Positions 1 through 64,000 of a stretch of 64,000 nucleotides of DNA are shown piece after piece. The notes beneath the pieces were generated by a model, which was given only the letters and a program-made list of their open reading frames with translations, was not told the DNA's origin and did not search any database. The position numbers and the translations under genes were made by a program. The stretch covers positions 8,457 through 72,456 of the forward strand of contig JAKFVN010000016.1 in assembly GCA_021732145.1 (NCBI GenBank), written 5' to 3'. The DNA is from Alphaproteobacteria bacterium (GTDB lineage Bacteria; Pseudomonadota; Alphaproteobacteria; UBA9219; RGZA01). Each line of letters starts with the position of its first letter. Position 1 is the first letter of the stretch.

Positions 1-369
1 GCACTGAAAGATTACGTGCAGGTGAACAGGCATCCTGCCTTCACACGCTTCAATGTTTTCCTTCGCGACCAATTCATGTGCCAGTACTGCGGCATGAAGA
101 AAAATACATCGGAACTAACCTTCGATCATTTAACGCCTAGAGCGCATGGCGGCCGCACGGTATGGTCAAACGTTACTACTGCTTGCTCCGCTTGCAATTT
201 GCGCAAGGGCGCAAAACTGCCGCATGAATGCGGCATGCACCCTAAAACCTATCCATACCAACCGACATCGTTTGAATTGCAGGAACGGGGACGCGCCTTC
301 CCGCCGAACTTCCTGCATCAATCATGGCGAGATTTCCTGTATTGGGATTCCGAACTGGAATCTGTCTAG
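1..369 (+). CDS. HNH endonuclease, 5' end outside the window
   Basis: Frame 1 is open from base 1 (ALKDYVQVNRHP...); the ORF track starts at an internal GTG. FTRFNVFLRDQFMCQYCG ... LTFDHLTPRAHGGRTVWSNVTTACSACNLRKG gives the CxxC / H-N-H / CxxC core of the small HNH family common in alphaproteobacteria. Confidence 0.85.
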   Translation, partial: ALKDYVQVNRHPAFTRFNVFLRDQFMCQYCGMKKNTSELTFDHLTPRAHGGRTVWSNVTTACSACNLRKGAKLPHECGMHPKTYPYQPTSFELQERGRAFPPNFLHQSWRDFLYWDSELESV

Positions 370-375
370 ACGATT

Positions 376-468
376 GTCATTGCGAGGAGGCCTTCAGGCC
401 GACGCGGCAATCCACGATTTCATTACCAAAGCTGGATTGCTTCGCTCCTTACAGTCGCTCGCAATGAC
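376..468. repeat. 93-bp palindromic element between convergent genes
   Basis: Terminal inverted repeats GTCATTGCGAG (376-386) / CTCGCAATGAC (458-468) plus inner pair GCAATCCA / TGGATTGC. It fills almost exactly the gap between the HNH stop (369) and the coq7 stop (472). Confidence 0.8.
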
Positions 469-471
469 AGT

Positions 472-996
472 TTAGACGCGTTCAGCAATCCAAATCGCTG
501 CTTTCGAACCTGCCTGTATTACTTTGCGCAAGACAGGATAACCCACGGTTTGCTCCGCGCCTGCATCCAATGCGGTTTGCTTATGCTCAAGCTCTTCCGC
601 GCGGAATTGGTCGACGACCTTCTTTAATTCAGGTTCGTCTTTTAATTGTTCGCTTTGCTGCGCGTAATGTTCATCAATCACTTCTTCAACCGCTACCGTG
701 CAGGCCATGGCGGCGCGTTCGCCCATCATTGCGGTTACCGCGCCCAATGCAAAACCCGCAACATGCCATAATGGTTGTAATGCGGTCGGGCGTACCTGCC
801 CGGCAGCGACCATTTTATTGAACGTATCCAGATGCACTTGTTCTTGTTCAGCCATGTGGCTGATTTGTTCGATGGTTTCTTTTGAAGCGCCCTTGCGCTT
901 CAGCACAGCTAATTGCCCGGCATAAATGCGCTTGGCGCCATATTCGCCGGCTTGGTTCACGCGCAGCATGCGGGAGAGGCTTTTCTTAGGACGCAT
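472..996 (-). CDS. coq7: Demethoxyubiquinone hydroxylase (COQ7 family, di-iron)
   Basis: RVNQAGEYGAKRIYAGQL, EQEQVHL, EEVIDEHY and EELEH motifs match the ferritin-like di-iron carboxylate pattern of Coq7; 174 aa is the typical size. Confidence 0.85.
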   Translation of the reverse strand: MRPKKSLSRMLRVNQAGEYGAKRIYAGQLAVLKRKGASKETIEQISHMAEQEQVHLDTFNKMVAAGQVRPTALQPLWHVAGFALGAVTAMMGERAAMACTVAVEEVIDEHYAQQSEQLKDEPELKKVVDQFRAEELEHKQTALDAGAEQTVGYPVLRKVIQAGSKAAIWIAERV

Positions 997-1495
997 TTTT
1001 TTTCTTCAATGAGAATACAAAGCCAAGCAATACAAAATCATGCATGAGGAGCGAGAATGCGGCATTCCAAATCACAATCGACATCCCCATGAATTCCCAG
1101 CCGACCTTGTCACATGGCGCAAGCGGCGTGGCCAGCAATTCCGCTAGCATCTGGTCGGCTGATTTATTGGTATCCAGTTTTTCAACCGGGCAGCCACCGG
1201 ATAATTCCCACCAATGCTGCTCAACGCCGACATGGAACATGGCAACGCCAAAGGCCGCAATAAAGCCTGCAGCGATTAATGCCAAGAATAGCTTTTGTTG
1301 TTTCTCGCCGCTTACTAACGCTGCAATGCTAACCAGAATAATGAACGCATAGGGCACGCGCGCATAAAGGCATAAAATGCAGGGCTTGAGCCCATACACA
1401 AATTGCGCGATAAGCGCAGCGCCAAGCGCGCCGCAGGCAGCGAGCAAAGCGATGATAAAAACATTGCGTGGTTTAAAGATTGCGAGATTGTCCAT
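986..1495 (-). CDS. DsbB-family disulfide bond formation protein
   Basis: Four predicted TM segments, first-loop CILC (CxxC) pair, second periplasmic Cys pair (GGCP...APCD); 169 aa. Overlaps the coq7 start by 11 nt (operon). Confidence 0.7.
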   Translation of the reverse strand: MDNLAIFKPRNVFIIALLAACGALGAALIAQFVYGLKPCILCLYARVPYAFIILVSIAALVSGEKQQKLFLALIAAGFIAAFGVAMFHVGVEQHWWELSGGCPVEKLDTNKSADQMLAELLATPLAPCDKVGWEFMGMSIVIWNAAFSLLMHDFVLLGFVFSLKKKNAS

Positions 1496-1564
1496 AGCAA
1501 GACCTTACTATCAAATGCTATTTGATGAATAGGGGCAATTATTGAAAGTTGGATGCAAAGAACT

Positions 1565-1957
1565 TTAGTTAGATTTATTTGCTTCGTAATATTCTTTTAT
1601 AATAGGCTTAGTTCTTGGGGAAGTTAAAAGTCCTGTACAAATAAGTGCAAAAACTTTTGCATCTATTTGACCTCTGTATGTCATATATTGGTCATTAATT
1701 CCTTTTAATAAAACTTCTTCTTTCCATATTGCAGCATGTGCATAAATAATGAAGCTAGGACGAACAATAAATTTATGGTCACCCTGACCCAACAAGCAAG
1801 TCCTATCACATTTATTATGGGCAGATGATACATTCACCAGTAAATGATTTTTTTCTTTGCACAGATTTGTTAAAACAATGTGCAAATGCCCTTCACCTTG
1901 AGGGCCGGTATTGGGAATGTGTATCGCCGCAGATTTAGTAAGAGAAGCTATGCTCAT
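1565..1957 (-). CDS. Hypothetical 130-aa protein, candidate toxin partner of the upstream Panacea-domain antitoxin
   Basis: Starts 5 nt after the stop of the 198-aa SocA/Panacea-like ORF on the same strand, in the same AT-rich islet. I recognise no domain (GPQGEGHLHIVLTN ... GDHKFIVRPSFIIY). Confidence 0.55.
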   Translation of the reverse strand: MSIASLTKSAAIHIPNTGPQGEGHLHIVLTNLCKEKNHLLVNVSSAHNKCDRTCLLGQGDHKFIVRPSFIIYAHAAIWKEEVLLKGINDQYMTYRGQIDAKVFALICTGLLTSPRTKPIIKEYYEANKSN

Positions 1958-1962
1958 AGCAT

Positions 1963-2559
1963 TTAAACATTTTGAAGATTAAATGTATGACGATGGTAGC
2001 GGATTTCATCTTCTAATTTTTCTGAATCAGTCTCGCCAAGCGCTTTAAAAATATCCCTATAAGAAATAGGTACTCTACCTTTTTCTACATGCTGATATTC
2101 TGGGCAGTGTTTATGAGTATAATTACGAATCTCACCAGCACTCATATGGCCAAAAGTTACCCATATAGACTCGAGAAGCTCTATCTCAAAATCACTGATT
2201 TCATTAAAGTCTGCACGCGTAAACTGCTTTTTAGCTCTAACATCTTTCTTGTTGTTATCAATCGAGATATATTTATCCCAAGCAGTTTTATCAATCACAT
2301 CGCCATTTATCCCACTCAATGCGTTAGAGCAAATGGGGCCATGTTTCATCGAATAAAACTCATCATAAGTCATTGGATGACCAGACTCTTGCAAAGATGC
2401 TCGTTCTGATAAATACATCAACTTCATAAGTTTTAATTTTTCGATAGAGCCTTTTTCTTTAAGAGAAAAAAATGCAGCAATTTGAGCAGCTTTTTTTGAA
2501 TCGAATCCGACTATCGGATTCTCCCAAGGCTTATCTTCGGGCGTTGTTGTAAATTTCAT
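1963..2559 (-). CDS. Panacea (DUF4065) domain protein, SocA-like antitoxin
   Basis: AAQIAAFFSLKEKGSIEKLKLMKLMYLSERASLQESGHPMTYDEFYSMKHGPICSNAL matches the KLxKLxYLxxR...G.P...D.y.a...GPv.S signature of DUF4065/SocA-type proteins. Confidence 0.8.
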   Translation of the reverse strand: MKFTTTPEDKPWENPIVGFDSKKAAQIAAFFSLKEKGSIEKLKLMKLMYLSERASLQESGHPMTYDEFYSMKHGPICSNALSGINGDVIDKTAWDKYISIDNNKKDVRAKKQFTRADFNEISDFEIELLESIWVTFGHMSAGEIRNYTHKHCPEYQHVEKGRVPISYRDIFKALGETDSEKLEDEIRYHRHTFNLQNV

Positions 2560-2934
2560 TTCTATCTCGTTGTGGCTATTTTAGTTATCGCCATATACTT
2601 CATATTCAGTGCGAGACTTGGCTTTAGCGACCATGTTTTCTGATCACGAATTAGGATTGTTTCTTTTCTATTCAATTTCTTAAACACCCAGACCCTCAAC
2701 GACTCCATCCATATGAATCACTTGAGTCCCCTATTGTCAATTGTCACGGACAAATGTGGATAAAACATGAAGATATGTTTTTATCAGTAAAAACAGCGCT
2801 ATACCTCTACTTTATGGCTAGCAGTTCTTAACTTATCCCATAACCAATTTAACCCCTAAGGGGTATGGAACATACGAAGAGCGCCATTACCATTTAGAAA
2901 GACACGATTTGCAGACGAGCCTAGTGGAAATTAA

Positions 2935-4002
2935 TTAGACCTTCATGCTCTTCGCGTCGTAACGCTTACCAAGGAACGCAGGTGCCTTTGCATTGTTTCC
3001 GGTCGGGAAGTTTTCAATGCTGTAGGACAAGTCGTTGCGGCTGTGATGTGCCCACAATGCATCCGGGTTCAAGTGATAGAACAGCTCGGCAACCGGAGTT
3101 GTACGCGTCCAATCCTTAACCTGCTTGCGGTGTGCAATTTTCCATACGCCCGAAGCGCCGCCGGGGCGACGTTCCAGCTTATCCAGATAACGGCCACCCA
3201 CGAAGAAATCTTCCTTACCCGTCGATTTATCAAGGCGGTGCCAGTTCATGAAATAGCTTTCGCATAACGCAACATCGCCGCGCAAATCAACGCGAACATT
3301 GGCCACCATGTGATGTGTTGCCTTCATATGGCCGCGTACATCTAATGCCCATTGGATATATTCGGAAACGCTGCCTTGGAAAATGCCAGGTCCAAAATCA
3401 ACCGAAGCATCCGGGTGGAATACCGAGCGCAAAAGGTTTTCTTCCGAGCGATCAATACCACGTGCATAGGAATACATAAGGTCGACAATTTCCTGCTTAT
3501 CCACCAATGCCTGAATACGCGGCGGGAATGGGGAGTTTGCTGAGCTGGTCACTGTTGTTGGAGCAGATGTTGAACCGCCGCCAAGTGATGAGAAGAACGA
3601 TGCCTTAATTTGCTTAATCGCCTTTGCTGCTTCCTTCGGGTCAATTGGCGCCAAATCCTTTTTGCGTTCAACCGACGTAATTGGCTTATCAACCTTGGTC
3701 GATAGGCTTTCGGCAATCTTGGCGGCTTCGCGCAGCGCGTTTTCTTTTTCCTTGTTCACAGGCAGCACTGGCTTGACAATGGTGCGGCCACCGGCTTGCA
3801 CTGTATTGTTCTTCGCGGCAGGCTTTTGCTCGACCTTGATGGGAGACTTTGCGGCAAGCTTTGCAACCGCAGGTTTCATTTGTGGTTTAGCAACCAGCTT
3901 GGCGACAGGTTTTGCCTTACCAACAAGTTTTGGCGCGACCAATTTTGGAGCAGGTTTTTTAGCAACAGGCTTTACTGTTGGTTTCTTTTTCGTGAGGGCC
4001 AT
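2935..4002 (-). CDS. Lys/Ala/Pro-rich (histone H1-like) N-terminal tail fused to a SnoaL-like (NTF2-fold) domain
   Basis: N-terminus is KKKPTVKPVAKKPAPKLVAPKLVGKAKPVAKLVAKPQMKPAVAKLAAK. The C-terminal ~150 aa (QEIVDLMYSYARGIDRSEENLLRSVFHPDASVDFG...THHMVANVRVDLRGDVALCESYF...GGRYLDKLERRPG..WKIAHRK) fit the SnoaL_4 pattern. Start taken at MALTKKK (4002); an upstream ATG at 4029 is possible. Confidence 0.65.
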   Translation of the reverse strand: MALTKKKPTVKPVAKKPAPKLVAPKLVGKAKPVAKLVAKPQMKPAVAKLAAKSPIKVEQKPAAKNNTVQAGGRTIVKPVLPVNKEKENALREAAKIAESLSTKVDKPITSVERKKDLAPIDPKEAAKAIKQIKASFFSSLGGGSTSAPTTVTSSANSPFPPRIQALVDKQEIVDLMYSYARGIDRSEENLLRSVFHPDASVDFGPGIFQGSVSEYIQWALDVRGHMKATHHMVANVRVDLRGDVALCESYFMNWHRLDKSTGKEDFFVGGRYLDKLERRPGGASGVWKIAHRKQVKDWTRTTPVAELFYHLNPDALWAHHSRNDLSYSIENFPTGNNAKAPAFLGKRYDAKSMKV

Positions 4003-4419
4003 AGTTATCAACACCCTAAAAGTTATCAAAAGACCACAAAGGCCTTATATGTTTCAAATGCTTAAGCGCTTTTACCCCTCTCAATCGGCGGTAAAAGCCC
4101 CGTTTTTTCTAGTATTTATTGAGGTACGCACATTAAGCCAAAACGCAAAAAGCGCAAGTTTTTATGGGTTAATTTTGCTTTTTTCTTTCATACGGCCTGA
4201 AATGACCGATTGATGGGTCAAATTTGGCCGCTCAATCCCATTTTTTGACCACGAGATGGGATATTTTGGCTAGTTACCCATCTGTTTTTGCCAGAATGGC
4301 GGTTTTACAGGGGTCAAAAAACAATGTTAATAATGTTTTAAGGATTTGGCACGCTTGCATAGGGAGATTCCATGCAAATTCAGGCGATTCTCTGAATTCT
4401 TGGTTGAAAAAGGTAAAGA

Positions 4420-4848
4420 TTAATCTTTGGTCCAACTACGATTATTCAATACAAACAACGCGAAGAGGCCGAACCCCACCCCCAAAAACACCCAAGGCGC
4501 GATCCATAGTGCAACTGTGGCATCTTTCACAGGTGGGTTGAGCAGTACGTAATCCCCATACCGTTCATGGATATAGCCTAAAATTTGTGCATCTGTGAGG
4601 CCTTCGGCCAGCTTGCTGCGCACAAGGGTGCGCAAGTCTTTGGCCAGACCCGCCGGGCTGTCATTAATGGATTCCGACTGACAGACCACGCAACGCAATT
4701 GTTCCCCCAGCTGCATGGCCCGTTTTTCCAAGGCCGCATCCTTTAGCTGCTCCCCTGCCTCAATCGCGAAAGCGGGCATGGCAAAGGTGAGCAGGATGAG
4801 AAAGAGGATGCGCTTAATCACTTCCCGTCCCCGATTTTTTGGCTTCAT
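4420..4848 (-). CDS. ccmH: Cytochrome c-type biogenesis protein CcmH
   Basis: Signal/TM segment then LRCVVCQSESINDSPAGLAKDLR (the CcmH LRCxxC motif) and a C-terminal TM helix. Confidence 0.85.
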   Translation of the reverse strand: MKPKNRGREVIKRILFLILLTFAMPAFAIEAGEQLKDAALEKRAMQLGEQLRCVVCQSESINDSPAGLAKDLRTLVRSKLAEGLTDAQILGYIHERYGDYVLLNPPVKDATVALWIAPWVFLGVGFGLFALFVLNNRSWTKD

Positions 4849-5434
4849 CTTCCTTCGCCTTTTTATTTTCTGTGTTCTTTTCTGGCGGCACCAGGAATTC
4901 GGTCAAAAACGGTTTAAAATATTTATCCCATACGGGGATGCTTAAGGGGCCTGAGACATGGCTGATAATCACGCCGTCCGCCCCAACCAGAAATGTTTCC
5001 GGCACGCCCGTTACGCCCCAATCAATCGCGCTGCGTCCTTCACGGTCGAACGCAACCGTTTGGAACGGGTTACCATGTTCCTTCAAATATTTTTTGATGG
5101 CCGCATCCTTATCCTTATACGCAATGCCGATAATGGGCAGTGGAATGGCAACCTGCACCGCTTTTAAAAATTCATGTTCGGCGATGCATGGCACGCACCA
5201 GCTGGCAAAGAAATTCACCAGCACTTTTTTGCCTTTAAATTGTTTTTCGGTCAGCAGTTTGCGGCTGTTTAAAATCGGCAGCTTCATTTCCGGCACGGCC
5301 TTACCTGCCGATGAAACCAGTGGCTGCCCGTTCTTATCCTGCGTTAAGCCAGCAATTGCCAGCCACACGAACCCTGCAAAAATCAGCCCTGGAATAAGCA
5401 GTAAGCCCAATTTATTTAAGGGTTTTTTGTTCAT
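4814..5434 (-). CDS. ccmG: Thiol:disulfide interchange protein CcmG/DsbE
   Basis: N-terminal TM anchor, thioredoxin-fold WCVPC active site, GVTGVPETFLV motif. Lies between ccmE and ccmH. Confidence 0.85.
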   Translation of the reverse strand: MNKKPLNKLGLLLIPGLIFAGFVWLAIAGLTQDKNGQPLVSSAGKAVPEMKLPILNSRKLLTEKQFKGKKVLVNFFASWCVPCIAEHEFLKAVQVAIPLPIIGIAYKDKDAAIKKYLKEHGNPFQTVAFDREGRSAIDWGVTGVPETFLVGADGVIISHVSGPLSIPVWDKYFKPFLTEFLVPPEKNTENKKAKEDEAKKSGTGSD

Positions 5435-5901
5435 GGCTTATCCTTATTCTTTTCGGGTGCATTCTTTTCAAGCGCTTTGGCAACTTCGGGCGGCATGTAT
5501 TTTTCATCATGCTTGGCCAGCAATGTGGTTGCAGTGAATTCACCGGGCGCGGTTAATGTGCCTTCGGCGACAACACCCTGCCCATCGCGGAATAAATCAG
5601 GGGTAATGCCAGTGTAACGCACCAGTACATTTTCTTTTAAATCCGTTACCACAAAAGTGATGGTGGCTTTTTTATCTTGCGCATGCTTAATGCTGCCGCG
5701 TTCCACGAGGCCGCCAATGCGGATGTGTTTTTGTTCCTTCAATAATTTTTCTTGGCTCGCCAAAATATCCGTCGGCGCATAAAAATAAGTCACGTTTTGG
5801 GATAGGCCAATCAGCGTCAAGGCAACCGCCAATCCAATACCAGCAGTGACGCTTAGGATGAGCGCAAGCCGTGTATGTTTTGCTTGCCATGCGCCAGTCA
5901 T
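5431..5901 (-). CDS. ccmE: Heme chaperone CcmE
   Basis: TM anchor, IRIGGLVERGS, VVAEG..., LLAKHDEKYMPPEV (the heme-binding His lies in the KHDE context). Confidence 0.9.
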   Translation of the reverse strand: MTGAWQAKHTRLALILSVTAGIGLAVALTLIGLSQNVTYFYAPTDILASQEKLLKEQKHIRIGGLVERGSIKHAQDKKATITFVVTDLKENVLVRYTGITPDLFRDGQGVVAEGTLTAPGEFTATTLLAKHDEKYMPPEVAKALEKNAPEKNKDKP

Positions 5902-6047
5902 TTTATTTTTTCCAGTGCGGCAAGCGCTTTACGTGATGCGCAGGATTTGAAAAAGGTGTGCAGGCCAATGCCCAGATAGCCCAGCGCCGCAACGCTGTAC
6001 GCCGCAATCACGTAAGTGGTATGGGGGTTTTCAAAATCGAAATTCAT
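5898..6047 (-). CDS. ccmD: Heme exporter protein CcmD (49 aa; too short for the ORF track)
   Basis: Hand translation of the minus strand gives MNFDFENPHTTYVIAAYSVAALGYLGIGLHTFFKSCASRKALAALEKIK*, a single TM helix followed by a basic tail. Its TGA overlaps the ccmE ATG (ATGA). Confidence 0.7.
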   Translation of the reverse strand: MNFDFENPHTTYVIAAYSVAALGYLGIGLHTFFKSCASRKALAALEKIK

Positions 6048-6088
6048 ACGCACTGTTTTAGCGGATAAAATTTATTTATCCAAGCGGT

Positions 6089-6544
6089 CTAGCGCAGGTT
6101 TTTGAAAAACTGCTGCAATATGTCGCGGCCTTCGCTTTCCATAATCCCGCCATAAACTTCCGGTGCATGATGGCAGGTTGGCTGCGTGAAAAACTTCGCG
6201 CCGTGGTCAACCGCACCGCCCTTGGTATCATAGGCGGCATAGTATAAACGCCGCACCCGCGCAAAACTAATGGCGGCTGCGCACATGGTGCAGGGCTCCA
6301 GCGTTACGTATAAATCGCAATCGGTTAATCGTGCAGCGCCTAATTTTTTGGTGCCCAACCGCAGTGCCAGCATTTCCGCATGTGCCGTTGGGTCTTTTAA
6401 TTCTTCGACCGCGTTGGTGGCTACCGCCACTACTTCCCCCCGCGAATCCACCAACACGGCGCCAACCGGCACTTCGCCGCGATCTCCAGCTATGCGCGCA
6501 TAATCCAGCGCCATTTGCATATATGAATTTTGTTTATCGCTCAT
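6089..6544 (-). CDS. tadA: tRNA adenosine(34) deaminase TadA
   Basis: HAEMLALR and LEPCTMCAAAI (H-A-E ... PC-x-x-C zinc motifs of the CDA superfamily); 151 aa. Confidence 0.9.
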   Translation of the reverse strand: MSDKQNSYMQMALDYARIAGDRGEVPVGAVLVDSRGEVVAVATNAVEELKDPTAHAEMLALRLGTKKLGAARLTDCDLYVTLEPCTMCAAAISFARVRRLYYAAYDTKGGAVDHGAKFFTQPTCHHAPEVYGGIMESEGRDILQQFFKNLR

Positions 6545-6559
6545 TCTCCTTCATCTATC

Positions 6560-7423
6560 ATGCCCCGCATGAAAGAAACAGGAAAAACATCACGCGCAGT
6601 CGCGGTTGCGCCCGGTTCATCCGAGCGGTTGCGCGACAGCGCAGAGCGAATGACAACTAAGGGCGCAGAGCAGTCGCGCGAAAAAACTTTTAAAGGTGAA
6701 CGCCTTGCAAAAGTTTTAGCGCGGGCAGGATTATGTTCCCGCCGCGATGCCGAACGCTGGATTGAAGCAGGCCGCGTCAGCGTGGACGGCAAAAAAATTA
6801 CCACGCCCGCCCTTAATGTGGAAGACCACCAGAAAATTACCGTCGATGGCAAACCCTTGCCGCGCAAGGATGTGCCGCGCTTGTGGCGTTATTATAAACC
6901 TACTGGCCTTATTACGACTGCAAAGGACCCGCAAGGCCGCCCCACCGTATTTGAATATCTGCCCGATGAATTGCCGCGCGTTGTCAGCGTTGGCCGCCTC
7001 GATTTAAACAGCGAAGGATTATTATTGCTGACCAATGATGGGGAGCTGGCGCGCTATTTGGAAAAACCATCCGAAGGTTGGGCGCGGTGTTACCGCGTGC
7101 GCGTGCGTGTTGGCCGTAACGGTATCGATGAAGATGAATTGAAATCGCTGTCACACGGCATCACGGTAGACGGCGTTAAATATGGTTCGATTAAAGCGGA
7201 GCTCGATAGCATCAAAGGTTCGAACGCCTGGGTGACAATGGAACTCAAGGAAGGCAAGAACCGCGAAATCCGCAAAATCATGGAATACCTCGGCTATGAA
7301 GTGAACCGCTTGCTGCGCGTATCCTTCGGGCCTTTCCAATTGGGAAGATTAGAAAAAAATGAAGTCGAAGAAATTCCGCAACGCGTTTTAAAAGACCATC
7401 TATCTGCTTTCTTTAAAGAATAA
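6560..7423 (+). CDS. rluB: RluB/RsuA-family 23S rRNA pseudouridine synthase with S4 domain
   Basis: ERLAKVLARAGLCSRRDAERWIEAGRVSVDGK (S4 domain), VSVGRLDLNSEGLLLLTNDGELA (catalytic Asp motif), NREIRKIME. Start uncertain (ATG at 6560 or 6569). The N-terminal extension contains a repeat element. Confidence 0.85.
   Translation: MPRMKETGKTSRAVAVAPGSSERLRDSAERMTTKGAEQSREKTFKGERLAKVLARAGLCSRRDAERWIEAGRVSVDGKKITTPALNVEDHQKITVDGKPLPRKDVPRLWRYYKPTGLITTAKDPQGRPTVFEYLPDELPRVVSVGRLDLNSEGLLLLTNDGELARYLEKPSEGWARCYRVRVRVGRNGIDEDELKSLSHGITVDGVKYGSIKAELDSIKGSNAWVTMELKEGKNREIRKIMEYLGYEVNRLLRVSFGPFQLGRLEKNEVEEIPQRVLKDHLSAFFKE
6596..6673. repeat. GGTTG-hairpin repeat copy, in frame inside the rluB N-terminal extension
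   Basis: TCCGAGCGGTTGCGCGACAGCGCAGAGCGAATGACAACTAAGGGCGCAGAGCAG is nearly identical to the units at 14115-14273. It translates as SERLRDSAERMTTKGAEQ. Confidence 0.8.
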
Positions 7424-7425
7424 TC

Positions 7426-7992
7426 ATGCGCATTATTTCCGGCACATATCGCAATCGCGCGCTGGAAACGCCAGCTGATGAAACCATCCGCCCCACATCG
7501 GATAAAACGCGCGGCGCGATATTCAATATTCTGGAACACCGTTCATGGCCTGCACATCCTTTGCTTCCTGAATGCCATGTTGCGGATGTGTTTTGCGGCA
7601 CGGGCGCATTAGGCTTGGAAGCATTATCGCGCGGCGTAAAGCATGTGCATTTTATCGATAACGCACGTGAATCTATTGCTCTCACCAAAGCCAATATTGT
7701 CAAGCTTAAATGCGCAGAGCAATGCACGCTGATAACCAGCGATGCGCATAAGGTTGAGTTTAAACATCCGCAATTTGATCTGGTGATGCTTGACCCGCCT
7801 TATGAAAAAAACCTCGGCGAAAAAGCATTACTGCATTTTGAAAAACAGGGGCTTTTAAAAACCAACACTGTCATCATGCTGGAAACCAAAAAGGGCGAAG
7901 TGGTCACGCTGCCGCCATCATTTGAAATGGTGGATGAACGCAGCTATGGTATTGCGACGATTCATTTCTATCTTTACAAGGCACGCGCATGA
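7426..7992 (+). CDS. rsmD: 16S rRNA (guanine966-N2)-methyltransferase RsmD
   Basis: MRIISGTYRNRALETP...IRPTSDKTRGAIFNIL, FCGTGALGLEALSRG, MLDPPY motif. Confidence 0.85.
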   Translation: MRIISGTYRNRALETPADETIRPTSDKTRGAIFNILEHRSWPAHPLLPECHVADVFCGTGALGLEALSRGVKHVHFIDNARESIALTKANIVKLKCAEQCTLITSDAHKVEFKHPQFDLVMLDPPYEKNLGEKALLHFEKQGLLKTNTVIMLETKKGEVVTLPPSFEMVDERSYGIATIHFYLYKARA

Positions 7993-8768
7993 CGCAAGCC
8001 CCCGCCTGTAAACTTTGCAAAGCGCCAAGCGTCTTTTTCGAAAGCTGTGATTTTCACAATCAGGCAAAAATTCATTTGGGCTATTACCAAATGCCCATGC
8101 CGCCGCATGGGCTGACGGTGGATTATTATCGCTGCACCGCGTGCGGGTTTTTATTCACGACATTGATGGATGATTGGCACACCAATGGTATGTTCGCGCA
8201 GATGATTTATAACAAGGATTATCCGCGCATTGATGGTTCCTATAACGGCCAGCGCGCGGGAAAAATCTGCAATCTGTTTTATCTCGCCTTCTTTGATGCA
8301 TTCAAAGATTTGGAATTTCTTGATTACGGCGGCGGCATTGGTTTGCAATCCGCGCTTGTGGGCGCATTTGGCGCAAAACGTTCGCTCACTTTCGATCCTT
8401 TCGCGCAGGGTGTAGAGCGCCCGCCGGGTTCATTCAATGTGGTAAGCGCTGTCGAAGTTCTGGAACACGCAACCAATCCGCTGGCGATGATTGAAGATTT
8501 GGTGCGCTTCACCAATCCGGATGATGGCCTCATTTTCATCACCACCGAATGCCTGCCCGATGATATTGAGCAGCAAAAAACCAAATGGTGGTATGTTGAC
8601 CCGCGCGTGGGCCATGTCTCGCTTTATCCAAAGCCAATGCTCAAGAAAATCTTCGCGGCGCATGGTTACCAGATGTCACATATTCTGTATCACACGCATA
8701 TCGCTTATAAGAAATGGCCGAAATGGGCAGAACTGCTGATGTCGGAACGCGACAGAAATCTGCCCTAA
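7989..8768 (+). CDS. Class I SAM-dependent methyltransferase with N-terminal Cys4 zinc-ribbon
   Basis: CKLC...CTAC ribbon, LDYGGGIGLQ glycine-rich SAM loop, VVSAVEVLEH. ATGA overlap with rsmD. Confidence 0.65.
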   Translation: MTQAPACKLCKAPSVFFESCDFHNQAKIHLGYYQMPMPPHGLTVDYYRCTACGFLFTTLMDDWHTNGMFAQMIYNKDYPRIDGSYNGQRAGKICNLFYLAFFDAFKDLEFLDYGGGIGLQSALVGAFGAKRSLTFDPFAQGVERPPGSFNVVSAVEVLEHATNPLAMIEDLVRFTNPDDGLIFITTECLPDDIEQQKTKWWYVDPRVGHVSLYPKPMLKKIFAAHGYQMSHILYHTHIAYKKWPKWAELLMSERDRNLP

Positions 8769-10603
8769 AGCTTTAACAGCACCAGTTTTTCTGCCAATCC
8801 ATCCTGGCGCATCGTTTTCAGTGCCCATACAGCGCGCAATACTGCATCATTCGCATCGCGGCTGACATTCGATAGCAGCGCATTCACCCGCTTGTCATTT
8901 GCATCACCCGCCGGTACCACATTCTGCGCTGCTAATTGGCTTTCCACATTGCTTGGCATGAGTACGCCCAAATGCTTGACCATCGCGAGATTGAAATTTT
9001 TCTTATCGCCGGAAAACGCCTGCGTGCGCCCATAATTTTCAAACCACGCATTGCGCTCATCGTCGCTCATCACGCCGCGAAGAAGCGCGAGTGGGAATAA
9101 GGGGAGCAACGCTTCACGGTTTGCGGGCGCGGCGCTGGCTAAACGCCACCAGCTTTGCGCATCCTTATTTCCGCGCAGCAACAACAACCGCGCCATCGCC
9201 GGCGCAGCCGCCAGATTATCCGGTAATGCTGCAAGCCCTGCGACATCAGCTTCCAGGCTATCGCCCAGCGCGCCAAGCAAATCCGCATTGCTGAAGCCCG
9301 GCAGGGCGGCAGCAATGATATGCGCTTTTTGCGCAGCATTTTCTTCTTCAATGATGCTGCGGATGGCCGCCGCGCGGCGCAATGGCGCAGGCCATTCTTT
9401 TTCCGGCACGGTTAATAAGGTCTCAGGATTGCTGCGGAATTTCTCAATCGCTTTGGCGGGGAATTTCACGCCGCTTATCACCGCGTTATATACATCCGAT
9501 GCAATCTGGCGGCTGCGCGCAAATTGTTCTGCCAATTTAATGCGCTGCACATCGCCCATCGCAATATCGAGTAACATGGGTTGCGGCGGCACCATCACCG
9601 CTTCGATGTTATCGGTTTTGAGTTTCACGCGGCCAATCGCAATCGCCGCCACTTGCAGCACCGATAAATTATCATATTTCGGCGGCGCTTTTTTGGAATC
9701 CTTCGGATTTACATTGGGCGCTAATGCGCGTTCTGCAAGTTCCAAAAACAGCGCATCGCCATCGCCCGCTTCACGCAGAACGTCTAAAGCGAGGCGCGCT
9801 TCATCCGCCTTGCCATCCTTGATGCTGCACAGAATTCCCATTTTCTGGCCGAAGGCGCTGCTGGTCGCTGGCGTGTACTGCGCAGCCAATACGCATGCAT
9901 CCACGACGCGGCGCTGGCGCAGTTCCTCTTCAATGAACACCTGCCATTCCAGAGGTTTGAATGCCGCAGCGCGCGTTTTCGCAAGCGCCAATGCGCCAGC
10001 ACTATCGCCCGCTGCCTGCGCAGCCATCACGCGCGCAACAAAAAATGCATTCGCGGTTTCCGGCGTGCCGCTTGGTTCATAGGTTTTGCTAAGGCCCGCC
10101 AAGCGCAGCACATCTTTAAACACCGCATTCGCGTTTCCGGTATTCACCGTATGCGTTGAGTTGTTGAGCAGCGCAGCTGCTTCGCTATAGGAAAAAGTTT
10201 TCCAGATATCCATCGGCAAGCTGCCGGTTTTTTCATCCAGAATTCCGTAATGGGTGAGCACCGGCGCTGCAAGCTCATTTTTTTCAACGTAATCGGCTCT
10301 GCGCCCAATGGAGGACGATGGCGGTGGCGGTGCCGCCATTGCAGGCGCATAGCCCATCGGTTGCGGCGCGGTCTGCATCACCGGCGGGTGGGATGGAAAA
10401 TTGGGCGTTGCCAGTTGTTCATCGGTTTGCGTGTCGATATTCACGCCTTCACCTTCATTCGCATCATCAACCACCAAATCCTGCGGCACGCCCGCGGCAG
10501 CGCGATAAGGCGCTTGATGCGGAGCCTGGGCATGCGCCGCGCTTGCCACGCTTAAAAGCAGCCCACACAGAACGTGATGAAAAGTATTGCGCATGAAAAG
10601 CAA
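8765..10603 (-). CDS. Hypothetical secreted Ala-rich protein (612 aa)
   Basis: Signal peptide LCGLLLSVASAAHA|QAP, a Pro/Ala-rich linker, then a long helical-looking Ala/Leu-rich region. I recognise no domain. The antisense 343-aa ORF is low-complexity. Confidence 0.6.
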   Translation of the reverse strand: MLFMRNTFHHVLCGLLLSVASAAHAQAPHQAPYRAAAGVPQDLVVDDANEGEGVNIDTQTDEQLATPNFPSHPPVMQTAPQPMGYAPAMAAPPPPSSSIGRRADYVEKNELAAPVLTHYGILDEKTGSLPMDIWKTFSYSEAAALLNNSTHTVNTGNANAVFKDVLRLAGLSKTYEPSGTPETANAFFVARVMAAQAAGDSAGALALAKTRAAAFKPLEWQVFIEEELRQRRVVDACVLAAQYTPATSSAFGQKMGILCSIKDGKADEARLALDVLREAGDGDALFLELAERALAPNVNPKDSKKAPPKYDNLSVLQVAAIAIGRVKLKTDNIEAVMVPPQPMLLDIAMGDVQRIKLAEQFARSRQIASDVYNAVISGVKFPAKAIEKFRSNPETLLTVPEKEWPAPLRRAAAIRSIIEEENAAQKAHIIAAALPGFSNADLLGALGDSLEADVAGLAALPDNLAAAPAMARLLLLRGNKDAQSWWRLASAAPANREALLPLFPLALLRGVMSDDERNAWFENYGRTQAFSGDKKNFNLAMVKHLGVLMPSNVESQLAAQNVVPAGDANDKRVNALLSNVSRDANDAVLRAVWALKTMRQDGLAEKLVLLKL

Positions 10604-10683
10604 AGAAGTTCCCTTGAATTAGGTATGGCCATACCGTGGCAACTTATACTAAAATAGTTGTTAAAAATTATGGCAAGGTTCGC

Positions 10684-11205
10684 ATGAGGCAAGCAATCGT
10701 TTTAGTTGGGATGATGGGGTCAGGCAAAACCGCGCTTGGCCGCCAATTGGCCCAGCGGCTCTCCCTGCCCTTTCTTGATACCGATGCCGAAATTGAAAAA
10801 GCGACCGGCATGCGCATCGCGCATATCTTTGAAGAACAGGGCGAAGCGGCATTCCGCGGCTATGAACGCACCAAAATCGCCAAATTGCTGGCGGGTGAGC
10901 CTTGTGTTCTATCAACCGGCGGCGGGGCGGTTATGGATGCCGGAACGCGGGAGCTCATTGCAGCCAAGGCAACTGTTATATGGCTCAAGGCGCGGCTGGA
11001 AACACTATTGAACCGCGTTTCCAAGGATAAGAACCGCCCGCTGCTGAAGACCGATAACCCTGCTGCCAAGTTGCAACAGTTATTGGATACCCGCACGCCG
11101 TTTTACAACGAAGCGCCCATTCAAATAGAAACCGATGTAAAAGGCTTTGAAGAAACGGTTGAAGCCATGCTCAAGGCCGTGCAAAATCACCAAAATACAG
11201 TTTAA
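10684..11205 (+). CDS. aroK: Shikimate kinase
   Basis: IVLVGMMGSGKTALGRQLAQRLSLPFLDTD (Walker A plus the DTD motif), STGGGAV. Start set at MRQAIVLVG; the ORF track starts at an upstream GTG. Confidence 0.9.
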   Translation: MRQAIVLVGMMGSGKTALGRQLAQRLSLPFLDTDAEIEKATGMRIAHIFEEQGEAAFRGYERTKIAKLLAGEPCVLSTGGGAVMDAGTRELIAAKATVIWLKARLETLLNRVSKDKNRPLLKTDNPAAKLQQLLDTRTPFYNEAPIQIETDVKGFEETVEAMLKAVQNHQNTV

Positions 11206-11213
11206 GGATTAAA

Positions 11214-12344
11214 ATGAGTATTTTAGGAAATATCCTGCCGCACGAAGCGCCGCAAACCATTACCGTTTCATTGGGCAATCGCAGCTATCCTATTCATATC
11301 GGCAGCGGGTTATTGAACGAAGTTCCCCTGCTCATCCGCGAAGCATTCGGCATGCGCCGCTGCATTATTATTACCGACAGCCATCTTTCCAACGTGTATG
11401 GCGAAAAACTGCATGCGGCGATGACGCGCATTGGCCTGTGCAAGGATGACGTGCTGGTTATTCCTGCTGGCGAACAGGCCAAGACATTTTCATACCTTTC
11501 CTTCATTCTTGATCACCTGTTCCAAAAGAATATCGACCGTAAGACGATGCTCGTGGCACTGGGCGGCGGCGTGATGGGTGATTTGGTCGGATTTGCCGCA
11601 TCCATCGCGATGCGCGGCATTGACTTCATTCAAATTCCCACCACCTTGCTCGCGCAGGTAGACAGCTCCGTTGGCGGCAAAACCGCGATTAATTCCGCGC
11701 GCGGCAAAAATCTGATTGGCACATTCCACCAGCCAAAAATGGTCATTGCCGATGTGGATACGCTGAAAACGCTGCCCACGCGCGAATTGCGCGCAGGCTA
11801 TGCCGAAGTCGTCAAATACGGCCTTATCAGCAATCCGGATTTCTTCACATGGCTGGAAACCAAAGGCCATAAATTGCTAACCGGCATCAAGGAAAAGCAA
11901 ATCCACGCGATTAAGGTCAGTTGCGAGATGAAGGCGCAGATTGTCGCGGAAGATGAAAAAGAATCTACAGGTAAACGCGCGCTATTGAACTTTGGCCACA
12001 CATTCGGTCACGCATTTGAATTGATGGCGAATTACGATAACAGCCTGCTGCATGGCGAAGCGGTTGCCATCGGCATGGCAAAGGCGTTTGAACTGTCAAC
12101 GCGCCTTGGGTTATGCCCCGAAGCCGATACGCAGCGCGTGAAGGAACATTTGAAATCGGTCAACCTGCCGATTTCCATTCAGGGCCGTAACTGGAATACG
12201 GATAAACTGCTTGCGTCCATGTACCGCGATAAAAAGGCCGAAGATGGCCAGTTGAATTTTGTCGTCACGCGCGGCATTGGCCAGGCCTTCGTGCAGCAGC
12301 ACGTCGTCGCATCAGATGTCAAAGCTGTATTAGATTTGAATTAA
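11214..12344 (+). CDS. aroB: 3-dehydroquinate synthase
   Basis: LGGGVMGDLVGFAAS, IPTTLLAQVDSSVGGKTAIN, NFGHTFGHAFE, LHGEAVAIGM. Confidence 0.92.
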   Translation: MSILGNILPHEAPQTITVSLGNRSYPIHIGSGLLNEVPLLIREAFGMRRCIIITDSHLSNVYGEKLHAAMTRIGLCKDDVLVIPAGEQAKTFSYLSFILDHLFQKNIDRKTMLVALGGGVMGDLVGFAASIAMRGIDFIQIPTTLLAQVDSSVGGKTAINSARGKNLIGTFHQPKMVIADVDTLKTLPTRELRAGYAEVVKYGLISNPDFFTWLETKGHKLLTGIKEKQIHAIKVSCEMKAQIVAEDEKESTGKRALLNFGHTFGHAFELMANYDNSLLHGEAVAIGMAKAFELSTRLGLCPEADTQRVKEHLKSVNLPISIQGRNWNTDKLLASMYRDKKAEDGQLNFVVTRGIGQAFVQQHVVASDVKAVLDLN

Positions 12345-13028
12345 TCAGGCAGCCACGTTTACGCGTGCTTGCGGGATTTCGTACGGCGCACGGCTCAGCA
12401 GCGTTGATGCATATTCCGCTGCCGCCGATGTCAATTTGCCATTTTCAAAGGTCAATGTGCCAGCCAGCTCGCCAATCTTCTTGGTGCGCAGCTTATAGCG
12501 CTCATCGGCAATGGCTTCTTTATCCTTATCGCCCTTGGCCGCTTTCTTTTCTTCGTAATACAACTCCAGCGCCTTCTGCGTTGCCTGCAATGCGCTGAGC
12601 TTGGCAATTTTCTTAAGTTCTGTGGCAGCGTCCGGATTATCCCTTAAATACTCGGTGAATTTTTTCTTATATGCGGTGTCGACCGTGATGTCGCCGCTGG
12701 CGCTGATATTGAAAACGGTTTTTTCATCCACCGGGATGGAATTGCGTTTATAAAAATCGGAAAGCTTGCTCGCAAACGCATCAATGCGTTTTTGCAACCG
12801 TTCGGCTGCGCCTGCATTGCCACTGATAATCGCGGCATCAGCCTGGTTTAACAGCGCCTGCGCGCGCGGCGACAGCTCAACGTTATCGGTTGAAGCTGGA
12901 TTATCGCTGGTACCCTGATAGGCAAAACCGGCCCCGCCATTTAATGATGCAGACTTCCCGCCTGATGCAGCGGGGTTTTGAAGCAAGGAGGACAGTACAT
13001 TGCCGGTGTTCGATACGTTCATGGCCAA
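12345..13028 (-). CDS. Hypothetical protein (227 aa)
   Basis: Long ORF with balanced composition and no signal peptide. I recognise no domain. Its stop abuts the aroB stop (convergent, no spacer). Confidence 0.5.
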   Translation of the reverse strand: MAMNVSNTGNVLSSLLQNPAASGGKSASLNGGAGFAYQGTSDNPASTDNVELSPRAQALLNQADAAIISGNAGAAERLQKRIDAFASKLSDFYKRNSIPVDEKTVFNISASGDITVDTAYKKKFTEYLRDNPDAATELKKIAKLSALQATQKALELYYEEKKAAKGDKDKEAIADERYKLRTKKIGELAGTLTFENGKLTSAAAEYASTLLSRAPYEIPQARVNVAA

Positions 13029-13089
13029 TAGATTATGGGCGGAGGGTTTAATATCCCCTTAAGAATGCCCCCCGCTATTTTCATGCCAA

Positions 13090-13512
13090 TTAGCCCGCCA
13101 CGCGTACCTGAAAGGCTGCGCCTGGCTTTAATGCTGCAAAATCCTGCTTAGCGGAGAATAAAAACGCCGTGCCATGCCCTGCTTTTTGGTGGCCTTCCTC
13201 GGTTGCGGCGGATTTATAATAGCTCATCGCGAATACGCGCACGCTGGCGGTAAACGATGATTCCTCTGCCTTATGCTGGGCAACCATGCTGCAAAGCTGA
13301 TGAATGCTGAGTTTTTCGCGACGGCATATTTCAATCAGCGCATTCCACATTGCCGGCTCCAGACGCATCGATGTGCGGTGGCCATTCAGCGTGATGTTGC
13401 GGCTAATCAGCGAGGATTTCAGCGTCGCCATATCATCGCTTTTTTGAATACCGGGTTCGATTGCCGGACGCGGGGTCATAGGGGGGGTATGGGAAGCCAT
13501 GAATTTCTCCAT
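13090..13512 (-). CDS. Ribbon-helix-helix (RHH_4-like) domain protein
   Basis: SLISRNITLNGHRTSMRLEPAMWNALIEICRREKLSIHQLCSMVA...SFTASVRVFAMSYY matches the alphaproteobacterial RHH_4 pattern. Start uncertain (13548, 13512 or 13500). Confidence 0.6.
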   Translation of the reverse strand: MEKFMASHTPPMTPRPAIEPGIQKSDDMATLKSSLISRNITLNGHRTSMRLEPAMWNALIEICRREKLSIHQLCSMVAQHKAEESSFTASVRVFAMSYYKSAATEEGHQKAGHGTAFLFSAKQDFAALKPGAAFQVRVAG

Positions 13513-13728
13513 TCTTGGATAGGTTACAGGGGTATGCAGCAGGTACATTCAGCGGTATTGTGTGTTTAGCCATTTCTGTATGCGAGAATCGCTTAACCAC
13601 AATACAACTTATGGTTGCATAATAATACCCCAATAAATTGTGGCAATAAATTTTTCACAACTCTTGGTTGAATAACGGATTGTGTGGTATTTTGGCTGCT
13701 ATGTATGCGGGGCTTATCAAGCTGCTAA

Positions 13729-14001
13729 TCAGGCTGTTGGTTTTAAATCCAAAACCAGCGCATGAACCCGTTCCTTCATTTCATCGGCCAGCAGACTGTA
13801 TACCAGTCGTTGCTGCGCAACGCGGCTAAGCCCGTTAAAAGCGGATGAAGTCACAGCAAGGGTAAAGTGCGTTTCACCGGATGGATGGGCACCTGCATGC
13901 CCCGCATGGCGGTGGCTGTCATCGGTCAGCAAAAAAGCTTCCGGCGACAGGTTTTCGCGGATTTTTTTTTCAATACGTTGGGCGTAGATGGCATCTTTCA
14001 T
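13729..14001 (-). CDS. BolA family protein
   Basis: LLTDDSHRHAGHAG...ETHFTLAVTSSAFNGLSRVAQQRLVYSLL; 90 aa. Confidence 0.85.
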   Translation of the reverse strand: MKDAIYAQRIEKKIRENLSPEAFLLTDDSHRHAGHAGAHPSGETHFTLAVTSSAFNGLSRVAQQRLVYSLLADEMKERVHALVLDLKPTA

Positions 14002-14039
14002 GTTTTAAACCCTACCCCATTTTTGATATTCTGGGAAGT

Positions 14040-14933
14040 ATGCCAAATAATATGAATGTACAAAAAGGTAATTTAAAAAAATTGAGGGAAGCATTGGCGG
14101 CAACCAAGGCGGCAAAACCTACGCCCGAGCGGTTGCGCGACAGCGCAGAGCGAATGGCGCAAAAACCTACGCCCGAGCGGTTGCGCGACAGCGCAGAGCG
14201 AATGGCGCAAAAACCTACGCCCGAGCGGTTGCGCGACAGCGCAGAGCGAATGGCGGATAAAGGCGCAGAGCAGGCGACTCAAATTAAAATGCACGACCCT
14301 GAAGTTGCGCCGCATCTGTTCAAAAAATGGATTGGTGACCGCGTGGCCGTGGTGCGCGTGCGTAACTGCGATAACCCCAATTGCGCGCAGCGCGGCGAGT
14401 TTCGCGCGCCAAAATCCCGCTATAACCTTGAGGATTATTACTGGTTCTGCCTTGACCATGTGCGCATTTATAACGCCGCATGGGATTATTATCAGGGCAT
14501 GAGCGTTGCGGAAATTGAAGAAGCCCTGCGCGCGGGCACCACATGGGAACGCCCCACATGGCCGATGGGTGATAGAAAAATTGAACGCCGCGTGCGCGAT
14601 GCGTTCAAACGCGTCTTTGATGAAGATGATATTGAAAGCAACGCCGAGCATATTCATGCCAAGGCACAGGAGCGCGGCGTTGATCCGCGCTATGCCGCGC
14701 AGCTCAACGCGCTTCGCGAATTGGGACTTGCACCGCCAATTGATTTTGAAGGTATCAAGAAACGCTACCGCGATATGGTGAAGATGCACCACCCCGATGT
14801 GCAAAGCGGCCCGGATTTACAAACAAGCAGGGCGGAAGCGGAAGAGAAAATCAAGCGCCTGAATGTCGCCTTCACGGTGCTCAAGGAATTCTATGCCTTT
14901 GAAACCGTGAATATGGAAAACGCACAAGATTAA
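14040..14933 (+). CDS. J-domain protein (C-terminal DnaJ domain) with Cys/His cluster
   Basis: FEGIKKRYRDMVKMHHPDV (HPD J-domain motif) near the C-terminus; CDNPNCAQRGEF...WFCLDHVRIYN cluster. Start at MPNNMNV (GGGAAG SD); divergent from bolA as in other alphaproteobacteria. The N-terminus carries three tandem repeat units. Confidence 0.8.
   Translation: MPNNMNVQKGNLKKLREALAATKAAKPTPERLRDSAERMAQKPTPERLRDSAERMAQKPTPERLRDSAERMADKGAEQATQIKMHDPEVAPHLFKKWIGDRVAVVRVRNCDNPNCAQRGEFRAPKSRYNLEDYYWFCLDHVRIYNAAWDYYQGMSVAEIEEALRAGTTWERPTWPMGDRKIERRVRDAFKRVFDEDDIESNAEHIHAKAQERGVDPRYAAQLNALRELGLAPPIDFEGIKKRYRDMVKMHHPDVQSGPDLQTSRAEAEEKIKRLNVAFTVLKEFYAFETVNMENAQD
14115..14273. repeat. Three tandem 48-bp units of the GGTTG-hairpin repeat, in frame in the J-domain gene
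   Basis: AAACCTACGCCCGAGCGGTTGCGCGACAGCGCAGAGCGAATGGCGCAA occurs at 14115, 14163 and 14211 (period 48). It translates to KPTPERLRDSAERMAQ three times. The third unit ends ...ADKGAEQ, like the rluB copy. Confidence 0.9.
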
Positions 14934-14991
14934 ACTTTCCCCTGCGCATTAAACCAGTTAATTTCAAGAGATACAGAGTTAAGGAAAAGAA

Positions 14992-15975
14992 ATGTCATCC
15001 GCAGCAAAACCAAGCGTAAAAACCGAAGAGCTCGGCGCGCCCGATATCCGCGTTTCCGTCAAGCAAACCTTTGGCCTCAGCATCGCCAATGATTTTCAGG
15101 TGCCTGCGTTTTCAAACGCCTCTGAACATGTGCCAACACTGGATGAAAGCTATCAGTTTGACAAGGAAACCACGCTCGCCATTCTGGCAGGCTTTGCGCA
15201 TAACCGCCGCGTGATGGTGCAGGGCTATCACGGCACGGGTAAATCGACGCATATCGAACAGGTGGCGGCGCGCCTCAACTGGCCATGCATTCGCATTAAC
15301 TTGGACAGCCATATCAGCCGTATCGATTTAATTGGCAAGGATGCGATTGTATTGAAAGATGGCAAGCAGGTTACCGAATTCCGCGAAGGATTATTGCCGT
15401 GGGCCTTGCAGCATGCCACGGCGCTAGTGTTCGATGAATATGATGCCGGCCGCCCGGACGTGATGTTTGTTATCCAGCGCATTCTGGAAGCGGAAGGCCG
15501 CTTGACGCTGCTTGATCAAAACCGCGTCATCACCCCGCACCCATCCTTCCGCTTATTCGCAACGGCCAATACAGTTGGCCTTGGCGATACCACCGGCCTT
15601 TATCATGGCACGCAGCCCATCAACCAGGGCCAGATGGATCGATGGAATGTGGTGTGCACGCTGAATTATCTTCCAGCCGAAGATGAAGTGAACATCATTC
15701 TGGCGAAATGCCCATCACTGAATAACGATGAAGGCCGCAAGCAGGTTGCCAGCATGGTGCAACTGGCAGGCTTAACGCGCAGCGGGTTTATCAACGGGGA
15801 TATTTCCACCGTCATGTCACCGCGCACCGTGATTACATGGGCGCAGAACAATGCCATTTTCAATGACATCGCAACATCGTTTCGCCTTAGTTTCGTGAAT
15901 AAATGTGATGAAACGGAACGCCCCATTCTGGCAGAATATTTCCAGCGCTGTTTTGGAATTGAACTAGCCCCTTAA
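14992..15975 (+). CDS. cobS: CobS-like AAA+ ATPase (aerobic cobaltochelatase subunit CobS family)
   Basis: [44 protein letters not shown] (Walker A), [13 protein letters not shown] (Walker B), FRLFATANT. Confidence 0.85.
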
Positions 15976-15985
15976 GGAGCAATAG

Positions 15986-16438
15986 ATGCTTGCAGCCCTC
16001 ACGCTTTCCAGTTTTTTTGGCCTTACCGAATATCTGGGGCTTGGCGATAAGGCGGAGTATTATTTTGCGTGCTCCGACCCCGCATTCTTTGTCGTGCGCA
16101 ATGAAAACCAGATGACGGGCGATAAGCATCTTGAACTGAAGGGCACCATCAACACCCCGCAGCAAGGCTATAGCTACAAATGGCAATTTGTGAGTGTCGA
16201 AGCGCCCTATGCCTATGCTGATATTCTGGTGGGGCAGCCCTTAAGCGCGGATAAGCGTTTTGGCCGCGGCCTGCCCGCTATCCAGCAATTGCAGGTGGCC
16301 CAGAAATTCACCTTGCCGCAGCAGGTCAGCGTGTTCCGCTTCCGTATTGCTGGCCTTGGCCCACAGCCCATGTTGGTGCAATGTGATTTAACGCAGACAC
16401 CAACCAATTATTCCAGCCCCGGCCAGCCCGTTGACTAA
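15986..16438 (+). CDS. Hypothetical protein (150 aa)
   Basis: ATG lies 10 nt after the cobS stop, so it is probably co-transcribed. I recognise no domain. Confidence 0.45.
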   Translation: MLAALTLSSFFGLTEYLGLGDKAEYYFACSDPAFFVVRNENQMTGDKHLELKGTINTPQQGYSYKWQFVSVEAPYAYADILVGQPLSADKRFGRGLPAIQQLQVAQKFTLPQQVSVFRFRIAGLGPQPMLVQCDLTQTPTNYSSPGQPVD

Positions 16439-16447
16439 CGCGGCCCG

Positions 16448-17560
16448 CTAACTGCGTGACAAGCGCACGGCAATCGCATGCTGCGCATACGCATACTGCG
16501 TGGGCGCAACGCAAATGGCTTCAGCTTGCTGCGCAATTGCCTGGCTCGTAAAATCCAGAAAGCGCGGGCCTTTATGCGCGGCAATCAATCCGCCCACTAC
16601 AATGGCTTCTTTTACAGCCTGTACTTCATCCTTGCTCTGATCAATTCCCGCAAGATACGCGCCAAGGAACCCATCACCCGCACCTGTTACATCCACAACT
16701 TTAACAGGATTTGGAAAAAGCTGATCCACATGGCCCGCGTGCGCAATAATCACGCTGTCACCGCCTCTGGTCATCACGCAGCGCAGGGTCAGCTCATCCG
16801 ATAGCACGCTTGCCAATGACCCATCGCAATCTTCATCAAACGGCAGCTTGAAATGCTTGGCAAGATTGGCGGCTTCCGCGCGGTTAATCACGATATCCGT
16901 CACGTAATCAAAATCGCTGCATCGCAGCCCAGCCGCTTTGGTGCAATTGAAGACGGTGCGTACCACGCCGCGGCCCGCTGCGCGGGCAAGCAATGCGCGT
17001 GTCTGCTCCAGCGGAACCGATGTATTGACAAGCAGCGTGGTATCCGCATGCAGGGCTTCGTCCGGAACCATGCGTTGGTCAGCCATGTTATTGGTGCCCT
17101 TGTAAATCAGGCTTAATTGCGTATTCACATCCTGAATAAAAATGTGCGCATGCGCCATGGTCATGCCGGGAATAATTTTCATGCGCATGTCAACGCCAAG
17201 ATTGCCAAGGCTTTCCAGCGCGCGCGTGGAATACGCATCTTCGCCCAGCGCGCCCGCCAGCATCACTTCGCAGCCCATCACCTTGGCAACAGCGGCAGGG
17301 TTCGCGCCCTTGCCCGTTGAATAATCACTGCTTGGGATTTCGGTTGATAACGGCAAGAATTCGCGCAGCGACGCACCCAACTTATCACCATCTGGAATGG
17401 GAAGGCCTGCGCGCGCGCTTGCATAAAACTGCGCATGGGGAACGGTCAGGTACACAATTGCCTGCCCATCATCTGTCAGAAGCGGTGAAAGCGCTTTCGG
17501 CAGCTTCACATTCTCGAAGTAAAAATCATGGGTGGTGGAAGCAAAAACAACGACGCTCAT
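16448..17560 (-). CDS. PfkB-family carbohydrate/nucleoside kinase
   Basis: C-terminal DVTGAGDGFLGAYLAG (PfkB signature 2) and a ribokinase-like N-terminus VVVFASTTHDFYF. Start set at the internal ATG 17560; the track ORF begins at TTG 17626. Confidence 0.75.
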   Translation of the reverse strand: MSVVVFASTTHDFYFENVKLPKALSPLLTDDGQAIVYLTVPHAQFYASARAGLPIPDGDKLGASLREFLPLSTEIPSSDYSTGKGANPAAVAKVMGCEVMLAGALGEDAYSTRALESLGNLGVDMRMKIIPGMTMAHAHIFIQDVNTQLSLIYKGTNNMADQRMVPDEALHADTTLLVNTSVPLEQTRALLARAAGRGVVRTVFNCTKAAGLRCSDFDYVTDIVINRAEAANLAKHFKLPFDEDCDGSLASVLSDELTLRCVMTRGGDSVIIAHAGHVDQLFPNPVKVVDVTGAGDGFLGAYLAGIDQSKDEVQAVKEAIVVGGLIAAHKGPRFLDFTSQAIAQQAEAICVAPTQYAYAQHAIAVRLSRS

Positions 17561-17687
17561 TACGAAAATCCATAAAAAATAAGGCAGGTAAAATAGTGCG
17601 GCTTCATTCAAAGATAACACTGGCAATGTGTCAAGGAGCGCAATAGTTTCATCAATATAGGCGCCGCATGAAATGACCGCTCCATCA

Positions 17688-17736
17688 CGAGCGGTTGCGC
17701 CACTTAATTTTTAAGGGGGCGCAAAGCGAGTGAAGC
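17688..17736. repeat. GGTTG-hairpin repeat copy upstream of cobT
   Basis: CGAGCGGTTGCGCC-ACTTAATTTTTAAGGG-GGCGCAAAGCGAGTGAAGC; 7-bp stem TTGCGCC/GGCGCAA. Confidence 0.7.
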
Positions 17737-17772
17737 TCAAAAAATGTTAACAACGGAAAACAATAATAATAT

Positions 17773-19632
17773 ATGAGCAAGCTTATCCATAGCAGCGAAG
17801 ATCCGGTTGAAAGCTTTAAACGTGCCAGCGTGGCGACGGCGAAAACGCTTGCCGGCGAACCGGATATGGATGTGGTGTTTTCAACCGACCCATCCACCAC
17901 CCTTTCGTCTGCACCGCAAAAAGGCACCAAGCAGCGCGTTCGCTTGCCGCTTCCGTCCCGCGCGCTTTCGGCGCATGACCGCGCCCTTGTTCGCGGTTCC
18001 GTGGATGCTGCGGGTTTGCGCATGCGCTTTCACGATGCAAAGGCATTTAAACGTCATGCACCTGCGGGCGATAATGCGCGGCTTGTGTATGAAGCATTGG
18101 AACAGGCACGCTGCGAAGCCATCGGCGCAAAAGCGATGCCCGGCATTGGCAATAATCTTGGCGCGGTGTTATCCGACCGCGCAAAACGCCAAGGCTATGA
18201 CCACGCAACCGAACGCGCGCAAATTCCTATTTCCGATGTAATGCGCTTATTGGCGCGTGAAGCATTATATGGCGCGGAAATTCCGCAAAACGCATTGCAG
18301 GCGGTGCAATTGTGGCGGCCCTGGATTGAACAGCGCATTGGCAATCATTTAGGTGAGCTTCCCAAATTACTGAACGATGCCGATGCGTACGCGCAAGAAG
18401 TGCGCAAGCTGCTGGTTGCGATGAATATGGATTTCCCGGGAAGCCCGGATGAAGAAAGCGAAGGCGATGACCGCCCGCACGAAGTTGACCCGCAGGAAGA
18501 TAAAAAAGAACAGGAACAAGCCGAAGGCGGCGCGGAAAGCCAAGACCAATTGCCCAAAGACGCGGAACAGCAAGCCGCAAAGGAAGCGCGCGACATTGGC
18601 GAAGGCGATGAAGGCGAAGAGAAACCCGTAAGCGGCAAAGAAGAAGCGGAGAGCGAAAGCGAAGATGAAGAAGTTCGCGAACCGCCAAGCGCAGCACAAG
18701 CGCAAGCGCTCACGGTTTATAATGCCTTCACCACGCAGTTTGATGAAGTAAAGCATGCATCCGATTTATGTCCGGCGGACGAGCTATCGCGCCTTCGTTT
18801 GCAGCTGGATACTCAGGTTCGGCATTATCAGGGGCTTGTTTCAAAACTTGCCAATCGTTTGCAGCGCAAATTGTTGGCGCAGCAAATGCGCAGTTGGGAT
18901 TTTGACCGCGAGGAAGGCATGCTGGATGTGGCACGCCTTGCGCGCGTCGTGGCTGCACCGGGCGTTCCGCTTTCCTACAAAATCGAAAAGGACACGCAGT
19001 TCCGCGATACGGTTGTGACGCTGCTGATTGACAATTCGGGTTCGATGCGTGGCCGGCCCATCAGCATCGCCGCAATTACCGCTGATATTCTGGCGCGCAC
19101 CTTGGAACGCTGCGCGGTAAAGGTCGAAGTGCTTGGCTTTACCACTTCCACTTGGAAGGGCGGTAAATCGCGCGAGACATGGCTCAAATCAGGCAAACCA
19201 CCGCATCCCGGTCGTCTCAATGATTTACGGCACATTATTTATAAAGCTGCCGATGCGCCCTTGCGCCGTTGTCGCCGCAATCTGGGTTTGATGCTGCGCG
19301 AAGGGTTATTGAAAGAAAACATTGATGGCGAAGCGTTACTTTGGGCGCATACACGTTTGCTGGCACGGCACGAAGACCGCCGAATTTTAATTGTGATTTC
19401 AGACGGCGCGCCGGTTGATGATTCAACCCTATCATCCAACCCATCCGTTTATCTCGAACAGCATTTGCGCGAAGTGATTACCAAAATTGAAGCCACATCA
19501 CCCGTTCAACTTTTGGCCATCGGTATCGGGCATGACGTGACGCGTTATTACAAACGTGCCGTCACGATTACCGATGTCGAGCAATTGGGCGGCACCGTGA
19601 TGAACGAATTAGCCGATTTATTTGATGAATAA
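17773..19632 (+). CDS. cobT: CobT-like protein (vWA domain, acidic central region)
   Basis: N-terminal CobT region, acidic Glu/Asp-rich linker (~res 225-300), C-terminal vWA domain ([16 protein letters not shown] motif, [13 protein letters not shown]). Confidence 0.85.
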
Positions 19633-19646
19633 TCACACTTAAATTA

Positions 19647-20762
19647 CTATGGCGGCAGCGCTGGGCCTGTGCGCCGTCTATCCAGCTGCGGCTCTCGCGG
19701 CGCATTCGCATCAAGCGGATTGGGCAAGGTCTTCGGGTCAACGCCCGCTGCTTTTAAAACATCAACAATAGTTGTTGTGAGTGGCCGGTTCACAGGGCCA
19801 AATCCATTGGGCTGATTATTTTGCCATAACTGCACACCGCGCCATTCACCGCCGGTGGTGTGATGCGCATGCGCCGCTGTAATGCCGCCCGACACATGCA
19901 ATTCGCGGTTATAGGTTCCGCTGGTTTGAATGCCCCTATCGCGGCCATTGCGCAGGCCTTCCAGATTATATTGCGATGCATTGAGTATGCCAGCTGGGCC
20001 CGTTAATTGAACGAAGGTGCCATTGTCAATTCGTTCTTCGCCAATCACGCGGGTAAGTTTAATATCGTCTATCTGCCCCGGCTGGAAACGGCTGGCGCGT
20101 AAAATCGCCTGCTTTTCTGCTTCGGGCATGGGCGCTGATGTGATGGTACGCGTTGTTACCGAACGGTTGAGCGTTGTGCCCGGCACGGTTGGCCCCGTTA
20201 CGCCTTTATCCAATGCATCGCGCGTGGTTGACATGATATTTTCAAACACATCACCAACACCGTTCAGTGAACGCTCGGCTTCACGGTCTTTGCCATCAGG
20301 CCCTTTGGGCCCTAACACCAATGCCTGATTCCAATCACCATCATTGGCTTGCAAGCGAACTTCCCTGCCATCCGCTTTGCGAATGGTCATATTGGAAAAG
20401 CCAATTCTGTTATAAAACACATTGTCGCTGGCATTTGCGGTTTGTGCGCGAAATCCTTCCAGCATCATCGTATCCCCGTTGGGGTACCTTAATTCTATTC
20501 GAACATTGCGGTCTCTGCCCGGGTTGTTGGCTGCATTCGGAACAGCGCCGTTTGGAAAATCACGCACATGTTCGCGAATGGTCATTCCGTTTGGTGTCAT
20601 GCCAGCTGGCGGCGCGATAATGCCTGCGGCGCGAAGTTGTTCCGCCAGCGGCCCTGCCTGCGCATAAATCTGGTCAACCCATTCGCGCGGAACACCTTGC
20701 GCTGGCAAATTCCGCGTGCTGGTGCGCTCTGTGATGACGGTTGCGTTTACCTGGTCGGCCAC
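19647..20762 (-). CDS. Hypothetical protein (371 aa)
   Basis: Long ORF, no signal peptide. I recognise no domain. Its stop is 14 nt from the cobT stop (convergent). Confidence 0.5.
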   Translation of the reverse strand: MADQVNATVITERTSTRNLPAQGVPREWVDQIYAQAGPLAEQLRAAGIIAPPAGMTPNGMTIREHVRDFPNGAVPNAANNPGRDRNVRIELRYPNGDTMMLEGFRAQTANASDNVFYNRIGFSNMTIRKADGREVRLQANDGDWNQALVLGPKGPDGKDREAERSLNGVGDVFENIMSTTRDALDKGVTGPTVPGTTLNRSVTTRTITSAPMPEAEKQAILRASRFQPGQIDDIKLTRVIGEERIDNGTFVQLTGPAGILNASQYNLEGLRNGRDRGIQTSGTYNRELHVSGGITAAHAHHTTGGEWRGVQLWQNNQPNGFGPVNRPLTTTIVDVLKAAGVDPKTLPNPLDANAPREPQLDRRRTGPALPP

Positions 20763-20799
20763 TTTATTGCCTGCTCAAAAAAATAAGCTCTTAAAAATC

Positions 20800-21663
20800 T
20801 TACGCCGCTTTAATAATGCGGTTGCGGCCTTCGCGCTTGGCCTTGTACAGCGCCTGGTCGGAAAGCTGTAACAGTTCATCCATGGTTTTCTTTTCATCCA
20901 CCATCACATGGCCGAAGGATGCGGTCACGTGCAATGGCGTGCCATCGGGGGCCTTTAATTCTGCGCGTTGAATGGCAGCGCGCAAACGCTCCAGCACTTT
21001 TTCTGCGCCATCATTATCAAGACCCTTTAAAATCAGAAGGAATTCCTCGCCGCCCAGGCGATACGCATCATCATAGGTGCGGATATGGCGCAAAAGCGTA
21101 TTCGCAACGCCCACCAATACGCGGTCGCCGGTATCATGACCATAGGTGTCATTCACATTCTTGAAATGATCGATATCCACCATCGCCAGCGTGAATGGTG
21201 TTTTGGCGTTCATGTAACGGTTCATCTCGCGGTTAAAGTCTTCCTGCAATCCCGTGCGCGTGCGCAAACCGGTGAGCGGGTCAAGCCCCGCAGCCGCTTC
21301 GCTGAATGCGCGTTCAAGGCGGCGCACCGATGTCACGAATTCATCAAAGCGCGACAGCACGCGTTCATAATCCTGAATAGGCAGCGCTTCACCATCGGGC
21401 GCGCGCAATAGAACAAGCTTCGCGGCGGTGTGCAATTGCTCGTGCAGTTCGGCAAGACGGTTTAAAATCGGGCCCTGATTTGGCAGCGCGAAGGTTGCGC
21501 GGTCATGCCATTGCAAAAAGGAATTCGGCATCTTCGCATCATCTGCTTTTGCCGCGCGGTCAACGCCGCCATAAAACGCCACCTGATGCCATTGCGATAG
21601 CCATGCAATATGGTCATCCACCACTTTGCCAAGGCCTTGAACGATGCGGGTACTGGCTTCCAT
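20800..21663 (-). CDS. Diguanylate cyclase (GGDEF) with N-terminal helical sensor domain
   Basis: DPLTGLRTRTGL, DIDHFKNVNDTYGHDTGD, RLGGEEFLLIL (GGEEF active site). The N-terminal ~120 aa are helical (DHIAWLSQWHQ..., CZB-like but without the Cys). Confidence 0.85.
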   Translation of the reverse strand: MEASTRIVQGLGKVVDDHIAWLSQWHQVAFYGGVDRAAKADDAKMPNSFLQWHDRATFALPNQGPILNRLAELHEQLHTAAKLVLLRAPDGEALPIQDYERVLSRFDEFVTSVRRLERAFSEAAAGLDPLTGLRTRTGLQEDFNREMNRYMNAKTPFTLAMVDIDHFKNVNDTYGHDTGDRVLVGVANTLLRHIRTYDDAYRLGGEEFLLILKGLDNDGAEKVLERLRAAIQRAELKAPDGTPLHVTASFGHVMVDEKKTMDELLQLSDQALYKAKREGRNRIIKAA

Positions 21664-21931
21664 AGTAACTTCCTTGGGGGAAATGCAGGGGTGAGAGCCA
21701 TGAGCCTAATCCCGAACCTGTTAGAGATTGGTAAAAGGGCCGAATTCGCGTGGTTTAGCCCTGATTTGTCAATATAAGACATTGAAATATAATAACTAAA
21801 TAATTCCACATGGCTTATTGATCCAACCGCCCCTAGGCTCCGTATACTAGTTAGTCAAGTAGCAGTGCCCATGACGGGGCTGCGCCACTAAACCCTCGAT
21901 GCTTCCAAGAAGATCAATAGGAGAAAGTCCC

Positions 21932-22870
21932 ATGGCTCATTTCGACGATAATCTAACCCGTGCTGACAATTTGCGTTTCATTCGCGGCGCCATGCAGTCG
22001 CCGATGCTCGAAAAAATAAACGAATTTGAACTCGCCGTTGCATGGCGCGAAAAGGGGGATGAAAAAGCCCTCCATAAACTTATCAAATCCTATGCGCGTT
22101 TGGTCGTGGCGATTGCCGCGAAGTTCCGCGCCTATGGTCTGCCGATGGGCGATTTGATGCAGGAAGGTCATATTGGTCTTCTCCATGCCGCCAACCGGTT
22201 TGACACATCACGCGATGTGCGCTTTTCAACCTATGCGACATGGTGGATCCGGGCATCCGTACAAGACTATGTGCTTCGCAACTGGTCCATCGTGCGCACC
22301 GGCACCACCGCAGGTCAAAAAGCATTGTTCTTCAACTTGCGCCGCTTGCGTGCACGCATTGAAGGCAAAGCAGCCCGCGAAGGCAATCTTGACCCCATTA
22401 TGCTCTCACCTGAAACCAAGTCGGAAATTGCCGGCGCATTAAAGGTGAACGTGCATGATGTGGAAGTGATGGATGCGCGCCTTTCAGGCCATGACCAGTC
22501 ATTGAATGCACTCGTGCATGATGATGGCAGCCATGATTTTCAGGACTTCTTGGTGGATGACAGCCCCAACCCTGAAGAACTGATCATGGCCCGCCATGAT
22601 GGTGATGTACGCCATACATGGCTTGGCGTTGCGATGCGCCAGCTTGATGAACGCGAACGCCGCATCATCCGTGACCGTCACTTGCGCGATGAAGCAGCAA
22701 CGCTGGAAGACTTAGGCAAAAAGCTTGGCATCAGCAAAGAACGGGTACGCCAGCTTGAAACACGGGCGATGGCAAAGCTCAAAAACCTGATGCACACACA
22801 AGCAGAAGATGGGCAAGCAGATAGTGCAGTTGCCGCTCCGGCGAAACAGCTCGAATCAGCGGCTGCGTAA
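21932..22870 (+). CDS. rpoH: RNA polymerase sigma-32 factor
   Basis: QEGHIGLLHAANRFD, FSTYATWWIRASVQDYVLRNWSIVR, RpoH box TTAGQKALFFNLRRLR, region 4 LGISKERVRQLE. AGGAGA SD 7 nt before the ATG at 21932. Confidence 0.9.
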   Translation: MAHFDDNLTRADNLRFIRGAMQSPMLEKINEFELAVAWREKGDEKALHKLIKSYARLVVAIAAKFRAYGLPMGDLMQEGHIGLLHAANRFDTSRDVRFSTYATWWIRASVQDYVLRNWSIVRTGTTAGQKALFFNLRRLRARIEGKAAREGNLDPIMLSPETKSEIAGALKVNVHDVEVMDARLSGHDQSLNALVHDDGSHDFQDFLVDDSPNPEELIMARHDGDVRHTWLGVAMRQLDERERRIIRDRHLRDEAATLEDLGKKLGISKERVRQLETRAMAKLKNLMHTQAEDGQADSAVAAPAKQLESAAA

Positions 22871-22896
22871 GCATAACTTAAAGACACTTGGGTTTT

Positions 22897-22930
22897 AGCG
22901 CCATGCGGAATAGTATTTCTGCATGGCGCT
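22897..22930 (+). promoter_or_regulatory. Perfect 10-bp inverted repeat spanning the FkbM-methyltransferase start codon
   Basis: AGCGCCATGC (22897-22906) / GCATGGCGCT (22921-22930), 14-nt loop. The right arm contains the ATG at 22923. It lies 27 nt after the rpoH stop. Confidence 0.5.
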
Positions 22931-23855
22931 TATCCAATCTGATGAATATTCCGACGACTTAAAAAAGCTCTCCGCCACGATACCGCCGGGCAAGACCTTG
23001 GTGCGCACGCGCCACGGCTATTTCCTTGTGCTCAATCACGACATTCTCATCAGCATGTCGCTGATGAAATATGGCGAGCTTTCCGAATATGAATGGGATG
23101 TGATGAAGCCCTTCATCAAGCCGGAAATGGTGGTGGTTGATGCGGGCTCCCACCTTGGCACTTACCTGGTTCCCTTTGCGCGCCGCGTGGGGCCAAAGGG
23201 CAAGGTGATTGGGTTCGAGCCGCAACCCGTCATTCATGAATCCCTGATGACCGCAATTATGCTCAACAAGGTTGAACATAACACGCAGGTTTATCATTGC
23301 TGCATTGGCAATTCGAATGAAGAACTGGTGATTGACGAGCCTGATTATAATCAGGTCGGTCAATTCGCGGGTCTTACCTTTGCTGAAAAAGGCTATAACG
23401 AAGCGCGAATGTCGGGAAAGAAGCTGAAAACCAAGGTTGTCCGCCTTGATGATATTTTCAAAGAACCGCGCTTTGACTTTATAAAAATAGATGTCGAAGG
23501 CATGGAACGCGATGTGCTGCTGGGCGGAGCCGAGAGTATAAAAAAATTCAAGCCCGTCATGTTCATTGAAAATTGCCGCCGCAGCAAATCACCTGAACTC
23601 ATGCAAACCATTTTTGATTTGGGTTACCGCGCATGGTGGCATACGGGCCGTTTCTATCGCCCTGATAATTTTAACAAAAGCACCGAAAACGTGTTCGGCC
23701 AGCGCTGCAATACCAATGTGATATGCGTGCCAAAGGAACGCGGCGATAGCGAAGTGCCAAAGGGTTTAATCGAATGCACCGATATTCATCACAATGTGAT
23801 TGATGAAAACGGCCAGATTACGCCCAGCATTCCGGATTATGAGCCGCGCATCTAA
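22923..23855 (+). CDS. FkbM-family methyltransferase
   Basis: VVVDAGSHLGTYLVPFA...VIGFEPQP...FDFIKIDVEGMERDVL fits the FkbM (TIGR01444-type) pattern. Confidence 0.75.
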   Translation: MALIQSDEYSDDLKKLSATIPPGKTLVRTRHGYFLVLNHDILISMSLMKYGELSEYEWDVMKPFIKPEMVVVDAGSHLGTYLVPFARRVGPKGKVIGFEPQPVIHESLMTAIMLNKVEHNTQVYHCCIGNSNEELVIDEPDYNQVGQFAGLTFAEKGYNEARMSGKKLKTKVVRLDDIFKEPRFDFIKIDVEGMERDVLLGGAESIKKFKPVMFIENCRRSKSPELMQTIFDLGYRAWWHTGRFYRPDNFNKSTENVFGQRCNTNVICVPKERGDSEVPKGLIECTDIHHNVIDENGQITPSIPDYEPRI

Positions 23856-23857
23856 AA

Positions 23858-25468
23858 TTAATGTCTAAAGTGACGGATGCCTGTAAATACCATCGCCAAT
23901 CCGGCGTTGTCGGCAGCGGCAATCACTTCATCATCACGCACGCTGCCGCCTGGTTGAATAATGGCGCTTGCGCCTGCTTCGGCGGCGGCCAACAGGCCAT
24001 CCGCGAAGGGGAAGAATGCATCGGAAGCAACGACGCAGCCCTTGGTGAGGGGTTCAGCGAGACCTGCTGCCTTGGCTGCTTCGCCCGCTTTCCATGCGGC
24101 GATGCGCGATGAATCCACGCGGCTCATTTGCCCTGCGCCCACACCAACCGTGGCTTCGTTCTTTGCATACACAATCGCGTTTGATTTCACATGCTTGCCA
24201 ACGCGGAAGGCGAACAGCATATCGCGCACTTCATCATCCGATGGTTTGCGCTTGGTCACTACTTTCAATGTTTCTGCCGTTACATGACCATCATCGCGGT
24301 TTTGCACCAGCAAACCGCCAGCGATGGAACGCAAAGTTGCGCCGCCGCGCTTCGCATTTGCCATGCCATGCGTCAAAAGCAAACGCAGGTTTTTCTTGGC
24401 GGCAATAATTTTCTTGGCTTCTTCATCGGCTTCTGGCGCGATAATCACTTCCGTGAAAAGTTCGGAAATGGCTGTGGCCGTGGCTGCATCCAGTTTACCA
24501 TTAATCGCAATTACGCCGCCAAAGGCGCTAACGGGGTCGCAGGCCAGCGCGGTTTTATAAGCAGTCACATAATCCTTGGCACTGGCAACACCGCACGGGT
24601 TTGCGTGTTTGATAATCGCAACGGTTGGTTTTGAAAATTCAGATGCCAGTTCAAACGCTGCATCCGCATCATTGTAATTATTGTAGCTGAGTTCTTTGCC
24701 TTGAACCTGCTCTGCGCGTGCAACGCATGGCTCGGCCTTGCGGGATAGATAGACCGCGCCTTTTTGGTGCGGGTTTTCGCCGTAACGCAACATTTGCTTG
24801 CGCGTGAATCCAAAAGTAATCGTTTCAGGATATTCATCGCCCAACTGGCCAGCAAACCAGGTTGATACCATGCTATCGTACGCTGCTGTGTGCGTGAACG
24901 CTTCAAAGGCGCAGCGCTTTCTAAAATCCAGACCAATTGCGCCATTGTTCTTTTTCAATTCATCGAGCAGCCCTGCGTATTGGCTTGGGCTGGTCAGCAC
25001 CGTCACGAAATCATGATTTTTTGCAGCCGCGCGAATAAGCGCAGGCCCGCCAATATCAATGTTTTCAATGGATGTAGCAAAATCCGCGCCCTTATCAATC
25101 GTGGCTGCAAACGGGTATAAATTCACAATCACGATGTCGATGGGCGGAATGGAATGTTCGGTTGCCTGAAACTGGTGCTGCGAATTGGTACGCACCTGCA
25201 AAATGCCACCATGAATTTTGGGGTGAAGTGTTTTAACGCGGCCATCCATCATTTCGGGAAAGCCCGTAAATGTCCCAACTTCCGTCAGCATGATGCCTTC
25301 GGCTTCCAATGCTTTGGCGGAACCGCCGGTTGATAGAATTTCAACGCCCACCGCACGTAATGCTTTTGCGGTTTCAATCAGTTGCGTTTTATCGGAAACG
25401 GAAATTAACGCGCGGACGGGCTTAACTAAATCTGGCGCAGGGATCGTGGAAACAGCATGGAGCGACAT
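23858..25468 (-). CDS. purH: Bifunctional AICAR transformylase / IMP cyclohydrolase
   Basis: [74 protein letters not shown]. Confidence 0.95.
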
Positions 25469-25494
25469 GAATAAACGGCCTTCTTAATATGTAA

Positions 25495-25537
25495 GCATTT
25501 TCAGGAAAAGTGGGCACCGGTTTTCCGTAGAAAATGC
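25495..25537 (-). promoter_or_regulatory. Nested hairpin in the purH leader
   Basis: GCATTTTC/GAAAATGC outer arms (25495-25502 / 25530-25537) and GGAAAA/TTTTCC inner arms around GTGGGCACCGG. It lies 27 nt upstream of the purH ATG on the minus strand. Confidence 0.5.
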
Positions 25538-25975
25538 GATAACAACAAAACTTGAGGCCTAGAGATTTAAAGAAGTTTTCCTTAACTCTCAAGGGATGCG
25601 CAAAGCCCCCTGTTTTGCTGCATCTGCGGGCTATGCCCTTGCTGCAATACCCGGAAAAATCCTATAAATAATGGATGAGAAGCGGCTTGCGATTTACAGC
25701 ATTAACAATGGCTACATTATCCGCCAGCGCCATCGGCATTGGCCCTGCGGGTGTTGTCAGCCCATGCACGCAAGCGCGCGCAGAATTAGCAGTCGCCGAA
25801 AAAGCGGTGATTGATACAAGCCATGAAATCATCGCGGCACCCAAACGCAAGCTAGCCACCGCCCTTTACGAGCACCGCGTAGCGCGCAGCACGGAATTAA
25901 GGGCGCATCAAGCGGTCATTAAAACCTGCCCTTAACATTTCATAACAAATGATTATTTGGTTTTGCCTTCGCGGA

Positions 25976-26395
25976 TTAACCCGGGGCCGGCCTCTTTGCC
26001 CATTCCTGCCGGTACATTTCATCGCGCTGCCTAACCGCTTCAAAATTTTCAGCGCGGTTAGCAGTAATATTGGCTTGCAATGTTTGAAGCGCTTGGGGCG
26101 ATATATTCAGCGTTTTCACAAAATCTTCGTTAGCCAATATATTCAAAATGTTTCCTTGGATACCCATCGCCCGGTAAGCATTGCTGAAACCTGTTGCTCC
26201 AGGACGACTGCGGTCACTGGTATCAAGCGGCTTGCCGTCTTGTCCCAGCACTTTTCCTTCCGGTGAAATAGTATAAACCGCTGGCGGCGTTTGACCGCCA
26301 TCGCGAAGGTTTTTGGGCCTCATGGTGATGACCAGATTTCCATCTTTCATTTCACCGGTGATAGCGTTTGTAGCAAAGGGGTTCGGGCCGCTCAT
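25976..26395 (-). CDS. Hypothetical protein (139 aa)
   Basis: More protein-like composition than the overlapping plus-strand ORF. I recognise no domain. Confidence 0.45.
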   Translation of the reverse strand: MSGPNPFATNAITGEMKDGNLVITMRPKNLRDGGQTPPAVYTISPEGKVLGQDGKPLDTSDRSRPGATGFSNAYRAMGIQGNILNILANEDFVKTLNISPQALQTLQANITANRAENFEAVRQRDEMYRQEWAKRPAPG

Positions 26396-26472
26396 GTGTT
26401 ATCCTTTGTGTTATATCTGCAAAGCATACCCGTCCGGTATTAGCACCGACTTAATTGTTTATTAACTTTGTC

Positions 26473-28191
26473 TTACTTTTTGCCTTCGCGGATGAGCGAC
26501 CACAGCCATTTCGTATCGCCGGGATTGGTAATACCGCGCACCACAATCTGACGGCCGGGGCGCGCATAGGTCTTTCCGTAATACAATGTTTCATCAAGCG
26601 ATAGCATCTGCGCTTCGCCATGCGCGTTTTCGCAGCGGAAGCGATAACCATTGCCGCCCGGCATTTTTATCAGCACCGCTTTGCCATTTTGGATAAGGCT
26701 GGTTTGCACGAGCGGATGCAAATGGAAACGAAGGGTAATGTTCTTTCCCTCTTTTCCTGAAACCTTGTCTTCGCCGCGCAGCACATCGCCTTCGTTCATC
26801 AATGTCAGTATGCGCTGGTGAATGAGCTGTTCGCCCGCCACATAGCCATCATGGGTTACCACCACATGCTGCTGCCCTTTGGTATCTTCGCGCAGGCATT
26901 CAATGCTGTCAGGGCGCGCACCAATGCCGCCATTTGCCAATACTTCGCAATTGTTTTTATCATCCACGTTTAACGTGGTATGTGCAGCCGTTGCTGCCAT
27001 CGCTGCGTACCAATCATCATTATCGTGGCCGGGATGCGCGCCGCAATTCACGAATAACCGCTCGCGCCCGATGCTGCATTCAAAACTGGAAAGTCCGGCA
27101 TGTGCCGCACTATCCAACCCCGTTGATGGCGGCGCGCCAACATCTACGAATACCAGCATGCGGCCCAGCGATAAGCGTTCATACCCGCCCTGCACCAAAG
27201 ATTTTGGCGCGCGGCCGCGCGTATCGGCCTGCGTCAGCAATGCTTCCAGCATCACAGGATTTTCTTCCTGCGCGCCGTTAAACAAACATAGCGCGCCATC
27301 GCCGTGGCGATAAAAACGCAACGCCGCTGCCGCGCGTTCAATCGCGATGGGCAGCTCAGGCGGCATGCTTGCCTTGTGGGGAATTTTTCCGCATTTCAGC
27401 GCATGGCGTATATCGACAAGGCATTTCAGCGCAATCATCTGCTGCGTCGGGTTGCGTTCGGCATTACTGCCATCCGCCAATATCGCGTGGCGCAGCGCGA
27501 TGGGCATAATTTCCAAACCGAGCTTCAGCGCTTTATCGCCATCAGGGAATGCAACGCCCGCAAAAATCAACCCGCGCAATACCAAAATCAGTTCAACGCC
27601 CTGCAATTGCGCGGCGGCTGGCAAATTCACATTGTTCAGTTTTTCTGGTGCGTCTTCATCTTCCTGCATCACATAACCGGCAACTGCGCGCGGCAGCAGG
27701 CGCAGCAGGTGCTTATGATGGCGCACCAGACATTCAAATACGCGCATACGGAACGGCGTATCGGCGCTGGCCAGCACGAAATCATGCATGGCAATAAGGT
27801 GCGTGAGGCGAAGCGCCACCAGATGCGGTTCCCACACATAGGGTGACCATTGCTCGAACCTGTCGAGCCATGATGCCATCAGGCTGCGGGCAACGCGCCG
27901 CGCAGTATCACCACCCAATGAACGCAAATCGCGCAGCCATTCAAAGCCATGAACCGTTGTCAGCCATGCGGTGTTGGCTTTTTCAGGAAGCCATTGCGGT
28001 GGATGCGCCGAAAAACTTTGGCCAGCAAAACTAAACTTGCCATCGACGATGCTTTCGCCAATTGCGCTATCGCCCGGCCAGGGGTCGGATGGCACCACTT
28101 CCAGCGCCTTGGGTACGGGCCCGGAAATCATCATGCGGTAAAGCGAACTTGCATAGGCAAGGCTTTGCAGCCGGTGACGCATCCGCGTCAT
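26473..28191 (-). CDS. Heparinase II/III-like family protein
   Basis: DPWPGD..G..I..GKFSFAGQ N-terminal pattern, HLVALRLTHLI, C-terminal HAGLSSFE...HTTL region. Adjacency to purH is a common alphaproteobacterial arrangement. Start uncertain (28191, 28182 or 28338). Confidence 0.7.
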   Translation of the reverse strand: MTRMRHRLQSLAYASSLYRMMISGPVPKALEVVPSDPWPGDSAIGESIVDGKFSFAGQSFSAHPPQWLPEKANTAWLTTVHGFEWLRDLRSLGGDTARRVARSLMASWLDRFEQWSPYVWEPHLVALRLTHLIAMHDFVLASADTPFRMRVFECLVRHHKHLLRLLPRAVAGYVMQEDEDAPEKLNNVNLPAAAQLQGVELILVLRGLIFAGVAFPDGDKALKLGLEIMPIALRHAILADGSNAERNPTQQMIALKCLVDIRHALKCGKIPHKASMPPELPIAIERAAAALRFYRHGDGALCLFNGAQEENPVMLEALLTQADTRGRAPKSLVQGGYERLSLGRMLVFVDVGAPPSTGLDSAAHAGLSSFECSIGRERLFVNCGAHPGHDNDDWYAAMAATAAHTTLNVDDKNNCEVLANGGIGARPDSIECLREDTKGQQHVVVTHDGYVAGEQLIHQRILTLMNEGDVLRGEDKVSGKEGKNITLRFHLHPLVQTSLIQNGKAVLIKMPGGNGYRFRCENAHGEAQMLSLDETLYYGKTYARPGRQIVVRGITNPGDTKWLWSLIREGKK

Positions 28192-28485
28192 CAGGTCAAA
28201 TTCAGGCGGCAGCGATGTTGCAATGACGTTGGACAAAATAAATTCGCTTAAAACTGGAATTGCCAAATTGAAACTGGATGCCCTTATCGATAGCGTAAAG
28301 ATTGCAACTAAATCGTTAAGAAAACGGGGCCTGCTCATCTTTTTCGCAAGTAAATGCGCGGTTTGGCAGATGCGAAGTGTTAATAACAGCACAGTTCTGT
28401 GTTTCAGTTACATCGATGCGACCTTTTGCCATCTGCCATCTTTATGCGGCAAAGCGCATGATGCGTTCATCATCAAAGGTGATTT

Positions 28486-29799
28486 ATGGAAGCTGATCCA
28501 CTCCTCCTTGCCCGTATCCAGTTCGCTGCGAATATTGCATTTCATATCTTATTTCCCGTTATCACCATCGCGCTGGGCTGGATTTTACTGTTTTTCAAGC
28601 TGCGATTTTCAACAACCCAAGATAAGAAATGGATGGATGCCTATTTCTTCTGGACAAAAATTTTTGCCCTCTGCTTTGCCATTGGCGTTGTGTCCGGCAT
28701 TACCATGTCTTTCCAATTTGGCACCAATTGGCCGGGTTTCATGCAAAAAGTGGGTAATATTGCGGGGCCGTTATTGGCTTATGAAGTACTGACCGCGTTT
28801 TTTCTGGAAGCGACATTTCTTGGCATCATGCTGTTCGGGTTCAAGCGCGTGAAGCCGTGGATACATACCTTGGCCACCCTTCTTGTCGCCGGAGGCACCA
28901 CGCTTTCGGCGTTCTGGATATTGGCGCTGAACAGCTGGATGCACACGCCAACGGGTTTTGAGATGATTGATGGCAAAGCGCATGTCACCAGCTGGTTTGA
29001 AGTCGTCTTCAACCCGTCTTTCCCTTATCGTCTATCGCATATGCTGGTGGCATCCATTTTAACGGCGGCGTTTTTGGTTGCTGGCATTTCCGCCTATCGC
29101 TGGCTGCGCCAAGACCGTACACCGGCGGTGATGGCTGCCTTGCGCACCGGCGTGTTTATCGCCGCATTGTTCGTGCCCATCCAAATTCTGCTGGGTGACC
29201 TGCACGGACTGAACACGCTGCAACACCAGCCGCAAAAAATCGCCGCGATGGAAGGCTTGTGGCACACGCAAAAAGGCGCGCCGCTCGTCTTGTTTGGCCT
29301 GCCCAATGCGCAGACGAAGAAAAACGATTTGGCGATTGAAATTCCGCGCGGCGCCAGTCTGATTTTAACGCATGATTTAAACGGCGAAGTAAAAGGCATC
29401 AATGAATTTCCTGATAACCATCCACCCGTGCCGCAGGTGTTTTGGGCTTTTCGCATCATGATCGGAACAGGGCTTGCCATGCTGGGCATTTCATGGTGGG
29501 CGGCGTTCGCGCTGAAGCGCAAAATGGATATTTCGCCCGTCATCGCAAAATTATTGGTCGCGATGAGCTTTTCAGGCTGGATTGCAACCTTGGCAGGGTG
29601 GATGGTCACCGAAATTGGCCGCCAGCCCTGGCTGGTTCAGGGCATTTTAAAAACAGCAGATGCCGTGTCGGCTGTGCCCGCCCCCATGCTGGGCGCAAGC
29701 CTTGCGATGTATCTTGCCATCTACACATTCCTGCTGGGCGCATTCATTCACACATTGTTTTACTTGGCGCGTAAAGCCGGAAACAAGGAGCACGCATGA
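28486..29799 (+). CDS. cydA: Cytochrome bd-type quinol oxidase subunit I (short Q-loop, CioA-like)
   Basis: LARIQFAANIAFHILFPVITI, YEVLTAFFLEATFLGIMLFG, GWMVTEIGRQPW; 437 aa. Confidence 0.9.
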   Translation: MEADPLLLARIQFAANIAFHILFPVITIALGWILLFFKLRFSTTQDKKWMDAYFFWTKIFALCFAIGVVSGITMSFQFGTNWPGFMQKVGNIAGPLLAYEVLTAFFLEATFLGIMLFGFKRVKPWIHTLATLLVAGGTTLSAFWILALNSWMHTPTGFEMIDGKAHVTSWFEVVFNPSFPYRLSHMLVASILTAAFLVAGISAYRWLRQDRTPAVMAALRTGVFIAALFVPIQILLGDLHGLNTLQHQPQKIAAMEGLWHTQKGAPLVLFGLPNAQTKKNDLAIEIPRGASLILTHDLNGEVKGINEFPDNHPPVPQVFWAFRIMIGTGLAMLGISWWAAFALKRKMDISPVIAKLLVAMSFSGWIATLAGWMVTEIGRQPWLVQGILKTADAVSAVPAPMLGASLAMYLAIYTFLLGAFIHTLFYLARKAGNKEHA

Positions 29800-30806
29800 C
29801 CGAACTGTTTGCACATGGCACATGGTTGCCGCTTACCTTTGCAGGGTTGATGGGCTTTGCGATGCTGATTTATGCGATACTGGATGGTTATGATTTAGGC
29901 GTTGGCATGTTGCTGGCCAAAGCCAATGATGATGAAAAAGACCGGATGATTGCATCGATCGGCCCTTTCTGGGATGCGAATGAAACATGGCTGGTGCTGG
30001 GCGTTGGGTTATTGCTGGTGGCCTTTCCGGCTGCGCATGGAATTATTCTGACGAACCTTTACATGCCCGTTGCCATCATGCTGCTGGGCATTATTTTGCG
30101 CGGCGTGTCGTTTGATTTCAGGGCCAAAGTCGTCGCCGATAAAAAGCATTTCTGGAACAAGGCGTTTCTGGCGGGGTCGCTGATTACCGCTTTTTCGCAG
30201 GGCGTGATGCTGGGCTTTTATATTCTTGGCTTTGAACACAGCATGGGCGCGATTGCATTTTCAGCGCTGGTGGGGCTGTGCGTAATTGCGGGTTATTGTT
30301 TAATTGGCGCTTGCTGGCTGATTTTCAAAACTGAAAATGAACTGCAAAAAAAGGCTGTGCGCTGGGCCAAAACCGCATTGCTGGGAACGGTTGCCGGCAT
30401 TGCGCTGGTATCGCTGGCAACGCCGCTGGTCAGCCCGCGCATTTTTGCCAAATGGTTTGCCCTGCCGGATTTTTTCTGGCTGCTCCCCATCCCGTTGATG
30501 ACCGGATGCTTGGTGCTGTTGTTGTGGCGCATGCTGAACACATTGCCGCGCGAAGCAGATAAATACTGCTGGGTGCCCGTAATCCTCTGCGCTGGTATTT
30601 TCACCCTGTGCTTTTTGGGAATGGCTTACAGCTTTTACCCTTACATCGTGCCCAACCAGCTCACCATCATCGAAGCATCCTCCGCTCCTGAATCCCTGAT
30701 GGTGATTTTAATCGGGGCGCTGGTTGTGCTTCCCGTGCTGCTGGGCTACACGTTTCTTTCCTATCGCATCTTTCATGGCAAGGCCAAAGACCTCACCTAC
30801 GATTAA
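29796..30806 (+). CDS. cydB: Cytochrome bd-type quinol oxidase subunit II
   Basis: YAILDGYDLGVGML, IGPFWDANETWLV; ATGA overlap with cydA; polytopic membrane protein. Confidence 0.9.
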   Translation: MTELFAHGTWLPLTFAGLMGFAMLIYAILDGYDLGVGMLLAKANDDEKDRMIASIGPFWDANETWLVLGVGLLLVAFPAAHGIILTNLYMPVAIMLLGIILRGVSFDFRAKVVADKKHFWNKAFLAGSLITAFSQGVMLGFYILGFEHSMGAIAFSALVGLCVIAGYCLIGACWLIFKTENELQKKAVRWAKTALLGTVAGIALVSLATPLVSPRIFAKWFALPDFFWLLPIPLMTGCLVLLLWRMLNTLPREADKYCWVPVILCAGIFTLCFLGMAYSFYPYIVPNQLTIIEASSAPESLMVILIGALVVLPVLLGYTFLSYRIFHGKAKDLTYD

Positions 30807-30830
30807 GGGCGACGACTAACCCCATAAAAC

Positions 30831-30863
30831 AAAAAACCCAGCTCGGTTAGGAACTGGGTTTGA
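30831..30863 (-). terminator. Rho-independent terminator of the 775-aa Cys-rich gene (also faces cydB)
   Basis: AACCCAG / CTGGGTT 7-bp stem (30835-41 / 30854-60). On the minus strand it is followed by TTTTTTGTTTT. Confidence 0.7.
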
Positions 30864-30883
30864 TTTGTTAGGCTTGGTTTTAA

Positions 30884-33211
30884 CTAGCCGCCGCCATCGC
30901 CGCCGCCATCACCGCCGCCGCCATCACCGCCACCGTCGCCGCCGCCATCACCGCCACCGTCGCCACCACCACCGTCGCCGCCGCCGCCGTCACAGCCACA
31001 GCCATAGGTGCATGGCGGAGGTGGGGGTGGGACATAGGTGCATTGGTTCTGCTCGGTCACGCGCTCTTGGTTATCCGGGCAGGTGCGGGTTGTCGTTACA
31101 ACAATCTGGCCGCTATAGCCTGGAGGGCATGCACGTGTCGTCACATTGGTCGACGGGGTGCATACTGGCTTGCACTGATTGTCAGTGGTCACCTGATTAC
31201 GGCCTGCGCCATTATTCGAACCATCACAGATATGCGCGGTGGTCGTATTAATATACCCTTCGTAACCAGCCGGGCATGGGCCACAGGTGGTGTTGGTGGA
31301 AGGGGTGCAGGTTACGCGGCACTGATTGTCAGTGGTTACCTGTTCACGGCCTGCGCCATTATTCGAACCATCACAGATACGGGTTGTGGTGGTGTTGATA
31401 TAGCCTTCCTGACCAGCCGGGCATGGGCCGCAGGTGGTGTTGGTGGAAGGGGTGCAGGTTACGCGGCACTGGTTGTCCACGGTCACAATATCGTGGCCAG
31501 GGTCACCGCACATGCATGTATCGCATACATGCTTGGTAGTGGTGCGGATATACCCTTCCTGACCAGCCGGGCATGGGCCGTCCACATAGCTTTCGCTTGG
31601 TACGCAGGTTTGGCTGCGGCACTGGCTGGTGTCGCGGGTTACTTCACTGCGGCCTGCGCCATTGTTCGAGCCATCGCAGATGTGCTTGGTGCGAACGGTC
31701 ACGGTACCGGTCTGGCCTTCAGTGCAAGGCTCGGTTGTCACAACCTCAGAAGGCGTGCAGCTCGTGCAGGTGTTCGATACTTCTGTTTCTGCGATGGTGC
31801 AGTTGCAGGTACCTGGGTTGGTTGGGGTTGTATCGATCGTATTGGTATCACCGACAGCTTTGGTGGCCACGCCGCGGGTCGGCATGCTTTGAGCGGCTGT
31901 CTTCTTGGTGTAACCAACGGGGATGCGGCCATAGGTTGCACGAACGCCGCCATCAATACATGTACGAACCTGGCGCACGGTAATCTTGCCGGTTTGGCCG
32001 GTTGGGCAATCCTTATCCACATTGCCAAGATCCTTGGTTGGAACGCACACGCAGGTATTGGAAACCTGAAGTTCGCTCACAACGCCTTGGGTGCCAGAAC
32101 CTTCTGGGCAAGAACGGTAGTTCTTCTTGGTAATGGTGCCTTCCATGTCGCCATCTGGGCAAGCCGCGGTGAAGGTATCGCCAACTTGGCCTTCTTCACA
32201 CAGGTCGCCGGTGGTGCCTGGAGCTACGCACGTGTCGCTGATGATGTCCATCGAAGGAGCAATCGCATCGTCACCTTGGCAGATTTCGCGAACGATAACG
32301 GAAACGCTGCCAGTCCAGCCTGCTGGACGACCCATTTCCTGGCAGGTCTTGGTAGCAGAATAGGTTCTGTCAACGCAGCCCGTCACGGTTTTCCAAGACT
32401 GGTTTTGGCAGGTCATGCGGAAGTCTACGAATACAACGGTGCCAGCCCCAACGGTTGCATTGTTCGCAGGAGGAGGAATGGGTACGTTTTCAGTGCCGCT
32501 TGTGCCGCAAATCCAGCGCGCGGTGAAGGAGCCAGGGTTGGTGCCATCGCGTGGCTCAAGGTAACCAATGTCATCGCGCGAGATTGGCAATGACACGGGG
32601 GTATTGGTCACGGCAACGGTTTGACGGCCATTGGATGTGCTGGTCGAACCGCTGGTGCCGCCCGAAATCGTGCCCGATGAAGAAGAGCTGGTCGAATAGT
32701 AATAGAACCATGATGAAGAGGTGGTGGTGGTGGTGATGGTTTGCGCAAACCATTGGTTGGTGTTCGTAGAGTTCACCAATCCCTGCAAGCGCCATGAACC
32801 TGCCGAGCAGGTTTGGGTTGGAGCCTTAACGTCTGATACTTGCAAGTTGCGCGCAATACAGCAATTTGCAACGTGAACGTTCGCCGGGGTATTGGTCAGG
32901 AATGCTGTCCATTCTTCGGACGTGTTGAACGGGATGAACAATGGGCTTGTGATACCAGCAGCATCAACATAGTGACATGCGCCGTGCACGTATATTGGTG
33001 TCTTGCTGATGGTCACATCCGGTTCGAGGCGCGCGCCAGTAAAACGATCGCTGGTGATGAGCTGGCCATTTTCGCTGCGCACAGGGCACTGCGTATACGT
33101 CGTGCTGCCCTCTGTAACAGGCTTGTCGATGGAACATTGCGTTGATACTTCAGCTTGCGCTGCACCACACAGCATCAAGGAAACAATCATCGAGAGAATA
33201 ATATTGCGCAT
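30884..33211 (-). CDS. Secreted Cys-rich modular protein, 775 aa, with C-terminal (GGG[G]D)n tail; paralog of 37620-41720
   Basis: Signal peptide MRNIILSMIVSLMLCGAAQA|EV. The N-terminal ~300-aa domain is shared with the larger paralog (ACHYVDAAGITSPLFIPFNTSEEW, NCCIAR, RDDIG, ARWIC, FVDFRMTC). Seven 4-Cys modules follow, including two adjacent near-identical 49-aa units (147-nt period, 31201/31348). Then PPPPPPCTYGCGC and a 35-aa Gly/Asp tail. Confidence 0.85.
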   Translation of the reverse strand: MRNIILSMIVSLMLCGAAQAEVSTQCSIDKPVTEGSTTYTQCPVRSENGQLITSDRFTGARLEPDVTISKTPIYVHGACHYVDAAGITSPLFIPFNTSEEWTAFLTNTPANVHVANCCIARNLQVSDVKAPTQTCSAGSWRLQGLVNSTNTNQWFAQTITTTTTSSSWFYYYSTSSSSSGTISGGTSGSTSTSNGRQTVAVTNTPVSLPISRDDIGYLEPRDGTNPGSFTARWICGTSGTENVPIPPPANNATVGAGTVVFVDFRMTCQNQSWKTVTGCVDRTYSATKTCQEMGRPAGWTGSVSVIVREICQGDDAIAPSMDIISDTCVAPGTTGDLCEEGQVGDTFTAACPDGDMEGTITKKNYRSCPEGSGTQGVVSELQVSNTCVCVPTKDLGNVDKDCPTGQTGKITVRQVRTCIDGGVRATYGRIPVGYTKKTAAQSMPTRGVATKAVGDTNTIDTTPTNPGTCNCTIAETEVSNTCTSCTPSEVVTTEPCTEGQTGTVTVRTKHICDGSNNGAGRSEVTRDTSQCRSQTCVPSESYVDGPCPAGQEGYIRTTTKHVCDTCMCGDPGHDIVTVDNQCRVTCTPSTNTTCGPCPAGQEGYINTTTTRICDGSNNGAGREQVTTDNQCRVTCTPSTNTTCGPCPAGYEGYINTTTAHICDGSNNGAGRNQVTTDNQCKPVCTPSTNVTTRACPPGYSGQIVVTTTRTCPDNQERVTEQNQCTYVPPPPPPCTYGCGCDGGGGDGGGGDGGGDGGGDGGGDGGGGDGGGDGGG

Positions 33212-33436
33212 AAAAAATACCCTTTTAAAAATGTTCGTTTCGTACCAAAAACGCCCGAAAAAGAATTGAATTGCCTAAACTTTTATCAATCGTTTTTTAG
33301 CACTTTTTAAAGGGTTTGCGAGTCCGAAATTTACTTTCATTTTTCGTTAACTGGTTAACGCGTTCAAAAGACTTACGTTTTTTTCGCTAGCTTGGTTAAA
33401 AGGTTAACGGCTTCAGGAAAATTGTTTAAATAAGGC

Positions 33437-33473
33437 AAAAAAAATGCCCGTAATCAGCAGTTTCGCTGCGGGC
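33437..33473 (-). terminator. Rho-independent terminator after 33508-34467
   Basis: GCCCG / CGGGC stem (33446-50 / 33469-73) with inner CAGC/GCTG pairing. On the minus strand it is followed by a run of 8 T. Confidence 0.55.
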
Positions 33474-33507
33474 TTCATCGGTATAAAAAACCGATGTGTT
33501 TTTTTGA

Positions 33508-34467
33508 TTAGGCGGTGGGTGGAAGCGGTTGCGCGCGACGTTGCGCAATTAGTTGCGGCGTAACGCCCGCAACATCATCAAGGAATCTATTCGCAAGCTG
33601 TTTGCGTTCATCCGATGAATTCGCGCGAAGGAATGCAACTTTTGGTTTTCCGTCTTGAATATATCCCAGCGTCAATACGAATACGCCATTTGGAAATTGC
33701 TGTGGCACGCCGCTGTTTGGCGGCAGTTTGTGAAATTGCGATCGATCAAGCGTTCCTGTCTTTGCAAAAAAGACCTCGCCATTGCGCGGCGCGGCCGGGT
33801 TTTGTATGGCGCGATCCGCCAGATAACGGTGTGTCGTATGCTGCGGATTGGCGGGGCTTGAAAGCTGGCTCAGCGTTCTTCCATTATCCAGCTTATACAG
33901 ATACTCCATCAGATGCGCGATATGCAGTGGCGATGCCTGCGATGTGCCGTGACGCAATTTCGTATCCGCAATGCCGGATGTATCGCTGATGCGCGATCCC
34001 GCGATACCCAATTCTTTTTGGTACTTGGCAAGCTCCGCGCGGTAGGTTTCATAAAAACGCTGCACGCTGGGGTTCATCGTATTGGAAAGATGATTGTCAT
34101 TGCCGCGGTTCAGCACGCCGCCCTGCATCGTCATCGGGCGAAAATTCGCCGCAAAGGTATTCGCACCCGGATAATTCAACGCACGCGCCACTTCGACAAT
34201 GGTCGCGTCATTATGCGATTGGCTCATCATGCGCGTGAGACGCCCCATGTTTGCCTGCACGTATTCAACGCCACGCGCGCGCGCAATCAGCGCCAGCGCG
34301 GCGATTTTGGTATTGGATGATAAATGGCCAAGGGTATTTACATCGTGGCCCTGTTCCGGGCGGCTTGAATGGATGTCATAGACAAGATGCTGGTGCCGCC
34401 CCAAAATACGATTTTGTGGCAAAGGTTCGTTATGCACACTTGGCAATATCCTGCTGACCATCAGCAT
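33508..34467 (-). CDS. Hypothetical protein with SxxK / KTG motifs (possible penicillin-binding/beta-lactamase-fold serine hydrolase)
   Basis: LSSNTKIAALAL (S51-x-x-K54), SHND (84-87), FFAKTGTLD (K236-T-G). The motif spacing is atypical for S11 peptidases or class A enzymes and no signal peptide is evident, so the call is weak. Confidence 0.35.
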   Translation of the reverse strand: MLMVSRILPSVHNEPLPQNRILGRHQHLVYDIHSSRPEQGHDVNTLGHLSSNTKIAALALIARARGVEYVQANMGRLTRMMSQSHNDATIVEVARALNYPGANTFAANFRPMTMQGGVLNRGNDNHLSNTMNPSVQRFYETYRAELAKYQKELGIAGSRISDTSGIADTKLRHGTSQASPLHIAHLMEYLYKLDNGRTLSQLSSPANPQHTTHRYLADRAIQNPAAPRNGEVFFAKTGTLDRSQFHKLPPNSGVPQQFPNGVFVLTLGYIQDGKPKVAFLRANSSDERKQLANRFLDDVAGVTPQLIAQRRAQPLPPTA

Positions 34468-34735
34468 CCTTTAAACAGGTTAGGTTATTGAGCTTAAAAC
34501 GAAAGCTGTCAGTTTTGGGTTAATGCACCCTTACCGTATCCCTTAGCGCCGTGTCATAATTCAGAAAAACCAGGAAAAACCGCCCAAATCTTAACAAAAT
34601 TTAATGGTTGAATGGCTTCATAAACCAGTTGTTTATTTAATGACACTATATTGGACAACGTGATGTTGCGTTGTTATGCGCAGAATCATCTATTTTCACC
34701 TGCGTAAAATAAAATAATTTTTGGAGTGATGGGCA

Positions 34736-36049
34736 ATGAAAACGACACGCCGCGACTTTATGATTGGTGCAGGCTTATTGGGCAGCGCGCTCATGCTTGG
34801 CAGCAATCCGCTTGCCGCAAGTAACGGGGCAGCAGAAACAGCAGCATCCGCGCCCGCAGCGGTCAAGCCAACCCTTAAAGGCAAGCTCTTCGCATTCGGC
34901 CTTGGCGGAAAGAAATTTCCCGGCAATGAAAACAAGGAAAAGAAAACCACCAGCATTCTGACGACATTCGATTTGGAATCGCGCGAGATGAAGCAAACCT
35001 CGCTCAATATGGGTGAAGGCCATGCTGCAATGGGCGCGGGCGATAATCGCATTTTATGCGTATCGCACCACAAGCCTGTTTCGATGATGGTTGATAAAGA
35101 CCACAAGGTGATCGCAACCTTCACCGCGCCGGAAGGCTATTTGTATGGCGGGCACGGTTTGGTATTCCCCGAGCGCAACCAGTTTATCCTGCCCATGCGC
35201 GCATCAAAGCCGCACACTGCTGCCGATACGGGCCGCTTTGAGGTTTATGACCTCACCTCCCTAAAGAAGCTGGATATGATTGATAGCGGTGGCATTCAGC
35301 CGCATGAAATTCACAAAATTCCAAATAACCCAGCCGAATTGGCCGTGACCCATTACGGCGATATTGCCGACCGCAGGAAGCCGCTGGAATTCAATGTCAT
35401 CGATACCAAGCTGACCATTCTTGACAGTCAGACGTATAAGCCAAAACGCCATTATGACCAGAATGAATTTAACGCCATGTCCACCCACATGCGCGTTTCA
35501 AAAGATGGCTGGGCATATATCGTGCTGACCCAATACGTCACCTTTGAAAAGCCGGAAAATCTGAAGCCCGGCGAAGAAGCGGATAAAATCGCGCTCGCTG
35601 AAATGGAACGCATCTTCAAGCAGAAATGGGATTATGCTGTTCCCAGCATCGCCTTGCAGGAAAAGCATCTGGCGGTTGGCCTGCCATTCCTGCGCATCAA
35701 TACGCAAACCGGCGAGCGCCAGGTGATTTATCTCGGCAACAAGCATCATATGCGCTCGCAATCGGTTGCCTATAACACGGCGATGAACACCGCAATTGGC
35801 CTTTATTATCACTCCGATAACCTTGTGCTGCATACGCCCGGCAAGGACGCGGAAATCGTCACCAATGACCAGCTGAAGCTGAGCGGCATTCGCGGCGTTG
35901 CGGAAATTCCTGGCACCACCTGCATTGCCGTGTGCGGCACTTATTACGATGTCGCCGTGATGGATTTGAAGACAAGAGAAGTGCTCGCGCAATTCAAATC
36001 ATCGAATTACGATTCAACGCATCTTTATCACGATGCGGATTTAGCTTAG
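34736..36049 (+). CDS. Tat-signal protein, DUF1513-like (beta-propeller-like)
   Basis: MKTTRRDFMIGAGLLGSALMLGSNPLAA twin-arginine signal. GYLYGGHGLVFPERN, GRFEVYD, SGGIQPHEIHKIP and ELAVTHYG resemble the DUF1513 pattern as I remember it. Confidence 0.55.
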   Translation: MKTTRRDFMIGAGLLGSALMLGSNPLAASNGAAETAASAPAAVKPTLKGKLFAFGLGGKKFPGNENKEKKTTSILTTFDLESREMKQTSLNMGEGHAAMGAGDNRILCVSHHKPVSMMVDKDHKVIATFTAPEGYLYGGHGLVFPERNQFILPMRASKPHTAADTGRFEVYDLTSLKKLDMIDSGGIQPHEIHKIPNNPAELAVTHYGDIADRRKPLEFNVIDTKLTILDSQTYKPKRHYDQNEFNAMSTHMRVSKDGWAYIVLTQYVTFEKPENLKPGEEADKIALAEMERIFKQKWDYAVPSIALQEKHLAVGLPFLRINTQTGERQVIYLGNKHHMRSQSVAYNTAMNTAIGLYYHSDNLVLHTPGKDAEIVTNDQLKLSGIRGVAEIPGTTCIAVCGTYYDVAVMDLKTREVLAQFKSSNYDSTHLYHDADLA

Positions 36050-36148
36050 GCAGGGCCGGTTGCGCCAACTTCGTCCAAGCGGTTGCGCCGCCTTGTTTTA
36101 ACAAGAAGGCACAGAGCGAATGACGAATAAGGCACAAAGGCAGCGCAC
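36048..36148. repeat. Composite GGTTG-hairpin repeat copy starting at the stop codon of 34736-36049
   Basis: AGGCAGGGCCGGTTGCGCC...CAAGCGGTTGCGCCGCC...GGCACAGAGCGAATGACG...GGCACAAAGGCAGCG carries both flank variants of the family. Confidence 0.7.
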
Positions 36149-36167
36149 AACAAAAAGGCGTAAAAAC

Positions 36168-36197
36168 AAAAACCCCGCTAGACATAGCGGGGTTTTT
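36168..36197. terminator. Bidirectional rho-independent terminator
   Basis: CCCCGCTA-GACA-TAGCGGGG (8-bp stem, 36173-36192), A-run before and T-run after. Lies between convergent genes 34736-36049 (+) and 36218-36562 (-). Confidence 0.8.
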
Positions 36198-36217
36198 AAT
36201 TGGTCGATTTAATTTAT

Positions 36218-36562
36218 TTAGCTGCCATTGCCTGCGCCGGGCGCTGAAAGCGTGCCATCGGCATTGCAGGTAATTCCGCTCTTTAATGGGCGGCCTGGGT
36301 AATCCTCGCAGATGCGCTTCATCACAAATCCGCCTGTGCTCGCTACAGGCGGGGTTTGAATTTCAATGACTACCTTTTTTTCTGCGCCAACGCACTGAGT
36401 GTCGCCTTGGCCTGCATTATCCAGTTGCGTTACGCAAATCTCAGCGGTTTTTCTAGCAGTGATAATGGTTGTATCTGCTTTAGCTGCATTACCAGTCATG
36501 GCCCATGCAGCAGCACCAACTTCTAATAATATTGCGCCAGTGCGCACAGCTTTTCCTAACAT
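36218..36562 (-). CDS. Small secreted protein (114 aa, 4 Cys)
   Basis: Signal-like N-terminus ...AAAWAMTGNAAKA|DTT and its own terminator. I recognise no domain. Confidence 0.5.
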   Translation of the reverse strand: MLGKAVRTGAILLEVGAAAWAMTGNAAKADTTIITARKTAEICVTQLDNAGQGDTQCVGAEKKVVIEIQTPPVASTGGFVMKRICEDYPGRPLKSGITCNADGTLSAPGAGNGS

Positions 36563-36691
36563 GGCATTCCTCTTAAAAAAGGCTTCGTTAAAAAAATTCT
36601 AAAAATCAAATTCGCAAAATCATATTTACTGTTCTTTGGTTATACAGGATGCATCCCCGTACCAGCAATTATTTAAATAGTTTCTGATGTG

Positions 36692-36815
36692 ATAAACGTG
36701 GTTAACAAGGCAGGGCTGGTTGTGCCGTAAGGCACAGAAGCATCGCCTAACATATAAACGTGGTTAACAAGGCAGGGCTGGTTGTGCCGTAAGGCACAGA
36801 AGCATCGCCTAACAT
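36692..36815. repeat. Perfect tandem duplication (2 x 62 bp), each unit containing one GGTTG-hairpin repeat
   Basis: ATAAACGTGGTTAACAAGGCAGGGCTGGTTGTGCCGTAAGGCACAGAAGCATCGCCTAACAT occurs at 36692-36753 and again at 36754-36815. Stem TGTGCC/GGCACA with GTAA loop. Confidence 0.9.
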
Positions 36816-36833
36816 ATATATGTGTGTACCCAA

Positions 36834-36866
36834 TAAAAAAACCCCGCTGTTTCGAGCGGGGTTTTT
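36834..36866 (-). terminator. Rho-independent terminator of 36881-37387
   Basis: CCCCGCT-GTTTCG-AGCGGGG (36842-36861), flanked by an A-run and a T-run; 15 nt after the stop. Confidence 0.8.
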
Positions 36867-36880
36867 AATTCGCCATTTAA

Positions 36881-37387
36881 TTAATCCAGAGTAATCGTTG
36901 GGCAGCTGCCGGCGTTACCAGCGCGACGGCTAACAACGCTACGCGGAATTGTACCGCCAGCTGTTGTGTTTCCGCCTGATACAACGATGCATTCACGGCC
37001 GTTAAAAAATTGACCGCGTTGACGGAATCTCAGTCTTGGATGTGCATCGTAAGAGTCAACTTTCTGGTAGTGTGGGCCAGCTTGCTTGGTGCCATTACCT
37101 TGGTGTGGATTTTGACCCCAACCTACATCGTTGAAATCACGTTGGGTACGTGCACCTGGAACACGCTGGAAATGATTGCGGCTAAGGCAGCGGTTGGTGC
37201 CATCTGGGCAAGCTTGTGCAAGCTGCACCATTTCGCTGCGTGAAAGCGTTACGGTTGTTGCCTTGCCGGATGGGCCAAATGCTTCGATAATTGGCTGGTC
37301 GCGGTCTACTGCGCCGCGTGCAAAACCAAGAATGTTATTAAAAACTGCATTTCCATCAACTGAAACATTATCAAGTGTTACTGCCAT
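36881..37387 (-). CDS. Hypothetical protein (168 aa, 4 Cys, no signal peptide seen)
   Basis: Clean ORF with its own terminator, located between the two Cys-rich giants. I recognise no domain. Confidence 0.5.
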   Translation of the reverse strand: MAVTLDNVSVDGNAVFNNILGFARGAVDRDQPIIEAFGPSGKATTVTLSRSEMVQLAQACPDGTNRCLSRNHFQRVPGARTQRDFNDVGWGQNPHQGNGTKQAGPHYQKVDSYDAHPRLRFRQRGQFFNGRECIVVSGGNTTAGGTIPRSVVSRRAGNAGSCPTITLD

Positions 37388-37570
37388 TGTAATCTCCTAA
37401 AAAAATTTACAAAACTTCGTAGCTAATTCCGTGCGCCTCTTATAATCCTCGGCAATATGTGCAACAAGCATGATTATACTTTCATCTGTTTTTTTCAGAA
37501 TTTTCTGCCGCGCGCTTTAATATTGATTAACAAGGACGCAGGTTTGTGGGATGCGCACTTGTGAAAGCTA

Positions 37571-37600
37571 CAAAAAACCCCGGCATTTCTACCGGGGTTT
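37571..37600 (-). terminator. Rho-independent terminator of the 1366-aa Cys-rich gene
   Basis: CCCCGG-CATTTCTA-CCGGGG (37578-37597). On the minus strand it is followed by TTTTTTG. Confidence 0.75.
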
Positions 37601-37619
37601 TTGAATTTGTCTGGTCTAA

Positions 37620-40600
37620 CTAGCCGCCGCCATCGCCGCCGCCGTCACCGCCGCCGCCATCTCCTCCGCCGTCGCCGCCACCATCACCACCGCCGCCGTC
37701 ACCACCGCCGCCATCGCCACCTACCACGATAAAGGTGCAGCTATTGCCAATGGTTTCTTCGTTAATCAGACCCGATGGGCAAACGCGCACATTGCGCTTG
37801 GTGATGATACCCATATATCCGGGCTGGCATGCCGCGGTGAAGGTATCGCCCACTTGGCCTGGGTTACAGCTGATAATCGGCGTGCAGGTATTGCTTACCG
37901 TTTCTTCGGTAATCGTGCCAGACGGGCAGGAACGCACATTCCGCTTGGTGATTACGCCGGCATACCCTTGCTGGCAGGGCGCGGTGAAGGTATCACCCAC
38001 CTGGCCCGGGGTACAGGCGTTCACGCACGTGTTGCTGATTTCTTCTTCCACTTCATTGCCGGATGGGCATTGGCGCACACGGTGCAATGTGATGATGCCG
38101 GTTTGGCCAGTGGGGCATGCACGTGTGTATGGCTCGCACGTCGCGCCGGGAACGCAGGTGGCACGGCACTGGTTGTCCGTGGTTACCGTGGTGCGGCCAG
38201 CGCCATTATTACTGCCATCGCAGACATGCGCGGTGGTGGTACGAACATAGCCTGACTGACCTTGCGGGCATGCCGCATCGGTATAGTTCGATGACGGCGT
38301 GCAATTCACGGTGCATCGGTTGTCGGTCGTAACAATGTCACGGCCCGCGCCATTGTTCGAACCATCGCAGACATGGCGGGTACGAGTGCGAATAACTCCC
38401 GATTGACCGGATGGGCATGCGCTTTCCACCACATCGTTCGATGGGGTGCATGCCTCATGGCAGGCTGGGCCAGTTACCGTCACGACATCACGGCCCGCGC
38501 CATTATTTGAACCATCGCAGACGCGCTCCGTGCGCGTGGTGCGACCGCCAATTTGACCCACGGGACAGTTTTCAAGCACCGCCGTTGCGCCCGGCGTGCA
38601 AACGACGCGACACGCTTCGCCAGTTACCGTCACGACATCGCGGCCCGCGCCATTATTTGAACCATCGCATACGCGTTCCGTGCGCGTGGTGCGACCGCCT
38701 GTTGAACCCGGTGCGCAATCTTCGATCATGACTGAAGTGTTTGGCGTGCACGCCGTGCGGCAGTGATTTTTTTCCGTGACTACATCGCGGCCCGCGCCGT
38801 TATTCGAACCATCGCAGACACGGCTGGTCTTCACGGTGATTTCGCCGGTTTGGCCGGTTGGGCATGCGCGGGAAGTGGTTGTTACCGCTGGCGTGCAAGC
38901 GGAGCGGCATTGATTATCCGTTGTAATCACATCACGGCCTGCGCCGTTATTGCTGCCATCGCACACGCGGGTGGTGGTGGTGCGAACAACCCCGGTCTGG
39001 CCCGATGGGCATTGCGCATCCGACGTGGTGCTGCCCGCAACGCAAGCGGAGGTGCAGGTGTTGCTTAGTTCGCGGATTTCAATGTCTCCCGATGGGCACA
39101 CGCGGAAGTTCTGACGCGTAATCACGCCGGTCTGGCCGGTCGGGCATGGCGATGTGTAGGGGTTGCAGACAGCGCCCGGCGTGCAGGATGTGGCACATTG
39201 GTTGGTGGTTGTCACCACGGTGCGTCCCGCGCCGCTATTGCTGCCATCGCACAGATGCTGGCGGCGCGTCACGATTTGCCCGGTCTGGCCCGATGGGCAA
39301 GCCGAGCTCGTCGATGTATCCGACGGCGTGCAGGTGGTTATCGGGCGGCAATAGCTTTCGCGGGTGACAATGTCGCGTTCGCCGCCATCAAACCACTTCA
39401 GCAAGGCGTTGTTGCCGGCATCGTACTCATTATCACAGCCTTCCCAGCCGCGCAGCCCCATGCGGCTATGGCATACATGCGTGGTGATGACCTTGATGTA
39501 CCCTTCCTGACCGGCCGGGCAAGCTTCCTGCGTCACGTTGCGTGAAGGCACGCACCCTGAACCGCCGCTGCATGTGTTTTGCGTGGTGGTGACAATGCGG
39601 CCCGCGCCGTTATTGCTGCCATCGCAGACACGGGTGTTGATGGTGGTGATCTGGCCTGTCTTGCCAGCGCCGCAATCCACCGCTGAACGGCTTACCTCGC
39701 CAGGGACGCATCCCGTTGTCGCAGTGCAGCCATTGCTGACCACTTCCTCGGAAATCACACCCGATGGGCATGCACGCACATTGCGCTTGGTAATCGTGCC
39801 TGTCTGGCCCGACGGGCAAGCGGCGGTGAAAGTCTGGCCCACCTGGCCCGGCACGCATGCTTGCACCGTGCAGGTGTTGGAAACCTCAACGTCGGAAATC
39901 ACGCCCGATGGACATGCGCGAACATGCTTCTTGGTAATCACACCGCTTTGGCCTGATGGGCATTCCAGCGCATAGGTATCCCCCACCTGCCCGGCAACAC
40001 AAGCCTGGCTGCACGTGTTGGAAACCTCTTCCTCGGTAATCACACCTGATGGGCATGCGCGAATGCGCTTCTTGGTGATGAGGCCGCTTTGACCATTCGG
40101 GCACGTCACCGCAAAGGTCTGGCCCACTTGGCCAGCACGGCATCCCGGAACGCAGGTATCGCTTACGACTTCAACAACCGTTGTGCCTGCCGGGCATTGA
40201 CGCACATTGCGCTTGGTGATGAGGCCTGTTTTGCCGACGGGGCATTCTTGGGTGAACGTGTCGCCATAGGGGCCAGGCACGCATGGCGCAGCTGCGCAGG
40301 TTTTTGTCACATCGGTTTCAGATGTGGTGCAGGAACAAAAGCCCCAAGGCTGAATGGTATCGCCCGATGGCATTGCCTGAACGCAGGTCTTGGTTTGGCG
40401 CACAGTCCACGTTCCCGTCTGACCCGTTGGGCATGTCTTGCTCACATTGCCCAAATCGGTGGTTGGCGGGCACACGCAGGTATTGGAAACCAGCGTCTTG
40501 GTAATCACGCCGTTTGCACTGCTGCCATCCGGGCAGGTGCGCATGTTTTTGTAAACCGCAGTACCGGTGAAATTTTCACCGCAGCTTTCGGTGAAGGTAT

Positions 40601-41720
40601 CACCCACTTGGCCAGGCGTGCAGGTAACAGCAACGCATTGGCTGGTATCGTCGGTAACAACATCACGGCCAGCGCCATTATTTGAACCATCGCAGACGCG
40701 CGCAGTGGTGCGCGTGATAGTGCCAGTAAAGCCGGTCGCGCACGCAACGGTGGTTGTGCTTGATGATGGCGTGCAGGTGACGGGCGCACGGCATGTATCG
40801 ATCACAACTTGCGATGTGACATTGCCCGACGGGCAATTCTTGGTGTTCAAAACACCAACCGTGCCAACCCATGTGGCGGGATGGTCATTTTGCGAGCAGG
40901 TGCGCGTTGACGCGGTGACCGTTTCAACGCAGGTGTTTGGATCAATCGATGTCCAGTTGCTGCTACGGCATTGCATCCTGAATTCGGTGAATGCGATATC
41001 GCCGATTTCGCCATTAATCACGCCAACGGTGCCGCCGATAATGTCGGTGGTGCGCGCCGTCGTATCCGCGCCGGTGCCGCGCGGCGCAACGCCCATGCAC
41101 TGCCAGCGCGCGAGATAGGTTTCGCTGACGCGCGCGCCAGCCGGGAATGTTGAGCCAATATCATCGCGTTCAACCGGGAACAGGGTAATTGGGTAATCGG
41201 GGTCTTCGGTATTGCCAGTTTCAAGCACGATGGCTGAAGCCGGTGCCTGGCTGACAGGGCGCGCGATATAGGTGGTGGAGCTGGTGGATGCAACCAAGCC
41301 CTGCAAATTCCAACGGCCATGATTACAGCTATCGGCTGGCTTTGGAATATCTGAAACGCGCATCACGCGCGGCACGCAGCATTGCGCAACATTGGTGCCG
41401 GTTGGATGGTTGGCAATGAATGCGTTCCATTCGGTCGAGGTGTTAAATGGAACGAAGATGGATGCGGTGATGCCGCGCGCATCCACATAACGGCATACAT
41501 TATTGATGTTAATCGGCGTGCCGCTCAGGATATTGGTCGATTGCAAGCGCGCGGAATTGAAACCGGCATTGGGCAGGAAATTATTTCCGCCGCCCACGGG
41601 ACAGGTGGCATCAGCTCCCCCAATTGTTGCCTCATCAAGCGTGCAGGTCGCGGCATAGGATACATGCGGCATGCAAAGGAACAGGAACGCAACGAGCAAA
41701 GCTAGAACAGATTTACGCAT
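37620..41720 (-). CDS. Giant secreted Cys-rich modular protein (~1366 aa from ATG 41720) with C-terminal (GGG[G]D)n tail
   Basis: Signal peptide MRKSVLALLVAFLFLCMPHVSYA|ATC (the track ORF starts 20 codons upstream at 41780). The N-terminal domain is homologous to the 775-aa paralog. It is followed by 20 consecutive four-Cys modules (10 with CDGSNNGAGR, 9 with GQVGDTFT..ITKRNVR.CPSG..SNTC, 1 linker module). I count ~98 Cys. The 33-aa Gly/Asp tail ends ...GGDGGG*. Confidence 0.85.
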   Translation of the reverse strand: MRKSVLALLVAFLFLCMPHVSYAATCTLDEATIGGADATCPVGGGNNFLPNAGFNSARLQSTNILSGTPININNVCRYVDARGITASIFVPFNTSTEWNAFIANHPTGTNVAQCCVPRVMRVSDIPKPADSCNHGRWNLQGLVASTSSTTYIARPVSQAPASAIVLETGNTEDPDYPITLFPVERDDIGSTFPAGARVSETYLARWQCMGVAPRGTGADTTARTTDIIGGTVGVINGEIGDIAFTEFRMQCRSSNWTSIDPNTCVETVTASTRTCSQNDHPATWVGTVGVLNTKNCPSGNVTSQVVIDTCRAPVTCTPSSSTTTVACATGFTGTITRTTARVCDGSNNGAGRDVVTDDTSQCVAVTCTPGQVGDTFTESCGENFTGTAVYKNMRTCPDGSSANGVITKTLVSNTCVCPPTTDLGNVSKTCPTGQTGTWTVRQTKTCVQAMPSGDTIQPWGFCSCTTSETDVTKTCAAAPCVPGPYGDTFTQECPVGKTGLITKRNVRQCPAGTTVVEVVSDTCVPGCRAGQVGQTFAVTCPNGQSGLITKKRIRACPSGVITEEEVSNTCSQACVAGQVGDTYALECPSGQSGVITKKHVRACPSGVISDVEVSNTCTVQACVPGQVGQTFTAACPSGQTGTITKRNVRACPSGVISEEVVSNGCTATTGCVPGEVSRSAVDCGAGKTGQITTINTRVCDGSNNGAGRIVTTTQNTCSGGSGCVPSRNVTQEACPAGQEGYIKVITTHVCHSRMGLRGWEGCDNEYDAGNNALLKWFDGGERDIVTRESYCRPITTCTPSDTSTSSACPSGQTGQIVTRRQHLCDGSNSGAGRTVVTTTNQCATSCTPGAVCNPYTSPCPTGQTGVITRQNFRVCPSGDIEIRELSNTCTSACVAGSTTSDAQCPSGQTGVVRTTTTRVCDGSNNGAGRDVITTDNQCRSACTPAVTTTSRACPTGQTGEITVKTSRVCDGSNNGAGRDVVTEKNHCRTACTPNTSVMIEDCAPGSTGGRTTRTERVCDGSNNGAGRDVVTVTGEACRVVCTPGATAVLENCPVGQIGGRTTRTERVCDGSNNGAGRDVVTVTGPACHEACTPSNDVVESACPSGQSGVIRTRTRHVCDGSNNGAGRDIVTTDNRCTVNCTPSSNYTDAACPQGQSGYVRTTTAHVCDGSNNGAGRTTVTTDNQCRATCVPGATCEPYTRACPTGQTGIITLHRVRQCPSGNEVEEEISNTCVNACTPGQVGDTFTAPCQQGYAGVITKRNVRSCPSGTITEETVSNTCTPIISCNPGQVGDTFTAACQPGYMGIITKRNVRVCPSGLINEETIGNSCTFIVVGGDGGGGDGGGGDGGGDGGGDGGGGDGGGDGGG

Positions 41721-41933
41721 CTGGTATGCCTTCTGAAAAAAATTGAGCAAAAATGAATGAATGGTTAAGGAGAGGCTCAATCTATTTTTATGGCGTTATA
41801 ATGGCAAGGTCTTTTTATTGGCGTATCGTAACAATCATTAAAATGCTCTTTGATATTGGGAAAACCAATCGGTCTGTTGATTCGCGATTAGCTGTTCATG
41901 GATTTTCCACGCCGCGCCTAAGCTCACACCTAT

Positions 41934-42422
41934 ATGAGTATTGATTCTACCCATTTTCGCGAAGCACTCGGCTCCCTTCCCGCAGGCGTGTCGGTGATTA
42001 CCGCGCACTATAAAGGTGAGGCGATTGGCATCACGGTCAGTTCCTTCACCTCGCTCTCGCTGCATCCGCCGCTGATTTTATTCTGTCTTGATTTGAAGTC
42101 GAAAAACCGCGGCGCATTCAGGCCGCGCAAAAAATTCGGCGTGAACATTTTGAATGATGGGCAGAAAAACCTCGCTTCGCTGTTTGCGGCTGCCGGAAGA
42201 AAAAATTGGGAACATGCGCCGCACATCGAGGCCAAGCACGGCGTGCGCATACTCAAGAATGCAGTTGCCGCGCTTTCCTGCACCGTTACCAAAAATGTCA
42301 AAAGCGGTGACCATGTGATTATCATCGCCAGGGTCGATGCGTTAAGCGCAATTGATAAGCAAGCAAAGCCATTGCTGCATTGGCGCAGGCATTATCATAA
42401 AATTGGTGCTATTACGGAGTAA
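41934..42422 (+). CDS. Flavin reductase-like FMN-binding protein (HpaC/NADH:flavin oxidoreductase family)
   Basis: FREALGSLPAGVSVITA...GITVSSFTSLSLHPPLILFCL...GDHVIIIARV pattern; 162 aa. Confidence 0.8.
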   Translation: MSIDSTHFREALGSLPAGVSVITAHYKGEAIGITVSSFTSLSLHPPLILFCLDLKSKNRGAFRPRKKFGVNILNDGQKNLASLFAAAGRKNWEHAPHIEAKHGVRILKNAVAALSCTVTKNVKSGDHVIIIARVDALSAIDKQAKPLLHWRRHYHKIGAITE

Positions 42423-44739
42423 GGCTTAATAGCTTCGCGCCGGATTTTTTTAGCACTTCTTCATCACCCGTCAGCGTGATGAACTCGCCCTTATTCCATG
42501 CGCCACGTAAATCGCCATAATGCCTTGCGAAAACCTGCCCGCTTTCGCCGCCCGCAATCATGAACAGGGATTTCGCTGGCTGCGCCACATCATACACGCC
42601 GCGATAGCCCGCGCCATGCTGCACATCAAACGGATGCGCGTAATTCCCGGGCGCGGCGCGGCGCAGCGTCCATCCATCGCCATCCGTTTCAACTTTCAAT
42701 GATGTGATGTCGCCAATCAACGGCACATGCGACCATAGCGGATGTTTGAGCGGTGCCTTATGCTCGTCGCCCCAGCGCCATGCCCACCATTTGCTGCCAT
42801 GACGCTTTGTCAAATCATTAATCGCGGCTTCAAACGCCGCGCGGTTCTGCGCTGGCATAATCGTTTGTTGTTCCAATGACCACATGCGCGGCCACATCGT
42901 GTCATCGGTATAATTTGCGCCGTACACATTGCTCATCAACGCATCCAGCCATGCATGATAAATCAATGGCTCGGGGCTATTACGCTCCATGCTGCCATCC
43001 CATTTGTTAAGCGCGGCGATGATTTGCTTTTCGGTTTCATTCTGCCCTTCCAACTCGCGCAGCAATACGGGAAGGAAACGCACAGTAGCTTGCGATGTAA
43101 TATCCAGCATTGCACCGCTGGCATCAATCACATCAAACTTGGGCCCATTATTTTTTATCTGCGCATTCAGCTTTTCATCAAACCATTTTTCCAAGCGCAT
43201 GGCGCGATATGGTTCGGCCCAATCACGCGAAAACGCGCAGGTAAATTGCCCACATGCTTTATCACTAATCATCGCTTGGTTGGCGGTCATGATGATGCCG
43301 CCCGCCGGGTCTTTCAAACGCGGTGTTTGCGCATAGCTGCCCTGCCAGAATTTATTGGTGCTTGCCAAAAAGCCGTCACCGTTTCTGCGCGGCACAGTGC
43401 CAACGGCGACATAACCTGTGCGGCCTTGCCTGTCGGCATAGACCAGATTTTGCGGCGGCACCGAATAATCTTTGAGCGCGCTTTCAATTCCAGCAGCGTT
43501 CATCGCAATGTTGATATTGTAAAGCGCCTGCGCCGTGCGGTCGTCTTTATTGAGCGCGGTAAATTGCAGCAGCGCTTTTTTGTTCGGCGGCGTAATCGCG
43601 CTAATGGCTGGCACAATTCCGCTTAAGACCACGCCTTGCTCATTTTCTTCCACCAGCATTTTGATATCTGGCGCATCTTTGACATGGATGGTTTCAGGGC
43701 GCAGACGCAGGTTTTTTGCGGCGGCATCAATAAAGGTGATATCCTGCACATCAATGTTGGATGTCGTGAAACCCCACGCCACTTTGCCATTCTGGCCAAG
43801 CGGGAAGAACGGAATGCCCGGCGCGGTCGCGCCCTTTAATTCCAGTTCCGGCGTGATGATGCGCGCAAGGTACCACAGAATGGGCGACTGCAATTGCAGA
43901 TGCGGGTCATTCGCCAAAATCGGCGTGCTGGTTTTGGTATGCGCGCCGGCAATCACATACGCATTCGATGCCGTATGCGGCACGCGTTCAAACGCATCCG
44001 CCAGACCTGGCAATGCGGATGCATTTGGCAATCCGGCGGGAAGTTTCACTGCTGCTCTTGGCACATGCGGTTTTTTTTGTTTTATCCATTCAAATGGCCT
44101 CACTGTCGTTGGCACATTTTTATCCATCGCGGGATACAGCACGTTGATTTGTTCCAGCGTCCAGCCCTTTTGCAATAACTGCTCACGCAAGATTTCATCT
44201 TCAACATTGCCGCTTAATTGCCACGCCATCATCTTCGCCCAAATCAGGCCGTCCCATGCATTCCACGCAGCAGGCTTAAAGCCCAGTAATGCGAATTCGG
44301 CAGGGTATTTTTCTTTTTGTAAGTAAGCATTCACGCCGCGCGCATAGGCATCCATCGCGCCGCGTGTTTCAGCCGACAACCCTTTGTAATAATTTTTGAC
44401 CTGCGCATAAAACCCAAGCGCGCGCATTTTCTTATCGTAATTGATTAAATCGCTGCCAAGAATTTCCGATAACCGCCCGCTTCCCGCGCGGCGCATCATT
44501 TCCATCTGGAACAAACGGTCACTGGCATGGAGATAACCCAATGCCGCATAGCCGTCATTTAATGTGTTGGCAAAAATATGCGGCACACCATGCGCATCAC
44601 GGTAGATGCGCGTTTCGACCATTACCGCATCGGTCTTTTGCGTGCCTGTCAGCGGGCAAGTTAAACAGATAAACCAGCAGGCAAGCGCGGCAACTGCCAA
44701 ACCAAAAAGCGCAACGACACCTAAAATGATTTTCTTCAT
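42412..44739 (-). CDS. Penicillin acylase family Ntn-hydrolase (possible acyl-homoserine-lactone acylase)
   Basis: N-terminal anchor/signal, IYRDAHGVPHIFANTLNDGYAALGYLHASDRLFQMEMMRR, and SNAYVIAG (the Ser nucleophile of the beta chain lies in the ASN context); 775 aa. Confidence 0.85.
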   Translation of the reverse strand: MKKIILGVVALFGLAVAALACWFICLTCPLTGTQKTDAVMVETRIYRDAHGVPHIFANTLNDGYAALGYLHASDRLFQMEMMRRAGSGRLSEILGSDLINYDKKMRALGFYAQVKNYYKGLSAETRGAMDAYARGVNAYLQKEKYPAEFALLGFKPAAWNAWDGLIWAKMMAWQLSGNVEDEILREQLLQKGWTLEQINVLYPAMDKNVPTTVRPFEWIKQKKPHVPRAAVKLPAGLPNASALPGLADAFERVPHTASNAYVIAGAHTKTSTPILANDPHLQLQSPILWYLARIITPELELKGATAPGIPFFPLGQNGKVAWGFTTSNIDVQDITFIDAAAKNLRLRPETIHVKDAPDIKMLVEENEQGVVLSGIVPAISAITPPNKKALLQFTALNKDDRTAQALYNINIAMNAAGIESALKDYSVPPQNLVYADRQGRTGYVAVGTVPRRNGDGFLASTNKFWQGSYAQTPRLKDPAGGIIMTANQAMISDKACGQFTCAFSRDWAEPYRAMRLEKWFDEKLNAQIKNNGPKFDVIDASGAMLDITSQATVRFLPVLLRELEGQNETEKQIIAALNKWDGSMERNSPEPLIYHAWLDALMSNVYGANYTDDTMWPRMWSLEQQTIMPAQNRAAFEAAINDLTKRHGSKWWAWRWGDEHKAPLKHPLWSHVPLIGDITSLKVETDGDGWTLRRAAPGNYAHPFDVQHGAGYRGVYDVAQPAKSLFMIAGGESGQVFARHYGDLRGAWNKGEFITLTGDEEVLKKSGAKLLSLTP

Positions 44740-44740
44740 G

Positions 44741-46261
44741 CTAGTTTAAATTAATGAGTACTGTTTTCTTTTTAGTGAAATGCTCCAGCATCGCTTCCAG
44801 TGTTGCTTCCTTGCCAATGCCGGATTGCTTGAACCCGCCATAGGAAAGGCCCGGCTGCACCACCACATTCTGGTTCACCTGCACAAAGCCTGCCTCCAGC
44901 TTGTGCGCGGCGTCCATTGCCGTTTTCAAATCTTTCGTCCAGATCGTTGCGGCTAAACCATATTCGCTGTCATTGGCGGCCGCCAATACATCGGCGTAAG
45001 TCTTGAATTTGATGATACAGGTCACGGGCCCAAAGATTTCTTCACGTGCCAGTTTGCTGTTGTTATCGAGACCCACAAATAAAACCGGCTGGATATAAAA
45101 ACCATCTTTCAACTTCGCATCAGATGGCAGCGTTGAACAACGCACGGCTTTTGCGCCAGCTGTTTTTTCGCCTATGGCGATATAGTTTTTTACCTTTTCA
45201 AATTGGCCCGGTGAAATCACCGTACCAATATCGGTTGCTTCATCAAACGGGTCGCCCATCTTCATGGCATCAACCTTGGCCTTCAGTTTTTCAACGAAGG
45301 CATCATGGATGCTTTCATGCACGAACATGCGGCTGGCAGCCGTGCAGCTTTGGCCGCAGCGCGTGAAACGCATGCCATTGGCCGCGCCATCAACAGCCCT
45401 GTCCAAGTCAGCGTCCTGCATAATAATCATCGGGCTTTTACCGCCCAGTTCCATCGTCGCGGTCGCCATGCGTTCAGCCGCATATTTGTAAACGATTTTT
45501 CCGGTTTCAACGGAACCCGTGAAGCTGACCTTGCCCACATCCTTATGCTGCGCCAATGGCGCGCCGCATTCGGGGCCCATGCCAGACAGCATATTGAAAA
45601 CACCCGGCGGCAAAATTTGTCCGCAGAGTTGCGCGATGCGCAATACCGCCAGCGGCGCTTCTTCCGCTGACTTCACCACCACCGCATTTCCTGCCACCAG
45701 TGCCGGGCAGACTTTTAATGACAAGAGCATCATCGGCACGTTCCACGGAATAATTGCGCCAACAATCCCCACCGGTTCGCGGATGGTCATCACCAGCATG
45801 TCGGATTTATGCGGAACCGTTTCGCCTTTTATTTCGCTGCCCAAGCCGCCGAACATTTCAAACGCATCGGTCAAAACCTTGCTTTCAGGGCGGCATTCGG
45901 TGCGTAGCGCCTTGCCTGTTTCCAGACAGACGAGGCGCGCCAATTCTTCCGCATGCAATTCCAGCAACCGCCCGCATTCGGAAACCATGCGCCCGCGTTC
46001 ACGCGGTGTAAGTTTTGCCCATTCTTTTTGTGCGGCCTTGGCGGCTTTTACGGCTGCATCCACATCCGCTGCTTCGCCAAAGGCTGCCTTGGCCACCACC
46101 TGTCGCGTGGCGGGTGACACCACATCAAATGTTTTCCCCGAAACGCTGCCCACCAATTGGCCGTTTACATAATTTTTGCCCGAAAGGCTTTGCGCCAGCG
46201 CGGCCGCATCCAGATTAACATTAAGGCGTTGCGGGGATTGGGCAGATGCGGCAAGCGACAT
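44741..46261 (-). CDS. NAD(P)-dependent aldehyde dehydrogenase
   Basis: IIPWNVPMM, VVVKSAEEAPL, FTGSVETGK, ELGGKSP (catalytic Glu), RCGQSCTAASR (catalytic Cys), EEIFGPV. Confidence 0.9.
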   Translation of the reverse strand: MSLAASAQSPQRLNVNLDAAALAQSLSGKNYVNGQLVGSVSGKTFDVVSPATRQVVAKAAFGEAADVDAAVKAAKAAQKEWAKLTPRERGRMVSECGRLLELHAEELARLVCLETGKALRTECRPESKVLTDAFEMFGGLGSEIKGETVPHKSDMLVMTIREPVGIVGAIIPWNVPMMLLSLKVCPALVAGNAVVVKSAEEAPLAVLRIAQLCGQILPPGVFNMLSGMGPECGAPLAQHKDVGKVSFTGSVETGKIVYKYAAERMATATMELGGKSPMIIMQDADLDRAVDGAANGMRFTRCGQSCTAASRMFVHESIHDAFVEKLKAKVDAMKMGDPFDEATDIGTVISPGQFEKVKNYIAIGEKTAGAKAVRCSTLPSDAKLKDGFYIQPVLFVGLDNNSKLAREEIFGPVTCIIKFKTYADVLAAANDSEYGLAATIWTKDLKTAMDAAHKLEAGFVQVNQNVVVQPGLSYGGFKQSGIGKEATLEAMLEHFTKKKTVLINLN

Positions 46262-46372
46262 GAAAACTCCTTAACTATGGGGAAAGCTTAAGAATAATAA
46301 GCCGCCACATGCATTAAATCCATGTTGAAAGTATTGGCGGATTGACAGATTCCCGCCTTTATTGTTGGCTTA

Positions 46373-46441
46373 ATTCGCCCGAGCGGTTGTGCCATTCAAC
46401 AGGGCTGGTTGTGCGAAAGGCACAAAAGCAGCGAATGGCGA
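46373..46441. repeat. GGTTG-hairpin repeat copy
   Basis: ATTCGCCCGAGCGGTTGTGCC...CAGGGCTGGTTGTGC-GAAAG-GCACAAAAGCAGCGAATGGCGA; outer TTCGC/GCGAA and inner TTGTGC/GCACAA pairings. Confidence 0.75.
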
Positions 46442-46462
46442 TTTTTTTAAAAAGGATTTTTT

Positions 46463-47254
46463 ATGATTATTGGTAACCGTGAAATGGCGCATGCGCCGCT
46501 GATTATCCAAAGCTACAAAACCATTCCGGCAAGACAAGTTGCTAAACTGATTGAGCTGATTGCCAATGACCCGCGCCGTTTGGATTTAAATGGCGAGATT
46601 GGCGAATTTGCCATCCGCGAAGAACATTTCAAGGCTGCCGGTATCACTGCCGATGAAACCACCCGTCAGGCATTATACGGTAAAGTGCAAACGCTGGTCG
46701 AAGTGATTGATGTCACGGGATTGCAGGTTTTCAATTTATCGAAGCAAGGATTGAATGCGGATGAAGTAAAACTCGCTGCCATTCAAAACGAAGTATTTGA
46801 GCAGCGCGATGTGGTGGCAAAAGATGTCACCGCTGATAAAATAAATTATCATACCCATTTGCCGCTGGTGATTGACCCGCCAAATCACGGCTGGAAATCG
46901 GAAGCGCTTCCTGCTGATTGGGCGATGGTCACTGTTGCATTCCCTGCGATTAAAACCGTGCAGGTCGAATGGGGCGAAACACGCAAGGAAACCGTGACTA
47001 TTCCTGCCACCGCGCATCCAAGTGGTTTGTTCTTTTCCTATGCATCCGCTGGTCATTTGATGAAGTTCGTGCGCGACCCGGAAGTGAAAGCAACGCAGCT
47101 GGTGTTCGGTTATGTGGGCGTTGAACCGCTTCGTGAAACACCGCGCGGTGAAGTTCGCCGCGGACTTGGTGCGTTCCATGGCCCTAAAGATCCAAAAGAC
47201 AAAATCCGCAAAGCCATTCCAACCGCCAGCGCGCCTCCTGGTGGTAGTCTGTAA
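46463..47254 (+). CDS. Hypothetical protein (263 aa)
   Basis: Balanced composition, whereas the antisense 235-aa ORF is Arg/Cys/His/Phe-rich and looks spurious. I recognise no domain. Flanked on both sides by repeat copies. Confidence 0.55.
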   Translation: MIIGNREMAHAPLIIQSYKTIPARQVAKLIELIANDPRRLDLNGEIGEFAIREEHFKAAGITADETTRQALYGKVQTLVEVIDVTGLQVFNLSKQGLNADEVKLAAIQNEVFEQRDVVAKDVTADKINYHTHLPLVIDPPNHGWKSEALPADWAMVTVAFPAIKTVQVEWGETRKETVTIPATAHPSGLFFSYASAGHLMKFVRDPEVKATQLVFGYVGVEPLRETPRGEVRRGLGAFHGPKDPKDKIRKAIPTASAPPGGSL

Positions 47255-47275
47255 GCGGCAGCTTATAAACACTGG

Positions 47276-47360
47276 CTTCGCCCGAGCGGTTGCGACGCTT
47301 TTAGCAGGGCCGGTTGCGCCCAATTCTTCTTTGGGCGCAAAGGCATCGCTACTAAAAGCA
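47276..47360. repeat. GGTTG-hairpin repeat copy (nested palindromes)
   Basis: CTTCGCCCGAGCGGTTGCGACGCTTTTAGCAGGGCCGGTTGCGCCC-AATTCTTCTTT-GGGCGCAAAGGCATCGCTACTAAAAGC; stems TTGCGCCC/GGGCGCAA and GCTTTTAG/CTAAAAGC. Confidence 0.8.
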
Positions 47361-47435
47361 AATGTCACTTGAGCGTCATGGTTTCGCCTTATACCGTGGT
47401 CATACTGGTTGTATTGCTTTTGATGACAAACGCTG

Positions 47436-48179
47436 ATGCCCACCCATACTTATATTGAAGCGCCAATTTCAACACCTTTTCTTGTCGTGTGCGATCACGC
47501 AAGCGCTGCATTGCCCGAAGAATTCGGGCCGAATGCCATCAGCGCGCAGGATGCCATGCGCCACATCAGCCACGATATTGGCGCAGCCGAATTGACGCAG
47601 CTGCTTGGTGCGCATTTACCCGCGCATACCTTTACCGCAAAAATTTCCCGTCTGGTGGTTGATTTAAACCGCGCCGCCGAATGCGGCGATGTGATACCGG
47701 AGATTTCTGATGGCACCCATTTGCCGTTCAACACGAATTTATCGGAAGTTGAGCGCAGCATCCGCTTGATGCGCTACCACCTTCCCTATCATCTTGCGCT
47801 GGCTGCGATTACCAAGGCGCATCATGATAAGCATGCTGAAAAATCACTGGGCATTTTGGTGCACAGCTTCACGCCGTGCCTGACCTGCATCGACAACCCG
47901 CGCCCATGGCATGTTGGCTTGCTATGGCGCGATGATGAATATACTGCGCAGCGTTTGAAATTATGGTTTGAAAAACATACTGATTATGTGGTGGGCGATA
48001 ACGAGCCTTATACCGCGTTTTCCGATGCCAGCTATACGATGCGTAAGCATTTTGGTGACTTTAATATGTCGCACATCGCGATTGAAATCCGCCAAGATTT
48101 AATCGGCGATAAGGAAGGCCAAGAGAAGATGGCCAAGGTATTAGCTGAAGCTTTCAAGGCCGTACAATTACAGCAGTAG
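47436..48179 (+). CDS. N-formylglutamate amidohydrolase family protein
   Basis: PFLVVCDHAS..., ISRLVVDLNR, YHLPYH, VHSFTP and IEIRQDL fit the FGase (PF05013) pattern. Confidence 0.75.
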   Translation: MPTHTYIEAPISTPFLVVCDHASAALPEEFGPNAISAQDAMRHISHDIGAAELTQLLGAHLPAHTFTAKISRLVVDLNRAAECGDVIPEISDGTHLPFNTNLSEVERSIRLMRYHLPYHLALAAITKAHHDKHAEKSLGILVHSFTPCLTCIDNPRPWHVGLLWRDDEYTAQRLKLWFEKHTDYVVGDNEPYTAFSDASYTMRKHFGDFNMSHIAIEIRQDLIGDKEGQEKMAKVLAEAFKAVQLQQ

Positions 48180-48216
48180 CGCAGGGCTGGTTGTGCCGAA
48201 GGCACAGAGGCATCGC
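48178..48216. repeat. GGTTG-hairpin repeat copy overlapping the stop codon of 47436-48179
   Basis: AGCGCAGGGCTGGTTGTGCC-GAA-GGCACAGAGGCATCGC. Confidence 0.75.
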
Positions 48217-48230
48217 GCCAAAAATACCTA

Positions 48231-48270
48231 TAAAAAAAGGCCGCCCCCAGTTTAAAACTAAGTAGCGGCC
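48231..48270 (-). terminator. Probable atpA terminator
   Basis: GGCCGC/GCGGCC outer stem (48239-44 / 48265-70) with inner AGTTT/AAACT pairing. On the minus strand it is followed by TTTTTTT. Confidence 0.55.
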
Positions 48271-48294
48271 TTTTCTCAACAACGTTTTTGCATC

Positions 48295-49833
<1,539 letters not shown>

Positions 49834-49862
49834 TGGTGTCTTCTTCCTCTTTTATAAAATAA

Positions 49863-50450
49863 TTAAGCGGCTCTATTCGCCTTTAATACTTGTGATAATT
49901 TTTGCAGCTTGCCCTTGATGGTACCGTCATAAAGGGATGAACCAATTTGCACCATCATGCCGCCCAGAACCGAGCTATCCACTTTCGATGCAATCACAAT
50001 CTTCTTCACGCCCTTGGCTGACAGGCTGTTTTGCAGCGCGCTGGCAATCATTTCCTTTTGCGCATCGGTCAGCGCATGCGCTGCCGTTACTTCGGCAACC
50101 ACTTCGCCGCGTGCCTGCGCAACAATGTTCAGGAATGCCTGAATAACGGTTGGAATGGCAGCCGCGCGGCCATTCTTCACAACCACGTGGAAAAATTGTT
50201 GGGCAAGACCAGAGATGTGGGCTTTTGCGAATAACGCATCGAGACCTTTTACAACCACATCACGGCGCAATAACGGGCTGGTGATGAAGCGCATCAATTC
50301 TGCGCTGGAATTCAACAAACCCTGGAATGCGCGTAATTCTTTTTCGACCATCGGCAATTGGCTGCGCTCGCTCGCGAGCAGGTACAGCGCGTTGGCATAA
50401 CGGGTGGCAACAACAGAAAGTGGTTTTCCTGAAAAAGTCGCGTCAGTCAC
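49863..50450 (-). CDS. atpH: F1 ATP synthase delta (OSCP) subunit
   Basis: VATRYANALYLLA near the N-terminus, VDSSVLGGMMVQIGSSLYDGTIKGKL at the C-terminus. Start is uncertain: the GTG at 50450 gives a typical ~195-aa protein; ATG 50510 and the track start 50564 are alternatives. Confidence 0.8.
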   Translation of the reverse strand: MTDATFSGKPLSVVATRYANALYLLASERSQLPMVEKELRAFQGLLNSSAELMRFITSPLLRRDVVVKGLDALFAKAHISGLAQQFFHVVVKNGRAAAIPTVIQAFLNIVAQARGEVVAEVTAAHALTDAQKEMIASALQNSLSAKGVKKIVIASKVDSSVLGGMMVQIGSSLYDGTIKGKLQKLSQVLKANRAA

Positions 50451-50586
50451 TGGCAGAGAACCTTTAGAAATAGGCAAAAGGAGGGATAAAAGACGGGGTG
50501 GATTTAGCATGGGGAACCCCCCAAGGCAACACCGAAAGAGGGGGTTAAAAAAGACCGCTCGCAAATCAGTTTAACATGCGTATAAC

Positions 50587-51720
50587 ATGGCATTAATGCC
50601 TCATTTTGCCTTTATCGACATTGCCGCAAATTATACCGGTTCCAGTCCGTTAACGGATGCCTTGGGCGGAACGCAGGCCGCCGTGTGTCACCTTGGCGCT
50701 GCCCTCGTTAAAAAGGGCGCATCAGTCACCCTGATTAATCAGAATCGTAATGCGGGTGTTTTTTCTGGTCTTACCTCCGTGCCGCCCGAAAAACTGGATG
50801 ACAGCGAAACCTTAAGCCAATTCGACGCGCTGATTATCAATGGGCGTTGGACAAAAAAGTTAGTCGAGACGCTGCGGAAAAAAACCGGCGCGCAAACTTC
50901 GCCCGAGCGGTTGTTCCGCGAAAGCGGAACAGAGCGAACGGCGAATACAAAGATTTTCGCATGGATGCATGAAGCAGCGTTTAACGACCCGTGGATTCTG
51001 CCGCTGCCGGATTTTGATGGTTTTGTGTTTGTAAGTAACTGGCAGAAACAAACCAACGCACCGCTCATTCCGGCGAACGCGAAAGTTGCGGTGATTGCCA
51101 ACGGCATTGAGCCTGCATTTCACTCACTATTCAGCGGTGCTATCCTGGCCGATAAAGCGCCAATAGCGATCTATGCGGGCAGCACCAAGCGCGGCTTGCA
51201 ATATTTGCCAACCATTATTCCAGCGCTGAAAAAGCAAATTCCTGAATTGAGTTTTGAGGTTTATTCCGATTGCAATGTCGATAATGACCCGACCGCGCAA
51301 TTGCAAATGCGCTTTGAATTATTGGGGTTGCCAGGCGTCACGCATGTCGACGCGGTGCCGCAAAAGGATTTGCCCGCCAAATTCAAACGCGCATCATGGT
51401 TTCTCTCGCCCAATCCGTACCCTGAAACATTCTGCATTTGCCTGGCGGAGGCGATGGGGGCTGGGTGCGTTCCCATTATCACCGCGCGCGCGGCACTGCC
51501 CGAAACCGCGCATGGTTTTGGCGCGCAGTTGCCCGTTTCAAATGCCAATAGCGTGAACATGGAAAGTACTTCAGTCGACGTAAACGCATTCATTCAACTG
51601 GCGGCGGAAACCATCAAGCTGCCGCGTGATGAAGCGCAGCTAAAAGCGCAAGTCGATTATGTGAATGCCCATTACAATTGGGATAAACATGCCGCTAGCT
51701 GGCTTGCTTTTCTAGGCTAA
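50587..51720 (+). CDS. Glycosyltransferase (GT-B fold, GT4-like) carrying an in-frame repeat insertion
   Basis: N-terminal GGTQAAVCHLGAAL (GG-x motif of GT4 enzymes), C-terminal ETFCICLAEAMGAGCVPI (E-x7-E-like region). Its 3' end overlaps ugd by 26 nt (convergent). Confidence 0.6.
   Translation: MALMPHFAFIDIAANYTGSSPLTDALGGTQAAVCHLGAALVKKGASVTLINQNRNAGVFSGLTSVPPEKLDDSETLSQFDALIINGRWTKKLVETLRKKTGAQTSPERLFRESGTERTANTKIFAWMHEAAFNDPWILPLPDFDGFVFVSNWQKQTNAPLIPANAKVAVIANGIEPAFHSLFSGAILADKAPIAIYAGSTKRGLQYLPTIIPALKKQIPELSFEVYSDCNVDNDPTAQLQMRFELLGLPGVTHVDAVPQKDLPAKFKRASWFLSPNPYPETFCICLAEAMGAGCVPIITARAALPETAHGFGAQLPVSNANSVNMESTSVDVNAFIQLAAETIKLPRDEAQLKAQVDYVNAHYNWDKHAASWLAFLG
50897..50946. repeat. GGTTG-hairpin repeat copy, in frame inside the glycosyltransferase gene
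   Basis: CTTCGCCCGAGCGGTTGTTCCGC-GAAA-GCGGAACAGAGCGAACGGCGAA; 8-bp stem with GAAA loop. It translates to TSPERLFRESGTERTAN in the same frame as the rluB and J-protein copies. Confidence 0.8.
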
Positions 51721-53101
51721 TCTCTTCGTCCGCTTCATCATCGACAAGACCCAGATTATGAATGGCCGCCAGCGCGTTTTGCGGTTTGCTTTTCATCTCG
51801 CTCTCGCCAATGCGGGTATATTGCAAACCGGCATCGCGCATGTCTTCGGGCTTATAGACATTGCGCAAATCGACGAGGATTTTGTGGTTTAACAATGCGG
51901 CAATTTTTTCGGCTTCCAACCCGCGGAATTCATTCCATTCGGTGATGAGCACTGCAGCATCACTGCCCGTTAGCGCATCATAAGCATCCTTGCACCATGT
52001 AATATCGGGCAGCATCGCTGCCGCTTCCTTCATGCCAGCCGGATCATAGGCGCGAAGTTTCGCGCCTGCTTGTTGCAGCAAGGGAAGAATATCGAGGCTT
52101 GGCGCATCGCGCATATCATCGGTGTTGGGCTTAAACGTCACGCCCAGCACGGCAATGGTTTTACCTTTTACGTCATTACCGCATGCGGCAATCACGCGTT
52201 GCGCCATTTGTTTTTTGCGCTTCGTGTTTACATCGACCACTGTTTCAACAATGCGCAGCGGCGAATTGTTTTCCTGGCCCGTGCGCATTAATGCGAGTGT
52301 ATCTTTTGGAAAACATGAACCGCCAAAGCCGGGGCCCGCATGCAAAAATTTTCGGCCAATGCGGCCATCAAGCCCAATTGCGCGCGCCACATCCTGCACA
52401 TCCGCGCCGGTCTTCTCGCACAAATCCGCAATCTCGTTGATAAACGTAATCTTGGTGGCAAGGAATGCGTTGGCGGCATATTTCGCCAGCTCCGCTGTTT
52501 CCAGATCGCACATGACAACCGGCGTTTCAATGAGATACAGCGGGCGGTAGATGCTTTTCAAAATCGCTTCCGCGCGCTTGCTGTGCGTGCCAATCACCAC
52601 GCGGTCGGGGCGCATAAAATCGCCAATTGCCGAACCTTCGCGCAGGAATTCCGGGTTGGATGCCACATCGAACATATCACGCGGCACCAGCTTGCCGATG
52701 ATGCTTTCAACTTCACGGCCTGTGCCAACGGGCACGGTCGATTTGGTGACGACCACCGTATATTCTTTGATATGCGCTGCGATGTCTTTGGCGGCATCAT
52801 AAACATACGTCAAATCCGCATGGCCATCGCCGCGGCGCGACGGCGTGCCCACCGCAATAAACACCGCTTCCGCGCCGTGCATCGCTGCGGCTAAATCGGT
52901 TGTGAAGGAAAGCGTTTGGCGCACAGAATTCTTGCGCACCAATTCATCAAGGCCGGGTTCATAAATGGGGATTTCGCCGTTTTGCAGACGCGCGATTTTG
53001 CCTGCGTCTTTATCAACGCAAACCACTTCCATGCCGAATTCGGCAAAGCAGGCGCCGGAAACCAGCCCTACATATCCTGTGCCAAGCATTACAATGCGCA
53101 T
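51695..53101 (-). CDS. ugd: UDP-glucose 6-dehydrogenase
   Basis: MRIVMLGTGYVGLVSGACFAE (Rossmann), NPEFLREGSAI, GFGGSCFPKD (catalytic Cys), GVTFKPNTDDMRDAPS. Confidence 0.93.
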   Translation of the reverse strand: MRIVMLGTGYVGLVSGACFAEFGMEVVCVDKDAGKIARLQNGEIPIYEPGLDELVRKNSVRQTLSFTTDLAAAMHGAEAVFIAVGTPSRRGDGHADLTYVYDAAKDIAAHIKEYTVVVTKSTVPVGTGREVESIIGKLVPRDMFDVASNPEFLREGSAIGDFMRPDRVVIGTHSKRAEAILKSIYRPLYLIETPVVMCDLETAELAKYAANAFLATKITFINEIADLCEKTGADVQDVARAIGLDGRIGRKFLHAGPGFGGSCFPKDTLALMRTGQENNSPLRIVETVVDVNTKRKKQMAQRVIAACGNDVKGKTIAVLGVTFKPNTDDMRDAPSLDILPLLQQAGAKLRAYDPAGMKEAAAMLPDITWCKDAYDALTGSDAAVLITEWNEFRGLEAEKIAALLNHKILVDLRNVYKPEDMRDAGLQYTRIGESEMKSKPQNALAAIHNLGLVDDEADEEISLEKQAS

Positions 53102-53292
53102 TAATAACCTGAAAATTCGCCTTGATTTTTACTTTGGTTTTTTCTTTGCTTTTGGTTAATTTACCAAGATGCCCACGCACTATAGCGGCATTTGGGCGCT
53201 TTTAATACTCGCTTTATTTAGTTTCGCGTTTTTAAGTTACAGTTGAACTATAAGAAATAAAAAGAAGTTTTTGCTTTTAGGATATTTAAATA

Positions 53293-53757
53293 ATGCGACC
53301 AACGATGCAGTCCCTGTTTTTTATGTATGAGCTCGTTAGCGCTGTCCGCTCCTCCGGAACAGAGACCGAAATCATCCATAAGAAAACGGCGAAGTCAAAA
53401 CAGCCGGAACGCCACACCGCCCCCCAATCCTACGATGAAATCCGCAACGTGTTCATGCGCGATTGCTCGGTATTGTCACCCGAACAATATATTGCGCGCG
53501 GCTTCATCATGGCTGACCGCCCGTTGTTCCTGGAATTCCAAAGCATGGATAGCGTGCATCAGGGCGAAATGGTGTTGCTTAACCCATCCGACATCATGTC
53601 GTTTGGTGGCACCACCAATGAAGGCGGCGTTTACATCACCACTTTTAGCGGCATGATTTTTGTCATGCCCGCAGAGCTCAAGGCGTTTGCCTTCGCGCAT
53701 GAATGGCACCGAAGTCATGGCCGCGCATTGCCAACTGTTAAAACAAAGGTTGCGTAA
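53293..53757 (+). CDS. Hypothetical protein (154 aa)
   Basis: First gene of a three-gene plus-strand unit, preceded by an AT-rich spacer. I recognise no domain. Confidence 0.45.
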   Translation: MRPTMQSLFFMYELVSAVRSSGTETEIIHKKTAKSKQPERHTAPQSYDEIRNVFMRDCSVLSPEQYIARGFIMADRPLFLEFQSMDSVHQGEMVLLNPSDIMSFGGTTNEGGVYITTFSGMIFVMPAELKAFAFAHEWHRSHGRALPTVKTKVA

Positions 53758-54167
53758 TGAAGCATCTTCAAAACAGCGCCAAGACCATTCTGGTATTTGA
53801 TGATGAAAAAACATTTGGCGCAACGAATGACGAACAATACCCGACCGCACCCGTTGAAACCGTGCCCGATCAATCTTTAGAAAATGAGAAAATTGTCCCC
53901 CCGCACTTTATAAATCCTTTGGGTGGAATTTTAAATTCGGCACTTGGCCTTATTTCAACAAGCAGCGAAATCCTGGGCGATGAAACCGATGCGTATGAAG
54001 ACCATCTTATTCCACTCACCGATGAGGAAGAGGATTATGATGATGGCAGCAATTTCGCGACCGCCATATCATTCCTGAACAGCATTGCTGACAGCCTGAA
54101 CGGCGAAAAAGACGAAGTGAAAGTGCCGCTGTTTTTATCGGCCTTTAAAAGCCGTTTCCTCGGTTAA
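53757..54167 (+). CDS. Hypothetical acidic protein (136 aa)
   Basis: ATGA overlap with the preceding ORF. Asp/Glu-rich (DEEEDYDDG). I recognise no domain. Confidence 0.45.
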   Translation: MKHLQNSAKTILVFDDEKTFGATNDEQYPTAPVETVPDQSLENEKIVPPHFINPLGGILNSALGLISTSSEILGDETDAYEDHLIPLTDEEEDYDDGSNFATAISFLNSIADSLNGEKDEVKVPLFLSAFKSRFLG

Positions 54168-54261
54168 CCCCGACTATATCCCCACTAAATAATGTGAAAG
54201 TTTTATGCTGGTTGAAAGTGAAGCCACGCGTTAAGCTTTGCCTTATATTTTAAGGATAGAC

Positions 54262-56325
54262 ATGGCCGACCAACTTAAGGAGCAGCTGCCGCATACGCAC
54301 ACCGCGTTACCATTATCGCGGGTCAGCACCGTTGCTGGCTATGGCCTTGGCAAAGCGGCCGTGCAGGCAAGCTGGCCACTCGTGCGCGCTTCGGCCGATG
54401 CCCTTTACCGCATCACGACCGAGCTTGTCATGCGCCCCGCCATTGCCGGTATACGCGGCGCGGGCAGCGTCATCGTCGGCGTTGGGTTCCAGCTTCCGGC
54501 CTATCTTATCTACAACCTGTTTGGCCGCCTGCCGTATTACGTGATTGGCAAGCCCTTATTGAAACTGGAACGCCGCTTATTTCCAAAGCGCAGCGATGAC
54601 GTAACCCAGTTCATCCAGAAATTGGACGAACGCTATAAATCCTTCAAAAATTACTGGCATGACACCCGCGTTTACAAGGGCTGGCAGAACGCGAAGCAGC
54701 ACATGAACGTGAAAAGCCTTGAGCATTTCATTCATGACTTCTTCGATGCGCGCATGGAAGGCGTGTTCAAATGGGGCAATGCCCTCACGCCAAACAAAGC
54801 ATTGCTGGCACTGGTTATCTGCTTTGGCGTGCTGGCACCGTTATCGCCCGCGCTTGGCCTTTTGCTGCACGGTTATTCATTCCCGTGGTTCATGCCCGAT
54901 TGGCTGGCGCATGCGGCCCATGCAGCGGGAACGGGCATCTATCAATATGCGCAAGCCTTGATGGCGGCGCCGCTGCCAACCCTTGCCGCAAGCTTGCAAA
55001 GCGGGTTTACCTTTTTGCAAACCACTGCCACCAGTTTTGCTTCCAGTGTGATTGCTGCGCCCGGCCAAACTTTGTTGTCGCTTGTGCCATCGCTTGAAAC
55101 GATCAAGACCATTGCCGTTGAAGCCGTCAAGCTTCCCGTATTGCTCACGGGATTTGTGGCAACCAATATCGCGGCGACATTTTTTCCAAAAGCAAAATTG
55201 CTGCTGCCCGCTGTCTTTGCCGCCTGCGCCAATCAGGCCAGCAAGTCGCCCTTTGGCGGCAAGCAATTGGCGGCATGGTTAACCCACGCGCACAAGCTGG
55301 ATGTCGTGCAGGACATTAAAAATGATGCGGCGTTTGCCGAGCGCAATATCGTAAGGCCGTGGACAAGGCACACGCTGCTTGGGCTTGCCACGCTTGGCAC
55401 GGCGATGGTGGCACCGCCGTTCTTCTGGGCGCCGCTGGCCATTTATGCCACAGCAAAAGGCGCACAGCATTATATCGCAAAGCCCATCGCGCGCACAAAA
55501 ACTTGGCAGAACCTGTCGGGCGCGGTGCGCCATGCGGGCGCAGCGATCGGCAACACCATTGTAACATCGCTTGAAAAACTGCCGCTGCTTGGCCGCGCGG
55601 TTACCTATGCCAAACAGCGCGCGATAGCCATTCACAAGGATGAAAATGTCGTCGACAAAATCGCGGGCGTTGCCGCGCCTTTTGTTGAAAAGTCCGGCCA
55701 GCAATACTGGTCACGCCGCCTTGGCAAAAATGATGCCGCAGCGGTAACGCTGGTTCCATCGCTTCCTGCTGCGCAAGAACAAGCCGCCAACCCCGCAGCA
55801 GTTGAACAAAACCCCACCACGAAATCTCTGCTTGAAACACTGATTGTCTATGGCACCAGCGCAACCGCGCCATTGCTTACAGTGCTGGCAACGCAAAAGG
55901 CGTTCATGGTCGATAAAACACTTGGCAACGCATTATCCTTCATGACCGGCGGACATGAAGTGGCAACGATTTTCAGCGGTATTCTGGCGGCCACCGTCGG
56001 CGTTGCAACCTTTGTCGGCACGACATCGGTTGCCAATAAATTGCCGAACTGGCTGTTCCGCCCTGCCGCCGCAGAGGTAAGTGCGAATGCAAGCAAGATT
56101 GAAAACGCAAAAGGTGCATTGATTGTCGAAGGCGTTGTCATGGGCACCCTCGGCCTTGCGGCATGTGCGCTTGGCGTGCCCGCGCCGCTGGCCCTGGCGG
56201 CAGCCGCCGCATGGGTTGCGCCAACCTTAATCAAAGGGCGCCATCAAATCGCCAGAGCTTATGAACCCACGCGCGCCGAAGCAAAGCCAGCCCGCGCTGC
56301 CGCCACTGTTCCGGCGCAAAGCTAA
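54262..56325 (+). CDS. Hypothetical Ala/Gly/Leu-rich polytopic membrane protein (~687 aa)
   Basis: Many hydrophobic stretches along the whole length. AAGGA SD before ATG 54262 (the track ORF starts at TTG 54238). I recognise no domain. Confidence 0.55.
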   Translation: MADQLKEQLPHTHTALPLSRVSTVAGYGLGKAAVQASWPLVRASADALYRITTELVMRPAIAGIRGAGSVIVGVGFQLPAYLIYNLFGRLPYYVIGKPLLKLERRLFPKRSDDVTQFIQKLDERYKSFKNYWHDTRVYKGWQNAKQHMNVKSLEHFIHDFFDARMEGVFKWGNALTPNKALLALVICFGVLAPLSPALGLLLHGYSFPWFMPDWLAHAAHAAGTGIYQYAQALMAAPLPTLAASLQSGFTFLQTTATSFASSVIAAPGQTLLSLVPSLETIKTIAVEAVKLPVLLTGFVATNIAATFFPKAKLLLPAVFAACANQASKSPFGGKQLAAWLTHAHKLDVVQDIKNDAAFAERNIVRPWTRHTLLGLATLGTAMVAPPFFWAPLAIYATAKGAQHYIAKPIARTKTWQNLSGAVRHAGAAIGNTIVTSLEKLPLLGRAVTYAKQRAIAIHKDENVVDKIAGVAAPFVEKSGQQYWSRRLGKNDAAAVTLVPSLPAAQEQAANPAAVEQNPTTKSLLETLIVYGTSATAPLLTVLATQKAFMVDKTLGNALSFMTGGHEVATIFSGILAATVGVATFVGTTSVANKLPNWLFRPAAAEVSANASKIENAKGALIVEGVVMGTLGLAACALGVPAPLALAAAAAWVAPTLIKGRHQIARAYEPTRAEAKPARAAATVPAQS

Positions 56326-57206
56326 ACCAGCTTTTTCAATTTTTTCAAGACATCGGCCTGTAAATCAGGGCGCGAGAGTGCGAAGGCGACATTGGCTTCG
56401 ATAAAGCCAACCTTATCGCCGCAATCATACGTCTTTCCTTCAAAGCGGAAGCCATGGAATGGTTGTTTGCCAAGAAGACCCACGAGTGCATCGGTCAGTT
56501 GAATTTCGCCGCCTGCACCGCGCGCATTTTTCTGCACGTTGTTATCGAGTAGCTGGAGGATTTCTGGCTGCAAAATATAACGGCCAATGATGGAAAGCGT
56601 GGATGGAGCAGCCTCCGGTTTTGGTTTTTCAACCAACCCCTTCACCACTGCCAATTTTCCGTTTTCGCTGGCCACATCAAGAATACCATATTTATTTGTA
56701 TCTTCGCGCGGCACATCTTCCACCGCCAGCATATTGCCACCCACGGTTTTATACGCATCCACCATTTGCTCCAGGCACGGCGTTTTGGAAAGCACCACCA
56801 CGTCCGGCAGCAATACCGCAAAGGGTTCATTGCCCAATGCGGAACGTGCGCACCACACGGCATGGCCCAAGCCCAGCGGTTCGCGCTGGCGCGTGAAAAA
56901 CAGTTTACCTGATGGAATTTCGGTTTTCTTTAAGGCTTCCAGCTCGGCAGTTTTACCGCGCGCTTCCAGCGTTCTATACAAATCGCTGTGCATGTCAAAA
57001 TGGTCTTCTAAGGGGTCTTTGCCCTTTGATGTGACGAAAATGAATTCTTCAATGCCAGCCGCACGCGCTTCTTCCACCGCATACTGGATAAGCGGCTTAT
57101 CCACCAGCGTGAGCATTTCCTTGGGCATGGCTTTGGTTGCGGGAAGGAAACGGGTACCAAGACCAGCTACCGGAAAAACGGCCTTGCGAACTTTTTGACC
57201 ACTCAT
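56322..57206 (-). CDS. galU: UTP--glucose-1-phosphate uridylyltransferase
   Basis: KAVFPVAGLGTRFLPATKAMPKEML, VDKPLIQY, PLGLGHAV, VEKP. Confidence 0.93.
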   Translation of the reverse strand: MSGQKVRKAVFPVAGLGTRFLPATKAMPKEMLTLVDKPLIQYAVEEARAAGIEEFIFVTSKGKDPLEDHFDMHSDLYRTLEARGKTAELEALKKTEIPSGKLFFTRQREPLGLGHAVWCARSALGNEPFAVLLPDVVVLSKTPCLEQMVDAYKTVGGNMLAVEDVPREDTNKYGILDVASENGKLAVVKGLVEKPKPEAAPSTLSIIGRYILQPEILQLLDNNVQKNARGAGGEIQLTDALVGLLGKQPFHGFRFEGKTYDCGDKVGFIEANVAFALSRPDLQADVLKKLKKLV

Positions 57207-57220
57207 ATTAAAACTCTCAT

Positions 57221-57601
57221 TTAATTCATCGCGTCCTTAACCGCGTCACAAATTTCGACAATTGAAAAAGGTTTCGCGATAATCCTGTGCACCAATGCGT
57301 CAATATTATGGGCACGCATGCGTTCCTGCGCGTAACCGGAAATCATTACAATACGCAAATCGGGGTGCAGCGATGTGGCTTTCAATGCCAATGCAATCCC
57401 GTCCACATTCGGCATCACGATGTCGGTGACCAGCACTTCGTATTTGTCTTTCGACAATTGGTCAAGCGCCTGCTGGCCATCGGCCGTTACCGTCACTTCA
57501 TGACCCGCGCCTCCCAGCGCGCGCTGGATAAATTCCCGCACCGCGGGATTATCCTCGGCAACTAAAATGCGAAAACCTTTTTGGGATGATGCGTCAGTCA
57601 T
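57221..57601 (-). CDS. cpdR: Single-domain response regulator, CpdR-like
   Basis: ILVAEDNPAVREFIQRAL..AGHEV...DG..AL..L....YEVLVTDIVMPNVDGIALA...PDLRIVMISGY resembles Caulobacter CpdR as I remember it. Receiver domain only, 126 aa. Confidence 0.7.
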   Translation of the reverse strand: MTDASSQKGFRILVAEDNPAVREFIQRALGGAGHEVTVTADGQQALDQLSKDKYEVLVTDIVMPNVDGIALALKATSLHPDLRIVMISGYAQERMRAHNIDALVHRIIAKPFSIVEICDAVKDAMN

Positions 57602-57746
57602 AATTTGTGGATGAACAACGGGAAATGGTTTTGTCAGGCTTAGTCGAAAATTGTGGATTTCGAGAACCGGGGCGCAGCGTACATTTTAGTACGTGAGCAC
57701 CCGAAGCGCAGAAAAACGCAATTTGCAGACCAGCCTCACAAAACTA

Positions 57747-58535
57747 TTAGAGGAAATGGAATGCGATATCAACCACGCCCTGTTCACTAAATGGCATGGA
57801 ATAGGAGAAATGTTGCCGCATGCCGGGGTCCATTTCCTTGGTCACAATGGGAATAATCCATTCCTTAACGACTTTGCCTTTGGCGTTGAGGGCCTGCGCC
57901 TGCAAAATCGGCACGGTCAGTGTTTTGGTGGTTTTGTTAATTAATGCGCCTTCAATGCTTAAAATCGTTCGGCCCTGATCTTCTTTTAAAAGAGTGGTGG
58001 GCGTGCCATCGAGCACGATTTCCCTGTCCTCTTTCTTTTCGCTTGGTTTTGCTTGCGTGACCTTTTCCCCGTTCATTTTTTCAAGCGGGGCTTTCACTGT
58101 GCCGTCACGCACATCATTGCCATGCATCATGAATACCGGGATGCTGAGGAGGCCCGCCAGAACGACGGCCGCAATCACCGCATTGCGTTTGGCGGTGGGC
58201 GGTTGGATATCGCCCGAAAAATCCGGCAGCACGGGTTCATTATCGCCTTCAATGCTTGTGCGGCCCTGAAACTGACTCTGAAATCTGCTTTGTGAAATGG
58301 TGTTTCGTGTTGCGCCGGAAATGGGTGATGGCGATTGCGACACGTCGGATGATGAAACGGCCGACGCCGCGTCGGGGCGTTCAAATTTCAAATCATCGGC
58401 TGGCAATGTGATCAGCGGGCGCGATGCATGCCATTGATTTTTACATTTCCCGCAACGCACGGTGCGGCCTGTTTCACCGAGCGCACTCGGATTAACATTA
58501 AATTGGGCGGCGCATGATGGGCAGGTTATAATCAA
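57747..58535 (-). CDS. MJ0042-type zinc-ribbon protein with TM segment and DUF3426-like C-terminus
   Basis: MIITCPSCAAQFNVNPSALGETGRTVRCGKCKNQWHA, a central TM helix, and a C-terminal beta-rich domain. Confidence 0.75.
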   Translation of the reverse strand: MIITCPSCAAQFNVNPSALGETGRTVRCGKCKNQWHASRPLITLPADDLKFERPDAASAVSSSDVSQSPSPISGATRNTISQSRFQSQFQGRTSIEGDNEPVLPDFSGDIQPPTAKRNAVIAAVVLAGLLSIPVFMMHGNDVRDGTVKAPLEKMNGEKVTQAKPSEKKEDREIVLDGTPTTLLKEDQGRTILSIEGALINKTTKTLTVPILQAQALNAKGKVVKEWIIPIVTKEMDPGMRQHFSYSMPFSEQGVVDIAFHFL

Positions 58536-58672
58536 AGGGCGTCACGAAATGGAGTCGGATTGAGGCAAGACAGTTCGGATATTAAATTTCTATTCATATA
58601 AAGACAAGAATTGGATAGAGTTGGGCCTGATTTGTCCCTATGTTGCCCTTCCCACTTATTTAGGCACGTACA

Positions 58673-59347
58673 GTGATTCGCTTCGAAAATGTCAGCCTGC
58701 ATTATGATTCCGGCCCAGAAGTCCTAAAGGATATTTCCTTTTCGCTGGATGCTGGCTCGTTCTATTTTTTGACGGGCGCGTCGGGTGCGGGTAAATCCAG
58801 CTTGCTGCGCCTGATGTATCTTGGCGCGAAACCGACATCCGGGCATGTCGTGCTGTTCGACAGGAAAGTGGATGAGCTGGCGCGCGATGAATTGCCCAGT
58901 CTTCGCCGCCGCATCGGCGTTGTGTTCCAGGATTTCCATTTGCTGGATCATCTTTCGGCGCTGGATAATGTCGCGCTGCCCTTGCGCATTGCGGGCGGTG
59001 TCGGTGAAAATAAAATAGGCGAAAGCGAAATCCGTTCTTATGTGGGTGAGCTCTTGCGCTGGGTTGGCCTTGGCGACCATATCATGGCCAAGCCATCGGA
59101 ATTATCGGGCGGGCAGCAGCAGCGCATTGCGATTGCCAGGGCCGTCATCAACCGCCCGCGTTTATTGCTGGCGGATGAACCCACCGGCAACGTGGATGAT
59201 GAAACGGGCTATCGCCTGATGCATTTGTTCATGGAACTCAACAAGCTCGGCACTACCGTGGTGATAGCGACGCATAACCGCCAATTGATTGAAAAAATGG
59301 AAAAGCCGTGCCTGCATTTGCAGCATGGGCGGTTGATGGTGCATTGA
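58673..59347 (+). CDS. ftsE: Cell division ATP-binding protein FtsE
   Basis: GTG start; GASGAGKSSLLRL (Walker A), LSGGQQQRIAIARA (ABC signature), LLLADEPTGNVD (Walker B). Confidence 0.9.
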   Translation: MIRFENVSLHYDSGPEVLKDISFSLDAGSFYFLTGASGAGKSSLLRLMYLGAKPTSGHVVLFDRKVDELARDELPSLRRRIGVVFQDFHLLDHLSALDNVALPLRIAGGVGENKIGESEIRSYVGELLRWVGLGDHIMAKPSELSGGQQQRIAIARAVINRPRLLLADEPTGNVDDETGYRLMHLFMELNKLGTTVVIATHNRQLIEKMEKPCLHLQHGRLMVH

Positions 59348-60381
59348 TGCTAACCCGTGAACCCGTCACATCCGTTGTTGAGGTTACCGATACCACGCCG
59401 CAAACGCCGTGGGCGCATTGGTTTTTAGGCTGGCAGCACAAGCTTGCCGATATGCAGCAAAGCCTGAAAGGCATCACGCGCAAGCCCGTGGCGGTGCAAC
59501 TGCCAAATAATGATCGCAAGATGTCCGTCGCGCTTGCCATTCTTCTGGCAACGCTGTTATTCGTTTCTGCGCTCGCGCTTCTTATCCATTTCGTTCTTGG
59601 TCATGCCGCGGATGGCATGGATACCGGCATCCGTTCATCGATGACGGTGGAGGTATTAAGCGCAACGTCGGAGCAAAAAGACTGGAAATCGGCTGATGAC
59701 CGCCTGAAGCAAGTGCAGGGCGCGCTGCGTAAACTTCCTGGCGTAACGCGGGTGGAGCCCGTTCCGCTTAATCACATGCGCGACTTGTTAAAGCCTTGGC
59801 TTGGCGAGAAAATTACGCTGGATGGCTTGCCGCTGCCATTATTGCTTGATGTGCAGCTTGACCCCAAGGCGACGATTGATAAAAACGCCATCAACAAAAT
59901 CATCGCCGATGTGCCGGGCACGACGCTCGATGATCATGGGCGTTTCATGGGGCAACTGGTCGCCTTTGGCCAGAGCATGCGCAACATTTCGCTCACCATT
60001 ATTGTGCTCAGCGTTGGCGCACTTATTCTCTCCGCCTACTTTGCCGCGCAGGCGACCTTTTACATGAACCGCGACATGATTGAAATTCTGCACCTCATCG
60101 GCGCGGAAGATAACGCGATTGCCCAGCACACCGGCATGAGCATTCTGCGCCTGATGCTGGTGTCATGTTCGGTTGCGCTTACCTTCCTGTTCATCACGCT
60201 TATCCTTATTGTCAAAAGCGCGGCGGGTTTAGACTTCTCCATGTTTCCCAATTTTGATATCGGTTTTTTTGACTGGGTGGCGCTTATCCTTGAATGGGGC
60301 ATTCTGTTTTGCGCGTCCATTCTCTTTTGTTTGCTGGCAGCGCGGTTCACCGTCTTGCAGGCCTTGCGCCGCTTGTTGTAA
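59347..60381 (+). CDS. ftsX: Cell division permease FtsX-like
   Basis: Immediately follows ftsE (TGATG overlap). One N-terminal TM helix, a periplasmic domain and three C-terminal TM helices (IEILHLIGAEDNAI region). Start uncertain (59308 to 59347). Confidence 0.8.
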   Translation: MLTREPVTSVVEVTDTTPQTPWAHWFLGWQHKLADMQQSLKGITRKPVAVQLPNNDRKMSVALAILLATLLFVSALALLIHFVLGHAADGMDTGIRSSMTVEVLSATSEQKDWKSADDRLKQVQGALRKLPGVTRVEPVPLNHMRDLLKPWLGEKITLDGLPLPLLLDVQLDPKATIDKNAINKIIADVPGTTLDDHGRFMGQLVAFGQSMRNISLTIIVLSVGALILSAYFAAQATFYMNRDMIEILHLIGAEDNAIAQHTGMSILRLMLVSCSVALTFLFITLILIVKSAAGLDFSMFPNFDIGFFDWVALILEWGILFCASILFCLLAARFTVLQALRRLL

Positions 60382-60387
60382 CATCCA

Positions 60388-60437
60388 CGGCAGGGCCGGT
60401 TGGGGCTCATTTTAAATGGAAGCGCAGAGGCATCGCC
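60388..60437. repeat. Degenerate GGTTG-hairpin repeat copy
   Basis: CGGCAGGGCCGGTTGGGGCTCATTTTAAATGGAAGCGCAGAGGCATCGCC, 7 nt after the ftsX stop. Confidence 0.6.
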
Positions 60438-60450
60438 TTACATAATAATC

Positions 60451-61065
60451 ATGAACCTTCGGAACTCTTTCCTGCCGCCATTGTTCAACGGCTTCTTTTT
60501 AATCCTGCTGTTCTGGCTGGGCGGGTTTTTGCTGTTCACCAATGATGTGGTGACCATGCCCACCAACATCATTGACCCCGCGCTGAAAGCCGATGGCATC
60601 GTGGTGCTGACCGGCGGCACGGAGCGCGTGCCAATGGGCCTTGAATTATTGCAGGGCGGCTATGCGCCGCGCCTTCTTATTTCCGGCGTGGATCCGCGGG
60701 CCAACCCCACGCAATTCATTCAAAACCATCCGGCGCGCGTAAAGATGGAATGCTGCATTACGCTGGGCGTGTTTGCCGAAGATACGCATGGCAATGCGAA
60801 AGAAGCCGCCGGCTGGATGCAGAAATACAATATGAAAAGCATCATCATGGTCACGGCGAACTATCATATGCGCCGCGCATTGCTGGAATTCCATCAGGCA
60901 TTGCCGCATAACCTTGTCTATCACGTCGCGGTGAACCCAAGCATTGCGCATATTGATGAATGGTGGCTGCACCCCGGCACGGCGGGCATGCTGATGGAAG
61001 AATATGCCAAATACATTGTTGCCACCTTAAAGGCGGCTGTGCACAGCATCATGGTGCTTGAATAA
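60451..61065 (+). CDS. YdcF/ElyC (DUF218) family protein
   Basis: N-terminal TM helix, then GIVVLTGGTERVPMGLELLQGGYAPRLLISGV and MVTANYHMRRA. Start set at MNLRNSF (60451), after the repeat. Confidence 0.75.
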   Translation: MNLRNSFLPPLFNGFFLILLFWLGGFLLFTNDVVTMPTNIIDPALKADGIVVLTGGTERVPMGLELLQGGYAPRLLISGVDPRANPTQFIQNHPARVKMECCITLGVFAEDTHGNAKEAAGWMQKYNMKSIIMVTANYHMRRALLEFHQALPHNLVYHVAVNPSIAHIDEWWLHPGTAGMLMEEYAKYIVATLKAAVHSIMVLE

Positions 61066-61067
61066 GC

Positions 61068-61802
61068 ATGAAATCCCCGAAGCCTACGCCCGCGATTATT
61101 CTGCGCACCATTTTGTTCAATGTGTTTTTTTTCACATGGGCCCCGCTTGGCAGCTTGGCGGCGCTGATGGTCGGAACCTTTTCCAAAGACCGCGCGCTAT
61201 TCCTGAAATTCATCGCCGCTTGGGTTGAGGTGATCGATTGGGGTGAACGCGTTATCCTCAATCTAAAACACGAGAAAATCGGCCTTGAGCATCTGCCTCC
61301 CAAACCCTTTATCGCCGCCCTGCAACATCAGGCCGCATGGGAAGCGATGCAGGTTCCGATATGGTTTCCCAATGCCGCCATTGTGCTGAAACAGGAATTG
61401 CTGGACGTGCCGTTATGGGGCCCATGCATGGATAAATACGGTGCCATTCCCGTGCAGCGCGCGAAAAAGGGCAGCGATATCCGCCGCATGCTGGTGGCGG
61501 GCGAAGAATTTGTGCACGAAAAACGCGCTATCATCATCTTCCCGCAAGGCACGCGCGTGAAGCTGGGCGAAACCAAGCCATACCAGCGCGGCGTTGGCGT
61601 GTTATACGAACATTTGAAAGTGCCGGTTGTGCCCATTTCCCTGAATTCGGGCGAATATTGGGGCCGCGTCAAACTATTCGGCTTTTTAAATATCCATTTT
61701 CCGGGAACCGTGCGCGTGACTATTCACAAGCCTATTCCAGCTGGCCTGCCGCGCGATGAGATGATGGGAAAATTACAGGCCGCTATCGAGAGCGCTAATT
61801 AA
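61068..61802 (+). CDS. plsC: 1-acyl-sn-glycerol-3-phosphate acyltransferase (LPLAT family)
   Basis: LQHQAAWEA (H-x4-[DE] block), IIIFPQGTR (FPEGTR-like block), PVVPISLN. Confidence 0.8.
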   Translation: MKSPKPTPAIILRTILFNVFFFTWAPLGSLAALMVGTFSKDRALFLKFIAAWVEVIDWGERVILNLKHEKIGLEHLPPKPFIAALQHQAAWEAMQVPIWFPNAAIVLKQELLDVPLWGPCMDKYGAIPVQRAKKGSDIRRMLVAGEEFVHEKRAIIIFPQGTRVKLGETKPYQRGVGVLYEHLKVPVVPISLNSGEYWGRVKLFGFLNIHFPGTVRVTIHKPIPAGLPRDEMMGKLQAAIESAN

Positions 61803-61870
61803 GGGCGGCGACCGCCAACCCGCAAGCTCAAGCGGGCGAAGCCCCATAAAAATAATAGCCGGCGTTTGAG

Positions 61871-62164
61871 TTAGTTAATTGTCAGTTCTTTTTCGATGAC
61901 CTGATAATCGCGGCAGCTGATGTGATCAAGCACCGCAATGCGCACCTGATACAATTTGCCATCCAGCTTGCTTTCCCAAAAATTCAGGAATTTGCGCAAG
62001 ACAGGGAATTTCGGCAACAGGTCTAAATCCTGCCAGATATAGCTTTGCAACAGTTTGGGGTGATCCGGAATGCGGTAGAGGATTTCAGCGGTGGTCAGCC
62101 TGTAATGCTCAAGCTGCCGCTTAAAATCATTGGAAGGAGTAATGATGCCACCACCATCAGCCAT
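61871..62164 (-). CDS. Usg family protein
   Basis: FKRQLEHYRLTTAEILYRIPDHPKLLQSYIWQDLDLLPKFPVLRKFLNFW fits the Usg (PF06233) pattern. Start set at MADGGG. Confidence 0.75.
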   Translation of the reverse strand: MADGGGIITPSNDFKRQLEHYRLTTAEILYRIPDHPKLLQSYIWQDLDLLPKFPVLRKFLNFWESKLDGKLYQVRIAVLDHISCRDYQVIEKELTIN

Positions 62165-62221
62165 CCGCTTAGGGTAAGGGAAGACGGATAACAATTCGTT
62201 AAGGGTAGCGGCATCAAGCCC

Positions 62222-62728
62222 TTATAAACCGCCTAAAAAGTCCTTTTTGCCAAGGTCAGCGCCATTGTGACGCAAAATCGCATAGGCAATGCTGATATGG
62301 AAAAAGAGGTTTGGAATGACAAAGCCGAGCAGATATTGCTGGCCGGTCATTTGCATTTCCTGCCCGCCCACTTTCAATGAAATGGCCTTGCCTTCGCTGC
62401 CATCAATTTGCTGCGCGGTAAAACCGCTCACGAACTTAATGGTCTTGGCAATGCGTTCCTGCAATTCGGCGAATGTTGTTTCAGTATCTGCATAGCTGGG
62501 GATTTCCGCGCCCGCCAAACGCGCCGCACCGCCCTTGGTCACATCGCTGGCAATCTGGATTTGCTTGGAAAGCGGCAGCATATCCGGCGCAAGGCGCGCA
62601 TTAATCAGAACGCCGGGGTCAATTTTCTTGGCCGCTGCCAGCGCTTCGCCTTTCCTGAGAATTTCGGAAAGAATGCCCAGTTCACGGGTAATCACGGGGA
62701 TGGAGGCTTGGTACATGGATAGGGTCAT
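62222..62728 (-). CDS. DUF1993 domain protein
   Basis: MYQASIPVITRELGILSEIL...LINARLAPDMLPLSKQIQIASD...NLFFHISIAYAILRHNG. Confidence 0.75.
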   Translation of the reverse strand: MTLSMYQASIPVITRELGILSEILRKGEALAAAKKIDPGVLINARLAPDMLPLSKQIQIASDVTKGGAARLAGAEIPSYADTETTFAELQERIAKTIKFVSGFTAQQIDGSEGKAISLKVGGQEMQMTGQQYLLGFVIPNLFFHISIAYAILRHNGADLGKKDFLGGL

Positions 62729-62812
62729 AAGGAGGCTCCGATGAAAGAAGGGAGCCTTCTATCTAGCCTGCACCCACCTAAAAGCAAGGGGGTGCAAAAA
62801 AGTGGGGGCCTT

Positions 62813-63412
62813 TTAACCAGCCGCTAATGTGGATTTTGCATCGTGTGGTCGGCGCTTCAATACACTTTGTTCGGCAACCGCACGCAACTGGGAAACGGCA
62901 ATATCCTGGGCAAGGTCAAGCTTTGTCTGGATAGCCATGATTTGTTTGTCGCTCAGACGTACGGGCAACCCTTGCTGCCCATCACTTGCTGTCCAATAAA
63001 CCAGTGCGCTGGTAATGGCATCCGGTGTGAGTTTTAATTGGGAGACATTCGTAATATTGACCGCCACGCGCGAGCCGACAGCATGGGTCAGCTTCACTGC
63101 GCCCTTGCCAAGCTTATTGTAATGCACAACCGCATCAACGGTATTCAATGGGCAAGGAAATGCCATCACGGGTGCGTCTGGTGTTTCCGGCACCAGAAAA
63201 ACATCTGATTGATATCCGTCGTTGGAAACACGCGCAGCAATATACGCAATACGGGTTACATCAAAGCTCTTCTGGTTTAACTCTGCGGGTGACAAATCCT
63301 GGGGCGCTGCATCGCGCAGTGCTGCACGCGCCAGCATGGCGATAGCTTCCTCTCTGGCCGCTTTTGCTGCCTCTTGGTTCAACAATTCACGTTTAGCCGC
63401 CAAGTAATCCAT
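62813..63412 (-). CDS. Hypothetical protein (199 aa)
   Basis: Clean ORF. I recognise no domain. Confidence 0.45.
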   Translation of the reverse strand: MDYLAAKRELLNQEAAKAAREEAIAMLARAALRDAAPQDLSPAELNQKSFDVTRIAYIAARVSNDGYQSDVFLVPETPDAPVMAFPCPLNTVDAVVHYNKLGKGAVKLTHAVGSRVAVNITNVSQLKLTPDAITSALVYWTASDGQQGLPVRLSDKQIMAIQTKLDLAQDIAVSQLRAVAEQSVLKRRPHDAKSTLAAG

Positions 63413-63913
63413 ACGATTAAGCCTTTAAAAAATGCAGCCTTAAAAATCCCGAGTCTTAATACTCAACATATTGAAGTCATACCTAATTTACCGCAGAGAC
63501 TCGAAACTAATTGGCGAAAAAAGCATGCACGTGGTTAAAACGCGGAAATTCTTTGCCCGATTTCTGCCGATAACCTTAAGCAACCGTTCGCAGCTTCAAA
63601 AATTCTTTTGCGCAAAGCAGTTCAAATGCCAACTAAATTTTCGGGATTATGGTTTTTTTCCTGCCCCACTTCTTAAATGGGTACGCACCGATTTTTTGCA
63701 TCGCGTTAACATGCCTGAACAAATTTTCTGAACATGGTTAATACTTCAAAAATGCATCACATTTGAAGTACATTTTCTCAAAAATTTTAATCATTTTCTT
63801 GGCAAATTTTCATTATAAAACAATGTGTTATCCACCGTGACATTAATGTTTCGGTGATGATTTTAACCTTATTCTGGAGCTACCCGAAACGACCCCTTTT
63901 CAAGGTTAGTAAC

Positions 63914-64000
63914 ATGACGAAACGCTTCAGAGTAATCCCTAAGAATTCTTTGCGTCACACTGTTCTATCCGCCCTTTTCACCCTTGCCTCGTTTGCAGCC
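63914..64000 (+). CDS. Start of an ORF with signal-peptide-like N-terminus (runs off the window)
   Basis: ATG at 63914: MTKRFRVIPKNSLRHTVLSALFTLASFAA... preceded by ~500 nt of AT-rich non-coding DNA. Confidence 0.3.
   Translation, partial: MTKRFRVIPKNSLRHTVLSALFTLASFAA

Follow-up and report, generated by a model that had tools for sequence, protein, structure and literature searches.

Several described systems place Gly/Asp-rich, acidic or signal-bearing segments at the C-terminus of exported proteins. RTX proteins carry nonapeptide repeats (GGxGxDxUx, Pfam HemolysinCabind), which are acidic, bind Ca2+ and have an aliphatic residue at position 8, and these resemble the tails examined here in being Gly/Asp tandem repeats near the C-terminus of extracellular Gram-negative proteins. 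The LPXTG/sortase, PEP-CTERM/exosortase and GlyGly-CTERM/rhombosortase systems likewise place their signals at the very C-terminus of secreted proteins. Disordered tails that are acidic or of low complexity can also act by composition, as entropic bristles or as polyanionic cation-binding tails. FrpC's self-processing module (SPM) is a folded, Ca2+-dependent domain of 177 residues with EF-hand-like loops, which follows an Asp-Pro bond, clips it and links the freed Asp to lysine via an Asp anhydride (clip-and-link; PDB 6sjw; PMC7078468).

We compared with these systems the C-terminal Gly/Asp tails of two paralogous Cys-rich proteins, termed big and small, that are encoded in the window, meaning the whole stretch of 64,000 nucleotides analysed. 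In contrast to RTX repeats, the tails have a period of 4-5 residues and not 9, contain no aliphatic residue that could form a beta-roll core and cannot be read in a GGxGxD register, while the proteins lack a profile match, begin with a Sec-like N-terminus and have no type I secretion (T1SS) genes within ~15 kb. As with the sorting signals, both paralogues share the element; however, as read from the sequence, the tails have no signature motif, hydrophobic helix or basic cluster, no cognate enzyme gene lies nearby, and a single protein family carries the motif in two genomes that were searched. The likeness to disordered acidic tails is closer, and consists of low complexity, predicted disorder, high negative charge and a composition that is kept while the sequence drifts in deeper lineages. 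Here, though, there is also exact GGGD periodicity, a count of 6-8 Asp held over saturated synonymous divergence, avoidance of the GGG codon and repeated exchange between paralogues. The FrpC module is absent from both window proteins and shares no sequence with their tails, but a homologue stands at the same C-terminal position in three distant family members, and its chemistry is that of aspartate.

The two genes and their tails

Both proteins start with MRK or MRN, continue into a hydrophobic core and reach AQA or SYA, a pattern kept across orthologues, and both N-termini look like signal peptides of the Sec type. The Cys-rich modules of the two proteins are ~45 residues each. Neither protein matched a Pfam family at E <= 1, and the sole NCBIfam match for either, ribosomal protein S28e, arose by chance. 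Word-indexed protein searches using the small protein or a 6-sequence profile returned three homologues only, and an exhaustive profile search was needed; this located the N-domain in ~30 representative clusters, with 29 proteins at E <= 1e-30, among which the number of Cys modules varies and the C-termini are very different. Alignments showed the invariant C, W, D and R columns of the N-domain in both window proteins, which also have the other hallmarks of the family, namely an N-domain of ~310 aa and CPxGQxG...CDGSNNGAGR modules. The paralogues are part of a previously undescribed family in uncultured Alphaproteobacteria. The N-domain was modelled confidently by AlphaFold2 (pLDDT 89, pTM 0.80), and Foldseek found no neighbour for it in the PDB (best E = 0.29) and no PDB match for the model of the whole small protein.

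Homologues of the 319-aa open reading frame that separates the paralogues served as a handle to fetch the syntenic loci L099, L100, L101/L102, L103, L104 and L105. Pfam, PDB and homologue annotation revealed no recognisable domain or enzyme signature in this protein and nothing that links it to the tails. It had been considered as a penicillin-binding-protein-like processing enzyme on a reading of SxxK and KTG motifs, and this was dropped, as none of these three sources supported it.

Table 1. Positions of the genes, tails, shared stretches and terminators in the window
Feature	Position	Strand	Remarks
Big gene, Cys-rich repeat protein	37620..41720	(-)	1366 aa; start is the ATG that aligns with orthologues
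Big protein, signal-peptide-like N-terminus	41652-41720	(-)	sequence reading; followed by N-domain (~310 aa) and Cys-rich modules
Big-protein Gly/Asp tail	37623..37721 (with stop 37620-37721)	(-)	GGDGGGGDGGGGDGGGDGGGDGGGGDGGGDGGG; 33 codons, 7 Asp
45-nt shared stretch, big gene	37617..37661	(-)	last 13 codons + TAG stop + TTA; one mismatch against small gene; candidate small-to-big conversion tract
Big-gene intrinsic terminator	37573..37602	(-)	stem-loop + U-run, z = -3.8; kept in big-gene terminators of L023 and L009
Conserved ORF between the paralogues	33508..34467	(-)	317-319 aa; present in all syntenic genomes
Small gene, Cys-rich repeat protein	30884..33211	(-)	775 aa
Small protein, signal-peptide-like N-terminus	33152-33211	(-)	followed by same N-domain, Cys-rich modules, poly-Pro linker and tail
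Small-protein Gly/Asp tail	30887..30991 (with stop 30884-30991)	(-)	DGGGGDGGGGDGGGDGGGDGGGDGGGGDGGGDGGG; 35 codons, 8 Asp
45-nt shared stretch, small gene	30881..30925	(-)	twin of the big-gene stretch; variable base R = A/G
Small-gene intrinsic terminator	30834..30861	(-)	stem-loop + U-run, z = -5.4; kept in small-gene terminators of L017, L099 and L100
Antisense ORF	30865-31251		over the small-gene 3' end

A preliminary description of this DNA had reported (GGG(G)D)n tails on both Cys-rich proteins, and minus-strand translation showed these to be real. Both tails (33-35 residues) consist of G and D alone, their net charge being about -7 to -8, and the glycine runs are 2,4,4,3,3,4,3,3 in the big and 4,4,3,3,3,4,3,3 in the small protein. 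The repeat shows a 12-nt period, together with a higher-order period of 39 nt, and six-frame translation detected no other such Gly/Asp run anywhere in the window. The tails were also correctly described as having no hydrophobic segment or terminal aromatic residue, the nearest feature being a short FIVV (4 residues) directly before the big tail. AlphaFold2 gave residues 731-775 of the small protein, which comprise the poly-Pro linker and the tail, a pLDDT of ~34 without secondary structure, and the tail is therefore predicted to be intrinsically disordered. Relative to the window, the ENA assembly carries Cys740Gly, directly ahead of the small-gene tail.

Distribution of the tail and constraint on the peptide

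In seven syntenic genomes, every complete 3' end of a big or small gene (14/14) carries a Gly/Asp tail of 26-54 aa. In the subclade of the window this is a regular (GGGD)n with 6-8 Asp, while the tails of L103 and L104 are less regular, include T, S and A as well as a conserved Cys in DGGGCGDGG, and end in Asp. In EB059, the earliest-branching genome, both paralogues instead carry Ser/Ala-rich, uncharged tails. Among genomes the C-terminal residue varies, with endings of GGG* or GGD*, and a strand of (I/V)3-4 stands before the tail in most members.

Among the regular tails ~50% of codons differ and every difference is synonymous, in orthologues and paralogues alike, as against protein bodies that are only 67-81% identical. 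The single interruption by residues other than G or D in ten regular tails is a YS in the big protein of L099. Furthermore, GGG was used for none of the 361 tail Gly codons, where ~20 would be expected from its 5.7% share in gene bodies (P ~7e-10), and codon use in the tails favours GGC and GGT; the absence of GGG points to avoidance of G homopolymers. From one big orthologue to another the last Cys module is exchanged for a different type, and both the C-x-I-V-V junction and the tail are retained. Synonymous sites that are saturated without replacements, together with the avoidance of GGG, argue for a constraint on the peptide and not on DNA or RNA. Judged by these codon patterns, the tails are translated and kept by selection acting at the peptide level, and the earlier suggestion of selection on the 3' end was thus borne out in this form.

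It had also been proposed that the repeat could vary in length by slippage. Four assemblies of the window organism, derived from different runs, agree exactly in the DNA of the big-gene tail, and no such variation was seen; unit indels in the regular tails occur from species to species (26-35 aa), and the Asp count stays at 6-8. Two Logan contigs begin inside a tail, one from the window organism (L097) and one from a relative (L105), which looks as if the repeat had affected the assembly.

A scan of one genome from each prokaryotic species, looking for DNA that encodes GGGDGGGDGGG plus a stop codon, with TGG also admitted, gave 27 matching stretches only, of which three came from this Cys-rich family. 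These three are a big orthologue (L009) and adjoining blocks of one contig collinear with the window (L017 and L023). The remaining matches with plausible open reading frames lie on unrelated proteins, among them a CN_hydrolase-domain protein, GerD and GPP34, and the Pfam families of these tail bearers point to differing cellular locations. When the genomes of two relatives, both GTDB representatives, were scanned whole, the terminal motif was found on this Cys-rich family alone. The same scan of metagenome contigs gave 60 stretches, none from the family, and a search of metagenome contigs for related loci likewise found none. As regards the check proposed in the preliminary description, a regular-expression search for tails and their accompanying genes, the tails do occur sporadically on unrelated proteins, and no candidate sorting-enzyme gene was found within ~15 kb of the two paralogues. 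A search of the literature on GGGD or glycine-aspartate tails found nothing relevant.

Distant members of the family have other acidic Gly/Asp/aromatic tails at the same C-terminal position, and several family members are tail-less. Three distant members (P0002, P0005 and P0011) end in a homologue of the FrpC self-processing module (PDB 6sjw, E = 1e-23), and in homologues of this type the module junction is Ser-Pro and not Asp-Pro.

Concerted evolution of the paralogues and their 3' ends

In a neighbour-joining tree of the N-domain, all big proteins formed one clade and all small proteins another, and EB059 had a member in each, which indicates that the big/small duplication is older than these genomes. 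The type of tail and its irregularities track the genome and not the orthology group. EB059 has Ser/Ala-rich tails on both paralogues, with 3' ends that are alike; in L103 there is 77-nt exact identity within the tails, beside modules that are ~65-70% identical (by eye from the alignment); a G5 unit occurs in both tails of L100; and the window pair has in common an irregular 4,4,...,4,3,3 glycine-run pattern. From these comparisons, gene conversion between the paralogues is real and recurrent in the clade, and it is demonstrable in L103.

For the window pair itself, gene conversion had been proposed from the near-identity of the last ~45 nt of coding sequence and the stop context. The identity was confirmed as an exact match at two sites with one variable base, and the 45-nt string occurs exactly twice in the window and was matched in 0/100 shuffles. 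The longest exact run common to both genes is 27 nt, and the near-identity ends ~3 nt beyond the stop codon, with any likeness further out being ambiguous. The end of the big tail shares 12/14 codons with the small genes of the window and of L099, and at most 9 with any big orthologue. However, 12/14 identical codons were reached by 5/45 tail pairs, the window pair included, and GGC bias and common descent bring the four other pairs to this figure. The likeness of the terminal 13-14 codons was accordingly no longer counted as strong proof of conversion. The better evidence for the window is the shared irregular glycine-run pattern together with the small-type end of its big tail, and on these grounds conversion in this pair is plausible and moderately supported, but not proven; it probably ran small-to-big and took in the tail and its last ~40 nt. 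The TAG stop codon of the window big gene had been taken as a further small-type marker, and this was abandoned since stop codons vary within both classes.

The terminators had been included in this resemblance. A strong terminator does stand behind each gene at a similar distance, with stems that begin 17 and 22 nt past the stop in the big and small gene, respectively, but they do not belong to a shared tract, as their sequences are not the same and each is kept among its own orthologues. Likewise, between the big and the small class the 3' UTRs and terminators show a distant likeness, and they are conserved inside their own class. The terminators are ordinary, and their resemblance is one of paralogous ancestry kept orthologously, with no recent shared tract.

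What the tail may do

The reading that we favour, at a probability of about 55%, is that selection maintains the tail as a disordered polyanionic tether or cation-binding extension, and that the likeness of its DNA between the paralogues has four sources. The 3' end in its entirety, from tail through 3' UTR to terminator, goes back to the old duplication, and purifying selection on the tail peptide, codon bias towards GGC and GGT and away from GGG, and episodic conversion between the paralogous genes, probably small-to-big in the window lineage, add to this. We infer the tether or cation-binding function, in which the tail would act through its composition and not through a fixed fold. As a flexible polyanionic tether or spacer it would bind divalent cations (Ca2+/Mg2+), with binding of Ca2+ being plausible, and would either anchor the disulfide-rich ectoprotein at an anionic surface, of the cell envelope or of a mineral, or maintain its solubility. 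The acidic tails that distant members have in this position, and the Ca2+-dependent FrpC-type module likewise placed there, fit an acidic, cation-related role for the C-terminus. Against this, the tails of EB059 are uncharged, so negative charge is not universally needed, and the family members without a tail also count against a tether. In addition, strict GGGD periodicity over saturated synonymous sites is more order than composition needs, and hints at a more specific role.

Such a role is the subject of the main rival, in which the tail is a tag for recognition, processing or covalent attachment, and which we consider unlikely. It would be either a novel sorting signal at the C-terminus, served by a partner enzyme encoded at an unlinked site, or a reactive Asp-Gly-rich end, possibly including the short hydrophobic strand before it, that is cross-linked to the envelope or to another subunit as a functional analogue of the FrpC clip-and-link module. 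Strong purifying selection on the peptide with exact periodicity, the (I/V)3-4 strand, the conserved Cys in the L103 and L104 tails and the presence of one tail type per genome on both paralogues, as expected with a common partner, all speak for a tag, as does the replacement of the tail in P0002, P0005 and P0011 by a homologue of a module that makes an Asp anhydride linking lysines (PMC7078468). However, those homologues have the Ser-Pro junction, and the tail itself has no transmembrane segment, basic cluster, known sorting motif or conserved C-terminal residue. No sortase, exosortase, rhombosortase or T1SS gene was found within ~15 kb of the genes, the 319-aa neighbour has no enzyme signature, the motif is confined to this family in the two relatives searched whole, and elsewhere it ends unrelated proteins for which Pfam suggests different locations. 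The suggestion of a sorting signal in the preliminary description found no support, and neither a sorting signal nor an RTX beta-roll is favoured here. A narrower form, in which (GGGD)n is a specific C-terminal tag whose Asp-Gly units, possibly with the I/V strand, are recognised or used chemically for attachment, strikes us as quite improbable; succinimide or isopeptide chemistry are examples of how this could give a covalent link to the envelope or to another subunit, a link through Ca2+ being another, and by analogy the tag would do the same job as the FrpC-type module in the distant homologues.

If the tail were instead a functionless low-complexity expansion, a coding microsatellite born of slippage and tolerated at the C-terminus, then the 12-nt and 39-nt periods, the unit indels between species, the drift in composition of deeper lineages by insertion of T, S, A and C up to the full switch to Ser/Ala in EB059, and the sporadic occurrence of similar tails on unrelated proteins would all be explained. 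This account is largely contradicted, and we give it little credence: replacements are missing despite saturated synonymous change, with one YS interruption in 10 regular tails, the tail is kept in 14/14 genes with a narrow Asp count, GGG is avoided, the tail DNA is identical in four assemblies, and the tail persists while the adjoining module is swapped. A degenerate Ca2+-binding beta-roll of the RTX type, or a type I secretion signal, is very improbable. A C-terminal Gly/Asp-rich tandem repeat on an extracellular-looking protein of a Gram-negative bacterium is what it would look like, and an SPM, which has otherwise been reported from RTX proteins, does occur in the distant homologues, but the period, the lack of an aliphatic position and of a GGxGxD register, the lack of a Pfam or NCBIfam profile match, the Sec-like N-terminus and the absence of T1SS genes within ~15 kb tell against it, and AlphaFold2 predicts a tail without structure. 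Hardly credible is an element that acts as DNA or RNA, whether as 3' mRNA structure, regulatory site or antisense product, with the peptide incidental. The region is GC-rich, repetitive and directly upstream of a terminator, and an antisense open reading frame exists over the small-gene 3' end; however, third codon positions are randomised in orthologues and paralogues while the amino acids are fixed, which is the opposite of what this predicts and contradicts it.

The tails offer a clean natural case in which a seemingly trivial low-complexity sequence is under strong selection at the peptide level, with a codon choice that avoids G homopolymers, and in which gene conversion keeps the tail matched across two old paralogues. 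They mark an uncharacterised family of exported, disulfide-rich repeat proteins in poorly known Alphaproteobacteria, with an N-domain that has no PDB neighbour. Should the tail turn out to serve as a cation-dependent anchor or as a tag for attachment, it would be a very simple new module for bacterial surface-protein biology and for protein engineering.

Feature coordinates within the window (strand, minus where given)
Feature	Position	Strand	Size or description	Location
N-domain, big gene	40716-41654	-	~310 aa	
N-domain, small gene	32207-33148	-	~310 aa	
Tandem direct repeat	36692-36818		62 bp x 2, perfect	Intergenic gap
ORF	33508-34467	-	317-319 aa	Between big and small genes
Tandem repeat	31172-31477	-	147 nt x 2.1, 90% identical	Within small gene
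cydAB (cytochrome bd genes)	28486-30806			Between heparinase-II/III-like gene and small Cys-rich gene

The shared N-domain

Both Cys-rich paralogues carry a common N-domain, which was without match in Pfam and NCBIfam, and an exhaustive profile search found it in ~30 representative protein clusters. Using AlphaFold2 we obtained a confident model of this domain (pLDDT 89, pTM 0.80), and comparison of the model with the PDB using Foldseek gave no neighbour, with the best hit at E = 0.29. The N-domain may represent a new fold.

C-termini of other Cys-repeat and tailed proteins

Among the distant homologues, which are Cys-repeat proteins encoded outside the window, P0002, P0005, P0011 and P0030 carry at their C-terminus a homologue of the self-processing 'clip-and-link' module (SPM) of FrpC, and three of these four also contain the N-domain. 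The P0002 domain matched PDB 6sjw with E = 1e-23, while the SPM in P0005, P0011 and P0030 was assigned by a profile-search match together with a Ser-Pro-Leu-Val junction. The junction is Ser-Pro in all four proteins, whereas it is Asp-Pro in the FrpC module. SPM has been described in the literature as confined to RTX proteins (PMC7078468).

Motif scans also detected a distinct and recurring type of tail in Actinomycetota (loci L005, L010, L024, L026, L046 and others). These tails lie at the protein end, are rich in Gly/Asp/Trp/Phe (...GGGDGGGWDGGGGDWGGGG...DFGGF*) and are preceded by a hydrophobic segment.

Surroundings of the two genes

The ORF between the paralogues is kept at this position in all syntenic genomes; it had no match in Pfam or the PDB, and all 12 of its homologues are likewise without annotation. 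Downstream of the big gene, the perfect direct repeat sits between two small ORFs. On the other side of the small gene, L017, the collinear sister contig, lacks cydAB at the corresponding site, as do the syntenic loci L099, L100, L103 and L104. The presence or absence of cydAB is an indel of ~2.4 kb.

Module turnover and the tail junction

Codon 740 of the small gene (30992-30994, minus strand), which directly precedes the tail, encodes Gly and not Cys in ERZ1079237 k127_68826, the ENA assembly from this organism. Over 12.5 kb, only one other difference separates the window from that assembly. Within the same gene, the copies of the tandem repeat mark a Cys module of recent duplication. Furthermore, the type of the last Cys module before the tail is not constant among orthologues of the big gene, and the modules are therefore shuffled.

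Follow-up and report, generated by a model that had tools for sequence, protein, structure and literature searches.

What kind of protein is the cysteine-rich product encoded in the middle of the window, does its repeated module belong to a described family, and what could such a protein do? The window is the whole stretch of DNA analysed here (64,000 nucleotides), from an uncultured alphaproteobacterium. The longest form of the open reading frame spans 37620–41780 on the minus strand (1386 aa) and opens at an upstream TTG. Translation probably starts at the ATG at 41720, which GAAGG precedes by 8 nt, and this gives a protein of 1366 aa. This form contains 98 Cys (7.2%), with Thr at 14.6%, Gly at 12.3% and Val at 9.5%, in line with the ~98 Cys (~7%) and the Thr/Gly/Val dominance first counted by eye. 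The features discussed below are:

41779–41807, minus: candidate sigma-70-like promoter, TTGCCA-17-TAGATT, ahead of the start codon; a consensus match only (seven such sites found around the gene vs 4.5 expected)
37620–41720, minus: complete coding sequence of the 1366-aa protein; ATG at 41720, stop at 37620–37622
41652–41720, minus: signal peptide, aa 1–23, MRKSVLALLVAFLFLCMPHVSYA followed by A; n/h/c layout, cleavage between VSYA and A
40932–41651, minus: N-terminal globular domain (N-domain), aa 24–263; 8 invariant Cys in an alignment of 19 family members
40776–40931, minus: degenerate B-like module, aa 264–315; four Cys, ...NCPSG...IDTC; bridges N-domain and array
37734–40775, minus: array of 20 four-Cys modules, aa 316–1329; from Cys landmarks, a module HMM and AlphaFold
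37623–37733, minus: C-terminal tail, aa 1330–1366 (37 aa), TFIVVGG(DGGG/DGGGG)n
37573–37602, minus: intrinsic-terminator-like hairpin, GC-rich and flanked by A/T runs (gene strand: AAAAACCCCGGTAGAAATGCCGGGGTTTTTTG), 18 nt past the stop
30884–33211, minus: 775-aa paralog with signal peptide, N-domain, 7 modules and (DGGG)n tail; positional equivalent L001 17879–20185

A conserved gene for a secreted protein

The gene is real, conserved and under purifying selection. Comparison with the orthologs P0001 and P0002 gives dN/dS values of 0.16 and 0.21, with 85/86 and 89/89 aligned Cys kept, respectively, and intact orthologs with 10–22 modules occur in five independent assemblies. Interruption of the reading frame on resequencing had been named as a refuting finding; the identical 1366-aa product is encoded by a 774,651-bp ENA contig and by an independent Logan assembly from a second sequencing run. 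A promoter-like and a terminator-like site of its own also speak for a genuine gene. The neighbourhood is an ordinary chromosomal region (aroB, cobST, purH, atpHA and cydAB lie in the window), and relatives of the protein come from uncultured Alphaproteobacteria/Rhodospirillales MAGs, which leaves the first suggestion of a host- or prey-associated bacterium unsupported.

Secretion through Sec, as originally proposed, is borne out by a signal peptide with a basic n-region, an h-region whose hydropathy averages 3.15, and small amino acids at –3/–1. The conserved domain of homologs opens directly after the position equivalent to its cleavage site. The signal peptide has no lipobox, and the 1366-aa protein has no further hydrophobic segment beyond it. 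The N-domain that follows carries the signature CRYVDARG..F[VI]PFNT..EW.AF..N.P across 19 aligned members, and its AlphaFold model has a pLDDT of 87.2 and pTM of 0.77. Pfam gives no match to this domain in 19/19 family members, its profile has no match in the PDB, and a fold search with the model finds no PDB or viral neighbour (best E 1.5, TM ≤ 0.15), so that no adhesive family or fold is recognisable by Pfam or fold search. The 37-aa tail was absent from the first-pass annotation, as was the 775-aa paralog. The (DGGG)n tail type also occurs in that paralog and in L006 and L001 orthologs, and the tail DNA is 89% identical to that of the 775-aa paralog over the last 91 nt.

A four-cysteine module outside described families

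Along the array the modules run A B X B B B B A A' A B A A A A A A B B B, with 10 type A modules, 9 type B and 1 X, exactly as first read from the translation. Modules are 44–52 aa long (~47) with a spacing of C-x10-12-C-x15-C-x13-18-C and linkers of 1–6 aa. The type A core C-D-G-S-N-x-G-x-G occurs 10 times, among them in A' with its 30-aa insertion, and the type B core R-x-C-P-[SAD]-G occurs 9 times in the array. Longer patterns proposed for the two types hold as consensus strings but fail as strict regular expressions, with 2 (A) and 0 (B) matches. The protein contains 17 stretches with the generic Cys spacing, compared to 0.03 (maximum 1) when it is shuffled 2000 times, and a module HMM matches the open reading frame with E = 5e-281 over 20 domains. 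When types A and B are aligned as one unit, C1, C2, G20, C3 and C4 are invariant across 62 modules. This alignment supports the earlier suggestion that both descend from one ancestral four-Cys unit, of which they are two flavours. DNA identity between modules is 48–79% (mean 64% A–A, 62% B–B and 54% A–B), and Tandem Repeats Finder detects only the tail of the gene; this low identity and the invisibility of the array indicate old duplications rather than an assembly artefact.

Structure prediction of a few-module fragment, another proposed check, gives a confident model for aa 574–717 (pLDDT 91.9) in which every module has three long beta-strands: b1 from C1 to C2, b2 from C2 to C3 and b3 from C3 to C4. 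Its low pTM (0.44) is as expected for an elongated multi-module chain. In the wider family, the four Cys are complete in 244/249 full-length module instances, and the sole variant has C3 shifted by a few residues within one loop. This near-invariance and the predicted strand-end positions suggest that the Cys form structural disulfides and are not metal sites. Judged from the strand layout, C1 probably pairs with C3 at one pole and C2 with C4 at the other.

The same evidence bears on whether the protein is instead a periplasmic thiol protein that binds metals or acts as a redox-buffering sink, with no structural fibre. A total of 98 Cys, a Sec signal alone with no evident route across the outer membrane, and a DUF1513 gene with a TAT signal together with iron-/zinc-related genes close to some family members would all fit that role. 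However, the modules lack the CxxC/CxC clusters typical for metal sites, their four near-invariant Cys lie where the strands of a confidently predicted beta unit end, and pilin-like proteins and a MIDAS/vWA lipoprotein carry the module too, which makes a thiol sink improbable. Composition raises a further alternative, in which flat Thr-rich beta-sheets and the Asp/Gly tail would bind ice or minerals at the surface. The Thr content, TTTT-like runs in the type A b2 strands and an acidic, Gly-rich tail are compatible with it, but Thr and Val richness is normal in small single-sheet beta modules and neither Pfam, NCBIfam nor fold search finds similarity to ice-binding or biomineralisation families; we consider this role very improbable.

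No family could be named for the repeat at first sight, and systematic searches agree. Pfam returns 0 families for the 1366-aa protein at E ≤ 10, NCBIfam returns a chance match alone (E 0.32), and Pfam and NCBIfam searches with single modules and 64 relatives assign no family to the modules. Sequence and profile searches of the PDB with the protein and its modules are empty, with the module profile even at E ≤ 10, and a fold search with the module model finds no PDB or viral neighbour. EGF, Myxococcus cysteine-rich and thrombospondin type 3 repeats have no Pfam/NCBIfam match in the protein or in the 64 relatives. RTX proteins carry nonapeptide GGxGxDxUx repeats and are exported by T1SS without an N-terminal signal peptide. 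The tail of the window protein has a period of 4–5 residues, no hydrophobic position and no Pfam match to RTX (HemolysinCabind) repeats, and the N-terminal signal peptide of the 1366-aa protein does not fit RTX-type T1SS export.

Two kinds of disulfide-bonded bead invite comparison. Sushi/CCP domains are about 60 aa long, have C1–C3/C2–C4 disulfides and carry a conserved Trp in the stretch from C3 to C4; thrombospondin type-1 repeats (TSRs) are recognised by a WxxW motif, CSxTCG and six Cys. Like the CCP array of complement factor H (20 CCPs), the window array consists of predicted all-beta four-Cys beads with short linkers in ~20 copies. Like TSRs, the module is predicted to be three-stranded, elongated and disulfide-stabilised, with C-x-x-G...R-x-C in its middle strand, and pilin-class relatives have a W-x-x-W motif. 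Horizontal transfer and divergence of such eukaryote-type repeats could account for four Cys in ~47 aa, short linkers and a run of 20 as in factor H, for a C-P-x-G-Q-x-G...R-x-C motif that recalls the TSR C-G-x-G...R-x-R-x-C, and for the best Sushi score, which one two-module fragment of ten reaches below threshold (18.1 bits vs a cutoff of 20.7). That sole match straddles a module boundary, though, and the full protein has no match to Sushi/CCP (PF00084). Single modules have no Pfam match to TSR (PF00090) at E ≤ 10. With alignments built from PDB-verified sequences, hhalign rejects both, with probabilities of 0.5% against factor H CCP1–5 and 2.3% against TSR; the module profile finds nothing in a PDB rich in CCP and TSR structures, and neither appears among the fold-search hits. 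Unlike CCPs, the modules are ~13 residues shorter, lack the conserved Trp in types A and B, belong to a bacterial host and have no detectable homology; unlike TSRs, they have four Cys rather than six and no N-terminal WxxW layer. Transfer of either repeat is close to refuted. The four-Cys module is an undescribed bacterial domain family within a familiar architectural class rather than a new kind of system, and this new family is the main significance of the protein.

Relatives and the two ends of the protein

The module is rare: among 1.84 billion representative proteins, 168 carry it, and they fall into three extracellular architectures. The first is the N-domain family, with several paralogs in each genome and with named members from alphaproteobacterial MAGs only. 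The second comprises type IV pilin-like proteins (~25 representatives with 3–4 modules). The third is P0028, in which 7 modules lie between a lipobox signal and a vWA domain that contains a DxSxS motif. The N-domain family is defined here by a signal peptide, an N-domain of ~200–240 aa with 8 invariant Cys and the CRYVDARG / FIPFNT..EW.AF motifs, and at least two C-x10-12-C-P-x-G-x-x-G-x9-C-x13-18-C modules. The window protein has all three parts, with 20 modules, and the N-domain HMM matches 22/152 proteins (the window protein and retrieved hits), with E 4e-136 for the window protein. Module number among orthologs and paralogs is 22, 20, 19, 17, 10 and 7, with others down to 2, and the N-domain is retained. 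C-termini differ across the N-domain family and are Gly/Asp, Ser-rich or acidic-aromatic, a self-processing module (SPM), or missing.

FrpC-type SPMs are ~175-aa Ca2+-binding domains that start at the Pro of an Asp-Pro bond. The C-termini of P0007, P0008 and P0018 are full-length homologs (PDB 6SJW, E 1.5e-24) that start at the Pro equivalent to FrpC P415; the module in these relatives follows Ser-Pro, with Ser in place of Asp. Unlike FrpC, these relatives are Sec-dependent and Cys-rich rather than T1SS/RTX proteins. The window protein differs from FrpC in ending with a (DGGG)n tail and has no SPM; a PDB search with the full protein returns no FrpC match. The FrpC module reportedly becomes active only once it is extracellular and Ca2+ is high (PMC7078468), and its occurrence at the end of three relatives points to an extracellular, Ca2+-rich destination.

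These ends also suggest the same rod with reversed polarity, in which the N-domain would anchor to the envelope (LPS or an outer-membrane protein) and the variable C-terminus would act, through a Ca2+-triggered covalent link in some relatives. The N-domain is the one constant across paralogs and orthologs while C-termini differ widely, and OmpA and LpxR genes adjoin paralogs of the P0009 branch. FrpC offers a parallel with an N-terminal anchor and a cross-linking C-terminus: its N-terminal part attaches to FrpD, a lipoprotein of the outer membrane, and its SPM yields a reactive C-terminus that cross-links other proteins (PMC5233953, PMC7078468). Ser, however, rather than the mechanistic Asp of FrpC, precedes the SPM-like domains, which leaves clip-and-link unproven in those relatives; the window protein lacks an SPM, and the envelope-gene synteny may stem from common descent only. 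P0028 has its anchor at the N-terminus, yet it lacks the N-domain and so is uninformative about N-domain polarity. We regard this orientation as possible but doubtful.

A candidate disulfide-stapled stalk

We favour, with a probability of roughly 0.55, a reading of the protein as a Sec-exported, disulfide-stapled rod that acts as a fibrillar-adhesin-like stalk. After Sec export it would fold outside the cytoplasm into a long, thin rod. The globular N-domain of ~240 aa at the mature start would form a head held by four disulfides, and ~21 modules, each with three beta-strands held together by two disulfides, would form a rod roughly 60 nm long if arranged end to end. As in fibrillar adhesins, the modules would be a stalk or spacer that distances one end of the protein from the attachment of the other. 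The N-domain and the acidic Gly/Asp tail would be the functional ends, one ligand-binding and one surface-attaching, possibly via Ca2+, with either polarity. A stalk role is suggested by variable module number alongside a constant N-domain and by the presence of the modules in P0028 and pilin-like proteins. How the disulfides connect, that the protein is rod-shaped, that it lies at the cell surface and that it adheres are what we infer. The initial idea of a surface adhesin or coat component is plausible by analogy, given that the module occurs in pilin-like proteins and, in P0028, links a lipid anchor to a MIDAS/vWA head.

Tandem stalk domains together with an adhesive domain define fibrillar adhesins (Monzon et al. 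2021, PMC8286594). The window protein is likewise one long chain that bears a signal peptide and a single globular domain at one end, and its family has tandem small beta domains (20–21 in the window protein) whose copy number varies among relatives. It resembles many of them in having no recognisable anchor: about half of the detected candidates have no known anchor (PMC8286594), and the window protein has no autotransporter barrel, T1SS signal, lipobox or known C-terminal sorting signal for outer-membrane translocation or anchoring. No secretion system adjoins the family at any locus examined. Unlike fibrillar adhesins, its stalk unit is a ~47-aa two-disulfide module, which its absence from Pfam places outside the 82 Pfam stalk families surveyed (PMC8286594), and its terminal domain lies outside known adhesive families. 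The absence of a translocation or anchoring device, of an adjoining secretion system and of a recognisable adhesive fold in the N-domain counts against the stalk. So do two further points: non-consecutive C1–C3/C2–C4 pairing, if repeated ~21 times, would require extensive disulfide isomerisation, and the mature protein has 97 Cys, an odd number.

P0028 also recalls the Bdellovibrio MIDAS adhesins (Bd0875) because it carries a vWA/MIDAS domain, although its match to the NCBIfam model for these adhesins is weak (114 bits vs a cutoff of 700) and limited to the vWA part (aa 463–567). The window protein, unlike those adhesins, has no vWA domain, and the published description of Bd0875 (378 aa) mentions no such Cys repeats (PMC11003981).

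More tentatively, the four-Cys unit could be a convergent bacterial counterpart of CCP/TSR beads that serves as a disulfide-rigidified stalk in at least three display systems, with the variable C-terminus of the fibre family as a Ca2+-dependent or covalent attachment cassette. These systems would be fibres that leave through Sec and carry a novel head domain, pilin-like proteins of the type IV class, and MIDAS adhesins built as lipoproteins. The cassette would be the FrpC-like module with its unusual Ser-Pro site in some members and the poly(Asp-Gly3) tail in the window protein, and it would fasten the fibre without a classical anchor.

The gene, its start and its orthologs

The giant gene is real. 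Its longest reading frame (37620..41780, minus strand) has TTG as the first codon listed, and an ATG lies 20 codons further on at 41720 with GAAGG 8 nt before it. Because of this spacing, and because homologs begin at the equivalent Met, the CDS is taken as 41720-37620 (1366 aa), which is the interval of the first-pass annotation. Residue counts of 98 Cys (7.2%), Thr 14.6%, Gly 12.3% and Val 9.5% agree with the approximate Cys number and Thr/Gly/Val-rich composition reported there. On inspection, the N-terminus (MRKSVLALLVAFLFLCMPHVSYA|A) has all three regions of a Sec signal peptide, and the protein contains no second membrane-spanning segment (maximum 19-residue hydropathy 1.14). A promoter-like pair upstream and a hairpin after the stop make the gene look monocistronic:

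41807-41779, minus strand: sigma-70-like hexamer pair, a consensus-type match just upstream of the giant gene
37573-37602, minus strand: strong GC hairpin with flanking A and T runs, 18 nt past the stop

A word-indexed search of 5.8 billion clusters returned only three homologs (1242, 1338 and 918 aa), none with a Pfam domain; the sole named one is a 'hypothetical protein' of an Alphaproteobacteria MAG. All three are syntenic with the window, with genes for a divergent flavin reductase, a penicillin amidase and an aldehyde dehydrogenase on one side and a heparinase II/III-like gene and purH on the other. A GTDB scan located an ortholog in a Rhodospirillales MAG (locus L006) that has 1416 aa, 22 modules, 101 Cys and 70% identity and ends in the same Gly/Asp tail type. 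In comparisons with two orthologs, the gene has dN/dS values of 0.16 and 0.21 at a nearly saturated dS, and Cys are kept at 85/86 and 89/89 aligned positions. Interruption on resequencing had been named as evidence against the gene; the ORF is intact. The window sits within a 774,651-bp ENA contig (ERZ1079237 k127_68826), and another run, independently assembled, yields an identical 1366-aa product (source samples ERZ1079237 and SRR30963359).

Two domains outside described families

Cutting at Cys landmarks gives 20 modules at aa 316-1329 and a degenerate one at 264-315. Ten modules are type A, with the core C-D-G-S-N-x-G-x-G and a 30-residue insertion in one; nine are type B, with R-x-C-P-[SAD]-G; and type X is a single six-Cys variant. 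This cutting and the motif counts reproduce exactly the module order of the first-pass annotation, and its long motif strings stand as consensus sequences but not as strict patterns, which match two A modules and no B module. The Cys spacing pattern occurs 17 times, compared with 0.03 in shuffles of the protein. In an alignment of 62 modules from the giant protein and its three homologs, C1, C2, one Gly, C3 and C4 are invariant, so that A and B represent a single unit in two versions, in keeping with the single ancestral unit suggested earlier. Type A modules share on average 58% protein identity with one another and type B modules 54%, against 34% between A and B. Module DNA identity within the gene is 48-79%, Tandem Repeats Finder detects the C-terminal tail and no modules, and the copies are old. 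The original observation is confirmed in detail; a 37-residue TFIVVGG(DGGG)n tail after the last module can be added to it.

Two type B modules, either side of a run of six type A modules, have a fifth Cys in the motif C-x2-G-x2-C-x-P-Y-[TS]:

39045-39185, minus strand: five-Cys type B module, aa 846-892
38016-38156, minus strand: five-Cys type B module, aa 1189-1235

Both extra Cys are kept in L006 and in the relative P0001, and the first is kept in the relative P0002. The mature protein has 97 Cys, which is an odd number, and C762 is non-conserved; together with the two extra Cys these features hint at a disulfide between distant parts of the chain or between molecules. To read the type A loop (D-G-S-N-x-G) as EF-hand-like is speculation: of 68 loops, 60% have Asn and 34% have Gly at position 5, and an acidic position 12 is lacking.

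Pfam has zero families for the whole protein at E <= 10, and NCBIfam has one chance match only. Across the whole protein, 10 module fragments, 19 N-terminal domains (N-domains; aa 24-263 of the giant protein) and 64 relatives, both databases leave modules and N-domain uncovered. Scanned alone at the E <= 10 cutoff that was also used for the 19 N-domains, the 10 single or double modules gave scattered noise and one sub-threshold Sushi match (18.1 bits versus a gathering score of 20.7) that straddles a module boundary. Eukaryote-derived CCP or TSR modules are a rival explanation. Profile-profile comparison (hhalign) with TSR and Sushi alignments, built from sequences first checked against PDB entries, gave probabilities of 2.3% and 0.5%, respectively, and both identities were rejected. 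PDB sequence searches with the giant protein, module profile and N-domain profile found nothing meaningful, and literature searches by motif strings and Cys-rich-repeat keywords found no matching papers.

AlphaFold models three modules (aa 574-717) with a pLDDT of 91.9 and a pTM of 0.44, the latter as expected of a chain of loosely coupled units. Each modelled module has three long strands (C1 to C2, C2 to C3 and C3 to C4). The N-domain is modelled with a pLDDT of 87.2 and a pTM of 0.77. Foldseek finds no PDB neighbour for either model (best E 0.2 for the three-module model and 1.5 for the N-domain; TM <= 0.25) and none for the three-module model in the viral structure library BFVD (best E 0.05; TM <= 0.25), with the qualification that a three-module chain as query lowers sensitivity for a single small domain. 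Many lectin-like domains are expected in the PDB; a C-type-lectin/DUF1566-like reading of the motif F-I-P-F-N-T-x-x-E-W-x-A-F was dropped because neither Pfam nor fold comparison matched. The first-pass annotation could name no family and regarded a Pfam or InterPro match as decisive. Pfam leaves the modules uncovered, and the absence of a family extends to two domains across Pfam, NCBIfam, PDB, folds and literature. Judged by sequence and predicted fold, module and N-domain appear to be two undescribed domain families.

The wider family and a proposed stalk

An exhaustive module-profile HMM search of 1.84 billion representative proteins matched 168 proteins at a cutoff of E <= 1e-3, of which 36 reach E <= 1e-10; two matches are low-complexity junk and the remainder fall into three architectural classes. 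Class (i) is defined by N-domain HMM matches in 22 of 152 proteins scanned (the window protein and retrieved matches). These have 2-20 modules each, with most in the window's giant protein. Most align over the entire N-domain, eight Cys are invariant in a 19-member alignment, and named members are all hypothetical proteins of alphaproteobacterial MAGs. Genomes can contain several class (i) paralogs, with three in MAG GCA_010031785.1. On the window's 774-kb contig, a third paralog (P0009, 701 aa) lies ~440 kb away, and the window itself contains another with its own terminator-like hairpin:

30884-33211, minus strand: window paralog, 775 aa, with signal peptide, N-domain, 7 modules, Pro-rich linker and (DGGG)n tail

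Using the N-domain alignment as query added only one new, partial protein, and scanning metagenome contigs for the type A motif yielded pattern matches but zero confirmed relatives. Viral scans found no relatives in viral contigs, so there is no sign of phage origin.

Class (ii) contains ~25 proteins of 650-870 aa with a type IV pilin N-terminus (N_methyl, PilS, Bundlin and GspG-type matches) and 3-4 C-terminal modules with W-x-x-W in the third strand. The clearest of the others, class (iii), is P0028, in which seven modules link an N-terminal lipoprotein signal (LAFTAC) to a vWA domain with DxSxS. Its resemblance to the Bdellovibrio MIDAS adhesin model is a weak match within the vWA part (aa 463-567 only); the published description of the Bdellovibrio adhesin Bd0875 has no mention of such repeats (PMC11003981).

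We propose that the giant protein would be exported via Sec, that roughly 48 disulfides would form in the periplasm, and that each module would fold into a short sheet of three strands with a clamp at each pole. Judging by strand order, C1 would share a pole with C3, and C2 would share the opposite one with C4. All four Cys are present in 244/249 module instances, which left covariation of Cys loss uninformative as a pairing test. The only natural variant in this set is sliding of C3 along the loop at the C1 pole, which fits an inferred C1-C3/C2-C4 pairing. The structure prediction recommended at the outset thus yields confident three-stranded units, with the disulfide pairing inferred and not taken from coordinates. 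A rival explanation of so Cys-rich a product is a periplasmic thiol or metal protein. Placed end to end, ~21 modules could span ~60 nm, taking strands of ~nine residues and linkers of 1-6; a rod of reverse polarity is also a rival.

Variable module number among orthologs, the lipid anchor-modules-vWA order of P0028 and the presence of modules on pilin-like proteins point, by analogy, to a spacer or stalk of fibrillar-adhesin type (PMC8286594), with an ice or mineral binder as a rival function. The earlier interpretation is supported in part: a secreted, modular protein of no nameable family stands, and its function rests on analogy. The giant protein is modular, secreted and probably fibrillar, with two undescribed domain families and unusually many disulfides. 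Long, repetitive secreted proteins are a well-known class, and this one introduces no new type of system. Stalk domains in bacteria usually depend on Ca2+, isopeptide bonds or Ig-like folds, not on disulfides. About 48 disulfides in a single bacterial polypeptide are unusual chemistry and could make this protein a test case for Gram-negative periplasmic folding of very large disulfide-rich substrates, with testable questions about oxidative folding and anchoring. Module and N-domain, both confidently foldable, are targets for family curation and structure determination, and the module could serve protein engineering as a compact, rigid, modular spacer.

Within class (i) the N-domain is constant and the C-terminus is variable. 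Gly/Asp tails occur in the giant protein, the window paralog, L006, P0001 and P0014, Ser-rich tails with a terminal Cys in P0002 and P0005, and acidic-aromatic tails in P0017 and P0019; some members have no C-terminal tail whatever. Three relatives (P0007, P0008 and P0018) end in a full-length homolog of the FrpC self-processing module (SPM; PDB 6SJW, E 1.5e-24 and 1.2e-23). The FrpC SPM folds upon Ca2+ binding and cuts the Asp-Pro bond at its own N-terminus, and the freed Asp is joined to a Lys of a neighbouring protein, outside the cell only (PMC7078468). In the relatives the alignment begins at the Pro that corresponds to the one in FrpC, but this Pro follows Ser where FrpC has Asp, so FrpC chemistry is not to be assumed there. 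These three proteins are Sec-dependent, Cys-rich and non-RTX, and their Ser-Pro junction is conserved, which may interest engineers of FrpC chemistry (NeissLock).

DNA comparison of neighbouring paralogs, in the window and in the ortholog locus L001, involved these tails:

37623-37733, minus strand: Gly/Asp tail, window
30887-31000, minus strand: Gly/Asp tail, window
13550-13729: Gly/Asp tail, L001
20000-20185: Gly/Asp tail, L001

The window's tails agree at 89% of 91 nt and those of L001 at 84% of 183 nt, far above the ~55-60% of modules, which suggests that gene conversion keeps the tails alike or that a common partner constrains them. No further ORFs with a Gly/Asp tail occur in the family loci examined.

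Genomic surroundings

With aroB, cobS/cobT, purH, atpH/atpA, an rpoH-like sigma factor, cydAB, UDP-glucose dehydrogenase and a GGDEF protein, the window is ordinary chromosome. Neither the giant gene nor eight other family loci have an adjacent secretion system, Dsb gene or glycosylation cluster. Neighbours in the P0009 branch (OmpA, a PF04120 iron permease and LpxR) and DUF1513, which recurs near two family branches, may reflect inherited synteny and not a functional link. Two genes away from the distant paralog P0022 there is a further, weak DUF1513 gene. Features near the giant gene, and three large ORFs elsewhere in the window, are as follows:

34736-36049, plus strand: DUF1513 protein with twin-arginine-like signal TRRDFMIGAG, adjoining the giant gene in the window, L001 and L006
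36218-36562, minus strand: small ORF (114 aa) downstream of the giant gene, with signal-peptide-like start, four Cys and Gly-rich end
36167-36198: strong terminator after the 114-aa ORF
36881-37387: ORF (168 aa) with no conserved counterpart
8765-10603, minus strand: large ORF (612 aa), no Pfam family at E <= 1e-5
54238-56325, plus strand: large ORF (695 aa), no Pfam family at E <= 1e-5
19647-20762, minus strand: large ORF (371 aa), no Pfam family at E <= 1e-5

BLAST finds no conservation in L001 of the small ORFs that follow the giant gene. In L006, an ORF at 9722-10060 occupies the position of the 114-aa one and has a similar EIC...C motif and G-rich end, and BLAST gives no link between the two at 1e-3. 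Two further features lie on the window paralog's flanks:

28486-30806, plus strand: cydAB (cytochrome bd oxidase), between the window paralog and the heparinase II/III-like gene
33508-34467, minus strand: ORF (319 aa) between the two paralogs, no Pfam family

cydAB is absent from the equivalent position in L001, L003 and L005, which indicates a local rearrangement or insertion. The 319-aa ORF has 45% identity in L001 and 72% in L006.
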